Part shown: positions 1 through 64,000 of the stretch, one piece after another
How the letters are laid out: each line of letters starts with the position of its first letter
How positions within the stretch are numbered: the first letter of the stretch is position 1
DNA from: Eledone cirrhosa
Lineage: Eukaryota
Length of the DNA: 64,000 nt
Assembly: GCA_964016885.1 (NCBI GenBank)
Contig: OZ024743.1
Coordinates: forward strand, 348,936,001 to 349,000,000
Direction: 5' to 3'
Program-made: the position numbers and the translations under genes
Notes under the pieces: generated by a model
Seen by the model: the letters and a program-made list of their open reading frames with translations, nothing else
Told to the model about the DNA's origin: nothing
Databases searched by the model: none

Positions 1-1793
1 TGCACAGCGACATCTGCTCTGTAGTGAGAGTGAACGGTCACCTTTCGGAACCGTTGAACATCATGCGCTCGGTCCGCCAAGGATGTCCCCTCTCGTCCCT
101 ATTGTACGTATTGACTCTCGAGCCATTACTGCACACTAGGATGCGGAAGGTCCGTGTCAGCATATGCCGACGATGTCACCGTTGTGGTGTCGAACGCCAA
201 ACACATCGAGGCGATCGGCACTACACTAAGAGAATACGAAGCGGTGACAGGAGCAAGAATCAACCAGGAAAAGTCAGTGGGCCTGCAGCTCGGCACCTGG
301 AGAGGCAGTTCCATGCCGTCCAACAGCGTCGTCGGGCGCTGGACAGACGGACCGGTTAAATTGCTAGGGGTCTGGTTCGGTCCAGACCTCCAGACGGACA
401 AAAACTGGGACGAGGTGACGAGCAGGGTGGCTTCTCTCACCCAGAAATGGGCGGAGAGGAAGCTATCCCTGAAAGGTCGAGCGGAGGTGGCTAACGCGTA
501 CATCGCGTCCGTCATCTACTACCGCCTGACCGTCGTACCTTGTCTAACTGCGCAGGAGCGTTTGCTCTTTCGCTTCTTGTGGAAGGGACGCGCTCCGATG
601 GTCAGGTGGTCCATCTGCTGTCAACACCCGCTACGTGGAGGGCTGGGCATGCCGTGGCTAATGATGCGCAGACACGCGCTCAGGCTACGACATCTCCACC
701 TCTTCCTCAACGGTGATCAGGTGTGGTCGCCGTTTGCTAGACAGGTTTTTCCCCAGCTCGTTTTCTTGACGGAGCTGCAGTCCTGGGTCAAGCGAAGACC
801 GAGTGGGAGCGCTTGGCGACTGGAATGTCTTCAGGCGCTCACAGCCCTCGACCAATCGGGCAATGTGATCTGTGGAAACTCCACCTTGGCGTTCTATAGG
901 GGATTAGTTGAGGGGAAGAGCGACGACGTACTTGGAGAAACTCTAGGTGTCGACGAAAATCAACTAGCCAATCTCTTCGGAAGGACTTTCGGGCCGGGGC
1001 CTATGGACAACTTCCAGAAATCCCTGGCCTGGCAGTGCCACCGGGGTGCTTTGCCAGTTCGGGATAAACTTTACAGGCATGGAGGTGCCGTCAGCCGGGC
1101 ATGTCCGAGATGCGCACAGGGCGACGAAACCGTCCTGCACGCACTCGTCCAGTGTCCGAGCATTGCTGACTTGTGGGTTTATGTCGAACACCTGCTGTCA
1201 CGTGTAGGACGGATCTAGCTATCAGCTGAGTCCATCGTGAGGATTGCCCCGCCCTCTTCCTTTAGCCGGGAAGGGCAGGCAGTTTTTATCTGTCTGGTGG
1301 CCATGGCGAAAGAGATAGTATGGTGGACACGTTTGAAAGGGCTGAAGACGAGCACTTACCTCTTCGGTGATGCCCTGATTAACCTTTTTCAAATTTCATC
1401 TGAAAAGGAAAATCAGGGTAGAGAGGGAAGTGCTCTCTTCCCAGCATTTTGTTGAAAGATGGGTGAGAGAAGCAAGTATGGCCCGAATGAATGGGCCTTC
1501 TCTGAGTATGTGTCTGTAAATTAAAGGTGGAAAACTGGGAGAGGGCACTTGCCCTGGTGGTCAGGGCCACTGTGGTCTGTTAATGGGCTTTCTCCACAAA
1601 TGTCCCTCGGAAGTGTCCTCCCTATTGGGGAATTTTTCTTTGTTATTTTATTTCATCCTCTGTTTTTTTTACACGCAGAAATACCCATTTGTACCGTCCT
1701 GTATTGTCCTGTACTGTCCTTAATGTCTACTTTATGTAAACCCTTGTGGTTAATAAAGAAAACATAATTATTATTATTATTATTATTATTATT
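1..1793 (+). mobile_element. Tx1/L1-clade LINE, 3' part (copy A): RT C-terminus, CCHC domain, 3' UTR, (TTA)n tail
   Basis: QGCPLS and SAYADD RT motifs in different frames; CPRC-x5-ETVLH-x4-C zinc knuckle; AATAAA near 1752 followed by (TTA)n ~1765-1793; nearly identical to 5592-7407. Confidence 0.93.
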
Positions 1794-2010
1794 GATTGCT
1801 ATGGTTGACGGAGGCTCGGCTCTGTAAGTTATTGTAAATTTTGAACGCTATAACAATTGTAAATTGTTTAAAACTTAGACCAACTTGTAGACAAAAACAC
1901 CCTCCTCCTCGTGAGAGGGGTCTTTCTGTCCGTTATTTGGCCCTTCGGAGTTAAATAACTGCTTATTGGGGTTTTGTACCCAATATTTATTTTAAACAAA
2001 AAAAAACAAC

Positions 2011-4009
2011 ATGGCTACGAAAAAGAATTTGCATAGGTCACTCCCACTCATTCCGTCTTCTTCTTCCTCAATCATCACTACAGCAGAGAGAAGATTGTCT
2101 CTCTCCCTCCCTTCTTTAAATGTGTCTCTCTCCCTCCCTTCTCTTTCGCAAGCGACGAAAGAAAAGAAAAGTCTCGTGCAAAGCGTGCAAGGTTTCTCTA
2201 CGACGACGACGACAGCGACGAAACAGGTGTGCGGGAAATACGAAAACCCAGTTCATTCGTCTGACGTCAGGAATAATAGCAGTAGCAGCCGTAATAACAA
2301 CAGCAACAGTGACAATGAAAACAACAGTAGCAGCCGCAACAGCATCACCAGCAGCATAAACAACAACAGCATTAGCAGCAGCAACACCAACAACAACCAC
2401 AGCAACAGCGGCGGAGGCAGTAGTCGTAGTACCTGCAACAACAACAAAAGTAACAGCAGTTCTGACGACAACAACAACAACAGCAGCAAAGAAAAACCAA
2501 TCTCATTTGCAGGTATTGCGAAAAACTTGGAAACAATCCTCATAACAAATGAGGAATTAGAGGAAGCGGAGAAGATGGTGACAAAGAACGGACACCGAGC
2601 AATCTGCAAGGCAGCGGAAAATGTTTCGAAACCCAACAGCACTGTACGGTCACGTACCGTACAGTAAGTACAAAATCCCGTAGGATGGAAAGAGTCACAG
2701 AGGCGCAAATACAAAAAGCCTTGGGGTCTGTGTGGCAGTGGAAAAAAACATCACCCGAGGCAAAAAATATGCCACCGTAGTCGTACTTTTTGCCACACCC
2801 CAGGAGGCAAAGGCCCAATCCGTAGTCACCCTAAGGAGCGAGGAAATGGTGTTGGTGCCCTCCTACTGCGGGCAAAAAATTGTGAGGGTCAAACTGACCC
2901 ATGTCCCCTCCGGAATGGCCCCTTCTTGGCTGGCCGCGTCTCTCCTCGTCGGAATCGAGGACAAAACAACTGTACTGCAAGTACAGAAAAAAGTAAGAGA
3001 AGATTGGGTCGGCACCTCCATTGAGATGCTAATCCAAACCAACCAGGAGTGCATCGAAGCTACCCCGGATGTGATAGACTTCGATAACGGCACTCAACTG
3101 CCCATAAGTGTTGAGGGAAAACGCCCGAAATGCTTTCGCTGTGGATCGAAGACTCACCTCAGGGCCTTCTGCAACGAGAAGACCCTGAGAAAGGAGAAAA
3201 CCCCCCTCCTTCCGAAACCGGCTCCACGGCTACCAGCAACAGGACAAGCGGCAACCAGGAACGATAGGTCCGTGGCACCCATACCCACGCCACGGAAATC
3301 AAAAACAGCAGCAGCAGTGGAAATATTAACAGCAATAACAGCAATACCAAATGCAGCTGCAACAGAGACTCCAGTGCAAACATCACCAACAACAACAAGT
3401 GAAAGAGTGGAGCTGGTACCCCTCCCCGACCTCACAGAATCAGACATGGAATGTGAGGTGGGAGAGTGATGGCAAAAGGTCGTAAGAAGGCACAAACGCA
3501 GAAGCAGGGCATCGTCGCCTTTGAAAAGGGAGGAAAGAAATGAGAAAAGGGTAAAGTCTACTGCAAAGAGACTCACAGCAGCAACACCACCAACACCATC
3601 AACACCCACACTAGCACCACCATCAGCACCGGCGTAAACCCCACCGCCAACAACACCTTCAACACCACCACCACAAGCACCAACATCGCAAACACAACAA
3701 CAAAACACACACACCCAGCAACAGCGACAAGAAAATAGCAGAACCACAACCCACCCCCAGAAAAACAAATGCACGGCAATAAATACACACAACAAGAAAC
3801 TAATGACTTACATAATTGAACACACAGACATTTCACAACACGACTACATAATACCAGCACCAATCAAAACGCCAACTAATATAAGACTGCTAAAAATAGC
3901 ACAGAATCAATACACAAACATTAAAACGAAATTCCCCAACGCAGTTGGTGATTTCAGGGACCTAGGAGGAACTATCAATCGAAGAGTATATTCAGACATA
4001 AGAGGGTAA
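2011..4009 (+). pseudogene. Tx1 ORF1 (gag-like nucleic-acid-binding protein), interrupted
   Basis: ORF pieces 2011-2667, 2732-3469, 3803-4009; Asn/Ser-rich N-terminus; CX2CX4HX4C knuckle CFRCGSKTHLRAFC. Confidence 0.8.
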
Positions 4010-7000
4010 GCTGGTGGTGCTGGACGTGACCAGCGGAGACGGGAAAGCTTTCAGGCTAGTGGCCGTCTATGCCCCGACAGGAGCAGGGCGGCCTGATTTC
4101 TCCCGGCGTCTGGAGACCTTTCTTGGAACATCCCGCTCTTTAGTGTTAGTGGGCGACTGGAACGGGATCTTAGATGCACGCTGCGACTGTGTGGGATTAG
4201 CGGATAGGGGTGGAGGGTGCAAGAGCCTCACCAACCTGCTCAGGCGTTTTGAACTGTCTGACAGGTACCGATTGGATTTCCCGAATGTGCCAATGTGGAC
4301 TTGGACAAATCGCATCGGGTCATCCAGATCACATCTAGATAGAGTATTTTGTAGGGAAGTAGATAGGTCTAGCATAGGCTGTCCACAATTCAAGATAGTC
4401 AGCTACACGGACCACAAATTCATGATCTGTGTGCTTGACTTAGATAGGCTTCATAGACGAGGACCCGGCTACTGGAAGCTAAACGCGTGCTTACCAGCGC
4501 GCAAGGCCTACAGAGGCCGGATTAGCGAACTAGTTAAGCGGGTGTTGACGGGGACCATCGTCAACAACAAGTGGTGGTTTGCTCTGAAAAGAGCGATTAG
4601 AATAGAATCCATTAGGTTTAGTAAGGCTTTAGCAATAGAGAAAAATAGAGCAGAGGGAGAACTAGTTAGAAAATTAGACGAGGCGCTTAGCAAAGGCATT
4701 GCGACCGACGTGCTTGCGGCGAAATTGGCCCTTGACCAATTCTTCAATGCAAAGCACGAAGGCTGCGTTGTCAGAGCAAGGGTGCGTGCTCTCAGACACG
4801 AGGGGACGAAAGCCGTTCAATGGGCCCGAGTGGCGAAGGCGCGTCGTGGCAACAAAGCCACGATCCGGTCTTTGGTGGACCCTGATGGGCGCATTCTACT
4901 CGATCCCGGGCAAAAGTGTGAAGCTTTTCAGCGACACTTCGCTCAGCTGTTCGGGGGCAGCGGTGGGCCGGGTCGAGGGATGGACTTTAGTGTCTACCTC
5001 GGCGGACTGCCGCGGCTCTCGGCCACTGAGGCGAGGTGTTGCGAAAAGCCGATAACAACCGCTGAAGTACGGGAGGCAATGACTGGCTGCACAAGGGGTA
5101 AATCGCCTGGTCTGGATGGTCTGCCCTATGAACTTTACGTACAGATGCCAGACTTGTTCGGAGGCCTCTTGGCGGACGTCTACTGCAACTGGCAATAGAA
5201 CGGGAGAATTCCCAGTTCTGTGAGCCGAGGAGCGGTGGCACTGCTGAGAAAGGATCCCAACAAGGGGGATAACATAGATAATTTCCAGCTCATAACTCTG
5301 CTAAACACAGAGTTCAATATTTTGGCCAAGGTGCTAGCAAAGAGGTTGGCGCTTGTCGTTGGTGGTATGGTGGGAGAGGCGCAGACATGCGCCATTCCCG
5401 ACAGATCCATCCACGACAACCTCCACCTCATGCGATACATCGTAGAGAGGGTAGGTAAGGAACCTGGCACGGGTGGGTCCTTGATCAATTTAGATCAGTC
5501 GAAAGCTTTCGATAGGGTCGACCATCGTTACCTAGCGGCAATCCTGAGGGCGGCTGGCTTTGGGCCCGTCTTCAGAGGCTGGATCGCTGCCATGCACAGC
5601 GACATCTGATCTGTGGTGAGAGTGAACGGTCACCTGTCGGAACCGTTCAACATCATGCGCTCGGCCCGCCAAGGATGTCCCCTCTCGTCCCTTGTGTACT
5701 TATTGACTCTCGAGCCATTACTGCACACTAGGATGCGGAAGATCCGTGTCAGCATATGCCGACGATGTCACCGTAGTGGTGTCGAACGCCAAACACATCG
5801 AGGCGATCGGCACTACACTAAGAGAATACGAAGCGGTGACAGGAGCAAGAATCAACCAGGAAAAGTCAGTGGGCCTGCAGCTCGGCACCTGGAGAGGCAG
5901 GTCCATGCCGTCCAACAAAATCTTCGGACGCTGGACGGACGGACCGATAAATTGCTAGGGGTCTGGTTCGGTCCGGACCTCCAGACGGACAAAACTTGGA
6001 CGAGGTGACGAGCAGGGTCGCTTCTCCCACCCAGAAATGGGCGGAGAGGAAGCTATCCCTGAAAGGTCGAGCGGATGTGGCTAACGCGTACATCGCGTCT
6101 GTAATCTGCTACCGCCTGACCGTCGTACCTTGTCCTAAGCCTCGCCTGACTGCGCTGGAGCATTTGCTCTTTCGCTTTTTGTGGAAGGGACGCGCTCCGA
6201 TGATCAGGCGGTCCATCTGTTGTCAACACCCGCTACGTGGAGGGCTGGGCATGTCGTGGCTGATGATGCGCAGGCACGCGCTCAGGCTACGACATCTCCA
6301 CCTCTTCCTCGACGGTGATCAGGTGTGGTCGCCGTTTGCTAGACACGTATTGCCCCAGCTCGTTTCCTTGACGAAGCTGCAGTCCTGGGTCAAGCGAAGA
6401 CCGAGAGGGGGCGCCTGGAGACTGGAATGTCTTCAGGCGCTCACAGCCCTCGACCAATCGGGCAATGTGATCGGTGGAAACTCCACCTCGGCGTTCTATA
6501 GAGGATTAGTGGAGGGGAAGAGCGACGACGTACTTGGGGAAACTCTAGGCGTCGACGAAAATCAACTAGCCAATCTCTTCGGAAGAACTTTCGGGCCAGG
6601 GCCTATGGACAATATCCAGAAATTTCTGGTCTGGCAGTGCTACCGAGGAGCCTTGCCAGTTCGGGATAAACTCTACAGGCATGGAGGTGCCGTCAGCTGG
6701 GCATGTCCGAGATGCGCGCAGGGCGACGAAACCGTCCTGCACGCACACGTCCAGTGTCCGAAAATTTCTGACTTGTGGGTTTATGTCGAACACCTGCTGT
6801 CGCGTTTAGGACGGATCCGGCTATCATCTGACCCCATCGTGAGGATTGCCCCGCCCTCCTTCTTTAGCCAGGAAGGGCAGGCAGTTTTTATCTGTCTGGT
6901 GGCCATGGCGAAAGAGATAGTATGGTGGACACGTTTGAAAGGGCTGAAGACGAGCACTTACCTCTTCGGTGATGCTTTGATTGACTTTTTCAAATTTCAT

Positions 7001-7120
7001 TTGAAAAGGAAAATCAGAGTAGAGAGGGAAGTGCTCTCTTCCCAGCATTTTGCTGAAAGATGGGTGAGAGAAGCAAGAATGGCCCGACTGAATGGACCTA
7101 CTCTGAGTATATATCTGTAA
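4002..7120 (+). pseudogene. Tx1 ORF2 (APE endonuclease + reverse transcriptase + CCHC), N-terminally deleted, with stops and frameshifts
   Basis: VYAP, GDWN, TDHK, YWKLN, SPGLDG, LDQSKAFDRV, QGCPLS, YADD motifs; in-frame stops ending the ORFs at 5198 and 5609. Confidence 0.92.
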
Positions 7121-7407
7121 ATTAAAGGTGGAAAACTGGGAGAGGGCTCTTGCCTTGGTGGTCAGGGTTATTGTGGCCTTTTACTCTGGGCTTTCTCCAC
7201 AAATGTCCCTCCGAAGTCTCCCCCCTATTGGGGAATTTTTCATTGTTATTTTTTGTTACATCCTCTGTTTTTGTTTTTTTACACGCAGAAATGCCCATTT
7301 GTACCGTCCTGTATTGTCCTGCACTGTCCTTAATGTCTACTTTATGTAAACCCTTGTGGTTAATAAAGAAATCATTATTACTATTATTATTATTATTATT
7401 ATTATTT

Positions 7408-7572
7408 GACGTATAGAGTTACGACCCTTGCCATTCTGAGTTCAAATCCCGCCGAGGTTAACTTTGCCTTTCATCCTTACGGGGTCGATAAAATAAAGTA
7501 CCAGTATGCACTGGGTAATTGCTGGCATTGTGCCAAACGTAGAAACAATTATTATTATTATTATTATTATTA
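7408..7572 (+). mobile_element. tRNA-derived SINE family S1, 5'-truncated
   Basis: B box GAGTTCAAATCC, core TTTGCCTTTCATCCTTACGGGGTCGATAAAATAAAGTACCAG, (TTA)n tail; about 10 copies in the window. Confidence 0.88.
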
Positions 7573-7696
7573 GTCTTTACATTCCTTACATTAAACAAAA
7601 ACTACGTTGACAATCTTTTAATAATGTCTTCCTTATGAAATTTGTGGTCTTGTTTTGCTTAACTAATGTATATATATATTTATATGTGTGTGTGTT

Positions 7697-7751
<55 letters not shown>

Positions 7752-7755
<4 letters not shown>

Positions 7756-8542
7756 TAGATTGAGTTAGAAACTCAAAATAGTATTTTACAATTAAATAGC
7801 TCAAGGCAGGGAGTCTTTCCGAGCCGTGTAATACAATTGAATATATGAGAGGGATGACCACCGATACAAGTACACATGTGTTCGAATTGCAAATGACCAA
7901 GTTAACTAGGTTGAAAAAATACTAATTTAAACAATATGGTTGCCTGTTTCGATTTAAAGTAATAAATCAATAAAAATAACAAACCTATATCGGGCAACTG
8001 CTTTTGATACCCGGACAGATCTAAAATCTGTTCCGCAAGAATTATTAAGTGAAAGTCACCATTCCTGTGCCCTTCAGCGGGTATCCAGGAAATTTGTACC
8101 TTTAACTTTAAAAAATCTAAGAAGACTGAATTATGTGTTGATATAAAATCACATGTTTCAGCGCCTAGCGCCTCTCATATTTATGCCGCTAAAAATAGCA
8201 TCCGGTTTTGTGAGACTAAAGTTGGCTCAACGTATGGAGCCTAGAATATCATAGATTGAGTTAGAAACTTAAAATAGTCTTTTACAATGAAATAGCTCAA
8301 GGAAGGGAATCTTTCTCATCCGTGTAATACAATTGAATATATGAGAGGGATGAACACCGATGCAAGTATATATGTGTTCGAATTGGAAATGACAAAGTTA
8401 ACTAGGTTGATTTATTACTTTAAATCGAGAGAGGCAAACCATATTGTTTTAAATTAGTATTTTTTCAACCTAGCTAACTTGGTCATTTCCAGAACACATG
8501 TATACTTGTATCGGTGTTCATCCCTCTCATATATTCAATTGT
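7752..8542 (-). mobile_element. Candidate retrozyme family R1, locus 1: ~1.3 tandem 496-bp monomers plus an inverted segment (8407-8542)
   Basis: ATCATAGATTGAGTTAGAAAC recurs at 7752 and 8248; 8407-8542 is the reverse complement of ~7830-7970; contains a hammerhead; homologous to 25165-26100. Confidence 0.75.
8006..8086 (-). ncRNA. Type I hammerhead ribozyme with two A>G core changes
   Basis: Minus strand: gatacccg CTGAAGG gca...tgc GGAA cagat tttag atctg TC cgggtatc; stems I, II and III all pair. Confidence 0.8.
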
Positions 8543-8718
<176 letters not shown>

Positions 8719-9245
8719 TGTAGAAGACAGGTTGCTTTATATGCAGTTGTTAGGTTGTTACTTCTTGTGAATAAGCCGATCCGAGCGATCTAAAAGCACT
8801 CAACGTCAGTAATTTATTCCTGCTGGTGATTAAGAGTGACGGAATATTCATTTTTCAAATAATAAGACATGATTATTTCACTATAATTGTTTTATTGTAT
8901 GGTGTATATTTCTGTTATATATTTGTGTATGTGAATTCATCACATACTTTCGCAATCAGAGGGGCAGTTATGCTATCATTGGTATCCCAATGATCGCATA
9001 ACTGCCCCTATTTTTGCGGAACAACAAGCGGTTTAAAAGGTGATGTCAATAATAGTCACTGATTTCTAACCTTTGAAATATATTTTACCTGACGCCGTCA
9101 TTGACATCATTTTTCTGTTTTAACAGCTTCCTTGCGTTTAGCTTTTCCTATTATATTACGAATTCTAATACACTCGCGTTTCAAACTCGATATTCGAGAT
9201 AACTTTGTATAAATATATGTACATACACACATATGTATATATATA

Positions 9246-9304
<59 letters not shown>

Positions 9305-9398
9305 TACACTCCTTATCGAGTCCTCTCTGGATTTTGGTCTTTGTATACATCATTGCAATATAGACACACACACACGCATATATATATATATATGTGAG

Positions 9399-9442
<44 letters not shown>

Positions 9443-9483
9443 TATGTGTGTGAGAAAAACCACAGACCCTCCATCTCAAATCA

Positions 9484-9521
9484 CCTTCTGAAAAGCAGAA
9501 GAACTGCGAAACCGGTAAAGG
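9484..9521 (+). ncRNA. Minimal type I hammerhead motif (G8>A) in a probable PLE pLTR remnant
   Basis: cctt CTGAAAA gcag aagaa ctgc GAAA ccgg TA aagg. Confidence 0.7.
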
Positions 9522-9653
9522 AACCAAATAAATATATATATTTTAAAAAAAAATAAGACTTCAGCTGCATTTTCGATTTCATCTCTTTTTCTTTATACTT
9601 TCACTCGTGTAGGACACCTCGGTTATTTTTCATTTTGTAAAAAAAACCGTCAC

Positions 9654-9724
<71 letters not shown>

Positions 9725-9921
9725 TTCATATATATACATATATGTACATATATATACTTGAGAAAGTGCAAGTATACATACATATATTCAATTTTACACG
9801 CAGTCACGCATTTACCCAATTTGTTGGTGATGTATTTATAATATATACGTGATAATATGTATTTATATATTATTTAACTTTTTTTAATTTTCGTTTTAAG
9901 TAACATTATATTAAAATAAAC

Positions 9922-10110
9922 GATGGGTGGTGGATTGGCAGTATCGGTAGAGAGTCGGATGCCATGCTTTGTCGCATAAATGTACGGCCTTTGCCATTCT
10001 GAGTTCAAGTCCCGCGGAGGTTAACTTTGCTTTCATCCTTACGGGGTCGATAAAATAATGTACCAGTAATGTACTGCGTAACCGCTTGCCTTGTTCCAAA
10101 AGTAGAAACA
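9922..10110 (+). mobile_element. SINE S1, full length, 17-bp TSD
   Basis: A box TGGCAGTATCGG, B box GAGTTCAAGTCC; ATTATATTAAAATAAAC at 9905-9921 and 10111-10127. Confidence 0.9.
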
Positions 10111-10589
10111 ATTATATTAAAATAAACAACTTACATGAATGACTTCTGACTAATTAGTGATTAAAACTAATTAACGACACCCTTCCACCAAACACCTCAT
10201 GTGTTAATAACTACAACCAACTAAACCGTAGAGAATTAAATTGTTAATCTATCTGATAATTAAGTAAAGTAAAGTTTTTATTTTTTTATTATATAGAGAA
10301 AAATGAATCTCGGTGTCATTTCGATCGATATAATTGTATTTGTTGTTGGTTGAACCCCGTCAGTTCCGACGACAAGTAATCCAGTTACTTGACAAACCCA
10401 ACAGCCTACTCGTGATTCTAATGTGAAAGTGGCTGTGCATTTGATAAACGTCTTTAACTTTAATCAACTTCTTAGGGAGATTTCGCATGAAACAGTGTAG
10501 ATTCTAGTGGGAAGACAGGCATTAAATGATAATCATTATATATATATATGAGTGTGGGATATATATTTACAGCCTATCCTAAGAAGCAT

Positions 10590-10720
10590 TGAAAAGGGTT
10601 AGTGTCAGGAAGGGCATCAGGTTGTAAAAGATTGCCTCAAATATTCAAATCCATCCATGGAAAATACGATGGAAATCCAGTCCATGGAAAATACGATTCA
10701 AATCCAGTCCATAGAAAATA

Positions 10721-10725
<5 letters not shown>
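10590..10725 (+). repeat. SINE-like 3' fragment ending in three copies of a 27-bp unit (AAATCCAGTCCATGGAAAATACGAT..)
   Basis: GTCAGGAAGGGCATC motif followed by a visible tandem triplication. Confidence 0.5.
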
Positions 10726-10798
<73 letters not shown>

Positions 10799-11426
10799 CC
10801 ATGTTGGCTCTTAGAACTATAGAACTATTTGTACATCTAATACATTTCCAGCTGCATGGATGTAGCGATGTGAAATAAAATTCCTCGCTCAGGAGCAAAG
10901 GCGCCGCTGGAAAAAAAATGTCACGTCCTTATGGTGATGGGCCGAATACCTTAAACTCTGATCCACGCACATTCTCTATATATACGCAAGGGAACTCGCA
11001 CACATGCAATTATGTATATATCTATTTATTTAAATCTACATTTGAACGCATTGTTCTGTTTCATTAAGTTAAAAAATAATCACAGGATCTCTTAGGAATA
11101 CTTAAACGAAGGAAACAATAATTAGTCCTGCAAGAGTAAAATTGTAATATATTTGTGTACAAACACTACTTGATGTATTGCGTATGTTTCATTGTCGTTC
11201 TTCCTTGTATTTAAGAGAATTCATTTCAACTATTATAGGGAACGGACACAAACATTAGTTTTGTCAGAACGTAAAAGTTCACAGCTCTATGTTACAAAGC
11301 ATGGTTAATGCTGTCTGATGAGATAAGGTGACCAGGATCGTCATTTAAATAGGTATCACAGCCTCAATAAAGGACTCTTTAACATCTACAACAAACTTAA
11401 CATTTTCCTTATTCTCTCTCCCCTAT

Positions 11427-11539
<113 letters not shown>

Positions 11540-11713
11540 ATTTGAAGACTAAAATCCAAAGAGGGCTCGATAAAGATAAATATATATCAAATATACAAGA
11601 ACCGTAGAGCAAATATTTATTAAAATAACAGATTAAAGTTTAAGCAAAGAATCGCTGCTTTCACCCTTAACGTGATCTTCTGAAACTAACAAAGTCAATC
11701 TGTAAACGCAGCT

Positions 11714-12214
11714 TCAAATTTAGCTAAACTACCTAGCCGTAGGAACACGTGCAACCCGGTAGTTAGTACTAACTGTAATTGTAGGAATCGGGCTGATTGC
11801 CCCCTATCCGGGAAATGCGTCTCTAGTAACATTGTCTACAAATGTAAAGTTGTAACACCCACGTCCCATAAGGCCTACATAGGGTTAACCGCCAATAGTT
11901 TTAAGCAGCGTCTTTACATGCACACCCATTCTTTTCGTTACCCCCTAAGAAGGAATATGACGTCACTTTCAGCTTATATCTGGAGTCTAAAAGACAACCA
12001 CACCCAATATAAGTTACACTGGGAGATCCTAGCTAGGGCTAGATCGTATAACGGAAATAAAAGACCATGTGCCCTCTGCGCCGCTGAGGCCCTGGAAATA
12101 CTCTACGCCACAGACCACATCTTAAACAGAAAATCTGAGGCAATTTCGGCTTGTAAACATAAATTGCACAAAACTTTCCTGTATTACAGCCCCACGTTAT
12201 ACCCTAACGGATAG
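11714..12214 (+). pseudogene. PLE C-terminal GIY-YIG endonuclease fragment (frame open, RT missing)
   Basis: CNCRNRADCPLSGKC..IVYKC..AYIGLT..FKQR..H..SF..CALC..E..LNRKSE..CKH. Confidence 0.88.
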
Positions 12215-13121
12215 TACGATCTATACGTGGTTATTTTACGTCTTGATGCGGGAGCTAAGTATATGTTTTGTTTATTCCTTTACTTATTTGCATAGGTAAG
12301 TATATACTACCCGTAAGTTTTGTGAAGGTACGTATACCTTCTCGTACGTATATTTGATTGTTATGGCGTATCATTTTATATATTCTGGTACATAGGGTTT
12401 GGCTATGTGTATACGGGAGTTTTTGCGTCTGTGTGATTATGTAGGTTCGTACGTATGGTGGGTGTGTGTATATGTGTACTTCTCGTTTTAGTTGACTTAC
12501 GTCTCCGAACATTCGTGTATTTATATGTAGGTATGTGTGTGCGCTTGTTATATACGTATTTATTTATTTATATACGTTTATATAATTATTTATTTATTTG
12601 TATACACGCATACACACACATATTTATATGTGCGTGGTTTTGTATACCTATGGTAAGGTTTTGCGTATGCTTGTGTATGTACGTTTTTGTTTGCGTGTAT
12701 GCATTTATTTATTTCTATTACTTCTGTATTGTATTTATTTAATCGTTCTTAACTCTGTAGTGGAGATTCATTTGGTCTCCTAGTTAGAATTTTAGTCTAC
12801 GACTTCTGCTATACCATTTACGTGGTTTTGTCTTTGCGTGCTATTGTTCTCCACGCTTTACATATGACGTATTATCTTCGTTTTTTCGTTGATTGCCAGA
12901 GAACGTCTCTATGCACCACCTAAGAGAACATTAGTCTACGACCTCTTTTATACCATAAACGTGGTTCTGTCTTTGCGCGTAAATGTTTTTCACCGCTCCT
13001 ATTAATGACGTATTGTTCGTTTTTTCCCGTTCTTCGCCAGCGAACGTTTCCACGAACCAAAGTATCGTCTTCCTGTCTTCCTCCGGTTGCAACGTTTTTT
13101 GAAATATCCAGTTCTGCGTTT

Positions 13122-13197
13122 ACAGATTGACTTTGTTAGTTTCAGAAGATCCCATTAAGGGTGAAAGATGCGATTATTTGCTTAAACTTTAATCTGT
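13122..13197 (+). ncRNA. Atypical hammerhead-like motif (CAGAAGA core) in the PLE pLTR; inverted copy at 11628-11703
   Basis: acagattg..agttt CAGAAGA t ccc attaa ggg t GAAA g..tgc TT aaact..taatctgt. Confidence 0.45.
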
Positions 13198-13589
13198 TAT
13201 TTTAATATATATATATAAATATATATACATATATAAATTAGCGAGAATCGTATTTCGGCTTTGGAAATTAGCGAAAAACAACTTCCGAGATGTGTGGCAA
13301 GCGCTCAATAAATTCTAACGAACCAGAGCTACAACATACGTTAAAAGATCAAACACACTGAGACGATGGTTAAACCATTATCCGCACAGCCATAGAAACG
13401 ACCAAGTAATTCGGGTCAAACAAATAAAAAAAATATGATTTATATATATATAATTTTGTATAAGATGTCGACCAACATGACTGTGTATGCAACACTTCGA
13501 TCAGTAAACGATGATGCAACTAGATCAAACACTCAACGACGTGTGTCTCTTTCCAAATGAGATTTGGGGCCCCATTAAGGATTATACAT

Positions 13590-13805
13590 AGAATAATGTT
13601 CTCTACTATGGGCACAAGGACGGCAATTTTGGGGGAGGGGAAAGGCGATTAAAATCGACCCCTATTCGTGACTGGTACTTTATTTTATCGACCCCGTAAG
13701 GATGAAAGGAAAATTAACCTCGGTGGGATTTGAACGCAGATCATAAAGGGCCGTAACTCTATGTTGCAAAGCATGGCGTCCGACCCTCTACCGATACTGC
13801 CAATG
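13590..13805 (-). mobile_element. SINE S1, variant with a longer 3' region
   Basis: Reverse complement of the S1 head and core with an extra GGGGTCGAT..CCCCC segment. Confidence 0.85.
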
Positions 13806-14502
13806 ATAATTGCGAAGGCCAGATGGAAAATTTGATAACACAATTTATTCAGAATCAGCCTTAATACATATGTTTGTTGCATTCATTATTACACAATGCA
13901 GTCATCATTCAACTGCCAACAAGTCATCATCAGAGAGCATGTTACATAATAAAGTTGATGTGTAAAATTCTTATTTCAATATGGGCTATAGACAAGGGAA
14001 AGGACTGATACGCTGTTTGTACTTCTTCCGGCGGTTTCCATATAAATCATTACTTTCAGTTGACTGAAGAAGCAATAAAATGTATTTCAGCCGCGATTAT
14101 TTTATATTTTCATACGTTTCGGGACTCCAAACATCGAAAATATATGTTACTTGCTATTTAAGCATATACAAGTTTTAAAATTAATCATCATTTTTCAAAG
14201 AAACTCGTAACAGAAGTTTTTGAAATATAGTGCATATCATTGATTATAACTGCAAATAGGTGAGATTAAAAAAACAAAAGAAAACAAATAGTATTTTGTT
14301 AAGGTAACAGCTTGGGAATTTATTCTGTTTATCGATATGTATATATTTAATCAGAGCAGTGGAATTTACAAGGAATTGCCCTTTTGCTATCTTCAAACAC
14401 ATATACTATAGATGTATGCATATGTACCCTTGCAGATCTTACAAAAGAGCATAAAATATGGTTAGTTACACACACAAACACATACACACACACACACAGA
14501 TA

Positions 14503-14573
<71 letters not shown>

Positions 14574-14822
14574 ATATATATACAAATATATATATATATA
14601 TATATACAAATATATATATATATATATACAAATATATATATATATAAATGTATATAAATGAAAGGTGTAGAATACAATATATATATATATATGTGTGTGT
14701 GTAGTGAGAGAAAGAGGAGAGAATGAGAGAGAGATAGAGAGATAGAGAGATATAACATTTACAATTATCAAAGAATGCATAATTAAATTACACATACATA
14801 CAAGCATTCACCTATATATATT

Positions 14823-14893
<71 letters not shown>

Positions 14894-14896
14894 ATG

Positions 14897-14941
<45 letters not shown>

Positions 14942-15291
14942 ATGTGTGTATGTGTATATATATACACACATATATATATATTTTCGTATATATATATAAC
15001 ATACATACAAGTTTGTGTGGTTGTGATTAATTGAATAGTTTTATATATTTGATTAATCATTTAGTTTATCTGTTTTCATGTATATGTGTATATAGGCGTG
15101 TGTGTTCACACAGTTGTGTATACTGAAATATAATAAAATCAAAAGTTACATTTGACACGCAGAATTGCAACCCGAGCTCCTGTCAATATTGCAACATCTG
15201 GAATATTAAAATAGAATATTTATTTGGCAAAACACACACAAACATATGCACACTCACATACACACACACTCCCCCCCCCACACACACACGC

Positions 15292-15330
<39 letters not shown>

Positions 15331-15477
15331 CATTCACAAACAAACACATACACATACATACACACGCACACGCAAATCAACGCACGCACACGCATACACA
15401 TACACACACATTCGTCGATCTGCAAATACGTGAAAATGCATAACAATATAAACCAACTACAGACAGATACACGTGCA

Positions 15478-15527
<50 letters not shown>

Positions 15528-17282
15528 CAAATGTGTGTGAATGTGTGTGTGTATGTATGTGTGTGTATCTGTGTCTCTGTGTGTATGTGGGCAAACCAGC
15601 GTGGGTGAGAGAGTGTGTGTGTGTGTTTGTGTGTGTATATACATATATGTGTGTGTTTGTGTATTGAACAATGAAAATAAAACAAAAGTCCAAGATAGGT
15701 TTGCAATTAGTTCATTATTTTACTATAGTTTCAGAGAGTTGATAGATGATGGTAGAACGCTTTACTGACTAGGGGGTATTGGTTTTATAAATACCTATTT
15801 TCTGTTTTGGAATCCCTGCGCCCTCACATCCTCTTCCTTAGAAACAAAAGATTTGTTTCTGAGGAAGACAATGCGACTGGTCAGCGATTTCGAGACTCGA
15901 AGTAGGTGATGACATAACTACTAACTCCTACTCAATATAACGATATATCATGATCAATCAAACTTCAGAAATGAATGTAAAATAATGAATGAATTCCAAA
16001 CCTATCTATGACTTCTGTTTTTATTGTTCAATACAAAGAGATACACACATATATTTATGACTTTGTAGTTCGAGTAAAATATTTGAGGGAACCGTATGCT
16101 ATGTTAGCCCATAACAAAAACTATAAGCTCTCACCGCATAATGACTTTGATACCGTCTCATTAAGTGTGCAATGAATTCATATAACGTTTTCGGCCTCAC
16201 CGTGAACAGGTGGATACCAGTATATTTGCATATAATAAGATCATTTTTTACAAAGCAGATTAATACCAAATATTAAAAAAATTGTGCTTCCGTCAATGGC
16301 TATTAAATCTCACCATGTCCCCACCACCCTTTTTTTTTTCGCAGGCATCACAACCTTGACTGCATATGTTCATATGAGTATGTAGAAGTACTGATTTATC
16401 TCACTTGTTAAGCCACATATAAATTTGCAAATTTTTCACATCTGCTACAGGCTAATTTTGTATTTTGATTTATAACTTTGTTCGTGATTATAGAGCCAGC
16501 ACTAGACAGACATAGAAATACAAATATAACAGACCAAATTTTCCCCGTGACCTTCCCAGATTGTATACCTGCTCATAATCTTTGTGATTAGTGTCGGGTC
16601 TATAACATTAATACGGATCCCGAGCCATCCATCTCTGATACGTTCGTAATTAATATCTACTCAATTAATATCTTAATGCTTCTCAATAAATATATACTCA
16701 ATAAATATCTCATCGTGTTGTTCTTAATAAAAAAAACTATATATATATATATAGTTGCGTACATACACGAAAATGTGACTTGTGTTCCGAATATAATGAG
16801 AGGATAAAATATAAAAAAAATCTTACTGCACACCTATTTCAAAACAAAAACCCTCTTTAAGCGCGTTCCTACTAAACCAGCAATGGAGAAAACATTTCCA
16901 GCGTTGCTTGTTCCGGTCTTTCGGAACGATTTAAGACAATACAGTGAAAGTAGTCATTGCCTAAAACCCAACTTGTTGATAGAAAAAGGAAATGTTTCAA
17001 TTTTATTAGATTTCTTCAGCAGAGAATATTCGATTAGACTTAGAATACGGCTAAATATAAAGGAATAACGAATAAAATTATGCACTGAATGTTTGGCAAG
17101 TGTAGAGAGGAAAATTATTGAAGTGATCGGTCTGTATAATAAAGTAGAGTTTTCAGTCTGAATATGTCAAGTGAGAGCAATTTTCAATTAATTGAATATA
17201 TCCTCATAATGCTAGGACTGCAATTCCCTAAGGAGAAGTACGCAAACAGGAAAACTCTTATATCCGCAACTGAAACATTAAA

Positions 17283-17374
<92 letters not shown>

Positions 17375-17769
17375 ATGCGAGTCTGTGTGTATGCGAGTGT
17401 GTGTGTGTGTGTGTCTGTGTGTGTGTGTAAATGTGTGTTTGCGTTTGAGAGTGTGAGTGTAAGCGCACATATTTCTCTGTCAGTGTATGCATTAGCATTA
17501 TTTTTATTCAAATGTTGAATCCCTTCGATTAAATAGACCAGCATGTACGAATAATTTTCATGACAAAAATCAAGCGAGAAAACATGGTACGGATGTAAGC
17601 TTTTTTGCGTCCGTGAGCGCGTTTTACGCATTATTACCAGCATTAATCAGTATTAAATTGATAATTTCATATTGCTGAGAAAAAGTGATTTTCCTTGGTC
17701 TACAATGTTTCGTACTCTTTAAAATGTGGAAGAATGGAATGTTATTGACATCAATCAAATATGTAGCTC

Positions 17770-17940
17770 TTACTGACCAGGTATTGCATTGTCCTCTATA
17801 CGTAGGCCTTTATGGCCAATAAAGGAATTATTATTATTACTATTGTGCACTTTTACTCGTGCTTATTGTAAACCCCCACTGTTCGTATCTTTGTATTGCC
17901 CCCTTGTGTCCAATAAATGAAATCATTACTATCATTATTA
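17770..17940 (+). mobile_element. Two short tandem Tx1 3'-end stubs, each ending AATAAA..(TTA)n
   Basis: 17841-17940 matches the 3' UTR at ~61540-61640; the preceding stub ends TGGCCAATAAAGGAATTATT. Confidence 0.7.
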
Positions 17941-17943
17941 GAA

Positions 17944-18125
17944 CGGTGGTTTGGTAATATCGGTAGAGCGTCAGACACCACGCTCTGCAGCATAGGAGTT
18001 ATGGCCCTTTACGTTATGTGTTCAAATATTGCCGAAGTTAACTTTGCCTTTCATCGTTCCGGGATATAATAAAGCACCAATAATGTACTGGCATAATTAC
18101 TGGCCTTGTGCCAAAAATATAGAAT
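17944..18125 (+). mobile_element. SINE S1, diverged
   Basis: Similarity to other S1 copies. Confidence 0.82.
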
Positions 18126-18577
18126 AGTTTATTCAACTCTAACTGAGACTTTCTATGATATGTGTTACAGCTATGGCTGTTGAATCCTCCTCTTTGTCAT
18201 TGCGTATCTAACGCATCGTGTATGACTTTAAATTACATCTGGTTTCAGGGTTTTTGAAAGCCTCAGAAATTGAGAATAATGGATTTACCCCATAAACGAC
18301 AAAAATTGTTACCCGTAAGGGTAGCACGTGCAGGGGTTATAGAATATACTGCATTACGAAATCAGACTTATCCCGTATAGGCTCCTGGGATAGTAACCAA
18401 AGACAGTATATTTCAGATTTCAGAAGTAAAGTATTCGAACTTGTAAATTGCAATACGATTATCGGGTAGTGATGAAGTACAGATGATATGTATTTGCTAA
18501 ATCTATAGAACAGACCATTACAATAAGCGGATTCATAAATATAGTTAATCATGCACAAGGAGAACAATATATGTATG

Positions 18578-20380
18578 TTATCTCTTTCTCTTAATTTCGA
18601 GTATATTTTTTGACCGGCCACCTTCCTTGTGGCAAGGTTGTAAAAGAAAAGAAATTGTCATTCCTTGAATCGCAAGAATGTTTTGCAAATTTTGAAGGTG
18701 CAAGCTATCGCAGCCATTTGTAGACTATAAATTAGGGAACTGCGCTCTTTGTCCGCAAATCCAAGTTCAGTCATATTTTGGTCCAAGCGGGTTGGTATAT
18801 AACCCGTAGCTCAAATAATGATGGGTAAGAAGCTAAATGTGTATCTTGGATACTGGATTTGTAAACTCCTCATCAATGGTCAGTAGCTGTCCTCCTTCTC
18901 CTGTATTTTTCTGACAATGTTTACATCAAGTGGGCAGCTGATCTCCACAACAGAACACGTTTTCAATGTGTTGTCCCAAACGATTTCTGGCCGGTTGTGC
19001 TTTAATTTGGTGGCAGTTTTTATTTTCAGGTTCCACCAGTATTCCTTTGTGCCATCTGTCTCAATATATTCTTCCTCGTTTGTTGTTAATTTTGTTTTCC
19101 GAAGAGCGTTCCAGATGGTTCTAGCTATCCCATCGTGTCTCATGGAGAGGTAGTAGCGAGATGACATTCTTTGGCAGAGGGCGACAATGTGGCTTACATC
19201 CTCGATTTTTGTTTTACACAGCCTACATTTATTGTCAGCTGATGGCCCTCCTATTTGTGCAGCAGATATTTGGTAGGGAGTTCTTGTTCCTGTATTGCAT
19301 AGAGATATCCCTCAAGGAGTGATGTCATAAACTTGTCGGAACTCCATGCCAGGCTTTTTTATCCTCTCTATGGACTGTGTTTTACCTCTCAAGTATCCAT
19401 GCACAACTTTTTTCTGTAAATTGGTCAATATTTTCCTCTTATTTGAACATTGAATAGGATCTTCCGATTTCTCTGGGTGAGAGATTTATATCAGGCTTTA
19501 TTCCATATCTCCTCCAGATCAGTGGCTATTCTAATGATATTTTTTTTCTTGCTCATAAACCTGGGCAAGATTATTGCCAACCTTTTCCCTCTGTTGAAGG
19601 TGTTGCTTCAGTGTAACTATCCGGGTCTCATATGATGTTAATATGGATTTTAGACCCTGGCCACCTTCCTTGCGTGAGAAGTATAGCCTATCCACATCAC
19701 CATTGATGTTAAAGTTCCCAGTAACACTGAGAAGTTCTTGCAATGACCAGTTCAGCAGGCCAAATGTTGGCGTTAGAATTGGCACAGCATAAGTATTGTG
19801 GGCAATGTATTTGTGGTACGCTGACAGTTCTGATGACCATATTTTCTTTACTCTTCTGAGGTATTCAGTTCTGGTTCTCTCCTTATTTATCTGACATTCT
19901 CATCCTGTCCAAGATATCTGAAGTTGTCATCAGGCCGTTCATCTCTAGATTTCTAGAGGAGGGCACAGCTCTTCCACGTTTTACTGCCAAATACGCACAC
20001 TTGGACTCACCAAATTTCATTTTGATGTCTGTTGAAAATTGTGCACTGAGGTCCAATTGTTTCTTGATCTCATTGATATTTGGCCCATACAATTTCAGGT
20101 CATCAACAAAGAAATGATAGGAGATACTTATGGACCTAGTTCTTTGTCCACCTTGTTTCCTGAGTAGGTAAGATAGTGGATTCAGTGAGAGAACGAAGAG
20201 TAGCTCTGACAAGCTATCAACCTGAAAGATGCCCTTCTGGTAATGTATCTTATCAGTCTTAACTTGTTCCCTCTCACCTCTAAGTATCAAATTGGTGTAC
20301 CAGTTCTTGGTCAGACGTTCAACAGCAGCCACCAATGGTTGTGGGACTTTGTATAACTGTAAAGCCTTATCAATCCACCC
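18578..20380 (-). mobile_element. R4/Dong-clade non-LTR element (RT + CCHC + restriction-like endonuclease), 5'-truncated and decayed
   Basis: GIFQxDSLS, FVDDLKLY, FGESKCA, CRLC..H..C, RHD, NRPEIVWD, VVEISCP motifs. Confidence 0.88.
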
Positions 20381-20444
20381 ATGTATGTATGTATGTATGT
20401 TTGCATGTATGTATATCTGTTTGCATGTATGTATGTATATTATA

Positions 20445-21000
20445 TCGGGTCACTCTTGTGTGCTACTGGTAACATGTAACCCAGTACAACCTGTCGCATG
20501 GTCGGGTTGTCGTCAAGGAAACCAGTAACCCCACCAAGTTTACTTGGTGAGGAGGGTGATTTGGGACACCCTGCAGGAACAGAAATACCTGACTTAGGGC
20601 AGAAGAACTCATAAGGGTCAACGGCCATCCAAAAATGTGTAAATATATATATACACATGTATATATGTATGTATATGTATATATGTATATATGTATATAT
20701 GCATGTATTTATATGTGTGTATATACTGGGGATATAGAAATTGTCGGGTTGGATACCCGATTGCGCGGTTAAACCACTGGGAGGGAAAGAACCCTAGCCT
20801 TTGTCAGGGCATTCTTCTAGGAGAAGGCAAGTTAGGAAACTGGGATAACTCCGATATAAAACCTGCGGCTCAGTAGTTACCGGCGATGTTGATCTTTTCT
20901 TCTTTTCAGGTTATAGCTACTGTCGCTCATAGAGTGGGATTAGCTCAGTGCACAGTCTTTCGTCACTTTAAAAAAGAATCCTCACGCACAGGCATTGCAC
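20445..21000 (+). mobile_element. RTE-type 5' UTR-derived repeat, interrupted by a microsatellite
   Basis: Homologous to 53270-53570 (minus); CTAGGAGAAGG..AACTC.GATATAA.ACC motif recalled from RTE 5' regions. Confidence 0.55.
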
Positions 21001-21329
21001 GAGAAAATTAATTAATAATTATTAATAATTTTATATCGTGCAATGGCCATACATGATACCGAGGGGGTAGCCATCATGTACGTATATATGTATATATACA
21101 CACAAATGACCGACCGAGATCCTGCAAAACTCTCGTGGGAAAGAATAAGAGAAAACGTGAAAAAATGCATAAAGTTAGAAATGGTAGAGAGAAAGTTATT
21201 CTGGTATGTAATAAATATTTTTCTTTTGAGAAATGGATGGGAATAATGAAAATTTGAAAAAATATTGGACATTATTTTATTTATTCTATACGCATATATT
21301 TTGAAAATGATATTAATACATGTATTTAT

Positions 21330-22300
21330 AACCACACACGTTCGTGCTGATAGACATTTACCGTTGAGTGTAAAGAAAGAAGGAAAGTATAAGATGAAAA
21401 ATCCAAGTTCATGATCAGAGAGTTGATGTTTAATGGAGACAGGAGTTTCTAAGAAGAGAGTAAATATGTTTCATTAAATGTAAACAGTGTCTGAAAACTC
21501 CAGTGTCTGAAAACTCTAGACATTTCTGTTTTATCAACAACCAGCACGTTATCGAACCGTTATGTATTGTTAGTGATATTCCATTATTTCTTGTCTTATT
21601 TTATGTCTTTTGATTCCCATTTAAGTTTCGATAGAATAGTCGATGCTTTCAATTCAAGGTTCCTGAACGTCGAATCATGCTAGTAAAATCACTGCTTAAA
21701 CGTTTACTCTACTAGACCTACATATCGTATTTCTAGCCTCTGCTTTGTTGGTATGCCCAGGTAACTGCTGCTTCATATACCATCGACTTTATGTTAAAAG
21801 CATGTTGTAAATAGGCATTCGTAATTTTTCCTGCCTGAGCCACCGCGTTCTTTGTTGAGCTTTTGTTTCCCTGTTATAATTGACTTCGTGAAAGGGGCAC
21901 ATGAATAATAGATTCTGACGCAGGGCCATCTGAATATGTTAATCCCTCTTTCCTGTGGGTGAAAAGGTTTGATTATTAATTAGAAGACTGTTTTTATCTA
22001 CATTCGTTTTTATATTTGAAGAGTAAGGGACAGATACAAGATACTTTTCCTGGGTCTCTACCTAGATCTATTTCATCGGGAGTTGTAAATTGGATCTTAG
22101 TTTTCTAGCTGTTATCTAGGAGGGCTCTGTCATAATATTGTCTTAGATAAAGAGTTTTGGGATTTAACTCTAGATTATTACAAGCCCTTCCGTAAGCGAA
22201 ATGAGAAACTAAAATACATAAACATATTTTTGTCAATCTTCAACCCCCAACCTAAATATGCTGAAACTGGTGAGCAGGCAAAGATGTAGTAGCTATATCA
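21330..22300 (-). mobile_element. Heavily decayed Penelope-like element (GIY-YIG region)
   Basis: Manual minus-strand translation gives VYEAAVT, YVGLVE*TFKQ*FY*HDSTF, KWNI and YDRAL..KTKIQF fragments. Confidence 0.55.
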
Positions 22301-24068
22301 CCTAAATCTACTGAGTTAATTGTTACACTATAAGGTAGCATTTGACTGGATAACCAGTGTACTTTGCCACGCTTTCAATTGCCTTAATCAATTATATTAA
22401 AGTGGGACGTGGTTCTCGTAAATGAACCTAAGAAAAGAAAGGATTGAACAGAAAACTAATGAAATAATGAAAGACACAATTAGCTTATCAGTATGAATAT
22501 TCGAAGCTGATAGATTGTCTTTACCGTGGTTCACCCTGCCAGTGACCAATTTGTCAGGTTTGTTGAGGAAATGCCAATATTACATGATAGGATCTGCATA
22601 AGAGTGAAAGTAACGTAATGCAAAACGTTTTGGTCAATAGGTTGCAACTGTCTTTAGATAACATTCACGACACCAAGAAACATTTGCAGATGATGATAAC
22701 ATACCAATGGACATGGAAATAAAATGTGCGAGAATAACTGTTATGTTTCGTAGATATTCCGGAAAATATTCTTGAGCAGACAACGAGCAGGAATATAAAT
22801 AACCTACTATCTCGACTATTTCCAATGAAAGACAATACAATTATCTCGGAAATCATGAGAACCTTGCATTAATTTTTGCTAATGCAGTTTTAAGACGCAA
22901 AAAACAGTAATAATTATGTTAATCGATGAAATAATCAAAATGGCGACACACAGTACCGTCAGAGGTAGTATTAAACCATAAGGAAAAATATTTTCACCAG
23001 CCATCAAATAAGTGTATTCTCTTAAAAATGACGTATGCGTAATGGCATGGATGAATTCGGCAATTAGTGAAATATATATCTTTACATATATATAAAACTG
23101 AAGTTGTCTGTGTGTGTGAGTGTGTGTGTGGCCTAATTTTGGCAAAGTCTATACAAATCTACATTTCTACTCCGATTGACTTCGAACTTGCATTTATATA
23201 TTCCTTGCGGTCTAAAGATATTAACTGCAGCTTTTATTTTTCAATCTTCTGTTGTTAAAGGCTTTTTTTTTTTTTCACTAAAACTTTAATCTTTTTTTGT
23301 CAGCTTGTTCGGAAATTTTGTCTACAATGTTCAAGAGAGATAACTTTTCTGTATTTTGAAAGAGTTACCTCTCTTTATAGACTATATTATCCCTAGTTAA
23401 AAGTACATCCCATGAAATTGTTGATGGTGACCCCAATAGTAATTCCGAAGCGTTCGGCATCCGATATAACAGTTCAGTCTATATCAGATTCGGTAGATTT
23501 TTGTAACCTTAAAAGTATCCAACTAAATTCTTTCATGCTCTCCACCACTGCAGTCCCACATGCTTACTGCTCTGTAACTATTGCTTTCATTGTACCATAG
23601 CACAACAAATACTTGTTCGGTTTGTCGAATGCCTTTTTACTTAACCATATCACCTTAGCTTTCATTGGTTGAACATTTTAATCTCAGGCACCGCTGATAA
23701 TCTACGACGAATTATTTTTATAAGCACAAAATGTAGACACAATCCTCAGACCGAGGTATTACGTACTTCTCTGTACTGTTTCAGAAAGGAGGGATAAACA
23801 CGCCAATCTATATCGGGCCATTCTGCTAGTATGTATATAAAGTATACGGTACCGAAACCGGGGAGACCACACTTTAGAGGAGTCTATATGTATGGGAAGA
23901 AGCAGAGTGGGTATAGAGGAAGGTAGGCGCCCGCCTGAACACCTAGCGTGAGTTTACCATATCTCTTTCCCTCACTCTCTGTCTCTCACTCACATATTAT
24001 ATCACCTTCTTTCTCTCTCTCTCTCTCTCTCTCAGTCTCAATATCTTTTTCTCTCTATACACACACAG

Positions 24069-24152
<84 letters not shown>

Positions 24153-24244
24153 ATAGAAATGACTACTACATGACTGGAGACAGAAAAATCATTTCTATAA
24201 TGATATGAATATCCCTATACCCTACTAGCGTAGTTTTGACAGTG

Positions 24245-24298
<54 letters not shown>

Positions 24299-24386
24299 AG
24301 GGGGGGGGGTGTACAACTAGCTACGTTGCATATCTGCCTGTAGTCTTAGCTATTTGACCATGCATATATATATATATATATATATG

Positions 24387-24600
24387 TATAATATAAAACG
24401 CAAAATCAGTGATGCATGTGAACTCAGTTTATTTTGTGTTACAATTGTTTCGCTAGCGGCCAGCTCGAGACGCGATCATTGTGTTGATCTGTTTGATTCT
24501 GGACCGGCAGGTTCGACGAACACGTCTAATGATTTCGGAGGATATACTTCCACTCATACTTGAGTTTAGATGCATCACTGATTTTTCGTTTGATATTATA
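24387..24600. mobile_element. MITE-like element with ~42-bp imperfect terminal inverted repeats
   Basis: TATAATATAAAACGCAAAATCAGTGATGCATGTGAACTCAG versus the reverse complement of 24559-24600. Confidence 0.65.
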
Positions 24601-24686
24601 TCATACTCTGCTTTGTAAGAGCATAGAGTATTCAACCGGCATACCGCCTATGGAAGCATCTTAGCTACCATCCGACACACACACAG

Positions 24687-24721
<35 letters not shown>

Positions 24722-24911
24722 GTTATATTTGGGGAGGGTCATATTGTTGTAATAATATTGCCAGAATTACAATACAACACGAGGAACACAATAGCACCAC
24801 TGACGATGTTGCAGATGTGCAACGAGAGAACTTTGTTAGACTATATATATGTGTTTATATCTATATTATATCTGTATTTGTGACCGTTGGTCAGTCAATG
24901 GTAAACATTGT

Positions 24912-25015
24912 GTACCCTGGCCAATGTACTTTCAGAATATATATGGTTATGGTGGTCTATCTCTAATACCATAGGAGGAGTTCGTGAACAAATAAACAAA
25001 AAGACAGGAACTACA

Positions 25016-25030
<15 letters not shown>
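24912..25030 (-). repeat. Dispersed repeat (possible non-autonomous Helitron 5' end), homologous to 42850-42960
   Basis: Strong similarity between the two loci; the minus strand starts TATATATAAAG followed by a TGTTT-rich tract. Confidence 0.55.
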
Positions 25031-25094
<64 letters not shown>

Positions 25095-25320
25095 TACCTG
25101 TGCATCCAGTACTCATATTGGTACCACCAACCATCAGTAGTTCACTGAATCAGAGACAATACGTCTCCATGCGTTGAGCTAATTTTTAGTCCCATAAAAC
25201 CGACTGCTATATTTAGCGGCACGGATATGAGATGAATTAGCCGCTGTGACACACGTGCGTTCAACAACACATGTTTATCAGTCTTCTTAAGTATTTTGAA
25301 GTGGAAGGTACCAATTTACG

Positions 25321-25417
25321 GATACCTGCAGAACAGTACAGGAATAGTAACTTTCACTTAATTGTTGCGAAACAAATTTAAAATTTATCAAACAGATTTT
25401 AAATTTGTCCAGGTATC
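25321..25417 (+). ncRNA. Type I hammerhead, degenerate core (CAGAACA)
   Basis: gatacctg CAGAACA gta..tgc GAAA caaattt..aaatttg TC caggtatc. Confidence 0.68.
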
Positions 25418-25833
25418 ACGGCCATTGCCAATATAGGTTTATTATTTTTATTGATTTATTATTTTAAATCGAGACAGGCAAACCATGTTATGTTAAATTA
25501 GTATTTTTTCAGCCTAGCTAACTTGGTCATTTGCAATCCGAACACTTCTATAATTGTATAGATGTTCACCCCTCCTATATTCATTTGTATTACACGGCTC
25601 AGAAATATTCCCTTCTTTGAGCTATTTAATTGTAAAAGACTATTTTGAGTTTATAACTCAATATTTGATATTCACGGCTCCATGCGTTGAGCTGATTTTT
25701 AATGCCATAAAACCGACTGCTATTTTTAGCGGCACGGATATGTGACGAGTTAGGCGCTGGGACTCACGTGCGTTCAACAACACATGTTTCTCAGTCTTCT
25801 TAAGTATTTTGAAGTGGAAGGTACCAATTTCTT

Positions 25834-25930
25834 GATACCTGCAGAAGAGCATAGGAATAGTAACTTTCACTTAATTGTTGCGAAACAAATTTAAAATTTG
25901 TCAAACAGGTTTAAAATGTGTCCAGGTATC
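25834..25930 (+). ncRNA. Type I hammerhead with CAGAAGA core and duplicated stem III
   Basis: gatacctg CAGAAGA gca..tgc GAAA caaatttaaaatttg TC aaacaggtttaaaatgtg TC caggtatc. Confidence 0.72.
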
Positions 25931-26221
25931 ACGGCCATTGCCAATATAGGTTTGTTATTTTATTGATTTATTATTTTAAATCGAGACAGGCAAACCATGT
26001 TATGTTATATTATTATTTTTTCAACCTAGCTAACTTGGTCATTTGCAATCCGAACATTTCTATAATTGTACAGATGTTCATCCCTCCTATATTCATTTGT
26101 ATATATATATATATATATACTAGCAGAGTTTCATCAAAATCAACGAACATTATTATAACTATATTTAGTTCAATAATTCTTTGAATGCAAAAGTCTATGC
26201 TCTCAAATTTCTGAATATATA

Positions 26222-26640
26222 TATATATTGTTATACTTTGGAAGTGTCATGTTTCCAATAAAAACGCACACGCACCTGTTGTGCTTCACTTCAATTTATT
26301 ATAAATTCCCAGTTGGTTGATTGGTTGGTCCGTTAAACGGAAGGTTGTTTGTCCTGTCCTATACCATCTACGAGATGGTGTAGGATGGAACAAAGGAGAG
26401 ACACACAAAGTAAAGACCTAGTCACCGAGGAGGTCACAGTATGTATGACGAAAGAGTTTTGATAATATATAAACAACCTTCCGATTATCGAATCAACCAA
26501 TCAGAAATTTATAATAAATTAAAGTGAAAACCAAAAGTTTTTATTGGCAGAATGAGCCTCCCAAAAGTATAACAATATATGTTTGAACACCCGTTTTCAG
26601 ATAAGAAACCTCGCAAAATAAATTCAAAAACGAACTATAC
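26222..26640 (+). mobile_element. Solo fold-back PLE pLTR related to 41870-42190, with a decayed hammerhead at ~26421-26463
   Basis: 26365-26635 aligns to 41882-42188; 26222-26352 is an inverted copy of ~26470-26580. Confidence 0.8.
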
Positions 26641-27579
26641 AAACACGCGCGCGCGCGTGTGTTGGGGAGGGGGGTGCGTTTGTGTGTATGTGGTGGTGGT
26701 GGTTGAATACATGTTTACATTGCTTTAATTTGTAACGTTTTAAGATACAGGTCAATGAATTCTAAGCTTTTATTTCCAGATTAAAGATAATCAAGAGTTT
26801 ATAATTATTGAAAGTTGTATTATTATCATGGGCTGATTAGAAATACTACCACAATTAAATCAGAACATGTGTGTGGTCTTACTGTCTAGTTGTTTGTCTC
26901 TGTTTCTATATCCATCTCTGCTTTTCTCCCACCCTCACCCTCTCTATATATGTATATATCTGGCTCTGACCCTGTCTCTTTCTTCATGACCCCATATAAC
27001 AAACACTATACATAGGCATAGTCATATGCAAATGCACACACATAATTTCACATCCATAAACATTAAATGGGTTTCTGTCAAATTTGACGATGTGCATTAT
27101 AGTTCATCGGTTAATAAACTACTTCTTCATTGAATTACCGTTTAACTAACTGAGAGACGTTCGATGTCACGGAAATTTTGAGGTGGGTTCAATTTCAGAT
27201 ACCGTGCATCAGACGTGCTTCCAGTTTCCGGCCACACGAGTTCGTTTACAGTAATGCAAATGATTTAAGTGTTTGCTAACAAAACATGCAGACGAAACGA
27301 ATTTGAAAACTCTGAGTATATACAAACACGTATTCATACCTACCTACCTAAGTATCTACCTATCTACATACATGCATCTACATTCTCACTTACCATAACA
27401 TCCATAACTGCACAAAATGGCACGCAAGCAGGGATGTATACATATCTACCTAGAAGATGTTGTCTAAATTCCAATGAGTGAATGTGTTTTGTATATGTGA
27501 GAAACCGACCATCACTCTATAGGTAAACATAAAAAAAATGTGAAACCAGAACATACATACATACACGCAGACGTATACG

Positions 27580-28720
27580 GGACGCAGATGGTAACACTGA
27601 AGCAACAGAAGATAAAGGTCAGCAACCATCTTGGCCAGGCTTATGAGCATGAAGGAAATAATTGTTTCTACTTTTGGCGCAAGTCCTGCAATTACCCAGT
27701 GCATTACTGGTACTTTATTTTATCGACCCTGTAAGGATGAAAGGCAAAGTTAACCTCGACGGGATTTGAACGCATGAAGGAAATAATATCATTAGGATAG
27801 ATCCTTGTCTGAGGAGGGATATGGAATAAGGCCTGATATAAATCTCTCTCCCAGAGACTTTGGAAGATCATATTTAATGCTCGAACAAGATTAAAAAAAT
27901 GAGCCAATTTACAGAGAAAGTTGTACAGTAGACGAAAAACAGAGACCATAAAGGGGATGAATTATTCAAAAAGCCTGGAATGGAGTTCCCACTAGTTTAT
28001 GACATCCCACCTCGAAAGTTATCTCTATGCAATACAAGGACAAGTAATCCCTACCAAATATCTGCTACACAAAAGAGGAGGGCCATCAATCAACAATAAA
28101 TATAGGCTATGTAAAACGAAGATCGAATATTTTAGCCTCATTGTTGAGGCACGATGTGATAGCTAGAACTATCTAGAATGCATTTAGGATAAACAAAATT
28201 AAAAACAAATGAGGAAGAATAATTTGAGATAGATGGCTCTAAGGAATACTGTTAGAACCTGAAAAAAAAAATTGCCTGCAAATTAAAATACAACCGGCCT
28301 TTTATTGGTATTTGGGACAACATATTGAAAACGTGCTCAGTTGTAGAGATCAGCTGCCCACATGATGTCAACATAGTAAGAAAATTACAGGAGAAGGAGG
28401 ACATCTACGGACATCTACGGACATCTACGAACCATTGAATTTTGCAGATCCAGTATCCAAGATACACCTCCAGCTTCATATCCATCATTATTGGAGCTAC
28501 GGGTTATATACCAGTCCGCTTGGACCAATGAATGACGAATTTTAGATTTGTGGACAAAGAAACCAGCTCCGTAATTCATAGACTACAAAAGGCTTCGATA
28601 GCTGCTAGCTTTGCAAAACATTATTGCGATTCAAGGGATGACAATTCATTTTATTTCACAATCTAGCCATCAGGAAGTTGGTCGGTTAAAAATTTACTCG
28701 AAATTAAGAGACAGAGAAAC
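27580..28720 (+). mobile_element. R4/Dong-clade 3' fragment, same family as 18578-20380, interrupted by a SINE
   Basis: Colinear similarity through the 3' terminus ..ACTCGAAATTAAGAGA.AGAGA.A followed by (ACAT)n. Confidence 0.85.
27663..27771 (-). mobile_element. SINE S1, 5'-truncated, 16-bp TSD
   Basis: GCATGAAGGAAATAAT at 27647-27662 and 27772-27787. Confidence 0.9.
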
Positions 28721-28859
28721 ATACATACATATATACAAGCATACATACATATATTACATACATACATGAAGAACTTTGCATCCCATCGCTTACGTCGACG
28801 AATGTTCCAGCTGATACAATTAACGGACCGGCTGCCCGCGAAATCAGGGTGCAATTATC

Positions 28860-29090
28860 TGAGCTTTCCACACACACGAGTACCGTTGACGTAGTTCTCA
28901 GGGGAATTTTTGTGTTACACAGAATATAACATGGCTGAATTACAGGTACTACCCATCTTTGCCAGTTGAGTGGACTGAGGTAATGTGAAATAAAGTGTCT
29001 TGCTCCAGGACACAACGCGCCGACGGCAATCGAAATACCGAACTTAGGATCGAGAACCGAATACCATAACCATTAAGCCACCTACCTTCA
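28860..29090 (-). mobile_element. tRNA-derived CORE-like SINE (family S2)
   Basis: Minus strand: GTGGCTTAATGGTT A box, TTCGATT B-box remnant, TGTGTCCTGGAGCAAGACACTT..CCTCAGTCCACTC..AAAGATGGG resembling the CORE domain. Confidence 0.7.
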
Positions 29091-29673
29091 CACTTATTTA
29101 CAAACATACATAAAAAAAACACCAGTCATGCAAGCGTATTATACGTACAAACATCCATAGATATATATATGTATGCACACATGCATACATAGAAACATAT
29201 CTATGAACGTAAATACACACATACATGCATACATGCATGCATACACACAATTAAATGCATACATACATATATACATACATACATACATACATACATACAT
29301 ACATACATACATACATACATACATACATACATACACAAATACATACATGCGTACATACCTACATATTTATTACGATCATGCGCTGAGTATAATGAAATTG
29401 TCAAGAACACACTTCATTATTTGTTAAATGTAGAGTATTCCCCTACCCAGAAAACCAAGTAGAATTAGATTACATGTTTTAAAAAGTCAATAATTTACTG
29501 ATGTGAAGTGAACTTGAGTTCTTTATTTATGACTTTAAATAAATCATTAAAGTAATGTGGAGGGTGTATTTATATGTATATATGTATGTATATATATTCA
29601 TGTATGCACACGTGTATTTACACACATATATAGAAACGTGCACACACAAATGTATATAAATGTATATATATGT

Positions 29674-29819
<146 letters not shown>

Positions 29820-29994
29820 TACGTGCGTTATTCTTTTCTTCTGGGTGTGTGTATTTCTTTAGTGTCTAGTAACAGGGTGTAGGGTAATCGTATCACTTTG
29901 CTTCATTCTACATTCAAAACTTCATGGAAGGGCAATTTCCTTTTTTTTCAAGAATATTCTGCAGATGTAATAAAAATATTTTAGGCCTACTGTT

Positions 29995-30065
<71 letters not shown>

Positions 30066-30237
30066 GTATGTTTGTACGTACATATATACAGTGAGAGAAA
30101 TTGAGGGAGGGAGAGATAAGACAGATCAAGGTATTAAAATACATCAGGAGATAAGTAGAGAAATCCACATACATATATGCACATATGTACACACGTGCAT
30201 ACCTACCTAACTGCATACATACATTGCTACATAGATA

Positions 30238-33200
30238 TGTTTCTTTATTAGCCACAGGGGCACACAAGAAGGGGACAATTACAAACGGGGGAGTTTACAT
30301 ACAATAAAAACGCGTAAAATATTATCACAAATGCAAATTAAAAGTGAATCGATTTTCCCCAATAGGGGGAGACAGTTCATATGGGCAGCACATACCACCG
30401 TAAAAAATGTGCAACCCTTATCTCCAGGAGTACGAAGAGTTTGTAGCCCTTTCCTCTCTTCCTATTTTTCCTCAACCTACAGGCGGATATAAAGAGAAGG
30501 CCCATTCACTCGAGCCATTCTCGCCACTTTCACCCACCTTTCATAAAACTTGCTGGGGTAGAGCACCTCTCTCTCCATCCTGATTCTTCTTCCAAAGTAG
30601 TATTTGAAAAAGAGAATCAGTTGTTGGCCGGAGAAAAAGGTGTCTGCCCTCAGTCCTTTTAACTTCGTCCACCATACAACCTCTTTCGCCATAGCTATCA
30701 CACAAAGGAAAACCGTTTCTCCTTCGTTTTTGAAGGAGGGTGGCGGTTTGATCATGCCATTAGACTCGGTGGTCAACCGGATTGGTACCACCCGCGACGA
30801 TAGTCGTTCTACATAGCCTCACAGGTCGGTAACGCCCGGGCAGTGTATGAATGCGTGCGCGACGGTTTCTTCGTCTCGCACGCATCTCGGACAGATCTTT
30901 TTCGAAGGGTCCCAGCCCGGGCGCCCTTGTCTGTAGAGCTTGTCTCGAACTGGTAGAGCTCCTCGGTAGCACTGCCAGGCCAGGGACTTATGGAAGTTGT
31001 CCATCGGTCTCGGGCGGAAGGTCCTACCGAACAGACTGACCACTTCGTCTTCCTCCACGCCTAGATTTTCTCCGAGCGCGACTTCGCACTTGCTGCGGAT
31101 CAACCCTCTATAGACTGACGAAGTGGAATCTCCACTGATTGCCGGGTCCGCCTGCCAGAGGGCTGTGAGAGCCTGAGCACATTTGATGTTCCAGTCGCCC
31201 ATTTCTCTCGGTCTTTGCTTGACCCAGGAATGCAGCTCGGTCAGCGAGATGAGTCGTGGGAAGGCTCGCCTCACGAACGAAGCACACACCGGTTGTCCGG
31301 TGAGGAATACGTAGAGATACCGCAGCCTGAGCGCGTGTTTGTGCATCGTCAGCCACGGCATCCCCAGCCCTCCGTTGGAAGGGTGTTGGTAGCAGATGGA
31401 TCTTCTCACCAAAGGAGCCCGCTCCCTCCGATTGGAAGAGAGCGCGCTCCATTTTGGTGAGCGTTTTGGCTGGACAAGGCACGACGGTCAAGCGGTAATA
31501 GATGACGGACGCTATAAAAGTGTTCGCCACCTCCGCTCGACCTCAGCCCTCTTCTGGGTGAGTGCAAACACCTTGGCCGTCACCTCGTTCCAGCTCTTCT
31601 CCACCTGGAGCAAATCAGAGCAAACCAGACCCCCGAGCAGCTTCACCGGTCCTTCCGTCCAGCGTCCGACGACGCCATCGGAAGGCTCGGTCTGTCTCTC
31701 CACGATCCGAGTTGCAAACCGATGGACTTGTCCCGGTTCAGCTTAGCTCCTGTGAACCTTTCGTATTCCTTCAGTAAGATGCCGACTTCCTCGATTTGCG
31801 AGGTGCTCGACACCAATACTGACACGTTGTCGGTGCAGGCCGACGCCGCTTTCCGCAGTCCCTGTTCTAGAGGGATGCCCTGCAATAGCTCCAACTTCCG
31901 CAGTACTGGCTCGAAAGTCAGTACGTGCAGAAGAGAGGAGAGAGGGCATCCCAGTCGGTGGATCGCGTGATATGGAACGGCTCCGAGAGGTAGCCGTGCA
32001 CCTTGACCCTTGAGCAGATGTTGCTTTTGTGCATTGCAGCAATCCAGCCCCTGAACACAGGTCCGAAGCCTGCCGCCTCGAGCACCGCATCCAGGTACCG
32101 ATGGTCAACCGCATCAAAAGCCTTAGACTGTTCCAAGTTGATCAGCGCCCCACCGAAACCGGGTTTACACGCTACCCTCTCTACGATGTATCGCATAAGG
32201 TTGAGGGTGTCGTGTGTGGACCTGGTCGGGATTGCTCATGTCTGCGCTTCTCCCACCAGGTTTTCGACGACAAGCGCCACCCTCTTTGCCAACACCTTGG
32301 CCAAAATCTGTAACTCTGTGTTTAACAGAGTTATGGACCGGAATTTGCCTATGTCATCCCCCTTATACTCGTCCTTCCTGACTAGTGTGACTACGCCCCT
32401 GGTCACAGAACTAGGAATTCTCCCGTTCTGCTGCCAGTTGCAGTTGATCGCTTCCAGGAGACCGGAGAACAATCCGGCATTGCTACGTAAAATTCGTAGG
32501 GTAGACCGTCCAGACCTGGAGATTTGCGTTTGCCGCATCGGTTCAGCGCGTCTCCTATCTCAGCGGCTGAAATCCGCCTTACGCAGAACTTCGCCTCGCT
32601 GTCCGAGTGTCGCGGTAGGCCGTCGAGGTATGGACCAAAATCCATAGCCCTTCCCAGCGCGCCGCCCTGCCCGAACAGTTGAGCAAAGTGCCGCTGAAAA
32701 GCCATGCACATCTGCTTCGGCTCACGTATAACGCGTCTGTCTTAGTCCTTCAAATACCGAATCGTGGACTTGTTGCCACTTTCCCCTCCTTCACCCGGGC
32801 CCAGCTAACAGCTTTGTCTCCCTCGTTACCCAGAGCACGTATTTTGCTTCTGACAACGCAGCCCTCATGCTTTGTGTCGAAGAACTGGTCCAAGGCCGTT
32901 CTCGTTGCTAGCACGCTGGCTATGTTGCCACTCCTAAGTGCCTTTTCTACTTTATCTACCAGTTCCTTCTAGGTCCTATTTCTATCTAACGCTAATTCTT
33001 TAGTAAAAACTAACGAGTCTAATCTAACTTCACTCTTGAGAGAGTACCACCATCTGTTGTTGAAAACGGCCCCTGTCAAGTGCTGCTTAACTAAAGTGCT
33101 AATCCGCTTACTGTAAGCGTTTTCGTCGGTAAGGACAAGTTTAGCTTCCAGTAAGCGGGTCCTTGTCTATGGGTTCTATCAAGGTTGACCACTCCGGTCA

Positions 33201-35725
33201 CCAACTTGTGATCCAAATAGTCAACCATGAACATTCGTGGACAGCTTAATGTGTCCCTATCCTTGTTTCTAACTAGGAACATATCTAGGTACGACCTAGA
33301 TGTTGCGCTGCGATTAGTCCACAACCACAGTGGCACAGTCGGAAAATCTAGTCGATATCTATCGGCCAGATCAAATCGGGCGATTAACCGTTTGAGGCTG
33401 TTACACACCCCTCTATCGGGACATGCCCCTACATAGTCCCATCGTGCATCCAGGATACCATTCCAGTCCCCCACTAAAACCAAGGAGCAGGACGTTCACA
33501 GAAAAGTCTCTAGGCGCTGAAAGAAGTCTGGTCGCGGTGTCCCATATGGGGCATACGCTGCCACCAGCCTGAAGGCTCCAACTTCGCTACTGCCGACGTC
33601 TAGATCCACCAGTCGACCCTCCGGGTCCAGGTGTACCTTCCGTGTTTCGAGGCCCAGGTGTTTTCGCAGCAGAACGACCACCCTGTCCCTACTGACAGAG
33701 AGATGCATAGATCTCAAAGTCGTCGAAGATGGGGGCCAATTGGTGCTCGCTGCTGACCCTGGACACACAAATAGCTATCACATCCATTATGTGCGACCTG
33801 AGGACATTTTAGAGTTTGCCTTGATTCTAGGACATCCCCAGGCCGCGCACATTTAACGATCCAACTCTTATACCTGTCCTTCTCCTGGAGACCAGGCTGC
33901 ACACTTTCCATGGGGTGTCAGAAGGGTTGTTTGGTGGGTTGGTGGTTTGGGATGTGATGGGGACATCAGTGTGTGGTGGGATGGGGTGTTTGGTGGGGGA
34001 GGGGTATATGGGGTGGTGGTGGGGAAACATTTCAAAAGACGCGATTGATGGGTCTAGTACAGGGGTTCCCCACGTCCTCGGGGAAGTTCTGCTTGAGCAT
34101 TGCGTAGGTGTCCCTTGGGACCGTAATCATTTTTAAATGCGGTTTAGTCGCCGCGTTGGTGAACATTTTCCCTTCGGTTTCCACCGACGGTCTTTGTCCA
34201 TTGTTTGCATAACTGTTTTGTTGTTTGCGTTGATGTATGTATACTGTTTTTGTTGTGTTGTGTTTGTTTTTGTTTGTTGTTATTGTGTGTGTTTGCGTTT
34301 TGTAGTATTTGTTATATTTTCGGGGGGGGGGGTTATTTGTGATGTTTGTTCTGTTTGTGCTGGTGGCTGTGTGTTTGTTGTATTTTTGTTGATGTGGTGG
34401 CTTCTTTTCTTTCTTTTTACCGGTTGAAAGGGTACTCCCTCGTCTTCACTAGGTGACGTTGATAAGGGGTCCTCGTCCGTGTTGTTGGGGAGGGTTATAT
34501 TTTGGGGTTTTGTTGTGGTTGCGGGTGCTTTTGTATTTGTTTTAGGTGGGGAAGGGTTGGGTGGAACGGTGTCTTGTGTTGTTATTTTACTGTGTTGTTG
34601 TGGTTGTTGTGGCGGTGGTGGTGGCGGTGGGGGTGGTGTTTGTTTTGTTGTTGTGTGTGGGGTGGGCAGGAGCGTCTTTCTTTTGCGGGGGGGGAGGGGC
34701 ATTTAAAAGGGGACAGGAAGCCCTCAGGCGATCATTTCTTGAACAGTGGTAGCATGAAGGCCGCCTGCCCTCGACAGAAATGTTTATGAAGGCAAATCCA
34801 TCCAGAGACACCCGCTGCGGTATTCTTGCTATCCGTTCTGGTCTCATTTGGACCAGTATTTCAAGGCTATTGCCGCCGAATACGCCCACGGTGGATTCGC
34901 CTATCGAGAGGATTGTGTCCTCATCGTCTAAGAATCCCGTTAGCACCCACCAAAGGCTTGCATTTGGCCTGATGCCCGAGATTCTTATCCTTTGAGTTCT
35001 TTTCCCCAAATATGGGGGGAAAAGGTGTATAATTTGGATACAATTGCCGATACAGAGTATTTCCGTGCCGCTAATTGATCTTTCATTAGCACAGATATGC
35101 TTCCATGCAGTTTCCCTTTCTCTATAAAAGCGATATATTTCCAGGCACTACTTAGGACCAGCTTAATTTCGCTTTGGGACAATTGAGCCGGTTTCCTAGT
35201 TGCGTTGGAAATTGTCCTAAGAATTAAAGTCCTCAGGACTGTATCTTTTCTAACTTCTTCGGGGGATGAAATTGTGAATTCCCGACCTTCCCCAAAAGTT
35301 ACACAATGTGTTGCCTCCTTCAGCATCTCCCTGGCAGTCGAGAGGTCCAATGCCTTCTAAATATGTGTCTGTCGGACGGCCTGTGCGAAAGAGACTCTAG
35401 TCGTGGGTCAGCTCTCTTTCGTCTTGTTGTTCTTGTTGTCACTGATGTTGATATTTTTCGTATTTTCCTTGGTGTTGGTGTTGTTGTAGTCTTTGATGCT
35501 GGTATTATTGGTGTTGTCTTTATTTTTTCCTTTGTTGTTGTTGTCATTGTTGTTTTTATCATCATTATTGGTGGTGTTGTTGTTAATTTTGTTGTCATTG
35601 TACTGTTTGGTGTCATTTGTGTCGTTTGTATTTGAATTTGTTTTTACCATTTGATTTCGTCTTTCCATCTCCATAGTATCTATGTAGAAGAGAAGGGATG
35701 AAGACGATGTTGACTGCGAGTATAG
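30238..35725 (-). mobile_element. Tx1/L1-clade LINE, divergent family (copy D), near full length, decayed
   Basis: ORF1 remnants with CYHC..RLRASC knuckle; ORF2 RVGSLNVRG, GDWN, SPGLDG, KAFD, CPRC..H..C; AATAAAG 3' end near 30243. Confidence 0.92.
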
Positions 35726-35903
35726 AGTTTCTACTTTTGGCACAAGGCCAGCGATTACCCCAGTGCACCACTTGTACTTTATTTTATCGACCTCGTAAGG
35801 ATGAAAGGCAAAGTTAACCTCGGCGGATTTGAACTCAAAACGCAAAGGGCCATAAATATGCTGCAAAACATTGTGTCTGACGCTCTACCGATACTGCCAA
35901 ACC
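35726..35903 (-). mobile_element. SINE S1 fused to the 5' end of Tx1 copy D
   Basis: Complete head and core, no ATT tail; shares flanking direct repeats with copy D. Confidence 0.88.
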
Positions 35904-35941
35904 ACATTTCTACATAGATAGATAGATAGACATACTTGCGC

Positions 35942-36019
<78 letters not shown>

Positions 36020-36020
<1 letters not shown>

Positions 36021-36416
36021 GAAAAATTGAACAGGGACAGAACAGAGAGGCAGTACGATAAATGTTTATTAAATTCACGCTCAGGAGAGTGGGGGGGTAG
36101 GTGGGGGACGACGTTTCGGGCATAAGCCCTTCTTCAGGTGAGAGTTCAAAAGGTGTGTAGGGGAGTGGTGGAGAGACATATAGCGAAAGGAAACGGTGCG
36201 AATGAAAAATTAACAAATAAAGACAAAAATATAAATAATAAATAAAAATAAAGCATGATCAAAATACAAGGAATGAGAAAATTTAAAAATAAAGGCATGA
36301 TCAAAATAAACTGAAATTAAAAGGGGGGTAAACAGGTGGTAGAAGGGTGTGGGGTGAGTAGAGGTGGTGGCGGATGGAGTGGGGAGAGGGAGACGGGGTG
36401 TCCGAGCGGGGAGGGC

Positions 36417-36420
<4 letters not shown>
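36020..36420 (-). mobile_element. PLE pLTR-like fragment between (TA)n tracts
   Basis: Minimal hammerhead followed by ..CCTGAGCGT..AATAAA. Confidence 0.6.
36107..36140 (-). ncRNA. Minimal type I hammerhead motif
   Basis: Minus strand: cac CTGAAGA a ggg cttatg ccc GAAAC GTC gt; stem I weak. Confidence 0.62.
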
Positions 36421-36452
<32 letters not shown>

Positions 36453-36454
<2 letters not shown>

Positions 36455-39400
36455 ATGATATTAAATAGATGGTAACTATATTTATAAAACCATATTTATT
36501 TTATTATATATATTTCAAGGGCAACCAAGACAACATTGGTGCGCTTTCATCAGATAAAATACAAACTAGGTTTTATAAATAGAGACGTACCCATGAAAAT
36601 TCTACCTTATCGGTTGGAAATTCACTTGATAATGGAAACATATAAGGGATTATTCAAACTTATGTGTGAATATGCAAATGAATGTGTAAATAATTGAAAA
36701 AAAAAAACAACCGTTTATTTAAATGACACTGGAGAAAGATAGGGAAGAAAGAGAGAGATAGAAAAGATATTAATATTATGAGATAGATAGAGAGAACAAA
36801 TTTACAAGAGGATGAACATAACTCATGTAACGTAAATATGAGGGAATAAATTTTAAGTTTATATCTACTAATGGTACATATATTTACTATTATTTAGTTG
36901 TTAGAATTCTTTTTAATATAATATTTACTGTAGATAGAAAAATAAATAGATATATATAGAAAAATAAATGTATATAAAAATTAGATGGAAAAATATATGG
37001 AAAAATAAATAGAGCGAAAAATAGATAAATAGAAGAATAAATAAATAGAAAATAGATAGATAGAAAAATAAGTAGAAAATGAATAGAAAAATAAATAGAA
37101 AAATAAAAGCATAAATAAATAAATAGATAAGTAGATAAATAGGTAGATATATGGATATATGGGTATATCGTTTTATAGATAATTGTTTTAATGAGTTATG
37201 AGCGATATTGGTTTATATTTAATGTAAGTAATTATGTTAACTGAGTTAATAAGAATATTTATATATTTTAAATTGGGAAGATACGGAAAAAACTCAAGTT
37301 TGTTTATTTATTAGTTAGTATGAAACCATTTTGACAAAATAAGTTTCAACGTTAAAGATATAAATGTTGAAAGATATAGTTAGCCTGAATTAGTTAGTGG
37401 TTATAAATCTAATAAAAGATATTTAAAAAATGTTTATTAAAAATATTAAAAAATATTAAAAATTAGCAATTTTTAAAAAATAAGTAATGTTTAATATATA
37501 TGAAAGATTTAAGAAGTAAAAATTTTAAAATGAAAGATTTAAGAAGTAAAAATAAAAAATAAAAAATAAAAAATAAAGAATTAACAATCTTTAAAAATAT
37601 TAAAATTAAAGTTAATATTAAAAATTAAAATTTAAAAATTTAGGATCATATATGTATATAATTTAAGAAATTTTAAGAAGTGAAATTATAGCAAAATAAT
37701 ATATTAAAACAGAGTGGATAAGATTGTTATGTAAATAAGTAGAACTATTATAAGTGTAATTATAATTTATAATTTATATATAGTTCTAAACGTTGAATTT
37801 AGGCGATGTTTACAAGAGCTAAATAAATTAATTCGTACATTAATAGAGTTCTTACATTTAAGCATGAAGAAAATTTCCTCAACACACAATTTGCACAATC
37901 TAGATAAAGATGTGTATTGTAGGCAGGTGTTTCGAAATGATTTACCAAGTTAAAGAATAGTCCATATTTTTGGATTTTAAGTTTCATATCAGGTCGCATA
38001 GAGAAGTTGAAGATTGTTTTATCAAGTTTATTGAACGAGCATGTGTGATTGATCCAACGAGTTTTAAAGTCTGTAGAAGTTGAACCTACATAGTTAAATA
38101 TATTATCACTGGTTTTGACTGTGCATTTATAGACCACGTCCTTATCTGAGCACTTATTTTTTAAAGGACATTTTGATTAAATTTTAAAGTTACATTTAGC
38201 GGAGCTGATGTTATTCGCAACGGTACTATTATGTTGGATATTGCTAGAGATATTACTGCTATTTTGGTTATGGTTTAAATTTCTATTATTGATTCTATTT
38301 ATATTTTGTGCTATGTTCATAGTAGTAGAGTAAGATAGTTTTATTGTATGTCTGTTGAAGATTGAGTGACATCTATGGGCTTTAGGAAAACATTTATCTA
38401 ATGTTTTAAAGAATAGCTTAGCTAAAGGTGTTTTAACGCTTAATGAAAATGGAGGTGAATACCAAATTATATTTCTAGTTCTATTTCTTCTGTTAGTTTT
38501 AGAGTTTAAGTTAGGGGTTTTTTTTGTAATTATAATTAATAGTAGGGTTATTTGCCTTATCACTGTTGTCGATGTATTTAATCTTATTTATATAGCCTGC
38601 TCTATTTAAAGCTTCATTATAAAATTCTGCCTTATCGTCAAAAATGTTTTTATTAGCGGAGATTGGTGAAATACGTTGTTGGATAGAATTGACAATAGTG
38701 TTCTTGATAGATCTAGGATAATTAGTGTTAACACCTACATAGTTTAGATTCTCATTAATTTTATGGAATGGATAGTAGAGCCCTGTGTTAAAGTTTAATG
38801 TTACGTCTAAAAAGTTAACAATTTTATAGTTATTCTCTATTTCTAATTTAAGATTGTAGCTATTGAAAAATCGTATTATTGATTTTCTTTTTCTATTAAT
38901 TTCACAATTACTATTATTTTCAGTTAAAAGCAGCATATCATCACGATATAAACCACTGGTCATCTCTGGTATTTTTCTATGTAGTGTATTATTAATAAAT
39001 AGCCCCACAAGATCCGTTATTTGCGCCGAGTGCGATGACACCATGGTGATATCAAAATTATTTTTCTATCAGCTCTAGTCCAGAGATGATTGTTGAACTC
39101 AATTAAAGTTTTCCGTGCGGTTTAAATGATATGCATTTCTTCGCTAGATACATCTGTATGTATAGATGCATAGATAAGGTCGTTATTAAGTAAATTAGGA
39201 GTAATGGAGGAGTAGTAATTTCCAATATCCAATTGAATGAATTTTTTGTTGTTGAAATTTTATGTTATTGAACCAATCTATAACATCATTAGTATCGTTC
39301 CATAGTTTTAGGTAAGATATTTCTTTAAGATGCAGTATGATTCTATCTAATATATGTTTACTAACTATGCCTAAGTCTGATTTAAATGGTGCTATGAGTC

Positions 39401-39833
39401 TAACTCATTTCAAAGTTTCTTTTGTCGTCTTTCGGGTTAATGTTCTGTCTTCTAGGTATAAATGATTCGGTCCTATATTCAATGCCTAATTTATGAATTA
39501 TTTCAGAAGCTTCTCTATTTACAATTTCCATGTGTGTTGTTGTTGATGTGTGCTGTTGTTGATGTGTGTTGTTGTTGTCTCCGTTTGTGTTATTATTGTT
39601 GTGTGTGTTGTTATTGTTGTTTGTGTCTGCGTGTCTGTTGTTGTTGTTTCTGGGTATATTGTTATTGTTGTTGATGTTGGTGTGTGTGTTGTTGTTATTG
39701 TTGTTTGTATCTGTGTGTCTGTTGTTGTTGGGATGTGTGTTGTATATGTGTGTGCGTATATTGTTGCTTTTGTTTTTGTTTTTGTTTTTGTTTTTGAGGC
39801 TCCAGCGTAGTTTTGTAAATGATTTTTCTATTT
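36453..39833 (-). mobile_element. Penelope-like element (RT + C-terminal GIY-YIG; Nematis-like by motif recall), decayed, with a long AT-rich 3' region
   Basis: IEKSFTKLRW, RLIAPFKSDLG, GLYRDD, VNFLDVTL, IIWYSPPFS, KLSYS, CPL..C..VVYKC..YVGST..FKTR..H. Confidence 0.9.
36479..36581 (-). ncRNA. Type I hammerhead ribozyme, intact core, extended stem I
   Basis: Minus strand: tatttataaaacc..tattttat CTGATGA aagcgcaccaa..ttggttgccctt GAAA tatata TA ataaaata..ggttttataaata. Confidence 0.88.
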
Positions 39834-41735
39834 CTGCCGGCGTTGTATGGGCTTCGAAAAGACCATAAAACGGGCAGTGACCCTGTCACGGGACAACCAA
39901 CACGGCCAGTCTGTGGAGCTAACATTGCTAGTAACTACAGACTGTCCTACTTCCTCTCCCTGATCATACGCCCCATCATTGAAATGTCCCCAGATGTATG
40001 TGACAGCACGGAGGACCTCCTCAGCAGAATCGGCGTGAGTAACCGATCTAGGGACCTAACAAACTGCATAATAGGTAGTATGGATGTTGTGTCCCTGTAT
40101 CCATCCATTGACGTGGATTTTGCTGTGGAGAAATGCGTAGAAATGATCAGTGAGAGCAATGTTGAGTTCCGTGGGATTGATACCAGTGAGCTGGGACTCC
40201 TACTTAAACTTCCCTATAGTAATAATTACCTAGACACATATGACCTTAGCAACCTGTGCCCTACAAGACCAGCAAGAAGCAGACCACATACCATTACCTC
40301 AATGGCCAAGAAAACCCACACAGATAGATGGAACGGGTGGACCAGAGCCATACGGACACCCGAAAACCACGATGAACTTAAGAAAATGATTGCACATGCG
40401 GTAGGGGCCAGCATAAAACTAACCCTTAAGGAACATATGTTCAAATTTAATGGAAAAACATATGCCCAAGAGGAAGGAGCAGCCATTGGTGTTAGCATTG
40501 CAGGCGACATAGCTAACTTATTCACGGTATGGTGGGACAGTAGACTTAAACTTAAACTTAAAGAACAATTAGAAGCCTCCTTAACCCTGATAATGTACTC
40601 CCGCTACGTTAATGATATAAACATCGTAGTTAAGACACCCCCTCTAGAGAACAGTCAGGAACTAGAGGAAAACACAATGGAAAGCATCCAGCAAATAGCA
40701 AACTCCATCCACCAGAGCATTAAAGTTACTATAGACTACCCAAGTAAACACCCCAACCATCGATTACCTGTACTAGACACAGAGCTCTGGTTAGATACCA
40801 TTAACAACAAAAAACAAATCCTCCATTCCCATTATGCCAAACCCATGACTTCCAAACATCTGATCCACCGAAACTCGGCCGTTTCGGACCATACCAAAAT
40901 CAACATACTGATTGCGGATTTGGTACGGGTGATGAGAAATGTGTCCCGCATGTGCAACCCCGAAGAACTAGAGAGACACATACAACACTTCATCCACCGT
41001 ATGTAGTTCTCTGGCTACAACCAGAGAGATAAAATCAGAGTGTATAGAGGAGCCAGAACCAAATGGGAAAAAAATGGTAAATAATGACATACATGGGACC
41101 TGCCCCTTGTATAGGAGCAAATTTTGGAATAGAATAAAAAGAACTAGGAACAAGGCTAATAGAATAAACTCATGGTATGATAGCAATAAATACCAGAGTG
41201 TAATGTTCATCGATACAACCCCTAGAGGGGAATTAGCTTACAAATTTAGAAGGGCCCTAAACAAACATATACTCAATATTAAGATAGTAGAAAGACCAGG
41301 TACCTCCGTAAAACACGTATTAGCAAGACATACCCTTTTCAAAGACCCCCAAGTACAGATAAGAAATGTATAACCTGTAAAATAAGCCCCCATATTAACT
41401 GCAAAACTAGAAATGTAGTGTATAGCATAAGATTTACTGAAGGACAATGTAGAGACAAAAATATAGTGTACATAGGTGAGACAGCTCGTAGTGTAGGAGA
41501 ACGGATAAATGAACACTGGCGAGACCTTCAAGATAGTAAAGAATCATCTGTACTCTACCAACATGCTAAAATAGAACACAAGGTTAAATTAAAGAACATA
41601 GAAATAAAAATAGAATCTACACACAGAAAAGACGCAATGTTTAGACAAATTACAGAGGCAATAAACATAAAAGAATTACAACCAAAATTAAATAGAAAAT
41701 ATGAGTGGAACAGCAACATCACAACTTACAATTAA
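39834..41735 (+). pseudogene. PLE RT/GIY-YIG polyprotein, interrupted; catalytic YVDD reads YVND
   Basis: ORFs 39819-41006, 41074-41373, 41418-41735. Confidence 0.85.
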
Positions 41736-41936
41736 GTACAAAATGAAAACACACACACACATAGAACAAACAACCAACCAGTAACATGTAAATAAACAAA
41801 TAAATAAATGAACATAAACACACACAGACACCCGGATGTGGCGCATGCGCAGACTGAGCACACAACACACACACAGATACAAAATGGCGTAGGACAGAAC
41901 AAAGGAGAGACACAGAAACAAAGAAAGGAATCCCCA

Positions 41937-41979
41937 GTCACTGAAGAGGTCACAGAGTGTGTGACGAAAGAACTATGAC
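41937..41979 (+). ncRNA. Minimal type I hammerhead, intact core
   Basis: gtca CTGAAGA g gtcac agagtgt gtgac GAAA gaac TA tgac. Confidence 0.85.
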
Positions 41980-42429
41980 AATATATAAACAACTATCTGG
42001 TTGTGGAACCAACCAACCAGAAATTTATAAATTTATAAATTTATTATAAATTTATTATAATAAATTGAAGTGAAAGCAACTGGTTCGTGTGTTTCTTATT
42101 GGCAACATGACCCTCCCAAAGTATAACAATATCGGTTTCAACACACGATTTCAGATAAAGAATCTTGCTAAACAAATTCAGAAACGAAATATATATATAT
42201 ATATATATATATATATCAATGAGAACAGAAGGCCTAGATTCTAATATATTATTTAGACTATGAGGCAAGACAATCGATGACGGGACCAGGTGTAATAGTC
42301 ATAAAAAATTTAGTTCAGTAATTCTTACAGGGTCATAGCAAAGATAAACAAAGGATTGCTAATCGTAATGTCTAGATCAACCCATTAATCAAACCATCCA
42401 ACATAGACTGTACGTATATATATATGTGT

Positions 42430-42965
<536 letters not shown>

Positions 42966-43080
42966 TATACATGTGTGGTGTGTATGTGTGTATGAATATA
43001 TATGTTACATTATTCAATACTTGGCGTAGTAGAGTATAGTTATACTATCGTGGTCTTGACTTTTTATGAAACATATACAT

Positions 43081-43199
43081 ATACATTGATGAAGGACTAG
43101 CGTCCGAAACGTTAAGACTCTTTTTCTACTACATCAAGCGTAAAAGTAACAATATTTTGTACTGTGTTATTTGCTTTCTTATTTCTGTTTGCGTTTTGC

Positions 43200-43200
<1 letters not shown>
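43081..43200 (+). mobile_element. PLE pLTR stub beginning at a truncated minimal hammerhead
   Basis: TTGATGA a ggac tagc gtcc GAAAC GTT at 43086-43113. Confidence 0.6.
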
Positions 43201-43270
<70 letters not shown>

Positions 43271-43654
43271 TGTGTGTGGATGTCTGTGTTTGTGTGAGTG
43301 TGTATGGGCGTGTGTATGAGTGTGTGTGTTTGTGTGTGTATATGTGACAGGGATTCTCAGATTATGGAATTCTAAGTGATATTTCATTGACCTACATAAA
43401 TAGCATTTCTATTCATAAAAGACATAATCAATTGTGTTAATCCCCTTTTTTTTATCTCTGTTCTTGTAGTATTTGCGTTGGTGACTCTGAAAATGTAGTT
43501 AGTGAGTGTTATTGAGGCTGCTGCTGCTATTGGTAGGTTTGTTGGTGTATGTAATGTCAGCGGTAGAATGTCTTTTTTCCAGATATTAGTATTACTGTCC
43601 CTAATGAGGTGCTACTAATGCAATCAAGTAATATCATGTTGCTCTAATTTCCTA

Positions 43655-43810
<156 letters not shown>

Positions 43811-43984
43811 ATGAAATAAAATGAAAACGAAATTTCATTTCTCACGTATATACACACATACTTACATATATATATATATGAATGTATATATAGTGTATTT
43901 TGCAATATACTGTATGTTTAATTAAAAGCATTTTGAAGACCTTACACTATTGTTTTAAAGTAGTGACAATGTCGCTTACTTAAA

Positions 43985-44076
43985 TTTTCAGCAAACATGG
44001 GAGATAAGCTGACAAAGCTCTGTTTCGTACTTGATGGTACTTATCAAATCTCACTACTCTTCTTGTTTGCTGAAAA
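43985..44076 (-). ncRNA. Type I hammerhead with U3-A8 core variant
   Basis: Minus strand: ttttcagcaaaca..gtgagat TTGATAA gtac catcaa gtac GAAA cagagctttg TC agcttat..tgtttgctgaaaa. Confidence 0.8.
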
Positions 44077-44384
44077 GTATGTGTGTTGGATTCTTATAAA
44101 ATGCCAGTAATAATCAGGAACTGATTATACAGAGCGGTCGCCGGTCCAGCAGAAATTGAAAATTAGAATTGGTGCTCTGAAATAGCGATATATATATGAA
44201 TGTATATATAGTGTATTTTGCAATACACTGTATGCTTAATTAAAAGCATTTTGAAGACCATACGCTATTGTTTTAACGTAGTGACAATGTCACTTACTTA
44301 AATTTTTAGCAAACAGGGGAGATAACATGACAGAGCTATGTTCCTGATTATTACTGGAATTCTATAAGAATCCAACACACATAA

Positions 44385-44476
44385 TTTTCAGCAAACAGGA
44401 AGACTAGTGAGCTTTAATAAGTACCAACAAGTACGATACAGAGCTCTGTCAGCTTATCTCCCCTGTTTGCTGAAAA
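44385..44476 (+). ncRNA. Inverted copy of the R2 hammerhead, core decayed
   Basis: ttttcagcaaacagg..gtgagct TTAATAA gtac caacaa gtac GATA cagagctctg TC agcttat..cctgtttgctgaaaa. Confidence 0.72.
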
Positions 44477-44827
44477 TTTAAGTAAGTGACATTGTCACTA
44501 CTTTAAAACAATAGCGTATGGAAAATTATCAAAATCTGTGATACAATAAGATATATTTGAAGAAAGAGAAGAACCCCTCCACTGGTGGTTTGTGGATGGA
44601 ATACCAACCACCTTTCTACTCATTGTTTTCGTTTTACAAACATGTATTTCTATGCATGTAATTGTGTACTGCAATTTGTGTATATTTACCATATCTCATC
44701 TTAGGCTGAGATCCTGTCGAGTCAATAAAATATATTGGTTTTCTATTGGCCCAAAGATGCATGTCATATTATTAGTATAACCTATAGTTTTGATTCAATG
44801 AAACATTTGTCACTCATTTATTTATGA

Positions 44828-44988
44828 AGGGCGGTGGATTGTTAGAACCAGTAGAGTGGCGGACAACATGCTTAAACGTATAGAGTTACGGCCCTTTATA
44901 TAGAGTTAGCTTTGACTCCCATCATTCTGGCGTCAATAAAATAAGGTAGATTTTAGCTTTGGCCGTGTGCCGGTATCGGAAACCATTC
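44828..44988 (+). mobile_element. SINE S1, old and internally deleted
   Basis: GGCGGTGGATTG head, GAGTTACGGCCCTT, GTCAATAAAATAAG, GGCCGTGTGCC tail. Confidence 0.65.
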
Positions 44989-45473
44989 AAGTATCTGTGA
45001 GCATGCATGTGATTTTATATATTTTTCTATTTATTTTACGACAATTTAATTAGACCTTTTGTCTTAATATACCATAAATTAATTCCATCTTTTATATTTT
45101 AATGTGTTCCAAATCTGTTTTACGGAAACTTATTTATCATACTACCATGGCATCCAAACTTATTTTCATTTGATACCAATAAACACCCATTATTTTTTAC
45201 GCATCCATTGCTGGAGATATGATATCTTTGCAAGTGGACTCTATTACGACATTGATAATTTGAAATATGAAATCTTGGTTAGCCATAATCCCCCAAAATG
45301 TATCATCCATTACAAATTATATATATCCCATCTGAAGCCGCATTTGAGTAATTTTAACAGTGTATGTGTACACACTAGTGTATACATATAATACTTGTTT
45401 CTCCTTTTGGCACAAGGCTAGCAATTACTCAGTGGATTACTGGTACTTTAAGATCTCGTTCCTGGATATGTCA

Positions 45474-45574
45474 ATATTTATAAAACCAACTTTGTATTTT
45501 ATCTGATGAGTGCGTACCAAAATGTTGGTACCCATGAAATATATATAATAGAATAAATATGGTTTTATAAATAT
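45474..45574 (+). ncRNA. Type I hammerhead ribozyme, intact core, in a solo pLTR stub related to 36453-36590
   Basis: atatttataaaacc..tattttat CTGATGA gtgcgtaccaa aatg ttggtacccat GAAA tatata TA atagaata..ggttttataaatat. Confidence 0.88.
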
Positions 45575-45598
45575 AGTTTCCATTTATTAATATCATTG

Positions 45599-45630
<32 letters not shown>

Positions 45631-45754
45631 TTATATTTATATATACACTGGTATCTCTGTGTGTGTATATATATATATATAATATATATATATATGATAT
45701 TCAAAACATGAGCGTCCCAACACAAATGAAAATAATAATGGTCGATCCCTATAA

Positions 45755-45945
45755 ATAATTGTTTCTACTTTTGGCACAAGGCCAGCAATTAACTAGTGCA
45801 TTACTGGTACTTTATTTTATCGACCCCGTAAGGATGAAAGACAAAGTTAACCTCAGCGGGATTTGAACTCAGATCATAAAGGGCCGTAACTCTTTGCTGC
45901 AAAGCATGACGTCCGATCCTCTGCCGATACTGCCAATCCACCAAA
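45755..45945 (-). mobile_element. SINE S1, full length
   Basis: Reverse complement of S1; a further tail fragment lies at ~45395-45450. Confidence 0.9.
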
Positions 45946-46061
45946 TAATGTTCCTGAAAATCTGTTAAAGTATCTCTGCAGCCAGGAAAATCTGTGTACA
46001 TTGGATGCACATATTTCAAATTAAAAATGTTCCTAATATTTCTTAAGTCAATTGCTTTGTT

Positions 46062-46116
<55 letters not shown>

Positions 46117-46132
46117 ATGTGTGTGTGTGCGT

Positions 46133-46206
<74 letters not shown>

Positions 46207-46433
46207 ACAATACGTATATATATATATATATATTCATGCAAAAGTAAACTTATCACGACTGGCCACTTAAAAGACGTGATTGTCATACCAATTAGTATCG
46301 AGTTAGTTGAATCCTAATATTTCTCACCCGCCCAACGTCAATTTACCTATATAGTGACATTTTTATCTTACTACAGCTCGGTCTGACAATTAATTCCGTG
46401 TTAATGTTATTTATTTATCTATTTTCTATTCTC

Positions 46434-46465
<32 letters not shown>

Positions 46466-46891
46466 TATTATTATTATTATTATTATTGTCTGTCAGAGTG
46501 TGAAGACATGTTACTGAGAGCTCAGCAAGTTGATGCATTTTCAAAACTTTTCGTTCGTATTAAGTGTTCTATTCCTTTCGAAAATGGGAGTAAGCCTTCC
46601 GGCTGTGCCTTGTGAAATGGAGTCATTTTGGCCCAAATATTTGAACTTTAATTTTTTTGCTTATCTAAAAAAATTGCCGTGACAGGCAATTTAAGTCTGC
46701 CGTCTCCTGATAGCGACATAAATGTTGATAGGAGAGACATAACACAAATATGGACACAGAAAAATAATTACAAATAGATCATACAACAACGAATTTAACA
46801 ACACCAGCACCAACAAGAACCTTTTCGCTGCTCTAGCAGCCACAAAACGACCTGTCACAAAAAGAAAAAAAAACATATATATATATATATG

Positions 46892-46945
<54 letters not shown>

Positions 46946-47096
46946 CACATGCACACATATTATTTACGTATGAAATAAGCTATTTTCGTTTTATAATTAA
47001 GTGTATCTTCTTTTCATTAACATCTGTTCACCGTCGAAATTGAAATCAAATACGACACCTACATGTATGAGTATTAACAATTAGATCTAAAAAGAA

Positions 47097-47192
47097 ATAA
47101 TTGTTTCTACTTTTGTCACAAGGCCAGCAATAACCCAGTACATTACTGGTACTTTATTTTATCGACCCCGTAAGGATGAAAGGCAAAGTTAA
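47097..47192 (-). mobile_element. SINE S1, 5'-truncated
   Basis: Core and tail match S1. Confidence 0.85.
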
Positions 47193-49029
47193 ATTTGGAC
47201 ATATAATGTGCAACCCGTTCAGAGGAACTGGGATCTCATTTCTATAACATTCTGAGCCACAATGTTTTTAATTACCTTAGATCACGGAAGACCCTCTGCT
47301 TTACTCTATCTAATTATGCTCACCCAATTCTTTTGGTTTCAGATTAAAGCTATAAACCCCTAAAGTCGCATTTTGTATAATGTGTAGTTCAATGTGCCTC
47401 CAGGAGAAATGTCATTTTGCTTATTGCCTTGCAATGCGTATCATTGGGAAACAACAATTTCAGATCAAAGTTACGTTGAGAGGGGATTAAACGGTGAATG
47501 TGGAAGAACCGTTTTAATAACGGCATTTATACAAGTATTGATCGACAGCCTTCGAATAATAACTATTATTAACATATTTCAATATTAAATTGGACTTATT
47601 TAGACAGAGAGAACATATATCTTAATTTCGTTCAGTCTAATCTTTTCATTTTAATATTTAAGTTTCTAAATATATCTTCATATTTAGACGCTGTCAATCA
47701 ATAGTATTGTTGCTATCATTATTGATAATATTGTTGCTATCATTATTCCTCGTTATTTAGATTTATTATCACCTCTAAATATAAATTCAATCTGATTTTT
47801 TTTTTTGTAATAATATTTTATGATACTAATAAGACGTTTTGTTTCTTTGAATATTGAATATTTTTTAGTTCGTTTCTCTTTTTCCTCGAAATATAAACAA
47901 CATTAAACATTTAAATATAACCAAGTAAACACACTAATTCATTGAAACACTTGTAAAAATAGAAGGTACTCACTAAATTTTTAAAATATTCTCTCTCTCT
48001 CTCTCCCTCTCACTCTCTCTCTCACACACACATAAACAACCATAGCACATACACACACGTAATTTGGTGGAAATACAGCTTCTATATCCAGCGAGCGAAC
48101 TGAACATGTTTATTTCTCGCTACTTTAGTATTAGCTGTGTATTCTAAAAAAAAAGCGGATTTACAGGAATTGTAAAGATTTGAATAAATAAATATCTTGG
48201 CTATTTAGTTATATCTTTGTATCTTGTGTTGAAATTCATATGATGCCTTCTTTCTGCTGGAATCCATAAAATAAGTAGAGCCAATTCAGTAATTCGACAT
48301 TATTGACTTTGTTAATTCCCGTATGTGATTCTTATATATATATATATACTCCAGCATGGACACGACTTTACCAAATGATTAAGAAGTTGCTCTTGCAATC
48401 ATTGGGTCACGAGATCTTTTTCACTGCGTGGTATATCTTATCCAAGTGTTATTTATCTCAACCATAAGTCGAACCATACCTTATGAGCGAAATTATCCAG
48501 AAACATTTCGACTTTATTTAGAGCCATAAAAACCAAATTAAAATATATATTGAGCTTACTTATTAAGAAATGTGTATTTAATGGCCCCAAACCACTTCAC
48601 TTGATAAGCTTTGTGGTTATAATTACTTTTCTATTTCTAGCGGTATCATCGTCCGCTTTGTGGATTTAACGTTATTTCAACATGTGATTCTCAGCATAGT
48701 GGTCACGTTGGACTTAACTGTGATATTCCCAGGTATATTGATTTATTTACAAACTTCATTGTATATTTCCTTTAGAATGGTGAGATTAAACTTCCGAAGA
48801 GTACCTGAGTCTCATGTGGTTTAATTATAATCGCTAGTTTGCCTTCGATGATCGAATATATTAATTGTTTTTTTTTCTTTGGATGATCGATTACAAAGTT
48901 CGAATTTTAGCCATACTCTCCAGGTATGAAATAGCGCTAGAAGGTTTCACTTACGATCCCATCTGTGTACATATTCTTCAATTGAATATGTATTTGGTAT
49001 ATGTGCTGTGTTTCTCTTACTATATATGG

Positions 49030-49076
<47 letters not shown>

Positions 49077-49136
49077 GCTCTTTCCTCCCCCCCCCATCTC
49101 TCTCTCTCTCTCTAAACATATATATTTTAATTTGGC

Positions 49137-49186
<50 letters not shown>

Positions 49187-49627
49187 AACAACCATGTGAT
49201 CATGAGCAGAGATGCTATAAAATAACTTATAAAATAGGGTGAAGACCCTTAAAGAACGGGAAAAGAAGTTGCCACCGGCATATATAAATTACAGTAATGA
49301 CAGCCATGTTTAGCTGAAGTATTTGTTGTATTTACTGATTCGATTTTCAGTTAATATCCGTAGTAGTCTCAAATTTGATTCTAATTATTTACTGTGGTCA
49401 TTTCTTTATGATGGATATTGCATTCCATTTTAGTATATTATTTACTTTTTTCCGTGAAACATATTCATTTGATTGTAAGAAAGGTTAACGTACAGAAGAG
49501 ATAGAAAGATGTGATAAAGGAACAAAAGGAATACATTACTGTGAGTACAAGAGAATGTGAGAGAGAGAAAGAAAGGAAGAAAGACGTAAATAAGAGAAAG
49601 CGAGAGTACGAGAGAAAGTCTGTGTGT

Positions 49628-49656
49628 GAGATAGATAGATATATAGATAGATAGAC

Positions 49657-49745
<89 letters not shown>
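49628..49745. repeat. (GATA)n/(GA)n microsatellite
   Basis: Direct reading. Confidence 0.95.
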
Positions 49746-49749
<4 letters not shown>

Positions 49750-50205
49750 TGAACAACAGAATAAAGAATAGAGGTGAAGATTTCAGTGTAGAGATGAGAG
49801 GGAAAAATTACAAAATATATATAGAGAGAGAGGATATAGTAAAGTGAGAAAGGGGAGCATGCAATATGAGAGCTATGAAGTATTTGAGAAAGAGAGGTAG
49901 ACATAGAAAGGTAGAAAATACAAAAATGGAGAGAGAGAGTGTGTGTGACTGAGAGAGAGAGAGAGAGCTGTTATTGTTAAACTACATCTCTCCTCTGATT
50001 GTATTAGCTTAAGGCCAAAAGCGTTCCAACCATAGCAACCCAATATCCTTATATATTAAATACCACATATACTTAATTTCTTTATATATATATATATACA
50101 TACATATATATATTTATAGGTACATTGACAACGAAAATCGGAAACTAAGTAAATGAACTTACATAAAGACGTTAAAATCCCGATTTCTAATTTCTACACA
50201 GCTGG

Positions 50206-50206
<1 letters not shown>

Positions 50207-50258
<52 letters not shown>
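50207..50258. repeat. Poly-C homopolymer, ~52 nt
   Basis: Direct reading. Confidence 0.95.
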
Positions 50259-50282
50259 ACATATATATATATATATATATAT

Positions 50283-50425
50283 ATTGTAATAATGTAAAAT
50301 CCGAAGAGGGCTCGAGAAGGATAATATATATATAAAAATATATAAAACCATAAGCCAAATATTGACTGAAATAACAGATTAAAGTTTAAGCAAAGAATCG
50401 CTACTTTCACCCTTAACGGGATCTT
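50283..50425 (-). mobile_element. pLTR stub of the PLE family at 11540-13206
   Basis: Aligns to 11540-11680 (AAATAACAGATTAAAGTTTAAGCAAAGAATCGCT..CACCCTTAACG). Confidence 0.8.
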
Positions 50426-50769
50426 TTATATACTACAAGGATAAATGAACACGGATTCAGTGCATCATAACATATTTAATTACATATTTTTCACTATCGA
50501 TCAGCTCGAGGAAAGACCTATTATAGATAGAACCTGATTCTGTAATCTGAAGATCTTCAGATATGCTTGCTATACGATCTCCCAAATTCCAATCCATCGT
50601 TCTCGTCGAGGGTTTTGGAAGCAGAACAGAAATGTTTCTAACTAACCTGTTTCTGGTGGAACTTTGTTGACTAATGACCCCCTTGTGTATCCAAATCGAT
50701 TATGACAACTGTGCATTAAATCTATCCCTCAAAGGACACTATAATGACACTATTGTACTGTGGCAAATA

Positions 50770-52860
50770 GTGTGATTGTGGAAGAAAATCCCGATGGTCG
50801 AATACCTCTCTTAATATCTACGATTAATATCGGTACAATTAATAAAGGCGAACTATTTCATGAACTATTGTAACTATGCCACAAACCTTCGCTCGATGCA
50901 GTACCCATACAAACATATAGGTGAAAAACTTGTCTCGAGCCTTCTGCTACAATCACAGCCTCGTCATGATCCTAAAAACTGATTTACTCATCTGTGGATG
51001 AAAGAGGAGTTGGTGTCAATGGAATAATGTCAATATCGCCTATTGTGAAAGCAATAATAAGCATTACCACAGTACCACCAAGTTGATGAATACAAATACA
51101 AAGGTGAGTGACTTTTCTGCCAACAGAAGATAAATATGATGAGATTAAAGACGAGTTTTATGCAAACCTTTGAAAACAACATCATCAGCGCCACAACATA
51201 ACCTAATATTGCTGATGAGTGACTTTAAGGTTACAATCGATCTAGACTCTGCTGACACCTCTCTGTGTGTCACCGGACGGCATATATAACACAATTGGAC
51301 AAATAGAAATGGGGAAATATTCATCACTTTCTGTGCGTCATCTCAAATGAATATAGCAAGCAATTCAAAGCCCCATAAACCCGATATCAGTTAACCTAAC
51401 AAATTCCCAAATGGATGCAAGGCACAACTGAACGATACCTTAATCAACGGCATATGGATAAACTCATTTAGAGATTTACTACTCATTTAAGGCGAGATTT
51501 GAATTTAGATCATCGAATGGGATGGCAAAATGTAAAGGGCCAGCTACAGAATAGCACATCCTAAGATTGGGGCCAAATTTTGATTGTGTAGCCCTCTCAA
51601 AAAAAAAACGCAGAGCTATTGAAATAACATATTGTTTCCAAGCCCTTACAGTGTTGAATAATGACGTTGGTTATGTAAAGATCAACATAAAATATTACAA
51701 ATCATAGATGCTACAAATGAGAAACTCCTAACTAAGAAAAGAAAAAAAAACAACACAATGCTTCTGTGAAAACAGCGACTATCTTAGTCAAACGTGTAGA
51801 GCAGCTAAGAAAGGATACCAGAGTCAAAGGATAGACACTTGCTACAGAGGAGGCTGAAAAATGAATAGAATCAGACATAATTAGCTGACCTCTATAGGCG
51901 AACAAGCAAATGAAGCAACCACAACAGACGGGATTGATGAAGTCTTCTGTCTTTTCAATAAGCAAGTGTTATTGTCTACTTCACTTGTCAACAAAATAGA
52001 TGTGACCAAGCAAGAGGGATCTGTGTTTCCCCGTTGAAAAAATGTTTATCAACAGCGGCAGAACACATTGACATCAGACAACTGACTTTACCAGGAAAGA
52101 GCTGAACAAAGCTCTCTATATTCTCAAACTTCAAAAAGCAAGTGATATCGATATGTCAGTTAGAACGGCAGTTCTGAAGTGTGATGGTTAAGCTCTTCAT
52201 GAGGATCTTCTGAACGTATGCAAGAACGTCTACAAAAATCATAAACAACCACTGGAATGGAAGCAGAATATCATCATTTCCATACCGAAAAACGTCATAA
52301 AAATAATGTCGGTCTTCATAGAAATTTCTCTGATGTCTGTTGCAGCAAAAACCTATAATACAATGCTTTAAAACTGTTTGTATTCTGTTCTGAATGATAA
52401 GATTAGGCAATTTGGGTCTGGATTCCCAAAAGGCCGAAACTTTGCAGAGCAAATCCACATCTTAAGATTAATAGAAGTTGTCTATCAGAAGCAACTGCCA
52501 GTTGTTTTCGCGCTCATAATTTTCAGCAAAACCTTCACAGGCACGTCCTCGGTGTTAAATGTACTGACCGCGTCAAATAATGAAGATAATTTTAAAATAG
52601 ACAACAGACTGCAACTGGTCAAGAATTATTACACACTACAGCTAAGAACTCTAGGGCATTTTGGATAAGAGCAAACAAGATCCCAGTATCAGGATTTCAG
52701 CCAGATAATGGCAAGAGCATGCGAGGCCGCTCAGGAAAAAGCTTTATCCAAATGACTGAGTGAAGAAGAATCGTCAGGCTGTTTGACACAATTCCAATGA
52801 GAGATTATTGTATCTATGTTAGAAACTGACTCTCTCACTATGGGTAAACATTCATACAAT
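50770..52860 (+). mobile_element. Very old RTE-like LINE remnant (APE + RT)
   Basis: LLMSDFK, NRNGE..FC, SGFPKGRNFAEQIHILR..IIFSKTF fragments; boundaries approximate. Confidence 0.6.
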
Positions 52861-52967
52861 TATAAAACCAGAAAAACATGCATATATACGTACGTACATA
52901 CAAAAATATATACAAACATAAATACATACAAACATGCATACATACAAACATGCATACATACATACAT

Positions 52968-53570
52968 GGTGGCTGCCAACTCGTTTTCGAGTACGGCCAC
53001 TACTTTATATCCATGTAGGAGAACTCCTACCAATGCGCTGAACGAGTGACTTTTTAGTCCAGCCAGCGACTTGAAAACTCTGGTACAAACACTACACTTG
53101 TGACAATTATTGACACATAGTGCTGGGCCCATGGTACCATGTGACGACAAGTGCAGAGAGATCTCCAGATATAAAGCAATGCCTGTGCCGTGAAGCTTTT
53201 ATAGTGAGCAAAGGCACTGCACAAAGCCAGTCCCACACTCTTAACCAAGATGATATTTACCAAAAAGAAGAACAAGTCAACATCATTGGATACCATCAGA
53301 GTTGCAGGTGTTATATCAGAGTTTTCCTTCTCCTAGAATTCTGCCTTGACAAAGGCTAAGAGGTCATCTCTCCCGGTGATTTTGGATGGCCATTGACTCT
53401 TAAGAGCTCCTTTGCCCTTTGACAGGTTTTGTTTTTAGTCCTGCAGGATGTCCAAAGTCACCCTCCTCACCAAGAAACCTTGGTGGGATTGCCAGTTTAA
53501 TCGCCAAAACCCAACCATGAGACAGGTTGTACTGGGATACATGTTACCAGTAGCACCAACTGGTAACCTG
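52968..53570 (-). mobile_element. Short RTE-derived element (5' UTR-like block joined to a 3' C2H2-coding end) within (ACAT)n
   Basis: 5' block matches 20445-20900; HKCSVCTRVFKSLAGLKSH near the 3' end. Confidence 0.6.
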
Positions 53571-54159
53571 ACATACATACATACATACATACATACATAC
53601 ATACATACATACATACATACATACATACATGTTTACATATATGCATACATATACGTATATTATGTCGAAAATAATTGATATTTTGGATTTTTTTCATTAC
53701 GTAGTTTTCACAAAAACACAGAGATAAAGGATGTTTAAAAAAAGGGAAAATGGATTTGATAAAAGTGAGATAATGAATGGATGGATATAGGCATATAGAC
53801 AAAAAAATAACGTCAAGATGAATACAATGAGAGAAGGACAGAATGGTTGAGGCATGTAACAAACGAAAGAGACACATAGGAATATAGAGACAAATATTAT
53901 CCCCCTTTCATTCTCACCGTTTTAGTTGCGTATCTTTCTCTTACAAATATGAGACGGAAGAATTTTAAGATTCAGTGAAAAAGTGAGTTCGAAGAAGGGG
54001 AAAAAAAATAATACGATAAGAGAGAAAGAAAGATGGGGGTGAAACACAGATATCTATTGAGAAATGAGGCGATGAGATGAATGAGAGGGGAATCAAGACA
54101 GCGAGAAGACACACAAAAAGGTGTTACATGATCAGAGGGTGATACGTCAAGAAAGAGAA

Positions 54160-54402
54160 ACAGGGAGAGAGAGATTGAGTGAAGGAGAGAGAGCGAGGGG
54201 TAAGAGAGAGAGAGAGAGGGAGTGATAGTTTGAGTGAGGGAGAGATAGTGAGGAAGAGAGAGTGAGGGGCGAGAGAGAGATAGAGGGAGAGAGAGCGAGG
54301 GGTGAGAGAGAGAGAGGGAGAGAAGAGAGGACGTGTTACATTAGGAAGGAAGTAGAGACATGAAGAACGGGAAATCCTTAAGTGAGAATGGAAGCAGAGG
54401 GG

Positions 54403-54455
<53 letters not shown>

Positions 54456-54500
54456 GTGAGGGAGAGAGAGAGAGATAAAGAGAGAAAGAGAGGGAGAGGT
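54160..54500. repeat. (GA)-rich low-complexity tract
   Basis: Direct reading. Confidence 0.9.
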
Positions 54501-55080
54501 GTGCTATAGATGAATGAGATGATACGAATGATGAAGAAAGATAAATAAGAAGTAAAGCTTCGATTGTACTTGAATGAAATACTGGCGTAAAGACGGTATG
54601 AGAGAATATTGAATGTTAATCAGAATAAAAGAGAGGAAGGATAAATAGAGAGAGAGAGAGATAGAGAGAGAGAGAGAAAAACACAAAGTGTATATATGTA
54701 TGTGTATATCTGTATGTATATGTGTGTGTGTAGAACGCTGAAGAATAAGATATAGCTGGGTGAGAGACACTGTCGACCTACAGCCATCATCTTCTGACAT
54801 GTCAGATTGAAGTGAAGACAAGAGATTTAGTGAGTGTAAAGTATAGATGTGTGATATATGTATGTGCAAGCACATTGTGTATCATGCACAGAGATAAAAT
54901 AGGGTGAGATACTTTATCATTTCTTTAGCTAAGTAGTGTCTTAATTGACCAGGTAATGGGGACAATACATCATTTATTTAGAAATACACACACGCATACA
55001 CATATACATCATTAATCAGCGGTAGATCTCTGATATCTATTATGAGCTAGCCAATTATCAAATCCGGAGTATTTATAAAA

Positions 55081-57000
55081 TATTATTATTATTATGATTA
55101 TCATCATTGTTATTTTTATTTTCTTTCATTATTGTTTCTGAGATATATGCCGAGTGTCTTCTTGGCACCTAGGGCAAATAAATTCAGTGTGCATTGGTAA
55201 GCCAGTTAATGCAGCACATTGATTATAATAAAAAAAAAACAGTATACATATATACACATGTGCATATGCATATGTAAATACAAGGAGGGGTATCAATCTC
55301 ACAGAGATAGTGCTCTTCTCAATATGTGTGCAGTACCAGTCAAAACAATTTTTTTGCACCTCGTGCAGAGAGGGTAAACCAGGAATCATTCGTAATTATT
55401 GTTCTGTTCCTTTCTTGATCATTCCCAGTCCTCCTACAATCACTGGTATTGTAACGACCTTGAGGTGCCACATTTTCTCAATTTCAATAAGCAGATCTTT
55501 ATATTTTCGTAGCTTGTTAAATTCCTTTGCCGCGATATTGTGATCACATGGGATGCTCCTATCTATCAACAAACAGACATTGTTATGTTGATCTTTTATA
55601 ATGATTCCAGGGAAGTCCCAGAGAATTGTTACTTTTTCTCCTTCAGTTACAGCCTCAGGGTAATGATTGTACCACTTGTGTTCAGCTTTGATTTTGTAAT
55701 GCGGATATATTACCCAGTGTAGATATTGGCCAACTCTGTCATGTCAATATTTGTATTCTACTGGTGCTAAAATTTTACATCCAGAGACAAAGTGATCAAC
55801 TGTTTCATTGCAGAATCGGCACTTTGGGTTTATTCCGTTTCTCATCACATTGGCCTTGTAATTCAATAAGTTTTCATCTTGGGCAGCTAAGATGAAGCCT
55901 TCACTCACCGCCTTTAGCCCTGAACTACGTAGCCACTGATGGGTGTGCTTTTGGTCAACATCAGCTTGTCTGCTACGGGCCACATATTTACTATGCAGAG
56001 GTTTCTGCTCCCAATGTGATGCTAATTGTCCTTGCCCTTTTGCTTTTGCCAGTGATTTTATGCGCCTGGCAGCATCAGTTGCAACAGTTTATTTAGTCTG
56101 CCCAGCCTGGCTATCAAGCATGAGATCAGTAGCATATTTTTTGCTCTCCTTCAAGATAGAATGAAGCTTCTTACTTCTCTCATGTTTTCAACAAGTTTCA
56201 GCATACAGTCGTTAGTTGTTTCAAGGTATTTGGCCAGTCCAATGATGGCGGTCTTGTAAGCCAGTTCAAATTGGATCAGGCCAAGGCCTCCTTGAGTTTG
56301 TAAAGACGATCCACATATGCTTTTGGGTGGTGCATCCTATTACAAGTCAATAGTTTACAGACTTTGGTGTCAATTCTTTTGATTTCACTCATATTCCATT
56401 TCAACACACCGAAGCTATAAGTGACAACTGGGACTGCCAAGGAATTTATGGCTAGCACCTTGTTACGGGCGTTTAGTTCTGATCTCAGAACTGTACGTAC
56501 TCTCCTGTAACATTCATTCCCTATCCTCTCTTTCATACTTGCTTGCGCTATGCCAGAGCCCTCATTAATCCCTAAGTATTTATAGGTTTGTTCCTGCTCA
56601 AGCTCCTTTATGATTGTTTCAGCATCCAATTCAACTGAGTCTGAGTTGTCAACCTTCCCCTTCTTGAAAGTTGCTTTTGCACACTTGTCAAGTCCAAACT
56701 CCATCCTGATGTCATCGCTAAACGTTTTTACTATCCGCAAAAGGCCTCCCAGTTCGTCTTTATCTTTGCAATATAGCTTCAAATCATCCATATAAAATGT
56801 GTGGCTTATTTTATTGTTGTCACTTCTATAACCGTAGCCTGTTCTATTAAGCTCGGATGTAACGGGTATTAAAGCTATGCAGAAAAACAAGGGTGAAAGT
56901 GAGTCACCCTGGAATATACCACAGTGATTCCAAGAGCACAGTATCCCAGTGGAATGAGACAATTGGAGATTTGTGTTCCATAATGACATATTGTGTTTCA
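55081..57000 (-). mobile_element. Dong/R4-clade non-LTR element, second family, 5'-truncated, ending in a degenerate (TAA)n
   Basis: GIFQGDSLSP, YMDDLKLY, FGLDKCA, YKYLG, HHPKA.VDRLY, EGFILAAQD, CRFC..ETVDH..SGC. Confidence 0.9.
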
Positions 57001-57141
57001 GGAAGTTTGAGATATATATGCACCCTTCACATCTTCAGCCACAGAGATGTTTGCATAATAATTAGTCGGATTTTTGATTAAACAGAACTATCCCCGAAAT
57101 GAACAGTGTGTTTTCCGATCTATGTCGCTTTCTTTTCTTCA

Positions 57142-57285
57142 AATAATTGTTTCTACTTTATGGCACAAGGCCAGCAAATACCTAGTACATTACTGGTACT
57201 TTATTTTATCGGCCCCGGAATTATGGCAAGGGCCGTAACTCTATGCGTAAAAGCATGGCGTCCGACCCTCTACCGATACTGCCAG
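57142..57285 (-). mobile_element. SINE S1 with an internal deletion
   Basis: Head and tail match S1; B box and core partly missing. Confidence 0.8.
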
Positions 57286-57879
57286 CGATTGAAATGGGTA
57301 AATATATAAAAAATATTTATGCAGTTCTCACAACTAGTGTCAGATTATTTGTAGAGATAAGTGGTGAAATAATTTGTCGAATATTCGTGTTAGGGAATAC
57401 CAGATAAAACAACACTTACACCTCGAAATAAGCAACGTGTCGTCGCCGATCTACGACTGTTTCTCTTCTTGAAATAGTTTTTTTCTTTAAGTTCAAAGAG
57501 CGAACGTCTGTATATCTGCATGTTTTTTTTGTGGACATTTTTCGTTGTGTTTATAATACATGTATGTGTAATATAATCAATAGAGTTTGTTACTTACATA
57601 TATCGTTTCTCTTTTTGATTTGATTTAAAATTCTGGGTAGTGGTGCGGCTGATCTTCAGTTTCTTTATTTATACATGTGGCCCGATATTTTAATGAAAAA
57701 AATTATGTTATCAGGACGATCCGTTTTATTTTTTGTAGGGTTCTTTGGTAATCGTACATTGTTTCCACTTCGTTTTCTTAGTGTTTTTATTATTGTTTTG
57801 TCGATGGTGTTCGATTTATTTCAAGTCTTGTGGGGAGCTTCATTTTTATTGTTTATATATATATATGTTTCTATGTCCT

Positions 57880-58030
57880 TTTTCTTTTTCGTTTCTTATA
57901 TAAATAAGAAAAATCTTTACAAGCACAAAACCCACATCGTACCCTCCTGTACCGTCCTGTGCCGCCTGTAATGTTTTTCTTGATGTCATCCCTTGTGGCC
58001 AATAAAGAAATTATTATTATTATTATTATT
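57880..58030 (+). mobile_element. Tx1 3' UTR stub with (TTA)n
   Basis: TGTACCGTCCTGT..CCCTTGTGGCCAATAAAGAAA(TTA)n. Confidence 0.75.
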
Positions 58031-59004
58031 CAGCCTCTACTAGAATGTCTTCAGGCGCTCACGGCCCTCAACCAGTCGGGCAATGTAATCTTTGGAAACT
58101 CCAACTTGGCGTTCTATAGAGGATTAGTGGAAGGGAAGAACGACGACGTACATGGGGAAACTCTAGGCATCGACGAAAATCAACTAGCCAATCTCTTCGG
58201 AAGAACTTTCGGGCCAGAGCCTAAGGACAATTTTCAGAAATCCCTGGCCTGGCAGTGCTACCGAGGCGCTTTGTCAGTTCGGGATAAACTCTACAGGCAT
58301 GTCCGGGATGCGCGCAGTGCGACGAAACCGTCCTGCATGCACTCGTCCAGTGTCCGAGCATTGCTGACTTGTGGGTTTATGTCGAACACCTGTTGTCGCG
58401 TGTAGAACGGATCCGGCTATCAGCTGAGTCCATCGTGAGGATTGCCCCGCCCTCATCCTTTAGCCGGGAAGGGCAGGCAGTTGTTATCTGTCTGGTGGCT
58501 ATGGCGAAAGAGATAGTATGGTGGACACGTCTGAAAGGGCTGAAGACGAACACTTACCTCTTCGGTGATACCCTGATTAACTTTTTCAAATATCATTTGA
58601 AATGGAAAATCAGGGTAGAGAGGGAAGTGCTCTCTTCCCAGCATTTTGTTGAAAGATGGGTGAGAGAGGCAAGAATGGCCCGAGTGTTGAAAAATTCCCC
58701 AATACTCTGAGTATATGCCTTTAAACTTAAGGTGGAAAACTGGGAGACGGCACTTGGCCTGGTGGTCAGGATCACCGTGGCTTTTTGAATGGGCTTTCTC
58801 CACAATGGCCCTCGGAAGTTTCCCCCCTATTGGGAAATCTTTCATTGTTCTTTTTTGTTACATCCTTTGTTTTTTTGTTTTTTTACACGCAGAAATGCCC
58901 ATTTGTACCGTCCTGTATTGTCCTGTACTGTCCTTAATGTCTACTTTGTGTAAACCCTTGTGGTTAATAAAGAAAGCATTATTATTATTATTATTATTAT
59001 TATT
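58031..59004 (+). mobile_element. Tx1 3' fragment, A/B family
   Basis: Near-identical to ~820-1793; (TTA)n tail. Confidence 0.92.
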
Positions 59005-61679
59005 CTGGCATATTTACGTAAAGCTCGTAGGATAGGCCATCCAAACCGGGTGACTTGCGCTTCATGCTGCCGACAAGGGCGGCCTGAATTTCGGCTCAAG
59101 TAATCGGCCTTTCGCAGCGCTCAGCGTCGACCGTCGAGATGCGCGGCAAGTCGTCAAGGTAGGGACTGACATCCGCTACTCTCTCTGACTCGCCACTCTC
59201 CCCGAACAACCGAGAAAAGTGCTGGCGATTACGCTTGGAATTGCTTATCTCGTGTCCGTCTCGGTCCGCCAGAGAGCGTATTGTGGTTTTATTACCACGC
59301 TGTGCCTCCGCCATGCGGGCCCATCGAATAGATTTGTTTCCCTCGTTTCTCAGCGCACGCGCCTTAGCTCTGACAATGCAACCTTCGTGTTTCGCATTGA
59401 AGAAATGGTCTAATGCCATTCTCGCTACTAGCACATCAGTTGCAATGCCACTACAAATAGCCTCGTCTAACTTATCTACCAGTTTGTTCTCCGATCTCCT
59501 CGAAGCACTCTAATGCAACTGGCAGATGAATGGGAGTATTCCCAGTTCTGTGAGCAGGGGAGTGGTGACACTGATAAAGAAAGACGAGAACAAGAGGGAT
59601 ACATTAGACAACTTCAGGCCCATAACTCTGCTCAACACAGAGTTTAAGATTTTGGCCAAGGTGTTAGCAAAGAGATTGGCGCTTGTCATCGAGGATTTGG
59701 TTAGGGAGGCGGAAACTTGCGCAATCCCAGCCAGGTCTATACACGACAATCTCCACCTCATGCGATACATCATAGAGAGGGTAGGGTGTAAACCTGTCTT
59801 CGGTGGAGCACTGATCAATTTAGGTCAATCGAAAGCATTCGATAGGGTCGACCATCGGTATCTGGAGTTTGTCCTCAAAGCGGCTGGCTTCGGCCCTGTC
59901 TTCAGAAGCTGGATCGCTGCAATGCACAGCGTCAAGGTTAATGGCCACCTCTCGGATTCAATTCGGCCTTCTCTCTTCCCTTCTGTACGTATTGACTCTC
60001 GAGCCTTTACTGCGGACGCTGGGCATCCCGCTCGAACCGGGACGTGGGAAGGCGGTGTCGGCTTATGCGGACGACATCACTGTGATGGTTTCGGACACCT
60101 CAGAAATCGAGGTGGTCGGTACCTTATTGAAGGAATAGGAAAGGTTGATAGGAGCCAAACTTAGGCCGGAAAAGTCAGTGGGCTTGCAACTCTGAACCTG
60201 GAGAGGCAAGCCTATGCCGTCCAACAGCGTCGTGGGGCGCTGGACGGACGGACCGGTTATGTTGCTCGGGGTTTGGTTTGGACCAGACCTCCAGGTGGAA
60301 AAGAAATGGGACGAGGTAACGAGCAGAGTAGCCAGTCTCACCCAAAAATGGGCTGGGAGGAAGCTATCACTGAAACCTCGCGCGGAGGTGGCGAATGCGT
60401 ACATCGCATCCGTCATCTACTACCGCCTGACAGTCGTGCCTTGACCCCGTCCTCGCCTCGTCAATTTGGAACGGCTCCTCTTCAAATTCTTGTGGAGGGG
60501 ACAAGTTCCCTTGGTTAGGCGGTCCATCTGCTGTCAGCACCCTCTACGCGGAGGGCTGTGCATGCGTGGCTAATGATGCGCAGACATGCATTGAGGCTGC
60601 GACATCTCCAGATATTCTACCTAAACGGTGAACAGTTGTGGTCGCCGTTTATCAGACGGGCCTCTCCGCAGATCGTTTCATTGACTGAGCTGCTGTCCTG
60701 GCTCAAGTAGAGACCAAGACTGGGTGACTGGCACCTGGAATGTTGCCAGGCACTAACTGCTCTCTACCAAGCGGGCAATGCGATCAGTGGAACTTCCACT
60801 CTCTGGTTCTATAGATGATTAGTGGTGGGTAAGTGCGATGACGCACTCGGAGAAGCTTTGGGCCTCGACGAAGTCGAACTGACCAGTCTGTACCGGATGA
60901 CTTTTGAGCCGGGAACGATGGACAATTTCCAGAAATACCTCGGTTAGCAGTGCTACCGGGGGGCACTGCCGGTTCGGAATAAACTCTACAGGCGAGGAAG
61001 TGCTGTCAGACGGACCTGCCCGAAATGCGCACAGAACGACGAAACCGTTCTGCACGCACTTGTCCAATATTCGTGCATTACTGACTTGTGGAGTTATGTT
61101 GTCGCGTGTAGAGCAGGAAATTTTCCTCTGTCTGGTGGCCGTTGAGAAAGAGATTATATGGTGGACCAGATTAAAAGGACTGAAGACAGACACTTTTCTC
61201 TTTGGCCAATCCCTTATCAACTTCTTCAAGTTTCACCTGGAAAGGAAGGTGAGGGTGGAGAGAGAAGTGCTGCCCCCCAGTACATTTGCTAAAAGGGGGA
61301 TGAATGTGGCGAGAATAGCCCGTGTTAATGTGCCTTCTCTGACCATGCGCCTATAGGCTAGCTAACTTGAGGAGAGGGTGCTCTGCCTGGGTGCCCTAGA
61401 AGCGCAGGGTGGTTCAGGATTGGTGGGGTACCTGAGTCACTCCAGGGTCGTCCACCCCCTATCGGGGAATTTATTTTGTTATGTTTCGTTATGCAGTTTA
61501 TTTTATATTTTTTATATCTTCATTGTTAAATTAGTCTTGTCATTGTGCACTTTTACTCTACCTTATTGTAAACCGCCACTGTCCCTGTCTTTGTATTGTC
61601 CCCTACATCTCGGCCCTTGTGACTAATAAATGAAATCATTATTATTATTATTATTATTATAATTATTATTATTATTATT
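59005..61679 (+). mobile_element. Tx1 copy E, 5'-truncated with an inverted 5' segment (59005-~59483)
   Basis: Minus-strand KLVDKLDE..SPGLDGLSYELYVNMP joined to plus-strand LFSDLLEAL*CNWQ..RT..3' UTR (TTA)n. Confidence 0.9.
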
Positions 61680-64000
61680 GGCGACCTACGTAGGAAATCG
61701 TATTAACGTCAGATCCGCAAAGGTTTGTTGTTTTCAGTTGTTTAAAATTGCCATTTATGGAAACTTTTTATTGTTAACTATTTATAAGTGCACATACCTT
61801 GCTTTCTGAAAAGGACACTCAAAAAGATTAGGGCCTTGAGCCCAAAATTTAAACTTTTATAATTATCAAACAAAAAATTTCTTTGAAAAAATCATGGCCG
61901 ACTCACAGCCACACCTTCCTCACCATCTAACACCTCACAACGACACCACCATTGTAAATATTACTACGTTTGCCAACACTAAAAATATAAGCAGTAGCAA
62001 TAATTTAAATTTGTCTCATGCAGACATTCATTTCCCCCCATTACAAATGACTGCAGGTGTTGAAGCCACCAACCCACCACTACCACAGCGACAACAGAAA
62101 CAAAAGAAAAAAATAAATTATCTCGTGACATCGAAATGGATTCACCCAGAAGGGACTCTTCCACAGCGAACACCACTGACGCCACCATGACCACAACTGA
62201 AACTAAAAATAACAGTAACAAAAGTAACAATAATAACAACAGCAACACCAAAAATTATAATAACAACAACGTGTCATTTGCCAAAGCAGCAAAAAAATGC
62301 GAAACAATCCAGGTAACTCAGGAGGAATTAGATGAAGTCAAGACAATGGTAAAGAAAGATGGGTACAGGGTCAGCCCCCCACCCCACACACACACACCTA
62401 ATAAAATGGAGCATCGTCGCCAATGCACCGTGTCTTATCGGACAATTAACATAAAATCGGGCCGAGTAGAACGGGCATCCGAGTCCCAAATCCCAAAATG
62501 TTTGGGACATGTGTGGGCAAATGAACCCTACATCAGACGTGGGCAGAAATAAGGAACCGTGGACGTGTTCTTTGGAACACCACACGGGGCCAGAGAGCAC
62601 TCCATGGCCCCATTAAGAAGTGACGACTTCACACTCGTCCCAAGCTATTGTCGCCAGAGATTCGTAATGATCAGGGTGACCCACGTGCCACCAGCCATCG
62701 AAACTCCCTGGCTAATGGCTGCCGTCCTCGCCGGTATCAAGGCCAACACCAAAATAATAGAAATAGCGAAATAAAAGAAGGACAACTGGTCCGGATCTGG
62801 GATGGAGCTCTTGACCCAAGCGGACCAAAAAAGCATTGAAGAGATCCCAGAGGTAATACACCTCACTTACGGCAGGCACCTCACCGTAATCGTCGAGGGT
62901 AGAAGGCCTAGGTGTGTCGTTTGTGGTGAAGGAACCCACCTAAGATCTTTCTGTCCTCAAGAAAGAAGTTGAGGCTACCTCTCTTACCCACCCCAGTGAC
63001 TCAACACCACCATCAACACCACCAGCAGCAGAAATGGCAGCAACAACTGTAGCAGCAACAACCCCAGCAACAGTAGCAAAACCAACACCACCACCACCCA
63101 ACGCACCATAACTATCACCAGCGCCTACACCATCCACCACGCCACAACCAAAACCAGCGCCTGTGGAGGATTTCCCACTCCCCGACCTATCGCAGCTGGA
63201 GACAGATTGTGACGATGAGTAGTGGGATACGGTATCAGGAAAAAAGAAACAAAAGAAAAAGAAGCCAAAAAAGAAAAACATTATCTTCCTTCCGCCTCCA
63301 AAAACAAAATACAGAAGGAAACAAATAAACTATCAAACAAAAAAGTTAGCACAGCTATGCCACCATCCACACCAGAATCACCAACCCCATCACCACAAAG
63401 AGCATCACCATCACCATCATTAACCCCAACACCACCATCACCAACACCACAAAAGTCACCAAAAAGCGAAACAGAAATAAACCCACAACAAATGCAAACA
63501 AAACAAAACAACCCAAACGATACACACTACACAACATTAAATTTGAGGAACAACCAACTATTACACTACATCCAACACAACACCAGCATCACAGAAAAAG
63601 ACTACACAACAACCCAAAAGTTCACACCACCTCCACACATACAAATCACTCGCACCACACAGAAAACGTACACGACACTAAAACAAAAATTCCCCAAAGA
63701 CATCGGAGACTTCCGACAAGCACTCTCCAGGAGGATTTATAAGGACATCCTTCCGGAGGAGGCCACAAGCAGTGAAAAGGGATGGAAAAACCATCCTTCC
63801 TCTACGAGAAGTAAGGTAAGTGGTCTTTCCCATCTTTTCCACTCTATTTCAACATGAGCTCACTCAGAATAGGCAGCATAAATTCGGGTGGCTTTGGGGC
63901 GTCATGGAATCAGGGTCACCTGCTCAACGACCTCAGGTCTCAAAACATAGATGTAGTGGCCATCAGCGAGACCAGAATCTCCGAAGCACGTGTCTTCGTA
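61680..64000 (+). mobile_element. Tx1 copy F, 5' part: UTR, broken ORF1, start of ORF2 (runs off the window)
   Basis: ORF1 pieces homologous to copy B, CVVCGEGTHLRSFC knuckle; ORF2 from 63854 MSSLRIGSINSGG..DVVAISETR (APE N-terminus). Confidence 0.88.

Follow-up and report, generated by a model that had tools for sequence, protein, structure and literature searches.

A 1.8-unit tandem of hammerhead-like repeats with a duplicated stem III in Eledone cirrhosa is likely a decayed non-LTR retrozyme

Introduction

Animal non-LTR retrozymes have been proposed to be non-autonomous derivatives of Penelope-like elements (PLEs) (10.64898/2026.07.22.740005). PLE insertions are recognised by partial tandems, a 5'-truncated copy in inverted orientation, a tail at one end only and (TA)n targets (10.1101/2021.04.23.441226); two internal sites at which reverse transcription starts account for the tail (PMC11167929). 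In vitro, PLE insertion did not depend on hammerhead cleavage, and reads ending at the cleavage site were absent (PMC11167929), so that mobility would still be open to a source whose ribozyme is weak. Template jumping has been described for the R2 reverse transcriptase, which jumps onto template ends (PMC4117753). The retrozyme of Acropora millepora occurs in 225- and 245-nt forms that differ by a 20-nt indel and are both apparently expressed (PMC7229834), and a large helix III occurs in fungal and protist PLE hammerheads (PMC4209133). In our literature search, outside which most subscription papers fell, we found no report of a cephalopod retrozyme, of a natural U4A core or of a duplicated stem III.

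Here we describe a family of tandem repeats, R1, in a stretch of 64,000 nt from Eledone cirrhosa (contig OZ024743.1, positions 348,936,001 to 349,000,000), referred to as the window. R1 occupies two loci. Locus 2 carries the duplication that is the main subject of this work, and locus 1 holds a shorter relative.

Results

Repeat comparison placed the locus 2 array at 25161-26102 (+). It consists of 1.8 tandem units with a period of 513 nt and is short of a full dimer: unit 1 (25161-25673) is complete at 513 nt, and unit 2 (25674-26102) stops after 429 nt, without the tail region. Since 28 of the 425 bases aligned between the units are mismatched, in addition to a 1-nt gap (6.6% divergence), an assembly artefact was ruled out. 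A hairpin opens the unit (25675-25694, +), directly after the second of two 3'-end positions described below, and is also found at locus 1. The 3' end of the array abuts a (TA)n tract (26100-26119) with TAT microhomology. The 5' flank (25020-25160) is made of another (TA)n tract (25020-25087) followed by ~73 nt (25088-25160), for which a search within the window found no homologue. Further upstream, at 24790-25020 (+), a degenerate minimal-hammerhead-like motif was seen by eye near 24800 and was not returned by our scans; the repeat holding it is partly shared with 42851-43003 and ends in (TA)n.

The interpretation of this array as a tandem hammerhead repeat of the retrozyme type, put forward in an earlier note, agreed with its organisation. 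As in retrozymes, the units are arranged head to tail, measure a few hundred nucleotides and carry one type I hammerhead-like motif each; they are non-coding, with a GC content of 34-36%, below 50%. Neither an open reading frame of at least 150 aa nor a coding remnant was detected in the monomer (best tblastn E value 0.21 against 39 PLE-like proteins). When folded as a circle, the monomer was strongly self-paired, a property of non-LTR retrozymes, with z-scores of -3.3 and -4.1 at locus 2, partly owing to the duplication, and -1.9 at locus 1 (40 shuffles each). ARAGORN returned 0 tRNA genes and hence no tRNA-derived SINE head. The R1 pattern had 0 matches in bacterial and archaeal genomes, as expected, and a bacterial promoter scan, which is not suited to this host, stayed at chance level (6 vs 5.3).

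Hammerhead-like motifs were identified in both units by a descriptor scan and folding. Their cores, at 25329 and 25842, lie 513 nt apart, as the earlier note had read them. Motif 1 (25321-25417, +) is of type I and predicted to be inactive; it is made of an 8-bp stem I, a core at 25329-25335, stem II at 25336-25368, GAAA at 25369-25372 and C17 at 25409. Its core, CAGAACA, carries U4A (25330) and G8C (25334). Motif 2 (25834-25930, +), also of type I, is predicted to be weak or inactive; its core at 25842-25848, CAGAAGA, carries U4A (25843), and C17 is at 25922. Each locus 2 unit has an 8-bp stem I, a seven-base core, a stem II closed by G10.1-C11.1, GAAA, a stem III and a GUC triplet, and the distal part of stem II is irregular. 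The locus 1 motif, with its core at 8077-8071 (-), carries A9G and A13G, C17 at 8014 and a 7-bp stem III without the duplication. A three-stem junction with an open stem I, G10.1-C11.1, A15.1-U16.1 and H17 was present, as expected for type I, and the invariant core C3 U4 G5 A6 N7 G8 A9 / G12 A13 A14 was canonical in 0 of the 3 motifs. On inspection, an alternative register with CUGCAGA as A6C core lacked U16.1 and was rejected.

Pairing in stems I and III was retained in 44 of 45 cells across the three motifs, against 11-47% in slid controls. In one pair of these stems, C-G is replaced by U-A between the loci; this covariation was not significant (174 of 500 shuffles reach it), an outcome to be expected with two lineages. 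The descriptor scan, allowing up to 2 core changes on both strands of the window, returned 6 matches, 3 of which are these motifs, and none in 2 shuffled single strands. Rfam gave no hammerhead at the gathering threshold over the window, and none was among the 12 matches at E<=10 in 24800-26400. Two related motifs with canonical CUGAUGA cores and a stem III of UA repeats lie elsewhere in the window, at 36553 (-) and 45503 (+), within an inverted repeat that ends in (TA)n; the former is ~1.2 kb downstream of broken PLE-like open reading frames (37800-39400, -).

The earlier note had taken the two motifs as a dimer able to excise one monomer. This did not survive analysis of the cores: with U4A in both and G8C in unit 1 as well, excision is predicted to fail, and the upstream cut in particular is predicted to fail because the unit 1 core combines the two changes. 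G8C eliminates cleavage of a PLE hammerhead (PMC11167929). Given these core mutations, release of a monomer from locus 2 is not expected today. Active retrozymes are defined by two consecutive units with complete motifs, and both cores deviate here; together with the lack of an invariant core, this led us to class the array as a decayed member rather than a working ribozyme pair.

It might be argued instead that the CAGA (U4A) core is tolerated, so that unit 2 self-cleaves at one site and a duplication-bearing subfamily spread via circular RNA. The template of both units already had U4A, the monomer folds well as a circle, and U4C is viable in a viroid, although U4A is absent from the main text of the same survey (PMC3088659). 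A scan allowing any base at position 4 returned 4 matches, against 0.07 per shuffled window (30 shuffles), with A4 in 2 of the 4, unit 2 and a motif at 13143. This second CAGAAGA motif is part of an unrelated PLE, where it occurs in the terminal repeat and in the inverted piece of that repeat; however, it scored at the threshold, and its folding did not exceed that of shuffles (z +0.5). In a full mutational scan, activity was low when a single base of the CUGA turn was changed (PMC9901934), unit 1 carries G8C, and 8 of 9 predicted Xenopus dimers failed to cleave (10.64898/2026.07.22.740005). We therefore regard an active variant as very unlikely, and the reading of the pair as decayed is kept below.

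Folding and a register test confirmed the ~20-nt duplication that the earlier note had described in both motifs. In each unit the segment from A13 to C17 is present twice in tandem, at 25370-25389 and 25390-25409 in unit 1 (25370-25409, +) and at 25883-25902 and 25903-25922 in unit 2 (25883-25922, +). A degenerate pattern of the duplication had 2 matches in the window and 0 in 100 shuffles, and an adjacent-tandem identity of 85% was reached by 0 of 300 shuffled monomers. The duplication had also been said to account roughly for the size difference from the 496-nt monomer of locus 1. It does so exactly once a 3-nt deletion in stem II is included (+20 and -3, giving +17), the remaining indels between the 513- and 496-nt monomers having a net effect of 0.

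As the doubled segment is a palindrome, its copies pair with each other. In unit 1 they form a single 15-bp stem III (-10.5 kcal/mol, z -6.0); in unit 2 the stem spans 17 positions with 2 mismatches (z -2.1). The first UC falls in the apical loop of this long stem. Selection for a long stem III was considered and rejected: when either 20-mer is doubled exactly, the product folds about equally well or better in 3 of 4 cases (-10.8 and -2.1 vs -10.5; -8.8 and -10.4 vs -6.3), and the long stem is no sign of selection because doubling a hairpin yields it automatically.

These folds bear on the proposal that the duplication provides two alternative UC cleavage sites and would release monomers of two lengths. 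Each 20-mer does end in a UC triplet (AUC or GUC), and in unit 2 two short hairpins are energetically near the long one. However, stem I pairs at 8 of 8 positions only after the second UC. After the first, 3 of 8 positions pair with the 5' strand of stem I and the closing position is a G-A mismatch, so that stem I cannot close; within the long stem, this first UC is confined to the apical loop. Neither fold gives hammerhead geometry at the first UC. Under strict constraints, the fold probability of the distal-site vs the two-hairpin arrangement was 1.7e-3 vs 8e-11 in unit 1 and 9e-3 vs 1.2e-3 in unit 2, a distal-site preference of ~seven orders of magnitude and of about sevenfold (~1.3 kcal/mol), respectively, with absolute probabilities that were low for all three motifs. 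Only one possible cleavage site is thus left of the two that had been suggested, and we consider a two-site module extremely improbable. The preferred reading is one long stem III with a single site.

The boundaries of the duplication were well defined. The best register was A13-C17 in 2 of 2 units, with 3 mismatches against at least 4 at 12 other shifts, and the 3' boundary coincided with the scissile bond (C17) in both. The chance of this coincidence, which was noticed post hoc, is 1 in 513 for a uniformly placed boundary and ~1 in 8 if duplications are tied to hairpins, 8 of which form locally in the locus 1 monomer. A duplication that ends exactly at the scissile bond hints at an RNA-level origin at a ribozyme-made end. 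By analogy with R2, a PLE enzyme could likewise jump, so that the final 20 nt of a cleaved monomer would be read twice.

A monomer HMM searched over the 64-kb window with nhmmer recovered only five R1 pieces at two loci, in addition to one self-complementary match (E 2.6). At locus 1, the main piece (7750-8410, -) contains 1.3 units of the 496-nt relative and ends in (TA)n with a tail, and an inverted 5'-truncated piece (8407-8544, +) meets (TA)n at the monomer position where locus 2 also has its 3' end. All 4 anchors gave a period of 496, and the pieces overlap by 4 nt at the inversion junction. Within 7750-8544, the main pieces share one substitution against the inverted piece, and the inverted piece shares another with the upstream piece; these conflicting substitutions could come from more than one RNA template or from conversion.

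Both locus 2 units have in common the breakpoints of the duplication and an A/G base that tells its two copies apart, as well as U4A and the 3-nt deletion. Because they are shared, the duplication, U4A and the deletion predate the step that made two units; on the compared sequences, then, the duplication existed before the second unit was made. Divergence within loci was 6.6% at locus 2 and 4.4, 5.0 and 8.5% at locus 1, against 16.6-18.2% between loci over the monomer and 11-14% in its 3' part. A tree, built from an alignment that included two short rows and from which one 20-mer per locus 2 unit had been removed, split the loci (support 100/99, internal length 0.12). The head-to-tail junction is identical at both loci and is therefore a feature of the family. 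The contrast in divergence and the shared junction are better explained by a distinct source lineage than by duplication of DNA in place, and the simplest reading of these alignments is that two insertions of similar age arose from two diverged source lineages.

A local event in a dead copy would explain the same array differently: slippage at the stem III palindrome, after which gene conversion or unequal exchange spread the duplication and U4A, with no subfamily involved. Palindromes are known slippage sites. The duplication is found at 1 of the 2 loci in the window, there was no significant signal of selection, and apparent decay marks (U4A and two stem II mismatches) are common to both units; homogenisation of one decayed copy also fits these shared changes. 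Against this, the within-locus divergences (4 comparisons, 4.4-8.5%) all point, at both loci, to younger splits than the between-locus ones (5 comparisons, 11-18%). No conversion tract between the units stood out (longest identical run 54, P=0.45), both array ends lie at family-typical positions, and 4 shared changes in stems I and III preserve pairing. Unequal exchange, moreover, is unable to yield 1.8 units from less than one. We judge the local event unlikely and retain the distinct source lineage. The statement that the duplication defines a subfamily that propagated is plausible, with one duplication-bearing locus of two in view. Two further comparisons of the loci gave no clear signal: the regional unevenness of the shared differences, a possible mark of selection acting on the source lineage, fell short of significance (p=0.08), and A-to-G changes showed no editing asymmetry (13 vs 12).

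The ends of the R1 pieces indicated how they may have been mobilised. All three element 3' ends are joined to (TA)n with a TAT overlap (n=3). Two of them, at locus 2 and in the inverted locus 1 piece, are at the position equivalent to 25590, a coincidence of ~1/26 by chance given 26 TAT sites; the third, at the 25671 equivalent, extends 81 nt beyond this point and falls 2-3 nt short of the locus 2 start position. These two recurrent positions delimit an 81-nt PLE-like tail (25591-25671, +) with a GGCUC...GAGCU hairpin at its start. A GGCUC...GAGC hairpin directly follows both end positions, with a modest internal likeness (11 of 500 shuffles were as good). The PLE signature was thus found in several parts: a partial tandem with an inverted 5'-truncated copy at locus 1, locus 2 having no inverted piece; a one-ended tail between two 3'-end positions, from n=3 and with a length of 81 nt rather than 30-40; and a (TA)n or AT-rich insertion target. 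Pieces ended at the cleavage site in 0 of 6 cases, which speaks against cleavage defining the insertions.

Two PLE families with open reading frame remnants in the window show the same two-ended architecture. R1 had no similarity to the PLE terminal repeats of the window (in 8 tail comparisons, at least 35 of 500 shuffles scored as high each time), and none of these repeats points to a partner PLE. A link between the R1 tail and the tail of a Hydra-like PLE was also considered and was unsupported by the tail comparison.

Several other elements were observed in the window. A broken PLE at 39819-42193 (+) retains a reverse transcriptase, a GIY-YIG remnant and a 3' terminal repeat ending in (TA)n; its reverse transcriptase (39819-41003) is 73% identical to an Octopus vulgaris protein, the next matches being at ~50%, and its terminal repeat holds a minimal hammerhead (core 41941) with an extra base after A9. 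A terminal-repeat fragment of this family, with an inverted copy, adjoins locus 2 at 26200-26660; it has a degenerate minimal hammerhead near 26429, and its two ends differ by a ~60-nt tail. A SINE-like repeat of ~190 nt, which we take to resemble the octopus OK SINE, is present at 45753-45943 and at least 8 other places. Several LINE-like copies with AP endonuclease and reverse transcriptase remnants occupy 1-7400, 30493-33621 and 58039-61099. A PLE fragment at 11540-13212 has an inverted terminal copy with a ~70-nt tail, (TA)n at both ends and a CxCX5C linker, as described for the endonuclease of Hydra clade PLEs (10.1101/2021.04.23.441226). The weak hammerhead-like motif with the CAGAAGA core at 13143 belongs to the terminal repeat of this fragment, and a third terminal piece lies at 50261-50425 (-). 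No homologues of its open reading frame at 11690-12211 were found among longer proteins.

Discussion

Collectively, the data presented indicate that this 1.8-unit, 513-nt non-coding tandem with hammerhead-like folds is likely a decayed non-LTR retrozyme, that is, a non-autonomous PLE, inserted by a borrowed PLE reverse transcriptase. Its duplication would give one long stem III with a single cleavage site, likely inactivated by core mutations. We see locus 2 as the apparent relic of an already described type of element and not as a novel ribozyme with two sites.

We propose the following order of events. The stem III and cleavage triplet, from A13 to C17, would have been doubled in a source copy, a placement in which we have moderate confidence, possibly by a reverse transcriptase jumping twice onto the ribozyme-made 3' end; a double jump is proposed because the duplication stops exactly at the scissile bond. 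The doubled palindrome is computed to refold into one long hairpin, so that the three-way junction would survive with one site. Copying at the level of the monomer, by rolling-circle or template-jump reverse transcription, may then have given both units the duplication, U4A and the 3-nt deletion. Judging by the ends, a PLE protein would have nicked TA-rich DNA and begun reverse transcription at one of two fixed internal sites. The units have since diverged by 6.6% and unit 1 has acquired G8C, and for this reason no monomer release is predicted today. A more far-reaching combination appears decidedly unlikely. In it, the duplication would be the fossil of in vivo jumps by a Penelope reverse transcriptase to RNA ends made by hammerhead cleavage, and the CAGA (U4A) core, found in two unrelated repeat families of the window, would be a functional natural hammerhead of cephalopod Penelope-type elements that spread as a subfamily with a long stem III.

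As a decayed retrozyme, locus 2 is a probable cephalopod addition to the group of non-LTR retrozymes and non-autonomous PLEs, and the R1 ends provide locus-level support for the proposed mobilisation of retrozymes by PLEs. A duplication ending at the scissile bond, if repeated in other copies or families, would be genomic evidence for cleaved ends as templates. An active U4A core, if true, would widen the hammerhead consensus, and descriptor searches would miss such families.

Comparison with described systems places R1 close to three of them. Like animal non-LTR retrozymes (PMC7229834; 10.64898/2026.07.22.740005), it is made of non-coding tandem units with one type I hammerhead each, a GC content below 50% and a self-paired monomer, and PLEs are present in the same genome. 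The monomer of 496-513 nt is above the 150-450 nt given in one source (PMC7229834) and inside the 51-972 nt of the other (10.64898/2026.07.22.740005). Unlike in those elements, the size change lies inside the ribozyme, where it doubles stem III, and 3 of 3 cores are non-canonical. With PLEs and their pseudo-LTRs (10.1101/2021.04.23.441226; PMC11167929; PMC4209133), R1 shares the partial tandem, the inverted 5'-truncated copy, the (TA)n junctions, a one-ended tail arising from two 3'-end positions and a hammerhead within the repeat. It differs from them in having no reverse transcriptase or GIY-YIG open reading frame, a tail of 81 nt instead of 30-40, a long stem III in place of the minimal form of animal PLEs, and no matching PLE terminal repeat in the window. 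Finally, the motifs agree with the type I hammerhead consensus (PMC3088659) in the order of stems, G10.1-C11.1, GAAA, A15.1-U16.1 and the GUC triplet, and depart from it by U4A in both units, G8C in unit 1, an irregular stem II, the absence of an Rfam match and a stem III of 15-17 bp built by tandem duplication.

What the first reader, a model, noticed from the sequence alone, without database searches (positions are those of the whole stretch)
36479..36581. Intact, extended hammerhead at a PLE 3' end, with a structurally conserved sister at 45474-45574
Both copies have perfect CUGAUGA/GAAA cores, an 8-bp plus 13-bp stem I split by an internal loop, and a palindromic UAUAUA stem III. Stem II differs in sequence (aag-c-gca-ccaa versus gtg-c-gtaccaa) yet pairs in both. 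This is larger than the usual minimal PLE HHR. These are the best candidates for still-active ribozymes here, and they lie on opposite strands, so either orientation of a host transcript would include one.
Basis: partly seen in the sequence, partly recalled or inferred. Interest (0 to 1): 0.7.

Follow-up and report, generated by a model that had tools for sequence, protein, structure and literature searches.

The report
Hydra-type Penelope retrotransposon hammerhead ribozyme
Both sites are intact hammerhead ribozyme motifs at the tail end of a very abundant jumping-gene family, likely of the known Hydra group of Penelope-like elements, and they are predicted to cut RNA only weakly on their own, so this is a real but ordinary feature.

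Summary
Two type I hammerhead motifs (36479-36581 minus, 45474-45574 plus) have perfect cores and occur far above chance. Copy A lies 1.25 kb downstream of a decayed RT + C-terminal GIY-YIG reading frame with Hydra-clade Penelope features. Both copies end about 50 nt past the predicted cut site in (TA)n, the known Hydra target. Copy B is a 5'-truncated solo end. Public reads show a very high-copy family: among the variants shown, none touch the core, and three different stem II sequences keep one shape (3 bp, C·C mismatch, long helix). The 'extended' build is mostly a clade trait: 16 of 43 hammerheads in Hydra-type loci have stem II of 9 bp or more, and a model built only from such loci finds exactly these two copies. 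Stem I here is the longest seen. Activity is untested and doubtful for solo copies: the all-A/U stem III is predicted not to form in a monomer. The opposite-strand argument is weak, because a transcript spanning both copies meets the antisense copy first, and no host gene was found. New member of a known kind; low interest.

The parts
36479..36581 (-). Hammerhead copy A: type I, stem I 13+8 bp, stem II 10 bp with C·C mismatch, AUAUAUAU stem III
   Evidence: Hydra-type model 30.4 bits, E 4.3e-6
36547..36553 (-). Core CUGAUGA of A (GAAA at 36516-36513; AUA triplet 36507-36505; predicted cut 36505/36504)
   Evidence: sequence; no variant at these positions among the 40 rows shown (32 rows hidden)
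36420..36478 (-). 3' tail after the ribozyme (element ends at about 36453, 52 nt past the cut site), followed by the (TA)n target 36452-36420
36582..37800 (-). A/T-rich 3' UTR between reading frame and ribozyme (inferred to be one element)
   Evidence: no other window repeat interrupts it; contigs of other copies tile 36490-36800; 36800-37800 linkage not tested
37806..39530 (-). Decayed Hydra-type PLE reading frame: RT (YRDD), linker, C-terminal GIY-YIG; several frameshifts and stops; 5' end unclear
   Evidence: Pfam GIY-YIG E 9.8e-4 and RVT_1 E 0.043, both below cut-off; tblastn with relatives up to E 1e-65; frames
45474..45574 (+). Hammerhead copy B: stem I 15+8 bp, stem II 10 bp with C·C mismatch; predicted cut 45547/45548
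   Evidence: Hydra-type model 34.7 bits, E 1.9e-7
45459..45626 (+). Whole B insertion: 5'-truncated about 140-nt 3' end of the family plus (TA)n from about 45599; abuts a 60-nt 5' piece of a dispersed SINE-like repeat (45390-45450); no ORF relative upstream

Best explanation
These are the 3'-terminal type I hammerhead motifs of one very high-copy Penelope-like retrotransposon family, likely of the Hydra clade, left behind as a decayed copy (A) and a 5'-truncated end (B) that both end in (TA)n. Shown: the motif, its position downstream of an RT + C-terminal GIY-YIG frame, the (TA)n ends, the high copy number and the structure-keeping variation. Inferred: in active parent elements the ribozyme cuts the element's RNA after AUA, most likely as a double hammerhead in which the AUAUAUAU palindromes of two copies pair to make stem III. 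Selection at that stage would explain why the core and helices are kept while stem II sequence turns over. Inferred: the two solo copies here are mostly passive relics that would cut slowly at best as monomers.
For: Frame features fit the Hydra description in PMC8557442 section 11: C-terminal endonuclease, no CCHH, CxxC and CxH flanking E and N, (TA)n insertion, 3' hammerhead. By eye the RT is homologous to Hydra-1_Obim as printed in that paper's supplement. 37 of 79 related metagenome loci carry a sense type I hammerhead downstream of the frame; 51 of 79 had 250 nt or more of 3' flank. A covariance model from 11 such long-stem-II loci (13 of 18 pairs with two-sided changes, 0 of 500 shuffles as high) ranks B and A first (E 1.9e-7, 4.3e-6); the next hit is E 0.095. 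L003 shares the same 8-bp proximal stem I and GUG...CAU base of stem II. Reads: 4546 contigs in X1 and 26249 reads in X7 lie on 348 bp. Of 17 shown substitution rows inside the motif, 0 are in the core, 9 in loops, 1 in the palindrome (keeps U·G pairs) and 7 in helices, of which 6 can keep a pair. All shown indels inside the motif fall in upper stem II or its loop. Energetics favour the dimer: double hammerhead of B is 0.6 kcal/mol above the dimer optimum, while monomer active folds are 4.4-5.2 above theirs. Literature: PLE hammerheads have short palindromic stem III, work as dimers and cut slowly in vitro (PMC4209133; PMC6765202).
Against: No tree against named reference clades was built. The DKT motif lies in a missing part, RWK is ambiguous, and the linker's second Cys is not kept in this copy. 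Continuity between frame and ribozyme across 36800-37800 was not shown in other copies. One shown variant (36569, the majority in X1 and X7) breaks the innermost distal pair unless its partner changes in a hidden row; 32 substitution rows are hidden. A 21-23 bp stem I would fold within one molecule first and could hinder the strand swap that a dimer needs (inference). For A the double hammerhead is 3.5 kcal/mol above the dimer optimum. In a Poseidon PLE, ribozyme cutting was dispensable for insertion in vitro and no RNA-seq ends were seen at the cut site (PMC11167929).
Confidence: 0.82

Rival explanations
1. The long bipartite stem I and long stem II pre-organise the junction so that a single copy cuts efficiently, using a tertiary contact at the conserved C·C mismatch; solo copies such as A and B then cut host transcripts that read through them.
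For: C·C at the fourth position of stem II in A, B and two further stem II types seen as loose ends. Distal stem I of 13 and 15 bp exceeds the longest (12 bp) among 43 Hydra-type motifs. Stem II base pairs have probability 0.94-0.98. Folding software does not model tertiary contacts.
Against: Monomer stem III probability about 0 and proximal stem I register 0.06-0.17 at 37 C, lower at 20 C. The palindrome duplex (-3.2 kcal/mol) is weaker than in 40 of 43 Hydra-type motifs. Base of stem II is A-U or G·U, not the canonical G-C. A shared C·C may be plain descent. No host exon found among 63 ORFs.
Confidence: 0.12
2. The motif belongs to a short non-autonomous retrozyme-like element (tandem units giving small circular RNAs) rather than to the Hydra frame upstream of A.
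For: Depth in X1 falls from about 3.5 million at 36489-36500 to about 1000 at 36765-36800, so short 3' pieces far outnumber longer ones. B is a solo 140-nt piece. Animal retrozymes are argued to derive from PLE ends (10.64898/2026.07.22.740005).
Against: No tandem copy in the window and no head-to-tail joint within the 348 bp laid (longer units would be missed). A sits in the expected place and orientation behind a Hydra-type frame, and its build matches Hydra-locus ribozymes. 5' truncation and stem II divergence explain the depth slope.
Confidence: 0.1
3. The kept structure serves the element's protein (template or tail recognition during reverse transcription) and cleavage is incidental or lost.
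For: In a Poseidon PLE, catalytic mutants inserted normally in vitro (PMC11167929). Antisense strands fold equally well. Stem III has drifted to a weak all-A/U form.
Against: The unpaired catalytic core shows no variant among the rows shown while neighbouring loops vary freely; a mere hairpin handle would not need it. Hydra-type loci keep the core too.
Confidence: 0.12

Closest known systems
3' hammerheads of Hydra-clade PLEs (Craig et al. 2021, PMC8557442; File S2 lists Hydra-1_aMil, Hydra-1_oBim, Penelope-1_HM and others)
   Same: Type I, near the 3' end, short palindromic stem III, (TA)n target, C-terminal GIY-YIG frame upstream, non-canonical base of stem II common.
   Different: Another family than Hydra-1_oBim (its listed ribozyme differs in every stem). 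All-A/U stem III with AUA triplet (2 of 43 Hydra-type motifs use AUA, 37 use GUA), C·C mismatch in stem II, longer stem I (8 + 13-15 bp).
Minimal PLE hammerheads (Cervera and de la Pena 2014, PMC4209133)
   Same: PLE-linked, type I, palindromic loop 3, proposed dimer action.
   Different: Those have helix I of 4-5 bp, a bulged base before a G10.1-C11.1 pair and almost no helix III; this one has 21-23 bp of stem I and R10.1-U11.1.
Non-LTR retrozymes of animals (PMC7229834; 10.64898/2026.07.22.740005)
   Same: High-copy type I hammerheads; weak helix III forms need dimers (axolotl).
   Different: Retrozymes are tandem 150-450 bp units with canonical loop 1-loop 2 contacts; here copies are solo and one follows a PLE frame.
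Rfam Hammerhead_1 (RF00163)
   Same: Core and type I topology align on B.
   Different: 12.2 bits against a cut-off of 34; none on A. The long stem II and 2-bp stem III do not fit the model.

Membership tests
Type I hammerhead ribozyme | Core CUGANGA ... GAAA ... NUH | tested here: met
   CUGAUGA, GAAA, AUA in both copies
Type I hammerhead ribozyme | Helices I and II flanking the core, ends in helix I | tested here: met
   8 + 13/15 bp and 10 bp; pair-keeping changes between copies
Type I hammerhead ribozyme | Helix III | tested here: inconclusive
   2 bp + 4-nt loop as monomer, probability about 0; 8-bp palindromic duplex as dimer, -3.2 kcal/mol
Type I hammerhead ribozyme | Loop 1-loop 2 tertiary contact | not tested
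   No canonical contact was looked for systematically; a C·C mismatch is conserved
Type I hammerhead ribozyme | Self-cleavage at the predicted bond | not testable with these tools
   Needs an in vitro assay or RNA end mapping
Rfam Hammerhead_1 (RF00163) | Gathering score 34 bits | tested here: not met
   12.2 bits on B, no hit on A
Hydra-clade PLE | RT followed by C-terminal GIY-YIG endonuclease | tested here: met
Hydra-clade PLE | No CCHH motif; CxxC and CxH either side of conserved E and N | tested here: met
   One Cys between the VVY and YVG blocks; CKLC and CKH present (read)
Hydra-clade PLE | CxCX5C linker | tested here: inconclusive
   Spacing kept but second Cys absent in this decayed copy; intact in the relatives and in the window's other fragment at 11774
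Hydra-clade PLE | RWK and DKT motifs | tested here: inconclusive
   An RW motif lies in frame upstream of an N-rich stretch but may belong to the neighbouring element; the DKT region is missing
Hydra-clade PLE | Insertion into (TA)n and hammerhead near the 3' end | tested here: met
   Both copies end 51-52 nt past the cut site in (TA)n; Hydra-type model finds both
Hydra-clade PLE | Placement in the RT phylogeny with named Hydra families | not tested
   Reference sequences were seen only as printed text in a supplement and compared by eye
Non-LTR retrozyme | Tandem repeat units each with a hammerhead | tested here: not met
   No tandem copy in the window; no head-to-tail joint in 348 bp. The rest of the genome could not be searched

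The most novel reading that the evidence does not exclude
This family carries a hammerhead variant in which a 21-23 bp bipartite stem I docks on a long stem II at a conserved C·C mismatch, so that it cuts fast as a monomer despite an all-A/U stem III identical to its (TA)n target; the many solo 3' ends would then be a genome-wide set of transcript cutters, switchable by antisense copies and (UA)n tracts.
Probability: 0.1. Interest if true: 0.65.

Novelty: new member of a known kind. Interest (0 to 1): 0.28.

Why it matters
As identified, it adds one family to the known set of Hydra-clade hammerheads and shows that Rfam misses them. Its modest value: I found no test of a Hydra-clade ribozyme in the open library, and this family offers natural stem II variants for asking whether long stems let PLE hammerheads work without a partner. 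If solo copies did cut, a very high-copy family would matter for host RNA processing.

Tried and rejected
No whole genome is held, so copies, tandems and host genes could not be counted genome-wide. No RNA holder listed; this says nothing on expression. Exact DNA patterns of the motif found nothing in viral or metagenome contigs; protein searches of viral contigs found no relative. Whole-window Rfam gave only below-cut-off matches, mostly microsatellite-driven miRNA hits. Earlier scan findings: none by sequence or place; one unrelated by words. An A-to-I editing footprint was considered: T>C against A>G places were 7:5 (X1) and 9:10 (X7), so no strand bias. A weak saposin hit at 7589-7921 falls on low-complexity sequence and was rejected as a host exon. 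L034 was dropped from the model alignment because it misaligned, and the second L015 copy as a near duplicate: 11 of 13 eligible loci were used. X5 and X6 gave few contigs (4 and 38) and were not used as evidence of other species. The RAD run X7 is enriched for one stem II type, apparently by a restriction site in it, so its shares are not copy frequencies. Lunse et al. 2017 (PMC5785218) is not held; I saw it only as a citation, and it may already cover this variant.

Full report
Observation. A reads on the minus strand: 13-bp distal stem I, internal loop, 8-bp proximal stem I, CUGAUGA (36553-36547), a 10-bp stem II with a C·C mismatch at its fourth position and one bulged U, GAAA, the palindrome AUAUAUAU and an AUA triplet (predicted cut 36505/36504). 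B on the plus strand has the same plan with a 15-bp distal stem (predicted cut 45547/45548). They are 85% identical over 179 nt. A strict descriptor finds 2 sites against 0.003 per shuffled window (300 shuffles). Rfam does not call them (best 12.2 bits against 34).

Context. The window is animal-like repeat DNA: microsatellites, a dispersed 190-nt SINE-like repeat, L1-like and other RT fragments; 63 ORFs of 75 aa or more outside the recognised elements gave only RT hits above or near cut-off and no convincing host domain. I take it for a cephalopod, probably an octopus; that rests on recall of the SINE and on likeness to Hydra-1_Obim, and no call names the organism. [quoted passage not shown] Its features fit the Hydra clade as defined in PMC8557442 section 11: no CCHH, CxxC and CxH around E and N, (TA)n insertion, a hammerhead near the 3' end. 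The linker, RWK and DKT tests were inconclusive in this decayed copy, and no tree was built. Both copies end 51-52 nt past the cut site in (TA)n. B has no frame upstream; it is a 140-nt truncated end joined to a SINE-like fragment.

Is the size unusual? An alignment of 9 relatives plus the window RT piece pulled 79 Hydra-type loci from metagenomes, the best of 317 confirmed stretches. 37 of 79 carry a sense type I hammerhead downstream of the frame; 51 of 79 had 250 nt or more of 3' flank. Among 43 distinct motifs (up- and downstream, some from the same element, a few possibly chance) 16 have stem II of 9 bp or more, 3 a proximal stem I of 8 bp, and 20 a distal helix of 7 bp or more against 19% in shuffles. 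The longest distal helix there is 12 bp, so the window's 13 and 15 bp are at the top. A covariance model from 11 long-stem-II loci, with strong covariation of its own (13 of 18 pairs, 0 of 500 shuffles), ranks B (34.7 bits) and A (30.4 bits) first; the next match scores 16.5. The extended build is therefore mostly a clade trait. What is particular to this family is the all-A/U stem III with AUA (2 of 43), the C·C mismatch and the length of stem I.

Variation across copies. On 36453-36800, at 80% likeness, 4546 contigs of run X1 and 26249 reads of X7 were laid, so the family is very abundant in organism A. Forty substitution rows are shown and 32 hidden. Seventeen shown rows fall in the motif: none in the core or triplet, nine in loops, one in the palindrome (A to G, keeps U·G pairs in a dimer), seven in helices. 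Six of those seven can keep a pair (A-U to G·U at 36501, 36502 and 36546; C to U at 36521; the linked 36541/36522 change, C-G in A against U-A in B). One, 36569, breaks the innermost distal pair unless its partner changes in a hidden row. Loose ends show two more stem II types, one like B's inner helix on A's base and one wholly different 9-bp helix; both keep 3 bp, C·C, then a long helix. Depth drops about 50-fold just 5' of the motif and over 1000-fold by 36800, as expected from 5' truncation plus divergence.

Mechanism. Nearest-neighbour folding puts the monomer active form 5.2 (A) and 4.4 (B) kcal/mol above the optimum; stem III probability is about 0 and the proximal stem I register 0.06-0.17, because the palindrome competes for the U-rich 5' strand. 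The double hammerhead is 0.6 (B) and 3.5 (A) kcal/mol above the dimer optimum at 37 C, 3.8 and 5.7 at 20 C. The palindrome duplex is weak (-3.2), weaker than in 40 of 43 relatives. This fits the literature view of slow, dimer-dependent PLE hammerheads (PMC4209133; PMC6765202). Against it, a long stem I should fold within one molecule and hinder strand swapping, and tertiary contacts are not modelled; a monomer-active variant stays open at about 10%. B is the better assay candidate.

Host-transcript argument. A is on minus at the lower coordinate and B on plus at the higher, so a transcript in either direction makes the antisense of one copy before the sense of the other. The two could pair at -141 to -179 kcal/mol against -58 to -77 for folding apart. 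With no host gene seen and a family of very many copies, the opposite orientation carries little meaning.

Papers seen. PMC4209133: parts 1-2 of 4. PMC8557442: passages, section 11 whole, supplement part 2 of 59 and search passages. 10.64898/2026.07.22.740005: part 1 of 5; its supplements are closed. PMC11167929, PMC7229834, PMC6765202: passages. Lunse et al. 2017: not held, citation only; it and its supplements may already include this variant. Searches showed no paper on this family or on an assayed Hydra-clade ribozyme; subscription papers are not covered.

Verdict. Real, well-supported hammerhead motifs of a likely Hydra-clade PLE; new member of a known kind; activity untested and doubtful for these solo copies. 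Interest 0.28.

Noticed in passing
window 36020-36419, minus strand (core at 36137): A second, minimal PLE-type hammerhead-like motif (CUGAAGA, 4-bp stem II, only about 2 bp of stem I) in a separate 400-nt piece lying between two (TA)n tracts directly behind copy A; fails my scan's 3-bp stem I rule.
   Followed up: partly
window 39819-42000, plus strand (core at 41941): Another broken PLE (RT + GIY-YIG, different type) with its own minimal hammerhead 200 nt past the stop: 4-bp stem I, bulged G, 6-bp stem II, CUA triplet.
   Followed up: partly
window about 39540-39840: The two PLEs meet back to back; an N/T/H-rich low-complexity stretch with an RW motif is in frame with the Hydra-type frame but may be an inverted 5' part of the plus-strand element.
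   Followed up: no
window 11747-13205, plus strand: 3' part of a second Hydra-type family with intact CxCX5C linker and endonuclease, a 1-kb 3' UTR and a decayed hammerhead-like remnant at 13143-13180 (core reads CAGAAGA) shortly before (TA)n. A third fragment lies at 21997-21614, minus.
   Followed up: partly
L001-L079: The base of stem II (10.1/11.1) is U·U in 19 of 43 Hydra-type hammerheads and G-C in only 14; the same pattern is visible in File S2 of PMC8557442.
   Followed up: partly
window 7750-8560 and 25161-26102: About 500-bp unit in partial tandem, with an inverted part at the first site, next to (TA)n; PLE-end-like layout but no hammerhead core found by my scan.
   Followed up: no
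window 36457-36469 (loose ends): Many reads that share the ribozyme's 3' half continue into different 3' tails, suggesting several subfamilies or an optional tail.
   Followed up: no
window 7415, 9928, 13671, 17939, 27656, 35727, 45390, 45754, 47095, 57141: About ten whole or partial copies of a 190-nt SINE-like repeat; the 60-nt piece at 45390-45450 is joined directly to copy B.
   Followed up: no
window 1-7400, 30500-35350, 58000-61350; 18567-20449; 55132-57034: Several L1-like and other non-LTR retrotransposon remnants.
   Followed up: no

What the first reader, a model, noticed from the sequence alone, without database searches (positions are those of the whole stretch)
43870..44521. Candidate retrozyme family R2: 318-bp monomer with a U3-A8 variant hammerhead
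It is unrelated in sequence to R1 but has the same design: non-coding monomer, partial tandem, inverted terminal segment, (TA)n junction. The core reads UUGAUAA, replacing the C3-G8 tertiary pair with U3-A8, a compensatory swap known to retain activity and missed by CUGANGA searches. It has a 13-15 bp distal stem I with an internal loop, a gtac/gtac stem II, a palindromic CAGAGCUCUG stem III and a GUC site. The monomer size is in the range of animal retrozyme circRNAs. The inversion breakpoint falls at the GAAA of the second monomer.
Basis: partly seen in the sequence, partly recalled or inferred. Interest (0 to 1): 0.85.

Follow-up and report, generated by a model that had tools for sequence, protein, structure and literature searches.

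The report
Hammerhead retrozyme with swapped core pair
This is one decayed copy of a 318-base non-coding repeat present thousands of times in this animal genome, whose units carry a predicted self-cutting hammerhead RNA with a rare but already known core base swap and were likely pasted in by Penelope-type jumping-gene enzymes; the kind of element is known, but its subfamilies give natural test pairs for how such RNAs would be switched off and on.

Summary
Observation confirmed, with corrections. The hammerhead is on the minus strand (core 44047-44041). The perfect CAGAGCUCUG palindrome belongs to the family consensus; this copy reads CAGAGCUUUG and has a broken stem I pair, and the inverted copy's core is dead. 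The family has at least 3,244 3' segments genome-wide and arrays of up to 19 units. U3 and A8 are fixed together (196 of 200 listed cores in two subfamily groups). One subfamily instead fixes C3-G8 (94 of 100), and 13 of 29 stem pairs covary, so the ribozyme fold is under selection. Insertions carry the Penelope-like (PLE) footprint: head-to-head arms, a 26-31 bp tail on exactly one arm (32 of 36 loci) and (TA)n targets. A Neptune/Nematis-type PLE in this genome shares that footprint. Folding predicts a self-blocked monomer and an active double hammerhead. Cleavage, circles and expression are not shown. It is an animal non-LTR retrozyme; natural U3-A8 cores are in print (2011, 2014). The scan has reported similar U3-A8 retrozymes before, in this and other genomes. 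Verdict: new variant of a known kind, interest 0.45.

The parts
43870..44187 (-). Full 318-bp monomer (subfamily S17), 13 differences from the family consensus
43985..44076 (-). Type I hammerhead motif: distal stem I, internal loop, proximal stem I (one pair broken at 44049), core, stem II, stem III
44041..44047 (-). Core UUGAUAA (U3-A8 in place of C3-G8)
44027..44040 (-). Stem II, 4 bp with a 6-nt loop
44013..44022 (-). Stem III; palindromic in the family consensus, one wobble in this copy
44010..44011 (-). Predicted cleavage site, after GUC (C17 = 44011)
   Evidence: hammerhead numbering; weak genomic support
44188..44342 (-). Partial second monomer (positions 164-318), 5' part of the direct arm
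44340..44521 (+). Inverted arm (positions 67-248) with a dead hammerhead core (G5 and A14 changed); outer end and tail missing
43866..43879 (.). (TA)n tract at the element's 3' end, the likely target site
   Evidence: 85 of 102 arms elsewhere end in TA

Best explanation
This is a decayed copy of a non-coding 318-bp repeat family whose RNA likely cuts itself with a hammerhead ribozyme, likely closes into a circle, and is likely copied back into (TA)n DNA by the enzymes of a Penelope-like retroelement. Shown from sequence: the family, the arrays, a conserved and covarying hammerhead fold, U3-A8 fixed in most subfamilies and C3-G8 in one, head-to-head arms with a tail on one arm only, TA targets, and arms longer than one unit. 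Inferred: (1) Read-through transcripts of tandem copies pair two palindromic stems III into a double hammerhead, which cuts after GUC and releases 318-nt monomers. (2) A monomer alone is predicted to fold with U3-U4-G5 and the stem I strand paired into the stem III palindrome, so it would not cut itself and would be stable once a host ligase closes it. (3) A PLE endonuclease would nick (TA)n, and its reverse transcriptase would start at two fixed points 26-31 nt apart, one on each side of the break. It would copy round the template and join the two cDNAs head to head. The enzyme donor is likely a Neptune/Nematis-type PLE such as the very abundant family 1.7 kb away, but this is not shown. The window copy is probably inactive or weak.
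For: Family size: 3,244 exact hits of a 27-nt 3' motif, reversed control 0; 1,257 intact-core hits over three patterns. Arrays of 18, 14 and 19 units. Selection on the fold: the 10 invariant core positions are identical in all 7 cluster consensuses while 44 of 92 motif positions vary; 13 of 29 pairs change on both sides, 95.7% of cells pair, 0 of 500 shuffles reach this, and slid controls pair 35-45% (38 hand-picked rows). U3-A8 is active in vitro according to Perreault 2011 (passage). PLE footprint: tail on exactly one arm in 32 of 36 two-armed loci, TA at 85 of 102 arm ends, as described for PLEs (passages). The neighbouring PLE family also has two alternative 3' ends into TA, a CX4CxxC linker and a similar divergence. 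Both arms come from one source: same subfamily in 29 of 31 loci, chance 0.40; rare variants shared 14.4% between inverted arms and 8.5% between tandem units against 0.8% between loci. Template longer than a cut monomer: 81 of 102 arms cross the cleavage site, 40 exceed one unit, 13 cross two sites. Folding: in the three U3-A8 subfamilies tested the single hammerhead lies 2.9-7.0 kcal/mol above a blocked fold, and the double hammerhead is itself the lowest-energy fold of a linked pair.
Against: No RNA, circle or cleavage was observed. Arm starts at the cleavage site are only weakly enriched: 4 of 176 arms, 3 of 105 loci, p about 0.02, tied with position 191. The earlier excess at positions 176-207 (20 of 105, p 0.004) fails a best-window control (p 0.11). 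Long arms and shared variants fit uncut linear multimers as well as a circle. No excess of A-to-G changes on the sense strand (133 against 93 T-to-C, p 0.07). R2 shares no meaningful sequence with the neighbouring PLE, and the one R2-PLE composite examined (L178) has tails at both ends, against a single event. The folding model ignores tertiary contacts, which favour the active fold. The C3-G8 subfamily is not predicted to be blocked (gap 0.7 kcal/mol). In Li et al. 2026 only 1 of 9 predicted retrozyme dimers cleaved in vitro. Only 121 of 179 sampled motifs keep a full core.
Confidence: 0.6

Rival explanations
1. Same family, ribozyme and PLE carrier, but no circle: the template is a linear read-through transcript of tandem copies in which the hammerhead cuts only some sites, trimming the 5' end.
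For: Arrays of 14-19 units exist as sources. Some arms begin exactly at the cut site and still span a second, intact site (L162, L163, L137; L162 and L163 were picked for that junction). Most arms are under two units long (3 of 102 exceed 636 nt).
Against: Related animal retrozymes accumulate largely as circles. The monomer folds strongly as a circle (z -5.8 to -8.4 for three subfamilies, 25 shuffles), although the antisense strand does too.
Confidence: 0.3
2. The hammerhead is a relic and the repeat spreads as a satellite or passive PLE cargo with no need for cleavage.
For: No activity data. Many copies have broken cores (58 of 179), including 10 of 18 and about half of the units in two arrays.
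Against: The core is invariant across subfamilies 7-19% apart, with compensatory changes in all three stems and in the 3-8 pair. A sister family only 63% identical keeps a hammerhead at the same place. Decay after insertion explains the broken copies.
Confidence: 0.05
3. The element is a SINE-like passenger of the abundant LINE-type retrotransposons in this genome.
For: Several LINE-like reverse transcriptase fragments lie in the window, and LINEs can make 5' inversions (recalled).
Against: There is no poly(A) or (ATT)n tail. The two fixed 3' ends, the one-arm tail and the head-to-head arms match PLE insertions.
Confidence: 0.05

Closest known systems
Animal non-LTR retrozymes (coral 220-245 bp, mussel 350-390 bp, axolotl 330/350 bp; Cervera and de la Pena 2020, PMC7229834, parts 2-4 of 6 read; Li, Clavereau and Pollet 2026, bioRxiv 10.64898/2026.07.22.740005, parts 1-3 of 5 read)
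   Same: Non-coding monomer of a few hundred bases, low GC (0.34-0.35), one type I hammerhead per unit, monomers to multimers, co-occurring with PLEs.
   Different: U3-A8 core in most subfamilies; a 4-bp stem III with a palindromic loop rather than 1-2 bp; monomer predicted to be self-blocked (the 2020 paper says most animal retrozyme circles are not, some mussel ones excepted); mostly dispersed two-armed insertions. RNA is not shown here.
U3-A8 hammerheads: natural examples in Perreault et al. 2011 (PMC3088659, passages) and ~1,300 minimal motifs of Schistosoma Cercyon PLEs (Cervera and de la Pena 2014, PMC4209133, parts 1-2 of 4 read)
   Same: The same compensatory swap of the 3-8 core pair.
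   Different: Here it sits in a full-size motif with stems I, II and III inside a non-coding repeat, and both versions of the pair are fixed in sister subfamilies of one family.
Penelope-like elements, Neptune/Nematis and Naiad clades (Craig et al. 2021, bioRxiv 10.1101/2021.04.23.441226, passages; Arkhipova et al. 2013, PMC3846280, passages)
   Same: Partial tandems, an inverted 5'-truncated arm, a ~30-bp tail at one end only, (TA)n targets.
   Different: No coding sequence, and no sequence similarity to the one PLE family examined here.

Membership tests
Non-LTR retrozyme | Non-coding monomer of about 150-450 bp, GC under 50% | tested here: met
   318-320 bp, GC 0.34-0.35, longest ATG ORF on the circle 28-44 aa
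Non-LTR retrozyme | One type I hammerhead motif per unit | tested here: met
Non-LTR retrozyme | Head-to-tail tandem copies with intact motifs | tested here: met
   arrays of 18, 14 and 19 units, with 8, 7 (count includes one separate copy nearby) and 15 intact cores
Non-LTR retrozyme | Many dispersed copies, no LTR/PBS/PPT design | tested here: met
   3,244 motif hits; no LTR-like layout in the loci mapped; PBS and PPT were not searched for separately
Non-LTR retrozyme | RNA self-cleavage | not testable with these tools
   indirect only: covariation, weak excess of arm starts at the site
Non-LTR retrozyme | Accumulation as circular RNA | not testable with these tools
   needs RNA data that the session did not hold
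Non-LTR retrozyme | Target-site duplication longer than 4 bp, when present | tested here: inconclusive
   TA tracts at the ends hide any duplication
Type I hammerhead ribozyme | Conserved core with a Watson-Crick 3-8 pair | tested here: met
   U-A or C-G by subfamily; 10 other core positions invariant
Type I hammerhead ribozyme | Stems I, II and III supported by covariation | tested here: met
Type I hammerhead ribozyme | Loop 1 - loop 2 tertiary contact | tested here: inconclusive
   loop 2 and its flanks align to Hammerhead_HH9; the loop 1 register differs by one base between subfamilies; no structural test
Type I hammerhead ribozyme | Rfam gathering score | tested here: not met
   best 20.2 bits against 52; none in the window
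PLE-mobilised element | Head-to-head arms, tail on one end only, microsatellite target | tested here: met
   32 of 36 loci; 85 of 102 arm ends
PLE-mobilised element | Sequence shared with the pseudo-LTR of an autonomous PLE | tested here: not met
   no meaningful match to the one PLE family examined (30 loci and the window copy); other PLE families were not examined
Autonomous PLE | Reverse transcriptase and GIY-YIG ORF | tested here: not met
   no ORF of 150 aa or more in the element; same-strand copies a few kb apart were separate insertions or arrays

The most novel reading that the evidence does not exclude
R2 is a retrozyme with a built-in switch: the single unit hides its own catalytic strand in the stem III palindrome and stays uncut, while two units swap strands and cut. 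The U3-A8 swap, gained once from a C3-G8 ancestor, weakens the blocking helix just enough to let pairing win. This would answer, for one family, the open question of how animal retrozyme circles avoid cutting themselves, with natural C3-G8 and U3-A8 subfamilies as controls.
Probability: 0.25. Interest if true: 0.65.

Novelty: new variant of a known kind. Interest (0 to 1): 0.45.

Why it matters
Two points left open in the papers read become testable on one family. First, PLE mobilisation of animal retrozymes was proposed in 2020 and supported by distribution and trees in 2026; here the insertion ends carry the PLE footprint directly. Second, the 2020 paper asks how the ribozyme in animal retrozyme circles is silenced; here self-pairing is predicted to do it. 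The family also shows that searches requiring CUGANGA miss large retrozyme families (at least 1,081 intact U3-A8-type core hits in two patterns). It does not reveal a new class of element or a new ribozyme chemistry.

Tried and rejected
Expression: no RNA holder listed; two runs of unknown kind laid as contigs show only that the repeat is abundant. Neither bears on expression. A second laying on the window locus gave no answer, so the local assembly was not checked against reads. RNA-editing marks as evidence of a circular template, a lead from an earlier finding: none found. An autonomous PLE carrying R2 as its pseudo-LTR: same-strand copies 2-8 kb apart proved to be separate insertions or arrays, and the 5' flanks of 27 one-armed loci showed no common PLE sequence apart from one case; a Pfam family I recalled for PLEs is not in the library. 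The inversion point at GAAA as a functional signal: rejected. A peak of arm starts at the cut site: weak. Five perfect and one imperfect palindromic junction at the site exist genome-wide, but no control at another 4-base palindrome was run. In one search most of the 100 listed rows (of 193) were intact copies of another subfamily; by hand, 16 of 24 junction rows began at positions 178-181 (6 exactly at 178) and 8 at 172-177. Rooting by midpoint suggested U3-A8 was ancestral; the outgroup favoured the reverse, without rejecting other roots. The first chance-level script had a faulty descriptor (last two lines) and was redone. In-silico swap of the 3-8 pair supported the tuning idea in S17, S1 and the sister family, was neutral in S6 and went against it in S14. 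Two papers (Przybilski and Hammann 2007; Lunse et al.) are not held, and the supplement of PMC7229834 could not be read; it, and the closed supplements of the 2026 preprint, may list cephalopod or U3-A8 retrozymes.

Full report
Observation. The window holds a full 318-bp unit at 43870-44187, a partial second unit at 44188-44342 and an inverted arm at 44340-44521. On the minus strand the full unit contains a type I hammerhead with core UUGAUAA at 44047-44041, a 4-bp stem II, GAAA, a 4-bp stem III and GUC. It is the only such motif in the window and none appears in 200 shuffles. This copy differs from the family consensus at 13 of 318 sites, one of which breaks a proximal stem I pair. The inverted arm has lost G5 and A14, and the partial unit lacks the 5' half of the motif. 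The locus is therefore a decayed insertion. Rfam misses it; a cleaner copy gives a sub-threshold Hammerhead_HH9 match.

Genome context. The genome is 3.0 Gb and rich in microsatellites. I take it to be a cephalopod, probably an octopus; that is my inference and no call names it. The monomer search gave 1,938 candidates, 40 scored. A 27-nt 3' motif has 3,244 exact hits. I took the first 70 loci on contig 1 as a positional sample, plus the 30 best-matching loci. Three long arrays turned up, with 18, 14 and 19 units.

Is U3-A8 fixed? Yes, by subfamily. With positions 3 and 8 free, 99 of 100 listed cores (508 hits) and 97 of 100 (573 hits) are U3-A8, and the rest are single changes. In 179 aligned motifs, 156 are U-A, 6 C-G and 17 other. 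The six C-G motifs form one subfamily (S14) with core CUGAGGA: 176 hits, 94 of 100 listed C-G, 6 single changes, no U-A. Clustering 161 monomers gave five dispersed subfamilies 7-19% apart, each copy about 4-5% from its consensus. The ten invariant core positions never vary among the seven cluster consensuses, while 44 of 92 motif positions do. On 38 rows that I picked across subfamilies, 13 of 29 named pairs change on both sides, in all three stems and at 3-8; no shuffle of 500 reaches this and slid controls pair only 35-45%. Relatedness inflates such counts, but the changes fall in several different subfamilies.

Direction of the swap. A sister family was found by chance: a 310-bp unit, about 63% identical and collinear, with the same tail and a canonical CUGAUGA or CUGAAGA core, young (95-100% identical copies). 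Used as outgroup, it joins the C3-G8 subfamily in the best tree with all columns, without the two pair columns and without the whole motif, but two other roots are never rejected (AU p 0.17-0.25; S16 was left out for lack of full copies). A single gain of U3-A8 from C3-G8 is thus favoured, not proven.

How it was inserted. Of 65 sampled loci (5 arrays or complex loci dropped; two of the 65 are duplicates), 36 have two opposed arms. In 32 of these, one arm ends at monomer position 318 and the other carries a further 26-31 bp. 85 of 102 properly ended arms run into TA. Craig et al. 2021 and Arkhipova et al. 2013 describe this layout for PLEs (passages). The two arms belong to the same subfamily in 29 of 31 loci and share rare variants far more than unrelated loci do. 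81 of 102 arms cross the cleavage site and 40 exceed one unit, so the template was a circle or an uncut multimer; these data do not separate the two. [quoted passage not shown] It has 22,944 candidates, 120 scored, two alternative 3' ends into TA and a similar divergence. It shares no meaningful sequence with R2. One sister-family insertion is fused to this PLE and obeys the one-tail rule across both elements (L182); the one R2 composite (L178) does not. The carrier is therefore inferred from the footprint.

Does it cut? Not shown. Perreault et al. 2011 report natural U3-A8 cores and cite in vitro activity (passage). Arms start exactly at the first base after the site in 4 of 176 cases, 3 of 105 loci (p about 0.02, tied with another position), and five perfect palindromic junctions centre on that base genome-wide, without a matched control. 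Folding predicts that in S17, S6 and S1 the single hammerhead lies 6.0, 2.9 and 7.0 kcal/mol above a fold in which U3-U4-G5 and the stem I strand pair with the stem III palindrome (probability 0.98-1.00 in the circle). The double hammerhead is the lowest-energy fold of a linked pair. The blocking helix is kept by a compensatory change in S1. S14 is not predicted to be blocked. Swapping the 3-8 pair in silico penalised the double hammerhead in S17, S1 and the sister family (1.1-2.2 kcal/mol per unit), not in S6, and helped it in S14. These are secondary-structure predictions without tertiary energy.

Comparison. It works like, and on the sequence-testable features is a member of, the animal non-LTR retrozymes; cleavage and circles are untested. 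U3-A8 is known from Schistosoma PLE minimal motifs and other natural hammerheads. Five searches found no paper describing a cephalopod retrozyme or a U3-A8 retrozyme family; the library lacks most subscription papers and two supplements could not be read. Other papers were seen as passages only: PMC6155905, PMC6765202, PMC3884650, PMC6962438. I had reached my reading before those look-ups, and they are not independent support.

Verdict. A real element, a new variant of a known kind, interest 0.45. The most novel reading not excluded is a self-blocked monomer activated by pairing and tuned by the U3-A8 swap (probability 0.25, interest 0.65 if true).

Noticed in passing
window 39819-42190 (+): 5'-truncated, decayed Penelope-like element (RT, CX4CxxC linker, GIY-YIG) with its own minimal hammerhead (CUGAAGA core near 41940) and a tail of about 68 bp into (TA)n; very abundant family, some copies with open frames over 1,100 aa.
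   Followed up: partly
L155, L165-L175 (e.g. G000:C22:10733658-10734868): Young 310-bp sister retrozyme family, about 63% identical to R2, canonical core, minimal palindromic stem III, multimers of near-identical units.
   Followed up: partly
L182 (G000:C22:10727000-10735600): Composite insertion: PLE inverted arm without tail at the left end, PLE body fused at a 5-bp overlap to sister-retrozyme units ending with the tail at the right end; a possible template-switch chimera.
   Followed up: partly
L131 (G000:C1:268923410-268930960): R2 array of 19 motifs with a periodic higher-order unit that contains a short inversion, suggesting later DNA-level amplification of a two-armed insertion.
   Followed up: no
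L012; L062; L104: Insertions that join units of two different subfamilies (L012: a C3-G8 unit directly upstream of a U3-A8 unit), suggesting template jumps, mixed multimers or nested insertion.
   Followed up: no
L092: Four to five tandem copies of a 166-bp deleted unit (positions 230-77) that lacks the hammerhead; a possible ribozyme-less sub-circle or local duplication.
   Followed up: no
   Followed up: no
window 1-7400, 30500-33600, 58000-61400: Several copies of a LINE-type retrotransposon with RVT_1 and zf-RVT matches and (ATT)n ends.
   Followed up: no
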